Positions 1 to 33,242 of a stretch of 33,242 bases of DNA are shown here, piece by piece. The stretch's first letter is position 1; each line of letters starts with the position of its first letter. Origin of the DNA: Bacteroidales bacterium (GTDB lineage Bacteria; Bacteroidota; Bacteroidia; Bacteroidales; UBA3663); NCBI GenBank assembly GCA_030526445.1, contig JAUNCV010000004.1, forward strand, positions 390 to 33,631, read 5' to 3'. The position numbers and the translations under genes are program-made. The notes under the pieces were generated by a model. It did no database searches. It was not told the origin of the DNA and saw only the letters and a program-made list of their open reading frames with translations.

Positions 1-1376
1 GGCAGATTGCGCATAGACATGATGCGAGGCATGCCCGGAGCACCCGAGGCTGAGGCTGCTGCCGGCTGCTGGGCCACAGGGCGAGCGGCGGCTGGCATGG
101 GTTGCGGCTGCGCGGCAGGGCGGGGCTGTGCCGGTGCTGGCTGTGGGGCTACAGTGGCTTGTGGGGCTGCCTGTGGCATGGGGCGCTGCTGCTGGGGCAT
201 GGCCTGCACGGGGCGCTGCTGAGCCGGCTGCTGGGCTACGGGTTGCTGCACCGGTGCGGCGGGCTGAACGGCGGGCTGCACGGGATGCATGATGTGGCAG
301 AGCTTGACCAATGCGAGCTCGACAGAGAGGCGCTTGTTGCGCGAGGCACGGTAGTTGAAATCGCACTCGGCTGCGAGGCTGAGACCCTGATAGAGGAACT
401 GCGGATGACACTGGGCGGACTGCTGCTGATAGCGCTGTGCCACCTCGGGACCCGCCTCGATGAGCGAGAGGGTATTAGGATCGCGAGCCACCATGAGATC
501 GCGCAGATGTGAGGCCAGACCGCCGATGAAATACTGGGGGTCGAAGCCACGACGAATGGCGTCATCGAGCATGAGGAGAACATTGGGCACATTGCCCTGC
601 AATGCGTTATCGACCACGCGGAAAAAGACCTCATAATCAAGGATATTGAGGTTCTGAATGGTGCTCTGATAGGTGACCTTGCCGCCGGTGAAGGAGGTGA
701 TCTGATCGAACATAGAGAGCGAATCGCGCATGCCGCCATCGGCCTTCTGGGCAATGACCTGCAGGGCCTGAGGTTCGGCCACGATGCCCTCTTGCTGGGC
801 AATGTATTGCAGCTGATCAACGATATCGGAGATGGAGATGCGCTGGAAATCGTAGGTCTGACAACGGCTCAAGATGGTGGGGAGAATCTTGTGCTTCTCG
901 GTGGTGGCCATGACAAAGATGGCGTGTGCAGGCGGCTCTTCGAGGGTCTTGAGGAAGGCGTTGAAAGCCTGTGTGGAGAGCATGTGCACCTCATCGATAA
1001 TGAAGACCTTGTAACGCCCCACCTGTGGCGGAATGGCTACCTGCTCAATGAGGTCGCGGATGTGGTCAACGCCATTGTTTGAGGCGGCATCGAGCTCATA
1101 GACATTGTAGGAACGCTGCTCCTGGAACGAGCGGCACGACTCGCACTCGTTGCAAGCCTCGCCCTCGGGGGTGAGATGCTCGCAGTTGATGGTCTTGGCA
1201 AAAATGCGGGCACAGGTGGTTTTGCCCACGCCGCGCGGACCGCAGAAAAGATAGGCATGCGCCAACTTGCCGCCAAGGATGGCATTCTTGAGTGTCTGCA
1301 CGAGGCCCTTCTGCCCCACGACAGTGTGCCAGTTCTGAGGACGATATTTTCGGGCAGAAACAATATATTCTGACAT
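1..1376 (-). CDS. dnaX: DNA polymerase III subunit gamma/tau, N-terminal ~458 codons; the ORF runs off the window start. It is absent from the supplied ORF track because no stop codon lies in the window.
   Basis: Manual minus-strand translation from the ATG at 1376-1374 gives MSEYIVSARKYRPQNWHTVVGQKGLVQTLKNAILGGKLAHAYLFCGPRGVGKTTCARIFAKTINCEHLTPEGEACNECESCRSF...IIDEVHMLS...LSRCQTYDF. This shows Walker A GPRGVGKTT, the Cys-rich zinc module, the DEVH box and the SRC motif. I checked the frame by hand at 1376, around 540 and at position 2, and it is consistent and open. The distal part (about 1-290) is a P/Q/A-rich low-complexity linker. Confidence 0.93.
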   Translation of the reverse strand, partial: MSEYIVSARKYRPQNWHTVVGQKGLVQTLKNAILGGKLAHAYLFCGPRGVGKTTCARIFAKTINCEHLTPEGEACNECESCRSFQEQRSYNVYELDAASNNGVDHIRDLIEQVAIPPQVGRYKVFIIDEVHMLSTQAFNAFLKTLEEPPAHAIFVMATTEKHKILPTILSRCQTYDFQRISISDIVDQLQYIAQQEGIVAEPQALQVIAQKADGGMRDSLSMFDQITSFTGGKVTYQSTIQNLNILDYEVFFRVVDNALQGNVPNVLLMLDDAIRRGFDPQYFIGGLASHLRDLMVARDPNTLSLIEAGPEVAQRYQQQSAQCHPQFLYQGLSLAAECDFNYRASRNKRLSVELALVKLCHIMHPVQPAVQPAAPVQQPVAQQPAQQRPVQAMPQQQRPMPQAAPQATVAPQPAPAQPRPAAQPQPMPAAARPVAQQPAAASASGAPGMPRIMSMRNL

Positions 1377-1395
1377 GATGTTACGTATTTTCGGG

Positions 1396-1427
1396 CAAAG
1401 ATAGCCTCTTTTTTCGAAAACAGCAAA
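1396..1427 (-). promoter_or_regulatory. Candidate Bacteroides-type promoter for dnaX (-33 TTTG, -7 TATCTTTG)
   Basis: On the minus strand, TATCTTTG (plus-strand coordinates 1403-1396) matches TAnnTTTG. A TTTG lies at 1427-1424, 20 nt upstream. The dnaX ATG is about 20 nt downstream of the -7 box. Confidence 0.5.
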
Positions 1428-1500
1428 TAAATATATATAAATATGTATTGGCAGACAGGAAATGCAGACATTTTGTCAGCTATATGACAGAAAGATTGAT

Positions 1501-1516
1501 TGGCACACAATTTGCA
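1501..1516 (+). promoter_or_regulatory. Sigma-54-like -24/-12 element TGGCAC-N5-TTGCA upstream of groES
   Basis: TGGCACacaatTTGCA is an exact match to the RpoN consensus TGGCAC-N5-TTGCW with GG-N10-GC spacing. It lies 44 nt upstream of the groES ATG. I found no TAnnTTTG box between dnaX and groES on the plus strand. Confidence 0.35.
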
Positions 1517-1559
1517 GTGATACGAGCAGCAAATAATAACTCATAAAAAAATATACACA

Positions 1560-1832
1560 ATGAACATTAAACCACTTGCAGACCGCGTGCTCGTTAAGCC
1601 CGCTCCTGCTGAGACCAAGACAATCGGCGGCATCATTATTCCAGACACCGCTAAGGAGAAGCCTATGAAGGGCGAAGTTGTGGCTGCCGGCAATGGCACC
1701 AAGGACGAGGAGATGATCCTCAAGGTGGGTGACACCGTGCTCTATGGCAAGTATGCCGGACAGGAACTTGAGTTCGAGGGCGAGAAGTATCTCATCATGC
1801 GTCAGAGCGACGTGATGGCTGTGCTCGCTTAA
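1560..1832 (+). CDS. groES: Co-chaperonin GroES (90 aa)
   Basis: [46 protein letters not shown]... is a canonical Cpn10 sequence, and the gene sits directly upstream of groEL. Confidence 0.97.
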
Positions 1833-1846
1833 TATCTCATTTCTAA

Positions 1847-3502
<1,656 letters not shown>

Positions 3503-3526
3503 TGCGCGTGCAAACATTATAAATAA

Positions 3527-3576
3527 AAATACCCGCATAGCAAAATTTAGTGGCTGTGTGGGTATTTTAGTTTTTT
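3527..3576 (+). terminator. Rho-independent terminator of groESL
   Basis: A roughly 15-bp stem pairs AAATACCCGCATAGC (3527-3541) with GCTGTGTGGGTATTT (3553-3567), including G-U wobbles. The loop is 11 nt and TTTTAGTTTTTT follows. Confidence 0.8.
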
Positions 3577-3598
3577 CGCCCAAGCACTGTGCGCAAAT

Positions 3599-3630
3599 TT
3601 TGGTCAACTAAAGAAGATTTATTATATTTG
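3599..3630 (+). promoter_or_regulatory. Candidate Bacteroides-type promoter for the nusB operon
   Basis: TTTG at 3599-3602 and TATATTTG at 3623-3630 are separated by 20 nt. The nusB ATG is at 3659. Confidence 0.5.
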
Positions 3631-3658
3631 CGCGTAATTTTTATTAGAACAGACAGAT

Positions 3659-4582
3659 ATGATTAATAGACTTTTGATCCGCATAAAGACCGCTCAGTTG
3701 GTATATGCATACATGCAGGGTTCTATGGATCGCCTTACATGCGACGACCAGTTGGCCAATTCGCTCGAAGCAGGATATGAACTTTATAACTACCTGCTCG
3801 CGCTCATCGTGAAGGTGACCGATTACCGCCGTATGCAGCTCGAGACTGGCAAGAAGAAGTTTATGCCAAGCCTTGAGGAGCGCAGACCAAACACCCGCTT
3901 TGCCGACAACCGCGTGGCGGTGATGATTGCCGAGAAGAGCCACGTGCTGGAGTATTGCGAGGAGCACAAGCTGCTCAACGACTTCGACACCGAAATGTAT
4001 CGCTCACTGCTCGACCAGATTATGGAGACCGAGGCATACAAGCGATTTATGGCACAGGCCGAGCCACCAACATTCGAGGATGAAAAGACCCTCTGGAAGG
4101 AGATCTTCCAGCAGGTGATTAACAACAACATCAAGCTCGATGAGGCTCTTGAGGAGAAGCGTCTCTACTGGAACGATGACCTGGCTACCATCACCGAGTT
4201 TGTGATCAAGGCCATCAACAAGCTGAAGGAGGACGCCGAGGAGGTGAAACTTGCACCAATGTTCAGCCGCGAGGACGACCGCAAGTTTGCCATGGAGCTC
4301 TTCCACCACGCTATTGACGAGGCACAGGAGTATGAGGCACTCATCGGCAAGAATGCTTCGAACTGGCACATTGACCGCATGCCACTCATGGACAAGGTGA
4401 TTATGATCACTGCTTTGGCCGAGATCAAGAACTTCTTTGACATTCCAACCCGCATCTCGATGAACGAGTATATTGAGCTGGCTAAGCACTATTGCGCGCT
4501 CGACACCGCCCGCTTCGTCAACGGCATCCTCGACAAGATTGTGAAGGAGTGGAAGAAAGAGGGCGTCATTACAAAGGCATAA
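3659..4582 (+). CDS. nusB: Transcription antitermination factor NusB (long Bacteroidota form, 307 aa)
   Basis: The C-terminal half (NWHIDRMPLMDKVIMITALAEIKNFFDIPTRISMNEYIELAKHYCALDTARFVNGILDKI) is the NusB fold signature. The nusB-yajC-YbbR-coaE synteny is typical of Bacteroidales. Confidence 0.85.
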   Translation: MINRLLIRIKTAQLVYAYMQGSMDRLTCDDQLANSLEAGYELYNYLLALIVKVTDYRRMQLETGKKKFMPSLEERRPNTRFADNRVAVMIAEKSHVLEYCEEHKLLNDFDTEMYRSLLDQIMETEAYKRFMAQAEPPTFEDEKTLWKEIFQQVINNNIKLDEALEEKRLYWNDDLATITEFVIKAINKLKEDAEEVKLAPMFSREDDRKFAMELFHHAIDEAQEYEALIGKNASNWHIDRMPLMDKVIMITALAEIKNFFDIPTRISMNEYIELAKHYCALDTARFVNGILDKIVKEWKKEGVITKA

Positions 4583-4636
4583 AAACAAGCAACTCAAAAC
4601 AAGCAAGCGTAAGTTTGCGTAATAACATAACAAAAA

Positions 4637-4999
4637 ATGAATTTTATTTTCCTTCAGGCCGAGGCAGCAGCTGCTGAGGCTCCTATGGCTGGCGGCTCTG
4701 CATGGGGCCAGATTCTTTGGATTGTAGCCATCATTGCAGTGTTCTATTTCTTCATGATTCGCCCACAGAACAAGCAGCGCCAGAAGCTGGCTGAGGAGCG
4801 CAACAACATGAAGGTTGGCGACAGCGTGGTAACTGCAAGCGGTGTGTATGGCAAGATTGACGGCATCAACACCGTGACCGACGCTAAGGGCAAGACCCAG
4901 GTGGAGAGCTTCATCATCAAGCTCAAGCCAGACTACACCACCCGCATCGTAGTGTATAAGGACTGCGTAAACAAGGACATCAGCTCTTTGGGCCAGTAA
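4637..4999 (+). CDS. yajC: Preprotein translocase subunit YajC (120 aa)
   Basis: A single TM helix is followed by FFMIRPQNKQRQKLAEERNNMKVGDSVVTASGVYGKI, the YajC signature. Confidence 0.88.
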   Translation: MNFIFLQAEAAAAEAPMAGGSAWGQILWIVAIIAVFYFFMIRPQNKQRQKLAEERNNMKVGDSVVTASGVYGKIDGINTVTDAKGKTQVESFIIKLKPDYTTRIVVYKDCVNKDISSLGQ

Positions 5000-5003
5000 T
5001 ATA

Positions 5004-5999
5004 ATGCGCAAAACCCCGAAATGGATAACGAATGTCATTGACACCCTGTCGATCATAAACCGACGGGATGCAGTGACATTCGCTGTTTTTGTAGTCATTG
5101 CAACAGGTTTCTGGTTTGCCACAACCGCCTATCAGAAGACCGATGCCACCTTCTCGGTGAAGCTGGAAATTGAAGGGCAGCCTGCCAACGATGTGTTTAC
5201 GACACACGTGCCTACAGAGCTCAAAGTGACCCTGTACGACACCAACAGCAGCCTGCTGCAATATAGATATAACCGCGACATCAAGACACTGACGGTGGAC
5301 TTCTCGCGCTATGCCGATGTGGCGGGCAACTTCAGAATTTCGGGCGCTGAGCTGCAATCGCTTTTGCTCAATAACCTGAAATCGACCACACAGATTACGG
5401 CTATTTCGCCCTCGCTGGTCGATGCACGCTATGCCGTGACAGGCGATGGCAAACGCTTGCCAGTGAAGATAAAAGGCGTATATACGGCAGCAGGCAACTA
5501 CCGCGACTTCGCTCCTACCATTGCCCCAGACTCGGTGCTGGTGCATGCCCCAAGCTATATTCTTGACACGCTGAAGAGTGTGGTGACCGAACCCCTATCC
5601 TACTACGGGCTGAAAGATACGCTGCACGTGAAGCAGGCTATTGCCCTGCCGGTGGGCGTAAAGGCAAGTCCAGACTCGGTGAACATCACGATACCGGTGG
5701 TGCAATATGTTGAGAAGCACCTCACCCATGTGCCCATCAAGGCGATAAACCTGCCACCCGGCAAGGAGCTGATACTCTTCCCCCGCGAAGCAGAAATCTC
5801 GATGCTGGCCAACTTTGAACAATATAACCACATCAATGCAGGCGGCTTCAGGCTCACGGTGAACTATGACAGCATCAAGAGCGACAGCCAGCAGTATCTG
5901 CCCGTAGAACTGAGATCGGCCTACGACAACAGGGTGATTGAGTGCGTGAAGATTTATCCCGACAAAGTGGAATATTCAATTGACGAGGAGAGCAAATAA
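5004..5999 (+). CDS. YbbR-like domain-containing membrane-anchored protein (331 aa)
   Basis: It has an N-terminal TM segment (AVTFAVFVVIATGFWFATTAY) followed by repeated beta-rich segments. Its position between yajC and coaE matches other Bacteroidales. The stop overlaps the coaE ATG by 1 nt (TAATG). Confidence 0.6.
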   Translation: MRKTPKWITNVIDTLSIINRRDAVTFAVFVVIATGFWFATTAYQKTDATFSVKLEIEGQPANDVFTTHVPTELKVTLYDTNSSLLQYRYNRDIKTLTVDFSRYADVAGNFRISGAELQSLLLNNLKSTTQITAISPSLVDARYAVTGDGKRLPVKIKGVYTAAGNYRDFAPTIAPDSVLVHAPSYILDTLKSVVTEPLSYYGLKDTLHVKQAIALPVGVKASPDSVNITIPVVQYVEKHLTHVPIKAINLPPGKELILFPREAEISMLANFEQYNHINAGGFRLTVNYDSIKSDSQQYLPVELRSAYDNRVIECVKIYPDKVEYSIDEESK

Positions 6000-6559
6000 T
6001 GATCATAGCAATAACTGGAGGCATAGGCAGCGGAAAATCGATTGTGAGCCGCGTGCTCGAGATTATGGGCCACAAGGTGTATGACTGCGACCGAGAGGCC
6101 AAACGCCTCATGCTTGAGGACCCCGAACTGATAGCGCAGCTCAAGGCCACCTTTGGCGAAGAGACCTACCTGCCCAACGGCATGCTGAACAAGCCCTATC
6201 TGGCAGCAGAGATATTTGGCGATGAGGCAAAACTCAAGACCATGAACAGCCTGGTGCACCCAGCCGTGGCGCGCGACTTCATGGCTTCGGGCTGCCAGTT
6301 TGTGGAGAGCGCCATTCTCTATGAATCGGGCTTCGACCAAAAGATACATCACGACCAGGTGTGGTGTGTGGCTGCACCGCTGGAACTGCGCATACAGCGT
6401 GCCCTGATACGCGACAATGCACAGCGCGAACAGGTGCTGGCCCGCATTGAGAGCCAGATGGCGCAGGAGGAGAAAATAGCGCGAGCCGATGCCACGATTT
6501 GGAATGACAGCGAACATTCGATTATTGAGCAAATCAATACTTTATTAGGATTGATTTGA
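5999..6559 (+). CDS. coaE: Dephospho-CoA kinase (186 aa)
   Basis: MIIAITGGIGSGKSIVSRVL carries the P-loop, and the protein has the CoaE length and architecture. Confidence 0.9.
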   Translation: MIIAITGGIGSGKSIVSRVLEIMGHKVYDCDREAKRLMLEDPELIAQLKATFGEETYLPNGMLNKPYLAAEIFGDEAKLKTMNSLVHPAVARDFMASGCQFVESAILYESGFDQKIHHDQVWCVAAPLELRIQRALIRDNAQREQVLARIESQMAQEEKIARADATIWNDSEHSIIEQINTLLGLI

Positions 6560-6600
6560 ACGATATATCTTTTGATATCGAGCAAATCAATGCTTTATTA

Positions 6601-6645
6601 AAATAAGAAAAGCGAGCCACAACACTGTGACTCGCCTTTTTATTT
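6601..6645. terminator. Bidirectional rho-independent terminator between the convergent coaE and the minus-strand lipid cluster
   Basis: GCGAGCCACA (6612-6621) pairs with TGTGACTCGC (6626-6635) with one mismatch and a 4-nt loop. An A-rich run (6601-6611) precedes the stem and TTTTTATTT (6637-6645) follows it. Confidence 0.75.
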
Positions 6646-6649
6646 AGTA

Positions 6650-6714
6650 GCTTTAGCTATTCGTGCTTTAGCATTCGTGGCTAAAAGCCATTCGTAAACC
6701 GAAGGTTTATTCGT
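6650..6714. repeat. Array of four short units, each a mini-palindrome followed by ATTCGT (ACGAAT on the minus strand)
   Basis: The units are GCTTTAGC-T-ATTCGT, GCTTTAGC-ATTCGT, GGCTAAAAGCC-ATTCGT and AAACCGAAGGTTT-ATTCGT. The last unit overlaps the thioesterase stop codon. Confidence 0.6.
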
Positions 6715-7144
6715 CCTCCTGCCCTATGCCATACTTCTTCTGCCATTCGGTGTAGTAGTCTGGCGACTCGAGCATAAGCGCTCCGCTTTCGTCGATAAAC
6801 AGCTGCGTGGTAGTAGCCTTGATGCAGAGAGCATTGTCGCGCTCACGGCGTATCTCGTAGCTATAGTCGAGACGGGCGCCCATCTTATAGACATAGCGCG
6901 TGCGGATCACTGCCACATCATTGAGCGCCAAAGGAGCATAGTACTTAACATGCATATCGACAATAGGCGCATACTTGCCCGAAGCAGCGATATCGGCATA
7001 ACCAATGCCTGGATAATGGCGGCCGAAAGACTCGCGTCCATCCTCGAGATACTTGACATAGGAACCATGCCACACCACCTGCATCTGGTCTATTTCGGAG
7101 AAACGAACAACCACCTTGCAGATATCCTCAAGTTTCACTTTCAT
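6707..7144 (-). CDS. Acyl-CoA/acyl-ACP thioesterase, 4HBT (YbgC-like) hot-dog family (145 aa)
   Basis: VVRFSEIDQMQVVWHGSYVKYLEDGRESF... is the typical 4HBT thioesterase N-terminal pattern. It is the last gene of the minus-strand cluster. Confidence 0.8.
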   Translation of the reverse strand: MKVKLEDICKVVVRFSEIDQMQVVWHGSYVKYLEDGRESFGRHYPGIGYADIAASGKYAPIVDMHVKYYAPLALNDVAVIRTRYVYKMGARLDYSYEIRRERDNALCIKATTTQLFIDESGALMLESPDYYTEWQKKYGIGQEDE

Positions 7145-7171
7145 ACGATTAGAGCACGAGAAAAAGAGACT

Positions 7172-7801
7172 TTACTTGACAGAGAACACCTTATCGTCGA
7201 TAGGGCCATTGAGCTTATAGCCCGAGAAGTCGTACTGGGTGTAGTTCTGGCCCTTCTCGTTCATGCGCAGTGTGCGGAGCTCGAGTGCCTTTGTGTCGAT
7301 AGTGATGACATACGACTGGAAGAGCTGCTTGCGCTTAGCCTTGGCATCGGCCACAATGGGCACGATGGTCATGACCATGAGGTTGCCTTTGCGCTCAATA
7401 TCGACATCGGCCACATCAGAGAGATCGAACTCTGCCTCGCCACCCTGCGAGAGGCTCTGAGCAATGCCCTTGAGAGCATCGAACTGACCATTGCCCTTGC
7501 CGCTCACACTCTGCGCCTTGCCATTGGTAACCATGGTGAAGGTTTCGCCATTCATGATGAGGGCATCGGCGCCATTGTTGAAGGTCATGCAGAGCTTGTT
7601 AGGGCGCTTGAAGTAGAGCTTGCCTTCGCTCACAACATCTTTGGTAACCATGGTGTTGTGCTTGGTCATCTTGGCCTTAGCCTCGACAGTCTGCGTATTC
7701 TTGAAAAGTTCTAATGCCTTCTGCTGCAGTTCGGCATCCTGTGCCTGGACAGTGACAAACGAGAGCACGCAAGCCATGAGAACAAACAAAATCTTCTTCA
7801 T
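7172..7801 (-). CDS. LolA-like outer-membrane lipoprotein carrier protein (209 aa, signal peptide)
   Basis: The signal peptide is MKKILFVLMACVLSFVTVQAQ. GKLYFKRPNKLCMTFNNG is the LolA-family motif region. The gene context matches ApeL-type proteins of aryl-polyene clusters. Confidence 0.75.
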   Translation of the reverse strand: MKKILFVLMACVLSFVTVQAQDAELQQKALELFKNTQTVEAKAKMTKHNTMVTKDVVSEGKLYFKRPNKLCMTFNNGADALIMNGETFTMVTNGKAQSVSGKGNGQFDALKGIAQSLSQGGEAEFDLSDVADVDIERKGNLMVMTIVPIVADAKAKRKQLFQSYVITIDTKALELRTLRMNEKGQNYTQYDFSGYKLNGPIDDKVFSVK

Positions 7802-7807
7802 AGAAAA

Positions 7808-7832
7808 AATTACGAATTTCGAATTACGAATT
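7808..7832. repeat. Direct repeat AATTACGAATT x2 (period 14), followed by ACTCCT-type low-complexity repeats up to 7860
   Basis: AATTACGAATT occurs at 7808-7818 and 7822-7832, followed by TCCTAACTCCTCACTCCTAACT. The element lies in the 61-nt FabG/LolA-like spacer. Confidence 0.7.
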
Positions 7833-7862
7833 ACTAATTCCTAACTCCTCACTCCTAACTAA

Positions 7863-8606
7863 TTAGGTGTAGAGGCCACCGTTGATGCTAATGACGTTGC
7901 CAGTGATGTAACCAGCCTCGGGCGAAGCAAGGAAGCCTACGAGAGCAGCCACCTCTTCTGGCTGGCCGAAGCGATTGGCTGGGATGGTCTTCTTGAGTTC
8001 CTTCTCATCGAGGCCTTCGACCATATCGGTCTTGATGAAGCCCGGAGCAATGGCATTGACAGTAACATTCTTGCGAGCCACCTCCTTGGCCAAAGCCTTG
8101 GTTGCAGCGATGATGCCGCCCTTGGCTGCCGAGTAGTTGGTCTGACCCTGCATGCCCATGATGCCCGAAACCGAAGCCATGTTGATGATGCGGCCAAACT
8201 TGTGGAACTGCATCTGCGCAATGAGTGGCTGGGTCACGGCAAAGAAGCTGTTGAGGTTGGTGTTGATGACGTTGAACCAATCCTCGCCTGGCATGAGCGC
8301 CATGAGGTTATCGCGACGGATGCCTGCATTGTTCACAACAACCTCGATATACTCATCGGCATCGGCATGAGCTGCCTGCCAGCCCTCAATGGCCTCGCGC
8401 ACCTGCTCAGCATTGCCTACATCGAACTTAAGCATCTCGCCATCAGAACCTGCTTCGCGAATGAGCTGAAGAGTCTCTTCGGCCGCAGCGGTGTTGTTAA
8501 CGTAGTTGATGATCACACGGTAGCCCATCTGAGCCAGCTTGATGCTCACTGCGCGACCAATGCCGCGGCTACCACCAGTTACTAATGCATATTTCATATT
8601 ATTCAA
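7863..8606 (-). CDS. fabG: 3-oxoacyl-ACP reductase (SDR, FabG family, 247 aa)
   Basis: VTGGSRGIGRAV is the TGxxxGIG motif, NNAG is present, and YSAAKGG is the catalytic YxxxK. Confidence 0.9.
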   Translation of the reverse strand: MNNMKYALVTGGSRGIGRAVSIKLAQMGYRVIINYVNNTAAAEETLQLIREAGSDGEMLKFDVGNAEQVREAIEGWQAAHADADEYIEVVVNNAGIRRDNLMALMPGEDWFNVINTNLNSFFAVTQPLIAQMQFHKFGRIINMASVSGIMGMQGQTNYSAAKGGIIAATKALAKEVARKNVTVNAIAPGFIKTDMVEGLDEKELKKTIPANRFGQPEEVAALVGFLASPEAGYITGNVISINGGLYT

Positions 8607-8641
8607 ATTTTATCTTTTAGACAAACGTCTGTTTCGGAAGT

Positions 8642-10132
8642 TTAATCTTCGACCTGTGTTAATTTGTATGCCTTCTCCTTGCCGATAATCTCTGAAACGG
8701 TGAAGAGCGTGGTCATTGTGACACCCAGCAAACCATGGAGCGTGAGGCTCTGGCCCGTGAGATAGAGGTTAGGAATAGGCGTTTTGGCCGAAAGAAGGGT
8801 CATCATTGGGTTGTGATAATCCTTGCGCACACCATAGGCCGAGCCGTTGGGGGTCAAGGTGTAGTCACGATAGGTGAGCGGCGTTGAGGTGTAGCGCGCT
8901 TCGACCATGCTCTTGAGGCCCGGAATGAACTGTTCGGCCATGGCAATGCACTCATCGGCCAAGCGCTCTTTGAAGGCTTTGTACTCGTCGCCACGATGAC
9001 CAATGCGGGTGTCTTCCCACTGCTGGATGCGCTCGTAAGGAAGCGGCGTGAGGATATCGAGCACGCGGGCATCGGTGTTTGAAGGATAACCTTCGGGCAC
9101 ACGGCACGAAATGAGAATGCCGCTGACAGGGCCCTCTTGCTTGAAGTAATCCCACACATTGGGCTTGTTGTAGATGTACTGATTCCAGTTGAAATACTTG
9201 AGCATGCCAGGCTTGATGAGCAGCGAGACGGTGTACATGCCATAGGTATTCTCAAGGCGAGCAATGCGGTTGCGATAAACCTTCTTGAGCTTGGTTGACT
9301 CCTTGACAAGGTCGCAAGTCACAGCCGGATGGGCATTCGAGATGAAGATATCGGCCTCGTATGTCTCACCATTGGCACAACGCGCAGCCACAAGCTTGCC
9401 CTCCTTCTCGATGAGCTCTTCGACCCCAGCATTGCAGATGATTTCGCCACCAAACGACTTGAAGTCATCGATGAGCTTATTGACAATGAGGTTGCCATCG
9501 CCCATGAGGCGGAAACTGCCCTGCACAAAGCTGTTGTTGGCCTGCGCAAAGTTGTAGAGCGGAAGGGTCTCTTTGGCCAGCTCCATCTTGAGCGAAGAAC
9601 CCGAGAGGACATTGATGAGCAAATCGCTCTTGAAGGTCTCCTTGAGCCAATCGTAACAAGATGAGGCAAAGAGCGAAGTGGTGAAGAAATCGACCTCATC
9701 GCGCGGCATGACAGAGTCATAGAGATGCTTGCCAACCTCGCGCATGGTGTCGGCATAACGCTGTAGGCCAGCGCGCTCGTCGGGGAAGTCTTTGGCCAAA
9801 GTCTCGACAAAGGCCTCATGACCCTCAGCATAGCAATACTCTTTGCCCTCGATGGTGACACGATCAAAGCCAGATGGGTCGAGACGCAACCAAGGCAGAT
9901 CCATGAGACCCATGTTCTTGAAAGGACCATAGAGGCAATCGCCCACACCAAGGCCGCCCACATAGTGCATGCCAGTGTCGAGCCACTCGCCATGACGCTT
10001 GTAGCTCTGCATGCAGCCACCGGGCTGAATCTGGCGTTCGAGGATGAGCACTTTGTAACCCTCTTTGGCCAAGATATAGCCACACTGAAGGCCACCAAGG
10101 CCAGAGCCTACAATGATGATATCGTACTTCAT
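8642..10132 (-). CDS. NAD(P)/FAD-dependent oxidoreductase, phytoene desaturase (CrtI)-like family (496 aa)
   Basis: MKYDIIIVGSGLGGLQCGYILAKEGYKVLILERQIQPGG is a GxGxxG dinucleotide fold followed by the E-x5-GG motif typical of CrtI/amine-oxidase-like enzymes. The length is typical of the family. Confidence 0.75.
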   Translation of the reverse strand: MKYDIIIVGSGLGGLQCGYILAKEGYKVLILERQIQPGGCMQSYKRHGEWLDTGMHYVGGLGVGDCLYGPFKNMGLMDLPWLRLDPSGFDRVTIEGKEYCYAEGHEAFVETLAKDFPDERAGLQRYADTMREVGKHLYDSVMPRDEVDFFTTSLFASSCYDWLKETFKSDLLINVLSGSSLKMELAKETLPLYNFAQANNSFVQGSFRLMGDGNLIVNKLIDDFKSFGGEIICNAGVEELIEKEGKLVAARCANGETYEADIFISNAHPAVTCDLVKESTKLKKVYRNRIARLENTYGMYTVSLLIKPGMLKYFNWNQYIYNKPNVWDYFKQEGPVSGILISCRVPEGYPSNTDARVLDILTPLPYERIQQWEDTRIGHRGDEYKAFKERLADECIAMAEQFIPGLKSMVEARYTSTPLTYRDYTLTPNGSAYGVRKDYHNPMMTLLSAKTPIPNLYLTGQSLTLHGLLGVTMTTLFTVSEIIGKEKAYKLTQVED

Positions 10133-10175
10133 TATTTACAACGAATTACAACTTGGTATCAATATATTTTTTTAT

Positions 10176-10243
10176 AACAAGGAATTTAGAGGAAAATAGT
10201 TCTTTTGCAATTAATTCCTTTTAATTCCCTTAAATTCCTTGTT
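10176..10243. repeat. Perfect 13-bp inverted repeat enclosing a 3 x 10-bp tandem repeat, in the MMPL/oxidoreductase spacer
   Basis: AACAAGGAATTTA (10176-10188) and TAAATTCCTTGTT (10231-10243) are exact reverse complements. TTAATTCCTT / TTAATTCCCT / TAAATTCCTT are tandem at 10211-10240. Confidence 0.8.
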
Positions 10244-10250
10244 CCTTTAA

Positions 10251-12788
10251 TCACTTTTTCTTGTTGAGCAAACGGAACAGGAATGGCTGCACCACATAGC
10301 TGAGAACCACAGCGCTCACCATGCCCCAAAGGGTGGCAAAGCCTACGCCCTTGATGGCTGGATGCTCGGCAAAGAGCATAGAGGCCACGGTGACAATGAG
10401 CACAACGGCCGAGAAGAGAATGGCCGTTTTGTGGTAAGAAAGCAACAAGGCATCACGACCCGGCTCGCCATTGACCTCGGGCTCGGGGTTGTGTTTGCTC
10501 GCCAGCAAGCCACTCATGACAAAGATGCTATAGTCAACACCAATGCCAAAGATGAAGGTGGAGATGATGATGTTGATGAGGTTGAACTGACGCTCGAAAA
10601 TCACCATGGTGCCCAACACGATGAGCCAGCTCACAATGATTGGGAAGAAGCCGAGCAACGTGTGCTTAAGGTTGAAGCGGAACGAGAGAAGCAACACCAC
10701 AAAGACAAAAGCCATAGAGATCCACTGCAGCACGTTGAAGTCGCCATTGAGCTCGAGCAAAGTGTCTTGGGTGTAGAAATAGGTATCGAGCACCATGAGA
10801 TTAGGCTCTGAAGCAATGGCGCGGCAGATGCGCTGGTAATCAGACGAATCGCTTCGAACCACATCGTTGTTGCATCGCACCGAAGTGAAGCAGAGGAAAG
10901 AGCCATCTTTTGACTGCTCCATCATTGTGGTCTGCAAGCCCTCGGGAATGATGCCCTGCTCATAAAGTGGTTCAGGGTCATAGCTGGCAGTGGCTGCCTC
11001 GAAGAATGGGGCGAAATAGTCGGGAGCAATATCGACCTTAGGTGCGGTTTTATCGACCAGCTTGTGCACCAGATTGAGGCGCTCTTCGCTCCAGTAGTTC
11101 TGCCAAGCCTCGATGCGCTCCTGCTGAACCTTTTCGGGCACAAAGATAGTGCTGGTTGGGGTGTAGCTCTTCACGAGGCCCTCGGCCTGCAATGAGTCGA
11201 GCTTTTCGGCCATGAGAGAGAAGTTTTCGAGCGCCTCCTCCATGGTTTGACCCGATGAGGCGAAATACTGCTGCTTGTCGCCCGTATGAGTCTTGGCACG
11301 CAACAGCTCTTCGCTATAGGTCACATTTTCAGACAGATAGCCAAGATTGCGCATATCGGCATCGAAATCAACGCCACCCTTGAAATAGGCAAAGAGGCAC
11401 ACAGCGGTGAAGAGACCAATGATGCCGAGGAGCCAAGGCTTGCGATCGAACGGATAAACATTGATCTTATCGATGAGCGCAAAGGCGCGACGATTGCGAC
11501 GGTTCTTTTTAGGATTGAAGAACTGAGGCAGGAACACCAAGCTGAAGATGGTGGTGCCCACAACAGCAAACGAGGCAAACAGGCCAAAATCTTGCAGCAA
11601 CTCGGTGTTGATGAAGATGAGACCCATGAACGAGCCAATGGTGGTGAGACAGCCCAGGAAGACAGGCTGCACCTGATCGCGCAGCACCTGCTCAGGGTCG
11701 CTTAGATATTTATAATGTGTAATGACATGCAGCACATAACTGAGTGCCACACCCAGCACAATAGCACCGATGCCCAGCGCCAAAAGGCTGAACTGGCCCT
11801 TGATGAAATACATCATAGCCAAGCCGAACACTGTGCCAAAGCCCACAGGCAAGAGCAAGAGCGGAATGGTGTTCCAGTTGCGGAAACAGAAGAAAATGAA
11901 AATAAGCACAACGATGAGCGAACCCGTGATGGTGTTGCGCAAGTCGGCTTTGGTTTGCCAGGCATTGTAGGCGCCACGAGCCGTAGAGCCATGATAGCAC
12001 ACCTTGACCTGTGGTGTTGAGGCGGCATATTCATCGACCATCTTGTTGAGCATGGTGAAGAACTTGGCGCCCTGACCGGTGTTGGTGGCCGAGAAACTTG
12101 GCGTGAGGAAAGTGAGGCACACAGAGCTATCGGGCACAAAGAAATGGCCATCGATAATCTGATATGAGCCACCCAAGCCACCGACCATACCCTGCATCTG
12201 CTCCATCAGCACACCGCGCAGGCCGAGAGGGTCCATGGCAATGAGCTCGGGGAAGAGCTGACCAATAGGACTCATGCCCTGCTCGCGATTGATGGCCATC
12301 TGGCGCAACATGTGCTCTTCGGTGAAGAGAGTATCGAACGAAGCATAGGCCGAAGTATCGATATAACAAGGCAGCTGCTGGCTCATGAAGTCAACGGCAT
12401 CGAACAAAACATCCTCTTTCGAGATGGTTGAGAAGATGTTCTGGATAACGGTGTCGCCCTTAGCCTCCATCTGTGCCAAGCGCTGCTGCATGTCGGCCAC
12501 AAAACGATCGCACACAGCGGCAAGCGTATCGATGCGCTCCTCTTCGGACAAAGAGGGGTTGGCTTCGAACAGCAAGAAGGTCTTGTCCTTGATACGCAAA
12601 TCGGCAAAAGCAAGCTTGGTACTGCCATCTTCATTCTTCGACGAAGGCAGGAGCTTGGCAATGTCTTCTTCGAGGTGAATCTGAGCAGCGAAATAGCCAA
12701 AGAAACCAAACAAGAGCAGCATCAAGCTCCAGTAGAAAGCTCGATGCTCCTTGAAATAACGATAGATGCGGATGCAGAGTTCAGTCAT
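10251..12788 (-). CDS. MMPL/RND-superfamily exporter (845 aa, two 6-TM bundles)
   Basis: Two hydrophobic blocks are separated by large soluble loops, the same size and architecture as ApeM-type MMPL exporters. The ATG overlaps the upstream dehydratase stop (ATGA). Confidence 0.85.
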   Translation of the reverse strand: MTELCIRIYRYFKEHRAFYWSLMLLLFGFFGYFAAQIHLEEDIAKLLPSSKNEDGSTKLAFADLRIKDKTFLLFEANPSLSEEERIDTLAAVCDRFVADMQQRLAQMEAKGDTVIQNIFSTISKEDVLFDAVDFMSQQLPCYIDTSAYASFDTLFTEEHMLRQMAINREQGMSPIGQLFPELIAMDPLGLRGVLMEQMQGMVGGLGGSYQIIDGHFFVPDSSVCLTFLTPSFSATNTGQGAKFFTMLNKMVDEYAASTPQVKVCYHGSTARGAYNAWQTKADLRNTITGSLIVVLIFIFFCFRNWNTIPLLLLPVGFGTVFGLAMMYFIKGQFSLLALGIGAIVLGVALSYVLHVITHYKYLSDPEQVLRDQVQPVFLGCLTTIGSFMGLIFINTELLQDFGLFASFAVVGTTIFSLVFLPQFFNPKKNRRNRRAFALIDKINVYPFDRKPWLLGIIGLFTAVCLFAYFKGGVDFDADMRNLGYLSENVTYSEELLRAKTHTGDKQQYFASSGQTMEEALENFSLMAEKLDSLQAEGLVKSYTPTSTIFVPEKVQQERIEAWQNYWSEERLNLVHKLVDKTAPKVDIAPDYFAPFFEAATASYDPEPLYEQGIIPEGLQTTMMEQSKDGSFLCFTSVRCNNDVVRSDSSDYQRICRAIASEPNLMVLDTYFYTQDTLLELNGDFNVLQWISMAFVFVVLLLSFRFNLKHTLLGFFPIIVSWLIVLGTMVIFERQFNLINIIISTFIFGIGVDYSIFVMSGLLASKHNPEPEVNGEPGRDALLLSYHKTAILFSAVVLIVTVASMLFAEHPAIKGVGFATLWGMVSAVVLSYVVQPFLFRLLNKKK

Positions 12789-13162
12789 CAGAATTCAAAA
12801 GTTCCTTTAAGTTCCATATAGCTACGCTCTGCATCGGCAATGGTAGCCACTACATTGTAGGTATTTGTGCCCTCGATGGCAGCCACACTCACCTTGACAT
12901 CGACCTTAGGGCAAATGGCAGGAGAGGCAACCGCTGTGAGGCGGCACTGTTTGATGGTGTTGATCTTGAGGTCCTTGCCAGTGAGCATCTCGGCACACTC
13001 TCTGATCATTTCGATATTGCAGACACCAGGGCTTACAGGCTTGCCAGGGAAGTGACCACGATAAACATCGCAGTCGGCCTTCAGTTCGCACAGATACACT
13101 GCATCGTTGGCAGTGAGGCGCTCTTCGTGCAATACGGTAAAGAATTTATCTTTAAGTAACAT
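12788..13162 (-). CDS. Hot-dog fold beta-hydroxyacyl-ACP dehydratase (FabZ/FabA-like, 124 aa)
   Basis: YRGHFPGKPVSPGVCNIEMIRECAE matches the FabZ active-site motif (H-F-P-x-x-P-x-x-PGV). I chose the start at MLLKDKFF (13162), 2 nt after the upstream gene's stop, instead of the track's overlapping 13216. Confidence 0.8.
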   Translation of the reverse strand: MLLKDKFFTVLHEERLTANDAVYLCELKADCDVYRGHFPGKPVSPGVCNIEMIRECAEMLTGKDLKINTIKQCRLTAVASPAICPKVDVKVSVAAIEGTNTYNVVATIADAERSYMELKGTFEF

Positions 13163-13164
13163 AT

Positions 13165-13602
13165 TTATTCGACAAAAATTTTCATTTGTGTATCGGCAAC
13201 CTTGGTTTCGCCACAATAGGTCTCGCCAGTCATGAGGGTCACACCATTGACAGTAGCGCCCAAAACAATCGTGGTAGTCAACTCATCGCCCACAGCTGGA
13301 CGCACATAGCAATGGAATTTCTTCACCTCGCCAATGTATCCGATAGGCAATGGTTCGCCAGCCACAAATGCCTGATGGCCCTTGAAAGCGCTGGCACTCT
13401 GTGCAATATGTTCAATGAGACCTGGCTCGGCCATGCGGCCATCCTCCTCAATGAAATAGTTGGCAGCAGTGATGGTGAGACCAGTATGTGCAGTGTCGCC
13501 CTCGGCATCGTGAATCTTATCGACCATCACGATAGGGTCACGCTGTGGCATAAGCTTAAAGAGCTCTTCGTTTTGATAAAGCATAACACTCAAATTTGTC
13601 AT
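13165..13602 (-). CDS. Hot-dog fold dehydratase-like protein (ApeI/ApeP-like, about 139-145 aa)
   Basis: LMPQRDPIVMVDKI resembles the FabZ N-terminal LLPHRYPFLLVD motif. The alternative start at 13584 (MLYQNEE) avoids overlap with the repeat element. Confidence 0.7.
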   Translation of the reverse strand: MTNLSVMLYQNEELFKLMPQRDPIVMVDKIHDAEGDTAHTGLTITAANYFIEEDGRMAEPGLIEHIAQSASAFKGHQAFVAGEPLPIGYIGEVKKFHCYVRPAVGDELTTTIVLGATVNGVTLMTGETYCGETKVADTQMKIFVE

Positions 13603-13687
13603 CCTGAAGGGACTGAAGGATCTATAGCCATTGCAATCCTCAAAAAAAACTTCAATCTTATAGATTCTTCGGCAAGCTCAGAATGAC
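13598..13687. repeat. REP/MITE-like imperfect inverted repeat (GTCATyCTGA...GAAGrATCTATAG arms)
   Basis: The left arm is GTCATCCTGAAGGGACTGAAGGATCTATAG (13598-13627). The reverse complement of the right arm is GTCATTCTGAGCTTGCCGAAGAATCTATAAG (13657-13687). About 20 of 30 positions are identical, concentrated at both ends of the arms. Confidence 0.55.
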
Positions 13688-13771
13688 ATTTTTTTATATT
13701 TATTTAAAATGCGCAAAATGGACAATGCACACCTATTGCTGTACATTGCCCATTATAATACTTTTATCGAA

Positions 13772-14014
13772 TTAAGCCTGGTGGCTCTCGATGTAGTTGT
13801 AGAGATCCTCGAAGGTCTTAACGGTTGGAAGATCAGCAGCAGGGATCTTTACTTTGAAAGTATGCTCGATAACGGCTACAAGATCAACCAATGAAAGGCT
13901 GTCGAGCTCGAGAGCGTCCTTGATGATAGCGTCTGGAGTGATATCAGACTCTTCTACCTCAAACTCTTCTGCGAGAAGCGGATTAACCTTCTCGATGATT
14001 TCTTCTTTAGTCAT
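13772..14014 (-). CDS. Acyl carrier protein (80 aa)
   Basis: LELDSLSLVDLV contains the DSL phosphopantetheine attachment serine. The protein is small and acidic and sits next to the KS. Confidence 0.92.
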   Translation of the reverse strand: MTKEEIIEKVNPLLAEEFEVEESDITPDAIIKDALELDSLSLVDLVAVIEHTFKVKIPAADLPTVKTFEDLYNYIESHQA

Positions 14015-14043
14015 AATTAATTGTTTTTATTAGTAAGTTAGTA

Positions 14044-15270
14044 TTATTCCTTAAAATCCTTTACGATGATGGTTGAGTTGGTACCACCAAAGCCGAAGCT
14101 ATTCGAAAGGAAAGTATCGAAATGAGCCTCCTGAGTCTTGCCAATCACGTTGATGCAAGCGGTCTCCTCGTCAGGGTTCTCAAAGTTGATAGTGCCGGCA
14201 ATGAAGTTGTTCTTCATCATGAGGATTGAGTAGATACACTCCGAAGCACCAGCCATCCAGCACTCGTGACCAGTCTGGCTCTTGGTTGAGGTAACAGGCA
14301 CCTTGTAGTCGCCAAACACATTGCTGATAGCCATTGCTTCACGGCCGTCGCCAGCATGGGTCGAAGTAGCATGAGCATTAACATAACCGATAGTGGTCTT
14401 GTCGATACCAGCATTTTCGATAGCGAGCTCGATAGAACGCTGTGGGCCTGCTACGTTAGGGGTAGAGATGTGATCACCATTGCCCGAGAAGCCCCAACCA
14501 ATGATTTCGGCGATTGGTTTAGCACCACGAGCAAGAGCGCTCTCAAGGCTCTCGATGATGAGGGTTGCACCACCGCCACCTGGCACGAGGCCATTGCGAT
14601 CGCGATCGAATGGACGGCTTGCCTTAGTAGGCTCATCAATGCGGTCAGAGAATGCCTGAATGCCGTCAAAAGAACCCATGCACTCAGGATTTACCTCCTG
14701 TGCACCACCTGCAATGATACACTCCTGCAAGCCATTCTTGATGAGCAAGTAGGCCAAACCGATAGCGTGGCTACCCGAAGCACAAGCACCAGCAGTGGTG
14801 AGGTTGATGCCCTTCAGGTGATAGAGACAAGCCAGACACTGGGTAGTGTTCGAGCACATGCTCTGGAAGATAGCGCCCGAGCCACAAGCCTGTGTGCTCT
14901 TGTACTCGTAAATTTTGCTCACAGCCTCGTAAGTGCTCTTTGCAGTACTGTCGTTGCCATAAAGCAAACCTACCTCATGAGCATCAATGTACTCCTGAGT
15001 AAGGCCAGCCTGCGCAACAGCCTGCTCGGTAGCAGCATAAGCATACTGAGCCTCTTCGCTCATGAAAGTACGCATATTACGGCTGATCTTCTTCTTCAGA
15101 TCAGGCTTCTCAACGAATGAAGTGAGAGGTGAACGGAAGCCGAGTTCCTGACGAACAGGATCAATAACGATACCAGACTTACCGTTGTATAGTGATTCCT
15201 TAACGGTTTCGAGGTCGTAACCAAGGCATGACCAAATACCCATGCCGGTAATAACAACTCTATGACTCAT
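14044..15270 (-). CDS. Beta-ketoacyl-ACP synthase (FabF/FabB-like KS, 408 aa)
   Basis: MSHRVVITGMGIWSCLG is present, the active-site Cys lies in TTAGACASGSHAIG, and HATSTHAGD...GHECWMAGA supply the two His. I chose the start at MSHRVV (15270) rather than the track's 15321. Confidence 0.92.
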   Translation of the reverse strand: MSHRVVITGMGIWSCLGYDLETVKESLYNGKSGIVIDPVRQELGFRSPLTSFVEKPDLKKKISRNMRTFMSEEAQYAYAATEQAVAQAGLTQEYIDAHEVGLLYGNDSTAKSTYEAVSKIYEYKSTQACGSGAIFQSMCSNTTQCLACLYHLKGINLTTAGACASGSHAIGLAYLLIKNGLQECIIAGGAQEVNPECMGSFDGIQAFSDRIDEPTKASRPFDRDRNGLVPGGGGATLIIESLESALARGAKPIAEIIGWGFSGNGDHISTPNVAGPQRSIELAIENAGIDKTTIGYVNAHATSTHAGDGREAMAISNVFGDYKVPVTSTKSQTGHECWMAGASECIYSILMMKNNFIAGTINFENPDEETACINVIGKTQEAHFDTFLSNSFGFGGTNSTIIVKDFKE

Positions 15271-15299
15271 AATTGCAATCTTATTGTTTAATTTTGCCG

Positions 15300-15307
15300 C
15301 AAAGGTA
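15300..15307 (-). promoter_or_regulatory. Candidate -7 box (TACCTTTG) for the KS-led operon
   Basis: The minus strand reads TACCTTTG about 30 nt upstream of the KS ATG. I saw no clean TTTG at -33. Confidence 0.35.
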
Positions 15308-15405
15308 GTCATTTTTTTCAAGAAAACCGATAAACGCCCCCAAAAATGAGGCTATTTTCAACAAAACACAAGATTTTATAGACGAATTTACACTTTTTTA
15401 GTAAG

Positions 15406-15441
15406 TTTGTTTGTCATTTCCAAAGAAACCCATTATCTTTG
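15406..15441 (+). promoter_or_regulatory. Candidate Bacteroides-type promoter for ssrA
   Basis: TTTGTTTG lies at 15406-15413 and TATCTTTG at 15434-15441, a 20-nt spacer. The mature tmRNA 5' end is at 15458. Confidence 0.5.
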
Positions 15442-15457
15442 CGCCCACAAAAACACC

Positions 15458-15854
15458 GGGGCTGACTGGCTTTGACAGCGGGATGGGCCTTTGTGTAAGC
15501 ATGCAGTGAGACGTCACCTATCACTATAATCCACGATGGCGAAATATAATTGGCGAGACTAACTACGCTCTTGCTGCCTAATCGAAGTACAGTAGATTAC
15601 TGGCTTAATCGGCCGCCCAGGCGCGGCTGACAAGACATCACCCCAAGGTCGTTGTTCCGAGACCGAGGAACCGGTGGTGCAGATAAATCGGGAATAGTCT
15701 GTTGGCGGCCTCGAGTCGCAGATGAAACTTTAGAGGATAAGGAGTAACTTGGTGGTCCGGGTCTTGGTTGCTCCCGACAATTTAGGCCGGAATAAGCATG
15801 TAGAAAGCGCAGATGTCACCTGTTTGGACGAGGGTTCAAATCCCTCCAGCTCCA
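15458..15854 (+). ncRNA. ssrA: tmRNA (SsrA), about 397 nt
   Basis: The 5' end is GGGGCTGACTGGCTTTGACAGCGGG. The tag ORF GGC GAG ACT AAC TAC GCT CTT GCT GCC TAA (15552-15581) encodes GETNYALAA*. The 3' tRNA-like end is GGACGAGGGTTCAAATCCCTCCAGCTCCA, and its acceptor strand CAGCTCC pairs with the 5' GGGGCTG. Confidence 0.95.
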
Positions 15855-15867
15855 CTTCGTTTCACTT

Positions 15868-15893
15868 GGAGGGCTTTGAACCCTCCATTTTTC
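15868..15893 (+). terminator. Terminator hairpin after ssrA
   Basis: GGAGGG-ctttgaa-CCCTCC is followed by ATTTTTC. Confidence 0.7.
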
Positions 15894-15941
15894 ATTTTGC
15901 ATCTTTTAGATGCGTCCCTCCAGTTCTACTACACTACACAA

Positions 15942-15976
15942 CCTGAGGAATTTTCCCCTCGGGTTTTGTTTTTTTT
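15942..15976 (+). terminator. Second hairpin plus long T-tract
   Basis: CCTGAGG-aattttc-CCTCGGG (one G-U pair) is followed by TTTTGTTTTTTTT. Confidence 0.6.
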
Positions 15977-16171
15977 AACACACTTTGCTGCTCACAACAA
16001 ATAGCATTTCGAGACGGAAAAGCAAGAAAAATGAGACTATTTTTTATTTTTCGGTCATCATTTTGTTCATTAAAATATAAATACTTAATTTCGCGCCAAA
16101 ATTTAAATGTGAAGCAAGTGTACATATTTAATAATAATTGCATACTAAGTAACAGACTCCTTTCGACTATT

Positions 16172-17428
16172 ATGGCCGCAAGAAAATATTTGCTGTATGT
16201 ATTTTTATGGATGCTCTTCGGCACCCAACCGTTGACAGCACAAAGTTTCAATAGCAACACGTCGCACAATGACACGCTCAAATTCCATGAGCGCTTGTCG
16301 TTCCGTACCAACACCATCGATTGGCTCCTGCTCCGTCCGAACATTGGCATGGAGTTCGATCTTCGTGCAGGTGACTACAACAAGTGGACCATTGGCGTGG
16401 ATGCTCTCTACAACTGGAAAACCAAAGAGACCGATGTAAACCCTTACGTTTATGACATTATGCAGGTAACCTTAGAGGGCCGCAAGTACTATCGTACCCG
16501 CCGCCCAGACCGAGACCTGTATCCTGATGGCGTGGTAACCCGCGACACCAGCGTTCCTGCATTTGTGGGCTGGCTCAAATACATCACTCGCCTTGACAGA
16601 GCCAAAGCCCGCTCTTGGCGTGCTTACTACTGGGGTGCTTATGCTTCGGCCACTCAATACAGTTTCAAGTTTGGTGACACCGGCTACCAGGGCCCTGCTT
16701 ACAGCGTAGGCGCCTCGTTTGGTTATGGCATCCCACTCTACGTGCTGGGCAATGGAACCATCGACCTTGAGATTGGTGGCCGTATTGGTGCTGCTATCAC
16801 CAAATATGATGCCTACACCGTAGACTTTGAGGGTAACTGCTATCCATACTTGCCCGAGAAGAGCAAGGGATACCACTTCCTGCCCTATCCTGTCATTAAC
16901 GACTTGCACCTCTCATTGGTTTACCGCACTCGCTCAATCCGCAATAAGTATCGCAAGCCAAACTTCGCCAAGGAGAAAGAGATGATGGAGCGTCAGTATG
17001 AAATTGATGCACGCCATGACTCTATCCTCGAGGCAAGACGCCTGCGCAAAGAGGAGATGCGTAGCCAGGTAGAGATTGTAGGCAAAGCTAAGAAGGCTAA
17101 GAAACTGCGCAAGCAGCGTGCCGACTCGCTGGGTGTAGCACTCGATTCTATTCCACTTACACCTGAGGAGATCAAGGCAAAGGCTCTCATCGACAAACTG
17201 GAACAGCAGAAACTCGAGGAGCAGCAAAGAAAGAACGAACAAAAATTGTTACGCAAAAAAGAGAAAGAAGATAAGCGAGTAGCTGACAACCTTGCCACTA
17301 AGGAGGCCAAGATGGCTTCGGACGAGGCAAAAAAGGCCTCAAAAGAGGCTAAGAAGGCTGCCAAACAAGCAAAAAAAGCAGCCAAGAAGGCCAGCACTGA
17401 CGCTGACAGAAAGGAGATTGAACAATGA
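16172..17428 (+). CDS. DUF3575-like outer-membrane beta-barrel protein with a ~165-aa K/E/A-rich coiled-coil C-terminal tail (418 aa)
   Basis: The signal peptide is MAARKYLLYVFLWMLFGTQPLTAQ. FRTNTIDWLLLRPNIGMEFDL...WTIGVDALYNW...GASFGYGIPL...IDLEIGGRIGAAI shows an alternating beta-strand pattern like the shorter paralog at 23611. The tail includes KEAKKAAKQAKKAAKKAS. I chose the start at 16172, not the track's 16031. Confidence 0.75.
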   Translation: MAARKYLLYVFLWMLFGTQPLTAQSFNSNTSHNDTLKFHERLSFRTNTIDWLLLRPNIGMEFDLRAGDYNKWTIGVDALYNWKTKETDVNPYVYDIMQVTLEGRKYYRTRRPDRDLYPDGVVTRDTSVPAFVGWLKYITRLDRAKARSWRAYYWGAYASATQYSFKFGDTGYQGPAYSVGASFGYGIPLYVLGNGTIDLEIGGRIGAAITKYDAYTVDFEGNCYPYLPEKSKGYHFLPYPVINDLHLSLVYRTRSIRNKYRKPNFAKEKEMMERQYEIDARHDSILEARRLRKEEMRSQVEIVGKAKKAKKLRKQRADSLGVALDSIPLTPEEIKAKALIDKLEQQKLEEQQRKNEQKLLRKKEKEDKRVADNLATKEAKMASDEAKKASKEAKKAAKQAKKAAKKASTDADRKEIEQ

Positions 17429-18672
17429 GAACCAGACTTAACTATCTTTTGGGCGGAGGCCTGCTTCTCAGCTTAATGGCAGGAGCTTGCGACACCATTG
17501 GCGTTGATGTGTGCGAAGATGCACATCCACACATCTCAAAGCTCGCAGTCAGCTACACCTGGCCAGAAGAAATGAGCACAGGGAAGACACCTAATAAATG
17601 TTGGATTATTGCCAACAGACCAGCCGACCCGCTCAGATATCTCTTTGGCTGGTTCCCTACAGAAACCGCTTCGTTCTACGGACGAGAGATGGCTTATCTC
17701 AACTACGACACAACCGAGACAAAGAAAGCCTATTTCGATGCCGACTCTATCAAGTGGTTCGAAAACAAGGCAACTCTCTATGATGCGCTCGACCACTGCG
17801 GTGTAAGACTTGGCGACTACCAGATGCTCACAACCAACTGTGCATACTACTACGAAATAGATTCGCTCGAGCAGTTCTTCCACAATCATGAGATCTTCCC
17901 CAAAGACCTCTATGTGCGATATAACACCGAGACGGTACCCGATAGCATCGACCCAGCCCTTCGCGACTGGATGGACTTCAACCCACAGTATCCTTTTGTA
18001 AAAGATATAGGCCCAGTCTTCTTCGACCAGCAGCTTGTTTCGGCCGTAAGAGGTCAAAGCACCGAAGTGCACTTCTCGCCTAAGGTCATTTCGCAGAAGA
18101 TTGACCTGAAGTTCACAATTGCTTCGCAAAATGAGGAGGTGGTCATCGATTCCATTCGTGGCGAAATCTCAGGTGTGGTTCGAAGCAAGTCGCTCTTCAA
18201 AGGCTTCCTGAATATGGATGGCACCCAGTCGTGCCGCATGATATTCTCGACCCAAGTTCCTATTGACACGCTGCAAGGAACCAACACTCGCGTCTGGAGT
18301 TGCAACACCAGTCTCAACGTGCTGGGTCTGTGCGAACCAGCCAACGAGAAGATGCAGACAGGCCCTGGCATTGTTCACCTGGCTGCCTATGTGCACTATT
18401 ACAAGCCAGCCGACCCAGTCAAGGGCACTCCTGAACGTCTTGTAAAGCGCACCATCTTCTGGGGCATCAACCTCTATCAGGCGCTTAAGAAAAATCCGGT
18501 CACCAAGCAGACCGAAGATTTGTATCACCACGTTATTTCAAGCAGTCACGAGACAATTGTCATTCCAAACATCCTCAAAATCGACCTCAAGGACTTTGAC
18601 GATGATAAGCATATTGAGATCTGGCCTTCAGATCCAAATGGTGGTAATGGCGATTTTGATATCGAATTCTGA
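17425..18672 (+). CDS. Lipoprotein, possible FimB/Mfa2-like (DUF5119-like) pilus anchor subunit (415 aa)
   Basis: The lipobox is LSLMAGAC. KLAVSYTWPEEMS resembles the 'v.v.vdW' start of DUF5119/Mfa2-like proteins. There is no S-R-G cleavage motif. The ATG overlaps the upstream stop (ATGA). The functional call is tentative. Confidence 0.55.
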   Translation: MRTRLNYLLGGGLLLSLMAGACDTIGVDVCEDAHPHISKLAVSYTWPEEMSTGKTPNKCWIIANRPADPLRYLFGWFPTETASFYGREMAYLNYDTTETKKAYFDADSIKWFENKATLYDALDHCGVRLGDYQMLTTNCAYYYEIDSLEQFFHNHEIFPKDLYVRYNTETVPDSIDPALRDWMDFNPQYPFVKDIGPVFFDQQLVSAVRGQSTEVHFSPKVISQKIDLKFTIASQNEEVVIDSIRGEISGVVRSKSLFKGFLNMDGTQSCRMIFSTQVPIDTLQGTNTRVWSCNTSLNVLGLCEPANEKMQTGPGIVHLAAYVHYYKPADPVKGTPERLVKRTIFWGINLYQALKKNPVTKQTEDLYHHVISSSHETIVIPNILKIDLKDFDDDKHIEIWPSDPNGGNGDFDIEF

Positions 18673-18684
18673 AAATATTAATCA

Positions 18685-20013
18685 ATGAAAATAAATAAAC
18701 TGACATACCCACTTCCCGCTCTGTTGTCACTCTTGGTGGCAGCGTGCGTCGATACTTATCCCGGCATCACTGAGGATATGTCAGGCACCAACATTGTTGA
18801 CAGCGCTGGCATGAACGACACTGTGATGGTGCATGAGGAGTTCAAGCTCATCTCAGTGGGTATTAACGATCCATCTTATTATACTGTTTCGACCGACACC
18901 AGCCTCACATCGCGCGGCATGGGCAGTTTCGACTACTTGCGAAAAGACAGTCTGCGAAGCCTGATGTGGGATTCGGCCCGCTTCATGCTCTATGCTTTCC
19001 GTGACGATACCTTGGGCATCAACTTTAAAGTCACAAACAGCGAGGACTCTGCAGCCTGCCTGCTCGACAAGGTGCCTATGTGGGTGGCCGACCCAAGCAG
19101 CAACCTGCTCTCGTATGTCATTGACGAAGAGCACGACGGCCGACATCTCTGGATCAACAAGAACCCAGAAACTCCTTATCGCTTCTGGAGCTACTATATA
19201 GATAATGTGGACAGCCTTGTGGAGGAGCGCACCTCTGAGCACATCAAGCTCTCGTTCACCATCGATGGCTCTCAGGACATCCTTGCAGGTACTGCCGAAA
19301 TGACAACCAAGCAGTGGAATAAAGTCAAGAATGACGACAGCCTGAACACACTTTATACAAAGTATCTGCTTCAGGGTCGCCCAATGAGAAATCTCTACAG
19401 CACAACCTCTGCGCTGAATGACATTATTCCTATTATCAATTACAAGCATCAGCTGGTGCGCTTCAAGTTCGAGCTTTATCCTGGAAACAAGGAGTCGGAC
19501 AAGATGATCATCGATAGCATCAAAGTGCTGACCAGAACCCACGGACATTTGGTAGTTGCTTCGAACGAGAGCAAAGAATCGGTCTGCACTTTCGATGCCA
19601 CCCCAACTGAATGGGTCAACCTCCCTGAATGGAACAACAAGAGCACCCTCGACTCTGCTCGCTACATCAACCGATGGGATCCTAAATATGAGGTTGATGG
19701 CACCCGAGTATATCACAGAAAGTGCCTCAAGGTGGGCGAAAGCTTGTTGATTCCACCTACAGATTCGCTGCGCATTCAGCTCTTTGCTCGCCAGCAAATC
19801 GGCGACACTTTGGTTGATCCTTACCAGCACATCAATGGTGGCAACATCGTAACCATGCGCTATGCGAAAGGATTCAAGGCCGGCAATCTCTACACCATTC
19901 GTGTAGTTTTGTATGGCGAAAAACCATATACTGCCGACGCAGTCCTCTCTGGCTGGGAACCTGGTGTGGATATTGTTACAAATCCCGAAGACGAGAACTT
20001 CAAACCTTGGTAA
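18685..20013 (+). CDS. Fimbrillin-family (type V pilin-like) lipoprotein (442 aa)
   Basis: The lipobox is LLVAAC. It carries TSLTSR-GMG (Arg77), IDGSQDILAGTAE, YKHQLVRFKFELYPG and a C-terminal GNLYTIRVVLYG...LSGWEPG. These motifs are shared with the other three pilin-like genes here. Confidence 0.75.
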   Translation: MKINKLTYPLPALLSLLVAACVDTYPGITEDMSGTNIVDSAGMNDTVMVHEEFKLISVGINDPSYYTVSTDTSLTSRGMGSFDYLRKDSLRSLMWDSARFMLYAFRDDTLGINFKVTNSEDSAACLLDKVPMWVADPSSNLLSYVIDEEHDGRHLWINKNPETPYRFWSYYIDNVDSLVEERTSEHIKLSFTIDGSQDILAGTAEMTTKQWNKVKNDDSLNTLYTKYLLQGRPMRNLYSTTSALNDIIPIINYKHQLVRFKFELYPGNKESDKMIIDSIKVLTRTHGHLVVASNESKESVCTFDATPTEWVNLPEWNNKSTLDSARYINRWDPKYEVDGTRVYHRKCLKVGESLLIPPTDSLRIQLFARQQIGDTLVDPYQHINGGNIVTMRYAKGFKAGNLYTIRVVLYGEKPYTADAVLSGWEPGVDIVTNPEDENFKPW

Positions 20014-20035
20014 AGAATAAAGATATAACAACGCA

Positions 20036-22324
20036 ATGAATAGTAAATATCTTCTTATTTCGCTTATTGGCTTGGCCTTGACTACAGGCTGCTCTGACGA
20101 ACCACTTAGCTCGTCAGACAATCGTCCTGGCAACTCAAACCAGTCGGGCCCAATCATTGACGACAACGCCCCACAGCCCATCACCCTGAACATCGGAGGT
20201 CTGGGACTTAACACCAATGTTGAGTCTCGTGGCTTCGGCACTGTAGGTGACTTGAAGGGCAAAGAGGAGAATGTATGGCATGGAGAGAAGCTCTTTATCT
20301 ATGCTGTGAATCGTGGTGCCAAGGATTTTAGCCAGCCTTTTGTTGATGCCGATCAAGAGATTCCAACCTTCCTCAAGGGCGGTTTTCTGCAGGAATCGTG
20401 GTGCGGTGAGCCTGCTTCGGCCCCTTACGCCACCGACAATGGCAAGATCGAGTTCAACGATAGCGTTGCAAAATATAAATACTACCCACTCAATGGTGCC
20501 TATAACTTCATGGGCTATCATCTGGATGATGCAGAGATTCTCTCTTCGGGCATTGCAGCCGACACCACCGGAGCTATCGATATCAACTTCAAGATTGATG
20601 GCTCTCAGGATGTTATGACCGCACAGGCTCGACTGACACAGATGGATACTATCCGATTCATCAAATCTCTTATTATCAACGAGAAGTTGGATTCGGCTCA
20701 CTATTCACTTTACTATGACTCAGTGCGTCATAGACTCTCTACCAAGCTCTCTGCTGCCAACCGAGAGATTATTGAGAAAGAACTCACTATGCGCCACTAT
20801 AGCTCATATAGTAACCGCCGTGATGTAATGCCTAATCTGAACTTTAAGCACGAGCTCTCACGTATCACCTTCCAGGTAGTTGGCGGTGATGCGAACGCGG
20901 TTGTTCGTCTGAGCAATCGTCCAAAGATCAAGATGAACGCGTGGGTTCGCCAGCGTTACATGAAGGGCGATTTCTTTACTCATAATGGTGCCAACTACAT
21001 GGTAAGAACCGACATGCAGGACGCTTTGACTGAAGCTGAGCTCTTTGGCAACGAAAAGAACAAAAACAAGTTCCTGAAGTTGCTCAATTTCTCTCTCTCC
21101 GATTCTAAGAGCAAGGGCGATACCATTATGTATAAGAATGAGGTTTATAAGTTCATCTCGAAATACAATGGTGATGCTCCTACCTGGGAACAGCTCGAGA
21201 CAAGAATGAACAACATCACCAGCACCTTGTTGAAATTTAAGGCTGGTAAGAGCTACTACCGCGGCGAATGTGTGGTTGGCGCTAAAGACACCGTATGGAT
21301 TGTAGAGCACAGCATGAAGAATGTTAGCACATGGAATGCGCTGCGCGATAGCTGTATCCTCTTCCAGCAGGGTGTATTTGTTTCGAAAATCGAATTGCTC
21401 GATATGAAGGATGAGGCAACCATGCGCCTCACAACCGACTCGCTCAAGTTCATCCCATCGAACGACGAAACTGCAAGCACAAACACTTTTGTATTGAAGC
21501 AGCGTCCAACTAAGAACTTCCAGTATGGTGATTCGCTCGTTGAACTTCAGCCTGCAGGCCCTTCATTCACCCTTCAGGAGTATAACGCAGACCCAACCAA
21601 TGCAACACGTGTTGGTGAAAGCATGATGATTATGCCAGGTGAATCGAAACTTTTGGCCAACATCTACATCACCGAATATGTAGATAACCAGGGCAATTTG
21701 CTCGATGATGCCAACATGCTGGGCGACCATCGCACCAAGGTGTATAAGGGCACAAGCATCGTAGCAAACAGCAAGAAAAAGGATGCTAAATTCGAAGCTG
21801 GCAAGAGCTACACCGTGACCATCACCGCTTTTGCTATGCAGGGCATCGAGGTCAACACTGCACTGACTGCATGGGCCGCAGGTGGTTCGAGCGTTGTGGA
21901 TCCTGAGAAGCAGCTCTTCGATAGCTTGAAGACTGTTACCATGCCACCTGCATTCTATGGCATTTGTGACACTGTACCTGGAGCTAATTTCGACGTAACC
22001 AATGGCAAGGAATGGCGACCAGACGATAACAAGCAGACTGTAAGCTACACTACCAAGGGCGTACACTGGTTCGCTATCCATGATGGTTATAAAGTTACTA
22101 AGTGGGTTAACAAAGAAAATGAACGCGACTACCTCAATCCTGGCGAGGGATTGGAGAAGCAGCTGATTCAGACTGAGCACGTTTATAAGTTCTCTATCAA
22201 CATCAGTGCTACCCAGAAGAAGGAGTTCATCTATCGTCTATACTACACTGTTGACGATTCTGAACAGCATGATCCTTACACTCAGGAGAAGCGTACTTAT
22301 CTGGTCAATGTGGTACGCAAATAA
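20036..22324 (+). CDS. Large fimbrillin-family lipoprotein with internal repeats and a C-terminal extension; candidate tip/adhesin subunit (762 aa)
   Basis: The lipobox is LALTTGC followed by SDE. It carries NVESR-GFG (Arg65), IDGSQDVMTA, FKHELSRITFQVVGGD and KSYTVTITAFAMQG...LTAWAAGG, followed by about 138 extra residues. It is a paralog of the gene at 28350. Confidence 0.75.
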   Translation: MNSKYLLISLIGLALTTGCSDEPLSSSDNRPGNSNQSGPIIDDNAPQPITLNIGGLGLNTNVESRGFGTVGDLKGKEENVWHGEKLFIYAVNRGAKDFSQPFVDADQEIPTFLKGGFLQESWCGEPASAPYATDNGKIEFNDSVAKYKYYPLNGAYNFMGYHLDDAEILSSGIAADTTGAIDINFKIDGSQDVMTAQARLTQMDTIRFIKSLIINEKLDSAHYSLYYDSVRHRLSTKLSAANREIIEKELTMRHYSSYSNRRDVMPNLNFKHELSRITFQVVGGDANAVVRLSNRPKIKMNAWVRQRYMKGDFFTHNGANYMVRTDMQDALTEAELFGNEKNKNKFLKLLNFSLSDSKSKGDTIMYKNEVYKFISKYNGDAPTWEQLETRMNNITSTLLKFKAGKSYYRGECVVGAKDTVWIVEHSMKNVSTWNALRDSCILFQQGVFVSKIELLDMKDEATMRLTTDSLKFIPSNDETASTNTFVLKQRPTKNFQYGDSLVELQPAGPSFTLQEYNADPTNATRVGESMMIMPGESKLLANIYITEYVDNQGNLLDDANMLGDHRTKVYKGTSIVANSKKKDAKFEAGKSYTVTITAFAMQGIEVNTALTAWAAGGSSVVDPEKQLFDSLKTVTMPPAFYGICDTVPGANFDVTNGKEWRPDDNKQTVSYTTKGVHWFAIHDGYKVTKWVNKENERDYLNPGEGLEKQLIQTEHVYKFSINISATQKKEFIYRLYYTVDDSEQHDPYTQEKRTYLVNVVRK

Positions 22325-22382
22325 TGCTAACCAACAATCAGGTAACTAAAGTATAAGTCAAAACTGAATATATATTCTTAAA

Positions 22383-23609
22383 ATGAAGAAATATTTTCTC
22401 TTGGCAAGCATCGCCATGTTGTTTGCCTGTTGTAACGACGAACTCAACAACGCGAGCGAAATAGATCCTATCGTAGATGAGGAGGCATACTTGGACCCAG
22501 AACCTGTGGTTTTGGGAGCCTTCTCTGATGTTACCTTGTCAAGCCGTGCAACGATTCTCGAAAAATGGGGTGCAGATGACAGCATAGGTATATTTGGCTT
22601 GTGCAGTAAAGCAACACTCAAAGGCGCTGCTTCCTGGGAGGATACCGTCAAAATCGAAAATCACCCAGACAACCAGCCTGCTATTCTTAAGAATGTTCGT
22701 GCTTTGCCTGTTGACACCACAATTACATTTGGCAAAAACGTGGATTATTACTATCCTCGTCAGTCAACACGTAACTATCGTTTCTACGGCTACTATCCTT
22801 ATAGCTATGCCTATTCTTGGGACAAGGATGCAAAGCAATATTATGTAACTGGCAAATTTGACGGACAAACTGATATTCTTGCAGGCACGTCAGAGTACAC
22901 TAGTGAACAGAAGTGGAATGCAAAGTTCATTCGCGAACAGAAGCAAAAAGGCGATAGCAGCAAATTTGCTCCCAAGATTGAGTTCAAGCACATGACTGCT
23001 CAGTTGCAAGTTTTGCTTAAACAAGGAGATAGCTTCGATGCATCAAAAGAGTATTGCCAGATTGACAGCATTTATTTGATGCTGCCCAACAAATACAAAT
23101 TGATTATTGCGGACGAAGCAAAAGCCACATACAATTATACAAGCAAAGTGCTCCCACAATCAATCATATTTGACAAAAATGCTACAAAAGACACATGTTG
23201 TGTTTTGAAACCATATGAAGATATCACAGCTAGTGGTGCTAAGATTGGCAACTATAATAAGTACAAAACCAACAAGTATGTCATTGCTTGGCCAAAGGAT
23301 CATGAGAAAATTCAGAATGATTCGGTTTACAATGATTTGATATTTGTTCCCGCAGGCACATCAGAATATACTATTAACATCATCTTCAAACCTTTCACTG
23401 GTTCTGACGGCAAACCAATAGTATATAAAACAAGTGCAAAAATCGTAAGTAATAAATTCACTGGCAATCCTTCCACATTCAAGGCTGGCACAGCCTATCG
23501 TGTTGTTCTAACCATCAATGGTTTGTCAAGCACAAGAGCAACTGTAGATGTGGCAAAGTGGCAAAACGGTGGATCTGCCGAAAGCGATTGTACCCCAAAA
23601 ATCAAATAA
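22383..23609 (+). CDS. Fimbrillin-family (type V pilin-like) lipoprotein (408 aa)
   Basis: The lipobox is AMLFAC(C) followed by NDE. It carries TLSSR-ATI (Arg55), DGQTDILAGTSE, FKHMTAQLQVLLKQGD and GTAYRVVLTINGL...VAKWQNGG. Confidence 0.75.
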   Translation: MKKYFLLASIAMLFACCNDELNNASEIDPIVDEEAYLDPEPVVLGAFSDVTLSSRATILEKWGADDSIGIFGLCSKATLKGAASWEDTVKIENHPDNQPAILKNVRALPVDTTITFGKNVDYYYPRQSTRNYRFYGYYPYSYAYSWDKDAKQYYVTGKFDGQTDILAGTSEYTSEQKWNAKFIREQKQKGDSSKFAPKIEFKHMTAQLQVLLKQGDSFDASKEYCQIDSIYLMLPNKYKLIIADEAKATYNYTSKVLPQSIIFDKNATKDTCCVLKPYEDITASGAKIGNYNKYKTNKYVIAWPKDHEKIQNDSVYNDLIFVPAGTSEYTINIIFKPFTGSDGKPIVYKTSAKIVSNKFTGNPSTFKAGTAYRVVLTINGLSSTRATVDVAKWQNGGSAESDCTPKIK

Positions 23610-23610
23610 T

Positions 23611-24183
23611 ATGCTGAACCTATTTAAAAAACGTGTTCTGCTCCTGATGCTCTGCCTGACTGCTTGGTGTGGTCAGTGCCTCTATGCGCAGAAGGTTGCC
23701 ATCAAGATGGATGCAGCCAAGGCTTCTATGTGGATGCCAAACCTCGGTGCTGAGTTCGCTATTGGTGACAGTTACAGTTTCGATGTATCGGTATTCGGCT
23801 CGAACAAGATCTGGAATCAGGACTGGAAGATGTTTGCCGTTCAGCCAGAGTTCCGTTGGTGGATCAGTGGCCGTCAGATGGCTCGCTTCTATGTGGGTGT
23901 TACTGCCATTGCCATGCACTACAACATCGACTACTCAAAGTATGAGCACAAGGGAGACCTTGCCGGCGGCGGTTTGACCTTTGGTTACTCTTGGTACATC
24001 TCTCCTCGCTGGTCTGTTGAGGCATACGGCGGCTTCGGTGCTATCGCTTACAAAGAAAACAGATATAAGAACAGAAAGATATACGAAGACTACAATCCTG
24101 AAAAGAAGGAATATGGCAATGCCAGCGGCTGTATGCTGGTACCTGCTAAGTTGGGCGTCTCTTTCTCTTACATCCTGAAATAA
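23611..24183 (+). CDS. DUF3575-like outer-membrane beta-barrel protein (190 aa)
   Basis: The signal peptide is MLNLFKKRVLLLMLCLTAWCGQCLYAQ. KMDAAKASMWMPNLGAEFAIGDSYSFDVSVFGSNKIWN...FAVQPEFRWWISGR...GGGLTFGYSWYISPRWSVEAYGGFG fits the family pattern. I chose the start at 23611, 1 nt after the upstream stop. Confidence 0.8.
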   Translation: MLNLFKKRVLLLMLCLTAWCGQCLYAQKVAIKMDAAKASMWMPNLGAEFAIGDSYSFDVSVFGSNKIWNQDWKMFAVQPEFRWWISGRQMARFYVGVTAIAMHYNIDYSKYEHKGDLAGGGLTFGYSWYISPRWSVEAYGGFGAIAYKENRYKNRKIYEDYNPEKKEYGNASGCMLVPAKLGVSFSYILK

Positions 24184-24211
24184 TTGAGATAATACGTTTT
24201 TTGTTGATACA

Positions 24212-26467
24212 ATGACAAAAATTGATTTGAAAATATTCACCCTATTGCTGAGTTGGCTTCTTCCAGTTCAGTTGCTTGCACAGGCATTCATCTACCCTTC
24301 AGGCACACTGCGTAACGAGAAGGGCGAGCCTTTCGATGCTTCGGTTTATCCTCGCGTACTCTTTTATGACACTGAGGCTGAAGCAAAGGAGGACTATGAG
24401 CGTCTGAACGCCAAACCACCTAAGCAGCCCCTCACCGACCATGTCGTTGAGGTGGACGAAGCTGGCTATTTTGCCATTGAAGATGGTGTGAGCGAAGCAG
24501 GTTGGCTTATCTTCTTTGTAGATAACGGCACTCCTAAACTCGAGAAAATCAATGGCCGCAAGAAGATAGATGTGAAAATGTCGGGCGCTATCAACCTGAA
24601 AGGCGTCACCATTGACCATACCCGCCCAGACAAACCCGTGGAGATTGTTCCAGTGGTATTCGACAAATGGATCAGAATGCAGAACATGATTCCTGTGCCA
24701 CAAGAGATGGCTCAGTCGAACTATCGTCTCATTTTCCAGCCTTATCTGCTCGAATATGCTGATGGCAAGAACGCAGACACCATTGAATGGTGCCGCCCTG
24801 TTGTGGCTGATGGTAGCGAGTTTCATGCCACACAGAAGAGACGCATGGGCTTTGATATGCGCAACGACAAACTGAACAACTACCTCTCTCCAGAGAACTT
24901 GGCCAGCGGCAATATGGTGATGTGGAGAGACTCGGTTGAGATGCCAAACCCAAGAAGCGGTAAGTATCGTGTATTCGGCATCACCAACATGGAGGATTAT
25001 AGCAGCACCGTGTATTATGACAACTATGTCATGGTTCGCGGTTTGCGTCGCCCACTCAAATATCTTGAGGTAGCTCCTTGCACTGTCGATCTCGACCCAA
25101 TGAAGCAAAACCCCAACACGGGCAAATATCTCTATGTACGCAATCCACAGAAGGAGTCGCACTCGTCAGACAACGAGTTGCACCTCACCTTCCTCTATAA
25201 CTCTCCTCAGCTTGACCCTGTAAATCCGAAGAATGAACAGGAGATGAACCTGCTGATTTCGAGCCTGACCGAAGTATTCCGTACTAAGGGCGCCAGTGTG
25301 CGTGAGGTTCGTTTTGTGGGTATTTCTTCACCTGAAGGTAGCTATCAGGGCAATATTTCGCTCTCAAGAGCACGTATTGCAACCGTCAAGAATGCAGTTG
25401 TAAGCCGTCTGTCGGCTATGGGTCGTGCCAACTTTGTAGCACCAGAAGAGGCAGGTGTGGCACCTTGGGATTCGGTAGTACCACTGCTGCAGAAAATGGG
25501 CTATTACGAAACAGCCCGCAAGGTAGAAGAGATTTGCAACAGTACTACCAACCACGATATGCGCTCGAACCGCATTGCGGCATTGGATGACTATGAGAGT
25601 GTAGTCAAGAGCGTATTCCCACAGTTGCGTAAGGTAACCTGTCACTGCCGCTTCGAGATTTTCCGTAAGCCAACCGACAAGGAGATTCTCCAAAGCTACA
25701 ACACAGACCCAGCCTATCACAATGGCACAGTCGAAGTGCCTCTCTATGAATATGGTCGTCTTTTTGAGTTGCTCAAGGATTCTGTTCCTGTAAGAGAAAT
25801 GGAGGCGCTCTACAAGCGAGCCTTGGACCTTTCTTTCAAACTCAAGCGTCCTTGGCACTTGCCTGCTAACCTGCTGGCAACCTCTTATCTGCAACGCGAT
25901 ACAGTTGATTTGAACGTACTTCGACCATTCCTTGACTTCAAGGGTAAGATCAACCAATACTCTGACTTGAAGAATATGGAGGAGCTTTGGGCCAACCAGA
26001 TGCTGATGTATATGAAGGCATACGAAGGCGATACAGCCCGCTTCATGGCTCAGGAACTGGAGAAAGCAGCAGATGTGGATATTGACAACTACGATTTGCC
26101 TCTCAGTTTTGCCAACCAGGCAGAGTTCCAGACCAACCAGCGCGTATTGACAACATTGCTCAATTCGAGCCCTCAGAATAAGGTTGTGATGTTCCTGGCT
26201 ATGTCTGATGACTCTTACGACCAGTCGGCCTTAGAGGCTTGGAAAGATCTTGACCAGAGCAAAGCCGTAACCTGGTATTTACGCTCGGTAATTGAGAGCC
26301 GCATCGACCCAGAATGTGAAAATGAAGAGGGACACGAAGCATTACTCAGATGCAGGGAGCTTGACGAGAGATTCTATGAAGAGAGCGAATTTGATGCCGA
26401 TCTTTCAGGTCATCTCGTAAGCTTTGCCAAAGGCCCTTGGCTGGCTAAACAAAAATCAGCACAATAA
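24212..26467 (+). CDS. DUF3868/OmpA-like domain protein with a long helical C-terminal region (751 aa)
   Basis: The signal peptide ends LLAQA. The central segment LHLTFLYNSPQLD...VRFVGISSPEGSYQGNISLSRARIATVKNAV matches the OmpA-C-like signature (G-x-[TS]-x-x-x-GS...N-x-x-LS-x-x-R). A gene in this position after DUF3575 is typical of Bacteroidales fimbrial loci. Confidence 0.7.
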   Translation: MTKIDLKIFTLLLSWLLPVQLLAQAFIYPSGTLRNEKGEPFDASVYPRVLFYDTEAEAKEDYERLNAKPPKQPLTDHVVEVDEAGYFAIEDGVSEAGWLIFFVDNGTPKLEKINGRKKIDVKMSGAINLKGVTIDHTRPDKPVEIVPVVFDKWIRMQNMIPVPQEMAQSNYRLIFQPYLLEYADGKNADTIEWCRPVVADGSEFHATQKRRMGFDMRNDKLNNYLSPENLASGNMVMWRDSVEMPNPRSGKYRVFGITNMEDYSSTVYYDNYVMVRGLRRPLKYLEVAPCTVDLDPMKQNPNTGKYLYVRNPQKESHSSDNELHLTFLYNSPQLDPVNPKNEQEMNLLISSLTEVFRTKGASVREVRFVGISSPEGSYQGNISLSRARIATVKNAVVSRLSAMGRANFVAPEEAGVAPWDSVVPLLQKMGYYETARKVEEICNSTTNHDMRSNRIAALDDYESVVKSVFPQLRKVTCHCRFEIFRKPTDKEILQSYNTDPAYHNGTVEVPLYEYGRLFELLKDSVPVREMEALYKRALDLSFKLKRPWHLPANLLATSYLQRDTVDLNVLRPFLDFKGKINQYSDLKNMEELWANQMLMYMKAYEGDTARFMAQELEKAADVDIDNYDLPLSFANQAEFQTNQRVLTTLLNSSPQNKVVMFLAMSDDSYDQSALEAWKDLDQSKAVTWYLRSVIESRIDPECENEEGHEALLRCRELDERFYEESEFDADLSGHLVSFAKGPWLAKQKSAQ

Positions 26468-26490
26468 ATTAACAAAAAAACGAAACAGCT

Positions 26491-28329
26491 TTGAAGCGTA
26501 GATTACTATATAGTATGACCGTATTGGCCTGCTGCCTCATGGGCAGCGGGGCAACTCACGCGTCGGCACAAGAGGCCGATTCAACCACTACTGCAAAGAA
26601 AACGCCTAAAGGCTTCAATGCGCTTGAGTATGTGAACCAAGGCATCTGGAGAGGCAACAACCTGCCTTTCTCGAACAAGCAGTGGCATGACAATATTTAT
26701 ATATTTGCCGGTGTGGGTGCAGAGGGTCTTTCGAACAACAAGCTCGACCTCAGTCTTGGTACAATGACTTATGTGGGCATTGGTAAAGATGTAACAAAGA
26801 ACCACACCCTGCGTCTGGCCTTTGACTACACCAACAACCGCCGCACCATTGGCGACCCGCTGGATAGATGGGGCGTTTCACTGGCACACCTTTTCAATAT
26901 CTCGGGCTACACTATGGGCTACGACCCCAACCGCCGCATTGAGTTCTCAACTCTTGTGGGTGGAGGTTATCAGCACTCAGACTTAGGTAGCAAGAGCGCC
27001 TCTGGTTTCAGAGGATGGGTAGGCTTTCAGGCAAAATTTCACGCACAGCGCCACATAGATTTGGCTTTGGAGCCCTTCCTGGGCATCAGCACCTACAAGT
27101 TGATGATGGCAGAGAGACCTGACCGCCTTTACCAGCTCACTTATGGTGCCAGCTTTAATGTGAGATATAAATGGCATCACGACCAGTTTGAATATCACAA
27201 TCGTGCCAGCCATCTTATCTATGGCAACTTCTATTCGGCCAGCATGGGTGCAGCCATGCCTATCTCAGATCTTGAGGGTTTTGGTGTAGGTCCGACAGCT
27301 GCCATTGGTTTGGGTCGATGGATGGTACCGGGTTTGGGTGTCAAACTGACATTCACTGGAGCAAACATGACCTGGCACAAGGCCGACTATTCGGCTGAGG
27401 TGACCGAAGACAAGCCATACGTTCGCAACGAGAATACCAGTTATCTGGGTGGACGTCTGGAGTTGGTTTGGGAGCCAACCATCTTCTTCCATCGATATAA
27501 CGAATACAAGAACTTCCAGCTTCGTTTCCTGGCAGGTGGCGAGTTCGGATATATGGAGAAGAAGAATTACAACCGACCCATCACTGGCATGTATGGCGGC
27601 CCTACTGCAGCCATTCAGTTTGCTTATCGTTGCGAAGAGGACAAACTGCTTTATATTGAGCCTCGCTTCACCATGGCCAACTATCAGGTGCCTTATGAGC
27701 GCATCAAGGCATACAAACATTTTGCAGACAACATGATAAGCCTGAATGTGGGTATGGAGGTGAACGAACCTGTTATCTCGCGCAGAAAGGTGAACGCCTA
27801 CCTTCGACCCTATTTCCGCAAGATGTTACTCTTCAATTTGGAAGGCGGCATCAATGTCCCCATCTTCCCTACTCACTATGCTAAAAACATCAAGCCTGGC
27901 ACCTATCTTGGTTTGATTGCTCATTATCACTTGACACCGGAACATGGTTTTGCTGTTCATGCCGACTACAACCACCTCAACCTGGACATGGAGAAGGGTA
28001 AGCAGTCTGTACACTTGGTATCGTTGACTCACCAATATCGATTGGATGCAACCAACGCCATCTTAGGCTATGACCCCAAGCGCAGATATCATCTGGCTGT
28101 CTTTGCCGGCCCGACAGTGAGCTACAGAGTAAAACTCGACAGCAATCAGTCAGATAAGATTTATGTAGGTGCAGAAACAGGATTCCAGATTAAGTATAAC
28201 TTCACAGAATACTTTGGTTTCTACCTGTCACCACAAATCAAACTTTATCCAACCGACATTCTCCAGAACGGAAGTGACGGCCTCGACAGAATTGTTAACA
28301 TCGCTGCCGGCGTGCAGTTCAAATTGTAA
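26491..28329 (+). CDS. Predicted outer-membrane beta-barrel protein built of three ~180-aa repeated modules (612 aa); probable TTG start
   Basis: The TTG at 26491 gives MKRRLLYSMTVLACCLMGSGATHASAQ, which has a positively charged n-region. The ATG at 26515 would lack that region. Recurrent motifs are GYDPNRRIEFSTLVGGGY / YKNFQLRFLAGGEFGY / GYDPKRRYHLAVFAGPTVSY, and GWVGFQAKFH / AAIQFAYR / AETGFQIKYN. Confidence 0.7.
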   Translation: MKRRLLYSMTVLACCLMGSGATHASAQEADSTTTAKKTPKGFNALEYVNQGIWRGNNLPFSNKQWHDNIYIFAGVGAEGLSNNKLDLSLGTMTYVGIGKDVTKNHTLRLAFDYTNNRRTIGDPLDRWGVSLAHLFNISGYTMGYDPNRRIEFSTLVGGGYQHSDLGSKSASGFRGWVGFQAKFHAQRHIDLALEPFLGISTYKLMMAERPDRLYQLTYGASFNVRYKWHHDQFEYHNRASHLIYGNFYSASMGAAMPISDLEGFGVGPTAAIGLGRWMVPGLGVKLTFTGANMTWHKADYSAEVTEDKPYVRNENTSYLGGRLELVWEPTIFFHRYNEYKNFQLRFLAGGEFGYMEKKNYNRPITGMYGGPTAAIQFAYRCEEDKLLYIEPRFTMANYQVPYERIKAYKHFADNMISLNVGMEVNEPVISRRKVNAYLRPYFRKMLLFNLEGGINVPIFPTHYAKNIKPGTYLGLIAHYHLTPEHGFAVHADYNHLNLDMEKGKQSVHLVSLTHQYRLDATNAILGYDPKRRYHLAVFAGPTVSYRVKLDSNQSDKIYVGAETGFQIKYNFTEYFGFYLSPQIKLYPTDILQNGSDGLDRIVNIAAGVQFKL

Positions 28330-28349
28330 TCTCAGTAAAAAGTATCAAT

Positions 28350-29567
28350 ATGCTTAAAAAATACAACCGTCTGTTCGGCGCCTTCTGCGCTGTTTCAGCC
28401 CTCATGAGCCTCTCGACAGCATGTTCTTCAGACAACAATCTGGAGAACGATATGGAGAATCTTGAGGAAAGAGAAGCTATCCAATTGAACTATACATGCC
28501 CTACTCTTGAAGTTGAGAGTAGAGGTTACGGCAGTGTAGGTCCATACATTGGCAAGGATTCCATAATCTGGAACAAGTATCCTGTTTATGTTTATTCTAT
28601 CTTCAGAGAGGCAGATGATTTCAACTTCGATGTTCAGGACGAAGATCATCTTGTGCCAACATTCCTGTTAGGTGGCAAAGACTCTCTTTATATGGGTCAC
28701 AGAGGTACTGTATATTCAAAAGAAACAAAAGGCAGCATCTCTTTCTCAAATACCACATATTACCCAATGGTGGGCACATACCGCTTTATGGGTTATCACG
28801 TCGATGATGCCAAAACTACAGCAGCAAAAAAGATTGAAAATGCCTCAAAACTGCAGATTGATGTAGAGTATGATGGCACTCAGGATATCATGGTGGCTAC
28901 TGACACCAAATATTATTCGACACAAACTGCACGAAAGGGACAGATTCCGAACCTTGTCTTCAAACATCAGCTTGCCCGTCTCAATGTTTACGTTGTTGCA
29001 GGTGATACCTCGGCTGTTGTTAGAAACCCCAAGGACACTCTTGGCATCAAGACCAAAATGACCAAAGCATACAACAATGATAAAGATAAAGTATTTGTAA
29101 AGAAACAGGGTGTATTCCTTGATTCTCTCTTTATCAACGACCAGTTCAGCAAGGGTTATCTTTTGGTTTCTGCCGATTCTTGTGCATGGCGCTTTACAAC
29201 TGACAAGAAGGCCAACTTTAAGATGGCAATGGACGCAAAAATGATTAAGGACAACTTGAATGGCGGACAGATAACCAAGGTTCCTCAGTATTTAGGAGAG
29301 GTTCTTGTAAAGCCTGAGACCAGTTACTATACTGATTTTAACATCTCAGAATACGTTAATCAGATTCCTGATACAATTGCTCCAGACAAACGTCATAGAA
29401 AATACAGCAAAATCAAGATTGCTCCACCTAAGGGAAAGACCAGATTCTCGCCCGGTTACAGCTACGACGTGAAGATTACTGTTTATTCAATGGAGAATAT
29501 TGCAGTAACGGCACAGTTGACCCCATGGAACCCTGGAGGTAGCACAACGATTGATCCAGACAATTAA
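28350..29567 (+). CDS. Fimbrillin-family (type V pilin-like) lipoprotein (405 aa)
   Basis: The lipobox is LSTAC followed by SSDNNLEND. It carries LEVESR-GYG (Arg58), YDGTQDIMVA, FKHQLARLNVYVVAGD and YSYDVKITVYSMEN...LTPWNPGGSTTIDPDN. Confidence 0.75.
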   Translation: MLKKYNRLFGAFCAVSALMSLSTACSSDNNLENDMENLEEREAIQLNYTCPTLEVESRGYGSVGPYIGKDSIIWNKYPVYVYSIFREADDFNFDVQDEDHLVPTFLLGGKDSLYMGHRGTVYSKETKGSISFSNTTYYPMVGTYRFMGYHVDDAKTTAAKKIENASKLQIDVEYDGTQDIMVATDTKYYSTQTARKGQIPNLVFKHQLARLNVYVVAGDTSAVVRNPKDTLGIKTKMTKAYNNDKDKVFVKKQGVFLDSLFINDQFSKGYLLVSADSCAWRFTTDKKANFKMAMDAKMIKDNLNGGQITKVPQYLGEVLVKPETSYYTDFNISEYVNQIPDTIAPDKRHRKYSKIKIAPPKGKTRFSPGYSYDVKITVYSMENIAVTAQLTPWNPGGSTTIDPDN

Positions 29568-29586
29568 ATAATCATTCCATAAATAA

Positions 29587-29626
29587 TTAGGGCAGCCTCA
29601 TTTGAGACTGCCCTAACTTATTTTAT
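29587..29626. terminator. Bidirectional terminator between the pilus locus and the trpB2-like gene
   Basis: A perfect 9-bp stem TTAGGGCAG (29587-29595) / CTGCCCTAA (29608-29616) is flanked by AT-rich T/A runs on both sides. Confidence 0.75.
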
Positions 29627-29638
29627 CATTAACAAGAT

Positions 29639-31009
29639 TTACTTGATAATCTGCTCCAACTCGCTTACATTCTTCTGAACATCCTCATCGCTCACCTCAT
29701 AGTCGTGAAGCGAACCAGAAAGATACTGATCGTAAGCGCTCATATCGATAAGACCATGGCCTGAGAGATTGAAGAGAATTACCTTCTCCTCACCAGTCTC
29801 CTTGCACTTCTCTGCCTCACGAATAGCTGCTGCAATAGCGTGGCATGACTCAGGAGCAGGAATGATGCCCTCAGCCTTGGCAAAGATAAGACCCGACTTG
29901 AAGGTCTCGGTCTGCTGAATATCAACAGCCTCCATATAACCATCCTTCAAAAGCTGAGAGATGATAACACCAGCACCATGGTAACGAAGACCACCTGCAT
30001 GGATGTTGGCTGGCATGAAGTTGTGACCCAAGGTGTACATAGGGAGCAATGGAGTAAGACCAGAGAGATCACCAAAATCATACTGGAACACACCACGGGT
30101 AAGCTTAGGACATGACGCAGGCTCTGCTGCAATGAAGCGAGTCTTCTTGCCATCCTTGATGTTGTGGCGCATGAATGGGAACGAAATACCACCGAAGTTT
30201 GAACCGCCACCGAAGCAGCCAATCACAACATCTGGATATTCGCCTGCCATCTCCATCTGCTTTTCTGCCTCAAGGCCGATGATGGTCTGATGCAAAGCTA
30301 CGTGGTTGAGTACAGAGCCCAATACATACTTACAGTTAGGAGTAGTCATGGCCAACTCAACTGCCTCAGAAATAGCTGTACCCAAAGAACCCTGGTTCAT
30401 AGGGTCCTTGGTGAGGACATCCTTACCAGCACGGGTTGACATAGAGGGCGAAGGAGTTACCTGTGCACCAAAGGTCTGCATAATAGAGCGACGATAAGGC
30501 TTCTGCTCGTACGAAATCTTTACCTGATATACAGCAGCCTCAATGCCAAATACTCGGGCAGCATAAGAAAGAGCTGCACCCCACTGACCAGCACCTGTCT
30601 CGGTAGTGACATTAGTGATACCTTCCTGCTTGCAGTAGTAAACCTGAGCAAGCGCCGAATTGAGTTTATGAGAACCAATAGGGCTCACACTCTCATTCTT
30701 GAAGTAAATGTGGGCAGGAGTACCCAAAGCCTTCTCCAAACCATAGGCACGAACCAATGGAGTAGAACGATAGTATTTATAAAGATCACGCACCTCTTCT
30801 GGAATATCAATCCATGCATCGGTGGTGTTGAGTTCCTGATGGGCCAATTCCTTGGCGAAAAGTGGATAGAAATCCTCCTCCTTCATAGGCTGCTTGGTAG
30901 CAGGGTTAAGTGGAGGAAGTGGCTTGTTAGGCATATCTGCCTGAATGTAATACCACTGGCGAGGGATATCCTCTTCTGCCAGGAAGTAACGCTTCTGTTT
31001 TGTGCTCAT
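29639..31009 (-). CDS. TrpB-like PLP-dependent enzyme (tryptophan synthase beta chain 2 family, 456 aa)
   Basis: YFKNESVSPIGSHKLNSA contains the PLP lysine. TETGAGQWGAALSYA and GCFGGGSNFGG are present, together with the long N-terminal extension typical of TrpB2. Confidence 0.88.
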   Translation of the reverse strand: MSTKQKRYFLAEEDIPRQWYYIQADMPNKPLPPLNPATKQPMKEEDFYPLFAKELAHQELNTTDAWIDIPEEVRDLYKYYRSTPLVRAYGLEKALGTPAHIYFKNESVSPIGSHKLNSALAQVYYCKQEGITNVTTETGAGQWGAALSYAARVFGIEAAVYQVKISYEQKPYRRSIMQTFGAQVTPSPSMSTRAGKDVLTKDPMNQGSLGTAISEAVELAMTTPNCKYVLGSVLNHVALHQTIIGLEAEKQMEMAGEYPDVVIGCFGGGSNFGGISFPFMRHNIKDGKKTRFIAAEPASCPKLTRGVFQYDFGDLSGLTPLLPMYTLGHNFMPANIHAGGLRYHGAGVIISQLLKDGYMEAVDIQQTETFKSGLIFAKAEGIIPAPESCHAIAAAIREAEKCKETGEEKVILFNLSGHGLIDMSAYDQYLSGSLHDYEVSDEDVQKNVSELEQIIK

Positions 31010-31049
31010 TGTTCTTTACTTTTTTAGACAATATTTAGAATAAACGGCA

Positions 31050-31080
31050 CAAAGGTAAGCAAAATATCGCAACACACAAA
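31050..31080 (-). promoter_or_regulatory. Candidate Bacteroides-type promoter for the trpB2-like gene
   Basis: On the minus strand, TTTG (31080-31077) is followed after a 19-nt spacer by TACCTTTG (31057-31050). The ATG is at 31009. Confidence 0.5.
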
Positions 31081-31096
31081 GAAAAATGTAAAAAAA

Positions 31097-31128
31097 ATTG
31101 CAGATTCACTTTATTTTTGTTAACTTTG
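31097..31128 (+). promoter_or_regulatory. Candidate Bacteroides-type promoter for the GH43 gene
   Basis: ATTG ends at 31100 and TAACTTTG lies at 31121-31128, a 20-nt spacer. The ATG is at 31157. Confidence 0.5.
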
Positions 31129-31156
31129 CACAAGTTAAAACCATATATGTTGTATC

Positions 31157-33151
31157 ATGAACAAGACCTGTATTTCTACATTCCTATCGGCCACAATGGC
31201 CCTGACTGCGTTCGCACAGAATGCTAACACCCCTGCAGGAACAACTGCACAAGACGAAAAAGTAGCGTTTCTTTTCACCTATTTCACTGGCAACTCGCCC
31301 GAACATGAGCAGATCTGCTTCGCTCTCTCAGACGACGGCTACAATTACACCTTGCTCAACCAGGGTTTGCCTGTCATTAAATCAGATTCTATAGCCTTCA
31401 CTCAGTGTGTTCGCGACCCACACATCCTTCGCTCGGAGGATGGCAAACACTTCTACATGGTTGTGACCGATATGAAGAGTGATCTGGGCTGGGCTTCGAA
31501 CCGTGGCATGGTACTGCTTAAGTCGGATGACTTGATCAACTGGCAGCACTCTGCCATCAACATCCCCACCAAATATCCTGAGAAGTGGAAGAATGTGACC
31601 CGCGTCTGGGCCCCAGAGACCATCTATGATAAGGATGCCGGCAAATATATGGTGTTCTATTCGCTGCTTACCAACGATGGCAAGTGTGAATATGACAAGA
31701 TTTTCTACTCGTATGTGAACGAAGACTTCACCGACCTGGAGGGCGAGCCTCAGTACCTTTTCGACAGCGGTTCGGCTACCATCGATGGTGACATTGTATA
31801 TAATGAGGCCGATGGCAAGTTCCATCTCTTCTATAAGAGCGAAGCTTATGGTGGTATTCTGCAGGCGGTGGCCGATCGTCTTACTCCTGCCCCTGGACAG
31901 AAACCAGGCAGCCAGTGGACCAAACTTGAGGGACATGTTGAATTGGGCACAGGCGCTCCTAAAGACCCACGCGCTGTGGAGGGTGTTGGTGTTTGCAAGA
32001 GCCTGGATGGTAAGTCGTGGGTGGTAATGTATGACTGCTACATGGAGGGACACTATCAGTTCTGCAAGTCTGAAGATTTGAAAACCTTCCAATGGGTAGC
32101 CGACACCCAGACCTCTGGTATGTTTACCCCTCGTCACGGCACCATTCTCCCTATCACCCAAGCAGAGAAAGATCGTCTCATTGCACAATGGGGCGACGGC
32201 AAGAACCCAATCCTGCCAGGTTTCCATGCCGACCCAGAGGTGCTTTACAGCAATTTGACCAAGAAATATTATATCTATTCGACCACCGATGGAACTCCTG
32301 GCTGGGGCGGACATGACTTCAGTGTCTTCTCTTCGTCAGACCTGGAAACCTGGACCGATGAGGGCAAGATGCTCGATGTGAAGGGCGATCAGGTGAAGTG
32401 GGCTGTTGGCAATGCATGGGCTCCATGTATCATTGAAAAGAAGGTTGCTAAGAACGAAAGTTCGACCGGCTATAAATATTACTTCTATTTCTCAGCTCAC
32501 AACCCTGTGACCAATACCAAAGAGATTGGTTGTGCCGTGGCAGAGAATCCTGTAGGTCCGTTTGTAGATTGTGGCCACCCAGTTATCACCAAGGCTCAGC
32601 GCCCTGAAGGCCTCGGTGGACAAGAAATTGACGTTGATGTATTCTGCGATCCAAAGTCTGGCAAATACTACCTCTACTGGGGCAATGGCTATATGGCAGG
32701 TGCAGAGCTTAACGACGACATGACTTCGGTTAAGCAAGAGACTATTGTAGATATGACCCCTAAGGGCGGTACTTTGGCCGATTATGCTTATCGCGAGGCT
32801 CCATACGTAATTTACAGAAAGGGCACATACTACTTCCTCTGGAGTGTAGATGACACTGGCGCCGATAACTACCATGTGGCTTATGGCACAAGCAAGAAAC
32901 CTCTCGGCCCTATCGTCGTAGCCGAAGAACCTGTTATCTTGCAGCAAGACCCTGCCAAGAAAATCTATGGAACGGCTCACAACTCTGTACTGCAGCTTCC
33001 GGGCAAGGATGAGTGGTATATTGTTTATCACCGCATCAACGGAAACTACCGTGAACGCCAGCTCTCACCTGGCACTCACCGACAGGTATGCATTGACCGA
33101 ATGAAGTTTGACAAGAAGGGCAGAATCCTCCCTGTGCAACCTACCTGGTAA
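31157..33151 (+). CDS. Secreted glycoside hydrolase with two tandem GH43-like five-bladed propeller domains (664 aa)
   Basis: The signal peptide ends LTAFAQNA. Domain 1 shows VRDPHILRSEDGKHFYMVVTD...VWAPETIYDKDAGKYMVFYS. Domain 2 shows FHADPEVLYSNLTKKYYIYSTTDG...NAWAPCIIEK...REAPYVIYRKGTYYFLWS...GTAHNSV. Confidence 0.82.
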   Translation: MNKTCISTFLSATMALTAFAQNANTPAGTTAQDEKVAFLFTYFTGNSPEHEQICFALSDDGYNYTLLNQGLPVIKSDSIAFTQCVRDPHILRSEDGKHFYMVVTDMKSDLGWASNRGMVLLKSDDLINWQHSAINIPTKYPEKWKNVTRVWAPETIYDKDAGKYMVFYSLLTNDGKCEYDKIFYSYVNEDFTDLEGEPQYLFDSGSATIDGDIVYNEADGKFHLFYKSEAYGGILQAVADRLTPAPGQKPGSQWTKLEGHVELGTGAPKDPRAVEGVGVCKSLDGKSWVVMYDCYMEGHYQFCKSEDLKTFQWVADTQTSGMFTPRHGTILPITQAEKDRLIAQWGDGKNPILPGFHADPEVLYSNLTKKYYIYSTTDGTPGWGGHDFSVFSSSDLETWTDEGKMLDVKGDQVKWAVGNAWAPCIIEKKVAKNESSTGYKYYFYFSAHNPVTNTKEIGCAVAENPVGPFVDCGHPVITKAQRPEGLGGQEIDVDVFCDPKSGKYYLYWGNGYMAGAELNDDMTSVKQETIVDMTPKGGTLADYAYREAPYVIYRKGTYYFLWSVDDTGADNYHVAYGTSKKPLGPIVVAEEPVILQQDPAKKIYGTAHNSVLQLPGKDEWYIVYHRINGNYRERQLSPGTHRQVCIDRMKFDKKGRILPVQPTW

Positions 33152-33174
33152 TAAGAAAAAACAGATAGAAAAGA

Positions 33175-33220
33175 TTATCCACATGCTTGTGAACAACTCT
33201 GTTCATAAGCATGTGGATAA
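33175..33220. repeat. 46-nt near-perfect palindrome containing two inverted consensus DnaA boxes (TTATCCACA)
   Basis: The sequence is TTATCCACATGCTT-g-TGAACA-actc-TGTTCA-t-AAGCATGTGGATAA. It starts 24 nt after the GH43 stop, and no T-tract follows. Confidence 0.8.
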
Positions 33221-33242
33221 CTTTATGAATAACTCTCAAAAT

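Follow-up and report, generated by a model that had tools for sequence, protein, structure and literature searches.

A probable type V pilus operon of a Bacteroidales bacterium that also encodes putative outer-membrane barrels and an OmpA-like protein

The closest described system is the fim cluster of Porphyromonas gingivalis and P. gulae (fimX-pgmA-fimA-fimB-fimC-fimD-fimE). In our searches, P. gulae FimX was a DUF3575 protein (5.4e-77) and PgmA gave weak matches to DUF3868, OmpA and TPR. In P. gingivalis, fimA alone yields fimbriae without the whole fim cluster (Nagano et al. 2012, PMC3436787); fimX and pgmA are dispensable for FimA polymerisation, and PgmA is recovered in the outer-membrane fraction (PMC3436787). 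When fimX and pgmA were inactivated, transcription of fimA was reportedly abolished or decreased (Nishikawa 2004, as cited in PMC3436787), and PgmA has been suggested to be an usher (Nagano 2012, J Oral Biosci, as cited in PMC7482747). In 2010, two Bacteroides thetaiotaomicron proteins, BT1064 and BT1066, were noted to be related to PgmA and FimX (PMC2954217); the same paper gives a double cysteine as the hallmark of Mfa2 homologues. The original prediction for the locus described here held that delivery of type V pilins across the outer membrane was unresolved, in line with PMC13655056, which still attributes their surface export to an "unknown lipoprotein sorting mechanism".

The window, the whole stretch of 33,242 nucleotides analysed here, comes from a Bacteroidales bacterium (contig JAUNCV010000004.1) and contains nine ORFs, named g1 to g9, all on the + strand between positions 16172 and 29567. 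The junctions from g1 to g9 measure -4, 12, 22, 58, 1, 28, 23 and 20 nt, taking 16172, 23611 and a TTG codon at 26491 as the starts of g1, g6 and g8; the nine-gene, one-strand layout and junction lengths originally listed match these coordinates exactly. The g1 ORF opens at 16031, and the start at 16172 yields a proper signal peptide; the gene caller of the protein database places the start of g8 at ATG 26515. A hairpin with a T-run (15940-15976) lies upstream of g1, directly 3' of a tmRNA gene (15458-15855), and is therefore assigned to that gene as its terminator. The downstream hairpin is very stable (dG -20.8 kcal/mol, z = -5.4, 0/200 shuffles equally stable) and was missed by a simple terminator scanner because its T-run is weak. 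Within the locus, the same scanner listed eight terminator-like sites with short stems (5-7 bp) on the + strand, so that the claim of terminators at the two ends only holds for strong hairpins and fails for short-stem sites. An exact motif scan of the leader found no TAnnTTTG promoter, as had been reported; one-mismatch versions, including TCATTTTG at 16058 and TAATTTCG at 16086, occur there at about chance frequency, and no convincing inverted repeats marking an invertible promoter were found in it. The nine genes probably form an operon (Table 1).

Table 1. Features of the pilus-type locus and its flanks (positions in the window).
Feature	Position	Strand	Description	Basis
Leader	15977-16171	+	AT-rich, from tmRNA terminator to g1	no promoter match
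g1	16172-17428	+	DUF3575 family, 418 aa, type I signal peptide	Pfam, hhalign
g2	17425-18672	+	divergent DUF5119-type lipoprotein, 415 aa	family profile vs DUF5119
g3	18685-20013	+	fimbrillin-like lipoprotein, 442 aa	paralogy, conserved motifs
g4	20036-22324	+	large fimbrillin-like lipoprotein, 762 aa	weak Mfa_like_1, paralogy to g9
g5	22383-23609	+	fimbrillin-like lipoprotein, 408 aa	Mfa_like_1
g6	23611-24183	+	DUF3575 protein, FimX-like, 190 aa	Pfam, BLASTP
g7	24212-26467	+	secreted, long PgmA-like form, 751 aa	AF2, Foldseek, hhalign
g8	26491-28329	+	outer-membrane protein, three tandem ~190-aa modules with 8 predicted beta-strands each	repeats, AF2
g9	28350-29567	+	fimbrillin-like lipoprotein, 405 aa, 3' of the g6-g7-g8 triad	Mfa_like_1
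Hairpin	29581-29623	+	terminator-type, common to convergent gene at 29639-31009	folding energy vs shuffles

Four fimbrillin-like lipoproteins had been proposed, and all four were recovered. Both g5 (4.1e-14, full length) and g9 (2.6e-7) matched Pfam Mfa_like_1 above the cut-off, g4 matched it below the cut-off (2.3e-4), and g3, with no direct Pfam match, was identified by its paralogy to g4 (2.8e-9), g9 (1.1e-8) and g5 (2.3e-6). The four proteins have lipoboxes and are mutually paralogous, g4 and g9 matching at 5.8e-27. All orthologues of these pilins carry an Arg site 35-60 residues past the lipid Cys, as well as a C-terminal W motif; the site (slash, presumed cleavage point) reads TSR/G in g3, where it is kept in orthologues together with the W motif, ESR/G in g4 and g9, and SSR/A in g5, the W motif being present in both g5 and g9. 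The position of g5 is occupied by one to five small pilin genes in relatives, and g9 has a counterpart at the same position in L005 and L006 that is missing in L002. The g4 protein has an insertion (residues ~295-440) with three CBM5/12-like motifs, kept in six orthologues (CBM_5_12, 0.0066 in the Pfam search), and a ~130-aa extension beyond the pilin C-terminal motif; these additions make it a likely candidate for the tip adhesin. Acidic residues directly follow the lipid Cys of the pilins, a motif that we take to be the Bacteroidota lipoprotein surface-export signal and that points to a general surface-export route rather than to a pore encoded by the operon. The locus is thus probably a type V (FimA/Mfa1-class) pilus operon.

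The classification of g2 as Mfa2/DUF5119-like stood for its second part. This protein had no Pfam match and no PDB sequence match; its family profile aligned with the DUF5119 protein of L088 (99.5% probability, E = 2.5e-23), itself a bona fide member of the family (PF17145, 7.6e-11), and with the Mfa2 family over the N-terminal 33 columns only (17%, E = 0.0014). In g2, a second conserved Cys lies 8 residues past the lipid-bearing one, and an [ST]R[GAS] cleavage-type site is absent. Being DUF5119-type and devoid of the Arg site, it is a likely candidate for the anchor or terminator subunit.

The assignment of g1 and g6 to DUF3575 was borne out by Pfam (1.9e-12 and 2.3e-36, respectively). Residues 4-251 of g1 aligned with the full DUF3575 profile (hhalign, 93%, E = 3e-7); the barrel region carries an insertion and is followed by a K/E/A/R-rich C-terminal tail of ~165 aa, kept in orthologues at 55-165 aa; g1 is 40% identical to the first gene product of L088. 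The g6 protein is 28% identical to P. gulae FimX (BLASTP E = 6e-20). On the basis of protein size and a weak autotransporter beta-domain match of FimX, DUF3575 proteins are putative small outer-membrane barrels.

The g7 protein had been described as DUF3868/OmpA-like. No DUF3868 match was found in the Pfam search at E <= 10, and the OmpA-like character was upheld by fold. It begins with a SusC-NTE/carboxypeptidase-regulatory-like beta-sandwich, continues with a low-confidence beta region and an OmpA_C-like domain with the motif FVGISSPEGSYQGNISLSRARI, and ends in helical (TPR-like) repeats. The AF2 model has a low overall confidence (mean pLDDT 58), with values of 70-89 for the domains; Foldseek matched it to OmpA C-terminal domains (TM 0.6-0.68, probability 1.0), to the SusC NTE (TM 0.85) and to the PorE C-terminal domain, which binds peptidoglycan in the type IX secretion system. 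Remote relatives gave CarbopepD_reg_2, weak OmpA and TPR matches, and the g7 profile matched 1351 representative clusters. Alignment with P. gulae PgmA (hhalign, 71%, E = 3.8e-5) revealed a common SPEG..N..LS..R motif. Together, the fold matches suggest a periplasmic protein of the peptidoglycan-binding type. In its OmpA-like domain the canonical Arg is kept in the family and the canonical diaminopimelate-binding Asp is replaced (TD to SS-P), invariantly, which makes peptidoglycan binding uncertain.

The description of g8 as a triple-module barrel protein agrees with its three internal repeats (module 1 vs 3, 4.6e-10; module 2 vs 3, 3.3e-7) and with the AF2 model (mean pLDDT 73.9), in which most of the chain consists of 24 strands, grouped into three sets of eight, and the loops are short. 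A weak OMP_b-brl match was obtained (Pfam, 5.5e-5), and relatives have two to six modules. Foldseek comparison with 22-stranded barrels gave TM values of ~0.15, and the model did not superpose on barrels of 14-22 strands. In this predicted architecture, g8 resembles the poly-8 multibarrel proteins of Bacteroidetes. We know of no 8-stranded barrel with a lumen for folded or unfolded protein, and the model, with three sets of eight strands and no fit to large barrels, gives no indication of a pore that conducts protein; the varying module number of the relatives is not pore-like either.

The whole composite architecture was found in at least four divergent lineages, comprising that of the window (L001, L002, L005-L007) plus L088, L092 and L095. 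The g6-g7-g8 triad occupies the same place in the pilus operons of four lineages with g7 proteins that lie far apart (profile E-values of 1e-156 to 1e-49), and is followed by a pilin gene here and in L005 and L006. Its junctions are 1-28 nt here, with 4-nt overlaps in L002 and L007, and the g8-type gene is always preceded by a DUF3575 gene and by one for a long PgmA-like protein. This conserved synteny supports the proposed pilus-type operon co-encoding outer-membrane and peptidoglycan-binding-type proteins. The predicted co-occurrence also extends beyond this strain, a DUF3575 gene adjoining a PgmA-type gene in 15 of 21 non-redundant loci and, for the short-PgmA class, the pair lying upstream of pilin genes in 8 of the 10 loci tested. 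In four other lineages, the triad stands alone with no pilin genes nearby. Its neighbours are heparinase-like, DUF5690, porin O/P and GH28 genes in L016, SusC/D, HisRS and P-type ATPase genes in L022, and hybrid kinase and C10 peptidase genes in L017; in L090/L091 an ECF sigma factor gene lies upstream and an aquaporin gene and a division/cell-wall cluster downstream, and the triads of L018 and L066 adjoin a LuxR-type membrane regulator. Because of the pilin-free triads, the platform cannot be called "dedicated" to pili, as originally proposed, and the role of the triad may lie outside pili, an observation that tells against a pilus tether.

We propose, with about an even chance of being right, that the locus combines a pilus operon with an envelope module in which the barrels and g7 form a wall tether and not a conduit for pilins. 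Sec and Lol would export the pilins g3, g4, g5 and g9, and the general lipoprotein surface-export route would flip them to the surface; after cleavage of the conserved [ST]R/[GAS] site by an Arg-specific protease, they would polymerise by strand exchange. The putative small outer-membrane barrels g1, g6 and g8 would hold the periplasmic, peptidoglycan-binding subunit g7 as a "split OmpA". Such an assembly would fasten outer membrane and cell wall together, thereby organising or mechanically supporting the pilus base, and would not pass pilins across the membrane. Among the platform functions first suggested, cell-wall tether and anchor thus survive and constitute a better reading than a dedicated export pore, which is unlikely given the 8-strand modules, the pilin-free triads and the sufficiency of fimA alone in P. 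gingivalis. An export or usher platform, with barrels routing or flipping pilins across the outer membrane and g7 as periplasmic adaptor, would be consistent with the shared operon, the conserved synteny, the DUF3575/PgmA-type pairs preceding pilin genes, the usher role suggested for PgmA in the work cited by PMC7482747 and an export step still without a mechanism (PMC13655056). We nevertheless consider it improbable, since DUF3575 proteins are similar in size to the g8 modules, g8 bears no likeness to PapC/FimD-type 24-strand ushers and the acidic motif of the pilins is generic.

The stand-alone triads in unrelated neighbourhoods (L016, L022, L017, L090/L091) could also indicate two unrelated systems lying side by side, the triad being a general envelope module without a tie to the pilus. 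This is the least implausible of the alternatives and still unlikely, because the triad recurs at the same place in the pilus operons of lineages with distant g7 proteins, a pilin gene follows it in three cases (here, L005 and L006) and most of the shorter FimX-PgmA pairs are linked to pilus genes. A regulatory role, as opposed to a mechanical one, is hinted at by the loss or decrease of fimA transcription reported for fimX and pgmA inactivation (Nishikawa 2004, as cited in PMC3436787), which would count against a tether. Feedback of the envelope proteins on pilus gene expression would also suit the ECF sigma factor (L090) and LuxR-type regulator (L018, L066) next to stand-alone triads; yet the reported effects may be polar within the operon, the Pfam search found no signalling domain in g1, g6, g7 or g8, and no regulator gene adjoins the locus, making such a role hard to favour. 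We are equally doubtful that g8, and perhaps the DUF3575 proteins, act as surface adhesins through their outer loops alongside the pilus. Avidity or adhesion has been proposed for poly-8 proteins of gut Bacteroides and Prevotella (Solan et al., PMC8346858), and an adhesive pilus expressed together with g8 would suit that idea, but the predicted loops of g8 are short, and its strict partner on the periplasmic side, the OmpA_C-like protein, points inward. A tether or anchor therefore remains our preferred reading.

Like the PapC/FimD ushers, g8 is a predicted beta-barrel protein of the outer membrane whose gene lies in a pilus operon, and its 24 predicted strands happen to equal the usher total, but there is no sequence or fold match, the strands form three repeated sets of eight (two to six in relatives), and neither a plug, periplasmic usher domains nor a chaperone gene is found here. 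The OmpA/Pal/PorE tethers share the OmpA_C-like fold with g7, and PorE also combines it with a carboxypeptidase-regulatory-like domain and TPR. An 8-strand barrel plus an OmpA_C domain resembles OmpA split over two genes: here, the two parts are distinct polypeptides, g7 is no lipoprotein, and its peptidoglycan-binding motif has a substitution at the canonical Asp. The poly-8 proteins (Solan et al. 2021, PMC8346858) have tandem 8-strand modules in variable number and occur in gut-type Bacteroidota; g8 is likened to them by architecture, no genomic context or partner being given in that study. The BT1062-BT1068 operon of B. thetaiotaomicron, compared by description, is likewise an Mfa-type pilus operon with PgmA/FimX relatives, and the available part of PMC2954217 reports neither a poly-8 gene nor a long PgmA-like form. 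From sequence comparison, g6-g7 appear to correspond to fimX-pgmA, the head of the classic Porphyromonas fim cluster: in both, a DUF3575 gene is directly followed by an OmpA-like/TPR gene, and lipoprotein pilins with lipoboxes and Arg sites share a cluster with an Mfa2-type subunit. In contrast to that cluster, the pair lies in the middle/3' part of the locus, the operon opens with a further DUF3575 gene whose product has a charged tail, the pilins fall in Mfa_like_1 rather than in the FimA families and the anchor candidate is DUF5119-type rather than Mfa2. Porphyromonas PgmA has 490 aa, versus 751 aa for g7 with its NTE/carboxypeptidase-regulatory-like N-terminus and no detectable DUF3868. 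A poly-8 barrel gene is also added here. The association of DUF3575 and OmpA-like proteins with pilus genes has been known since 2004-2010; what appears to be new is the g6-g7-g8 triad and, with it, a genomic context for poly-8 barrels.

The nine plus-strand ORFs (g1-g9) were recovered with junctions of -4, 12, 22, 58, 1, 28, 23 and 20 nt, exactly reproducing those of the original prediction. These values presuppose particular starts for g1, g6 and g8, that of g1 yielding a proper signal peptide and that of g8 being a TTG codon, whereas the gene calling of the protein database places the g8 start at a downstream ATG. A terminator is indeed present upstream, as had been claimed, but it is that of a tmRNA gene, being the second of two hairpins lying 3' of this gene, which has its own canonical Bacteroidota -7 box. 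The leader preceding g1 lacks TAnnTTTG, the canonical Bacteroides -7 box, in agreement with the earlier reading, and contains one-mismatch versions only; a search for inverted repeats compatible with an invertible promoter gave nothing convincing in this leader. Downstream, a strong hairpin (dG -20.8 kcal/mol, z = -5.4) separates g9 from a convergent PLP-enzyme gene. Transcription of g1-g9 as a single unit is likely, and is put no higher because terminator-like short-stem sites also occur within the locus and the leader has no canonical promoter. The G+C content of the locus differs little from that of the whole window (46.9% versus 49.0%). On its upstream side, the locus is neighbored by minus-strand genes that may form a lipid or pigment biosynthesis cluster; a pair of overlapping opposite-strand ORFs was also observed in the window.

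Positions of the features discussed (window coordinates, except for the related contigs in the last four lines)
Feature	Position	Strand	Remarks
ORF overlapping the following one	1829-3607	-	592 aa, no Pfam match
ORF overlapping the preceding one	1850-3502	+	
Upstream neighboring genes	7863-15321	-	
FAD/amine-oxidase-type oxidoreductase gene	8642-10132	-	
MMPL-family membrane protein gene	10251-12788	-	
Beta-ketoacyl synthase gene	14044-15321	-	
-7 box	15434-15441		TATCTTTG, 17 nt upstream of the tmRNA gene
tmRNA gene	15458-15855	+	tag peptide GETNYALAA
Region of the two hairpins	15867-15976		
First hairpin	15867-15887		
Second hairpin	15940-15965		
Leader	15977-16171		195 nt
g1-g9	16172-29567	+	
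g1 start	16172	+	
ORF opposite g3 and the 5' end of g4	18853-20262	-	469 aa
g4 insertion	~20918-21356	+	residues ~295-440; three ~45-aa motifs, (K/P)G(D/E)x..Y..x..Y....W, CBM5/12-like
g6 start	23611	+	
g7	24212-26467	+	
g8 start, TTG	26491	+	
g8 start, ATG	26515	+	
Downstream hairpin	29581-29623		
L018, DUF3575-containing operon	456-7941	-	
L066, similar operon	643-5472		
L090, stand-alone triad	2397-8018		
L091, stand-alone triad	588-5457		

The membership of g1 and g6 in DUF3575 (PF12099) was upheld, with scores of 47.3 and 125.2 bits, respectively, above the gathering score of 21.1. The g6 product is a plain 190-aa DUF3575 protein (2.3e-36); that of g1 aligned across the whole domain (residues 4-251) and continues into a K/E/A/R-rich tail, retained in orthologues at lengths of 55-165 aa. 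The parallel assignment of g7 to DUF3868 (PF12984) had to be abandoned, as this family was matched in Pfam neither by g7, even at E ≤ 10, nor by any of 10 remote relatives. The AF2 model of g7 is of poor quality as a whole (mean pLDDT 58) but has confident domains, including an OmpA_C-like region (pLDDT 70-89) for which Foldseek retrieved the OmpA_C fold (4rha, 5nhx, 3td3, 5u1h and 6top) with a probability of 1.0 and target-normalised TM values of 0.52-0.68; further matches were the C-terminal domain of PorE and, with a TM of 0.85, a SusC-transporter NTE domain. By sequence, OmpA was matched in relatives of g7 only, below the cut-off, the remote relatives also matching CarbopepD_reg_2 and TPR. 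The OmpA-type motif of g7 (GISSPEGSYQGNISLSRARI, residues 370-389) contains an invariant Arg388, and the Asp position is occupied by Ser373-Pro374, likewise invariant, the usual Thr-Asp being replaced by Ser-Ser-Pro in all nine family members considered. These positions, matched by eye, presumably correspond to the diaminopimelate-binding residues of E. coli OmpA, and the replacement of Asp suggests an altered ligand specificity across the whole g7/PgmA branch. Close relatives of g7 are few (eight in a set of 5.8 billion proteins); a profile search nevertheless gathered 1351 representative clusters, among which 264 reach E ≤ 1e-30.

The g8 product contains three internal repeats of ~190 aa each, and its AF2 model (mean pLDDT 73.9) has 24 strands forming three sets of eight, with two, three, four, five or six such modules in its relatives. 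This organization fits that of the poly-8 multibarrel proteins, which consist of tandem 8-strand units in variable number, are confined to Bacteroidetes and were presented without genomic context (Solan et al. 2021, PMC8346858). A single barrel of 22-24 strands was not supported: Foldseek comparison of the model with 22-strand barrels revealed local strand similarity only (TM ~0.15, rmsd ~25 Angstrom), and these values, together with a pTM of 0.55, argue against one large barrel. The modules are not recognizable as copies of DUF3575 either (hhalign probability <1%).

Lipoboxes (L-x-x-C) are present in g2, g3, g4, g5 and g9 and are kept in orthologues, and g1, g6, g7 and g8 have signal peptides of type I with AQ at their end. 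Mfa_like_1 was matched above the cut-off by g5 (4.1e-14) and g9 (2.6e-7) and below it by g4 (2.3e-4); g3 has no Pfam match and is assigned to the fimbrillins solely as a paralog of g4, g9 and g5 (E = 3e-9 to 2e-6). In these four genes and all their orthologues from five related contigs, acidic residues are encoded immediately 3' of the codon position of the lipid Cys, an [ST]R[GAS] site lies 35-60 residues past this Cys, and a C-terminal W..GG motif is conserved. The [ST]R[GAS] site has the features of the Arg/Lys-protease-type site of stalk and tip pilins, at which cleavage is predicted. All three features match hallmarks of type V pilins (PMC13655056 and PMC2954217), the latter paper also reporting a conserved Trp for the pilin fold of two transthyretin-like beta-sandwich domains with C-terminal donor strands. 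No Arg-specific processing protease is encoded within the window. The product of g4 (762 aa) is distinguished by an insertion, found in six of six orthologues and matching Pfam CBM_5_12 below the cut-off (E = 0.0066), and by a further extension of ~130 aa; these additions make it the best candidate tip adhesin, and the CBM5/12-like motifs suggest a glycan-binding tip pilin. The ORF antisense to g3 and g4 is most likely a by-product of sense-gene codon usage.

The candidate anchor g2 matched neither Pfam, including Mfa2, nor the PDB sequences. Its family profile aligned with the protein at the equivalent operon position in the related locus L088 (99.5% probability, E = 2.5e-23), itself a DUF5119 protein (7.6e-11), and on this basis g2 is classified as DUF5119-type. 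It lacks the Arg site and has a double-Cys N-terminus, as noted for Mfa2 homologues (PMC2954217). Membership of Mfa2/FimB was not supported, the hhalign alignment with Mfa2 being non-significant and limited to 33 N-terminal columns (17%, E = 0.0014); one Mfa2 protein weakly matched DUF5119. Profile and single-sequence searches of the PDB sequences with g2, g3, g5, g7, DUF3575 and g8 identified nothing significant, and no family names were returned by NCBIfam.

We investigated the genomic contexts of these genes by scanning metagenomes with a DUF3575 alignment, which retrieved >568 loci, 80 of which were kept and grouped into 22 clusters at 80% identity. Of the 21 clusters that were informative, 15 have a g7/PgmA-family gene adjoining the DUF3575 gene. 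Loci with the short PgmA-like class (430-510 aa) have genuine pilin genes (Mfa2, FimA, Fimbrillin_C) downstream in 8 of 10 cases tested, and the long g7-like class is followed by a poly-8 gene. The full architecture, in the order tailed DUF3575, g2-like, pilins, short DUF3575, long g7-like and poly-8 gene, was found in five contigs of the lineage of the window (g7 42-66% identical) and, further afield, in three other lineages: L088/L089, L092 (a metagenome-assembled genome from NCBI) and L095. The triad g6-g7-g8 also occurs amid unrelated genes, without pilin genes, in L016, L017, L022 and L090/L091. In the last two contigs, the stand-alone triad (DUF3575, CarbopepD_reg/OmpA/TPR, 760-aa poly-barrel) lies right after an ECF sigma factor gene, with an aquaporin gene and a division/cell-wall cluster (rsmH, ftsL, PBP, murE, mraY) downstream. 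The triad follows a LuxR-type membrane regulator in L018 and L066, where a DUF3575-containing operon is oriented divergently to it at a distance of a few kb. In L018, and similarly in L066, this operon has genes for DUF3575, a short protein with a weak DUF3868/OmpA likeness, a lipoprotein peptidase of the clostripain family (C11) and a DUF5029 lipoprotein, and it adjoins an integrase gene; the C11 peptidase may serve in Arg-specific processing.

The P. gulae fim locus was retrieved with a P. gingivalis FimA query, to which its fimA product is 94% identical; a DNA pattern of a fimA primer had no match in the genome contigs. FimX, encoded by the gene preceding pgmA, is a DUF3575 protein (5.4e-77), and FimB belongs to Mfa2. 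PgmA has weak OmpA and TPR matches. It matches DUF3868 below the cut-off (4.6e-4), as does a short PgmA-like protein (5.6e-4). FimX and the g6 product share 28% identity (E = 6e-20). The link between g7 and PgmA is weak and partial (71% probability, E = 3.8e-5), covering the OmpA-like part only, with SPEG..N..LS..R common to both and SPEG lying in the g7 motif. Based on these similarities and the DUF3575 nature of FimX, g6-g7 is assigned to the fimX-pgmA type. PG2130 (FimX) and PG2131, a 60-kDa OmpA-type protein, are a listed Bacteroidales signature pair (PMC1887533), and relatives of both are noted in the BT1062-BT1068 fimbrial operon (PMC2954217). PgmA has been located in the outer-membrane fraction, and fimbriae were restored by fimA alone in a strain without the whole fim cluster (PMC3436787). 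PgmA has been described as 'suggested to be the usher', its function being 'not fully characterized' (PMC7482747), and pilin surface export was still ascribed to an 'unknown lipoprotein sorting mechanism' in a 2026 structural paper (PMC13655056). In the literature, DUF3575 and DUF3868 are otherwise just names in expression or proteome tables.

We give about an even chance to the locus encoding a type V pilus together with an envelope module working as a split OmpA. The small barrels of g6 and g8, and perhaps g1, would hold the periplasmic OmpA_C-like/TPR protein g7, itself extending to the cell wall; a further periplasmic spacer may be provided by the charged g1 tail. Such a module would give the pilus base support or set its position, with no conduction of pilins. 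Our confidence is kept at this level by the altered Asp of g7 and the low model confidence. It is unlikely that the same proteins are an export platform for pilins, as the usher idea for PgmA would have it. Base support is preferred to conduction given the arrangement of the g8 strands in 8-strand modules, the assembly of P. gingivalis FimA without fimX and pgmA, the generic nature of the acidic post-Cys motif of the pilins and the occurrence of triads without pilins. Among the three platform options of the original prediction, tether or anchor is left, and the export pore is unlikely. As present evidence does not point to g1- or g6-g8-type proteins as the pilin export pore, this pore should be sought elsewhere.

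The triad and the pilus genes might also be unrelated neighbors, merely juxtaposed, but the triad is repeatedly embedded in pilus operons. A regulatory role of the envelope proteins and an adhesin role are further alternatives to support of the pilus base. A broader proposal, possible but rather doubtful, is that DUF3575, long PgmA-like and poly-8 proteins constitute a widespread, hitherto undescribed Bacteroidota envelope complex, a multi-barrel 'split OmpA' that fastens outer membrane and cell wall together; several lineages would have co-opted it, along with another DUF3575 protein that bears a tail, as a platform at the base of type V pili, holding them in the envelope. If this were true, FimX/PgmA, DUF3575 and the poly-8 barrels would all gain a function at once.

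In Bacteroidota of the gut and mouth, type V pili serve as major adhesins. The locus bears on the hold of these pili on the envelope through the lipid of one anchor subunit alone and on the role of the fimX/pgmA-type genes found with them, and it joins three orphan groups (DUF3575, PgmA-like OmpA/TPR and poly-8) in one conserved gene set. That DUF3575 and OmpA-like genes accompany type V pilus genes was established before, and the usher idea has likewise been put forward and has lost ground. Four elements appear to be new: a family of long PgmA-like proteins; the strictly paired occurrence of this family and poly-8 barrels, forming the triad; the presence of the triad in two kinds of genomic context; and an operon of composite make-up that includes a DUF5119-type subunit and another DUF3575 gene, the tailed one. 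An identification of g8 as a PapC/FimD usher was not supported, with no Usher match in Pfam and none among the 50 best Foldseek matches listed; those ushers are single 24-strand barrels with plug and periplasmic domains, whereas g8 is built of 3 x 8 repeats. A close likeness in gene arrangement is to the Porphyromonas fim cluster, in which fimX and pgmA are adjacent and in the same order as g6 and g7.
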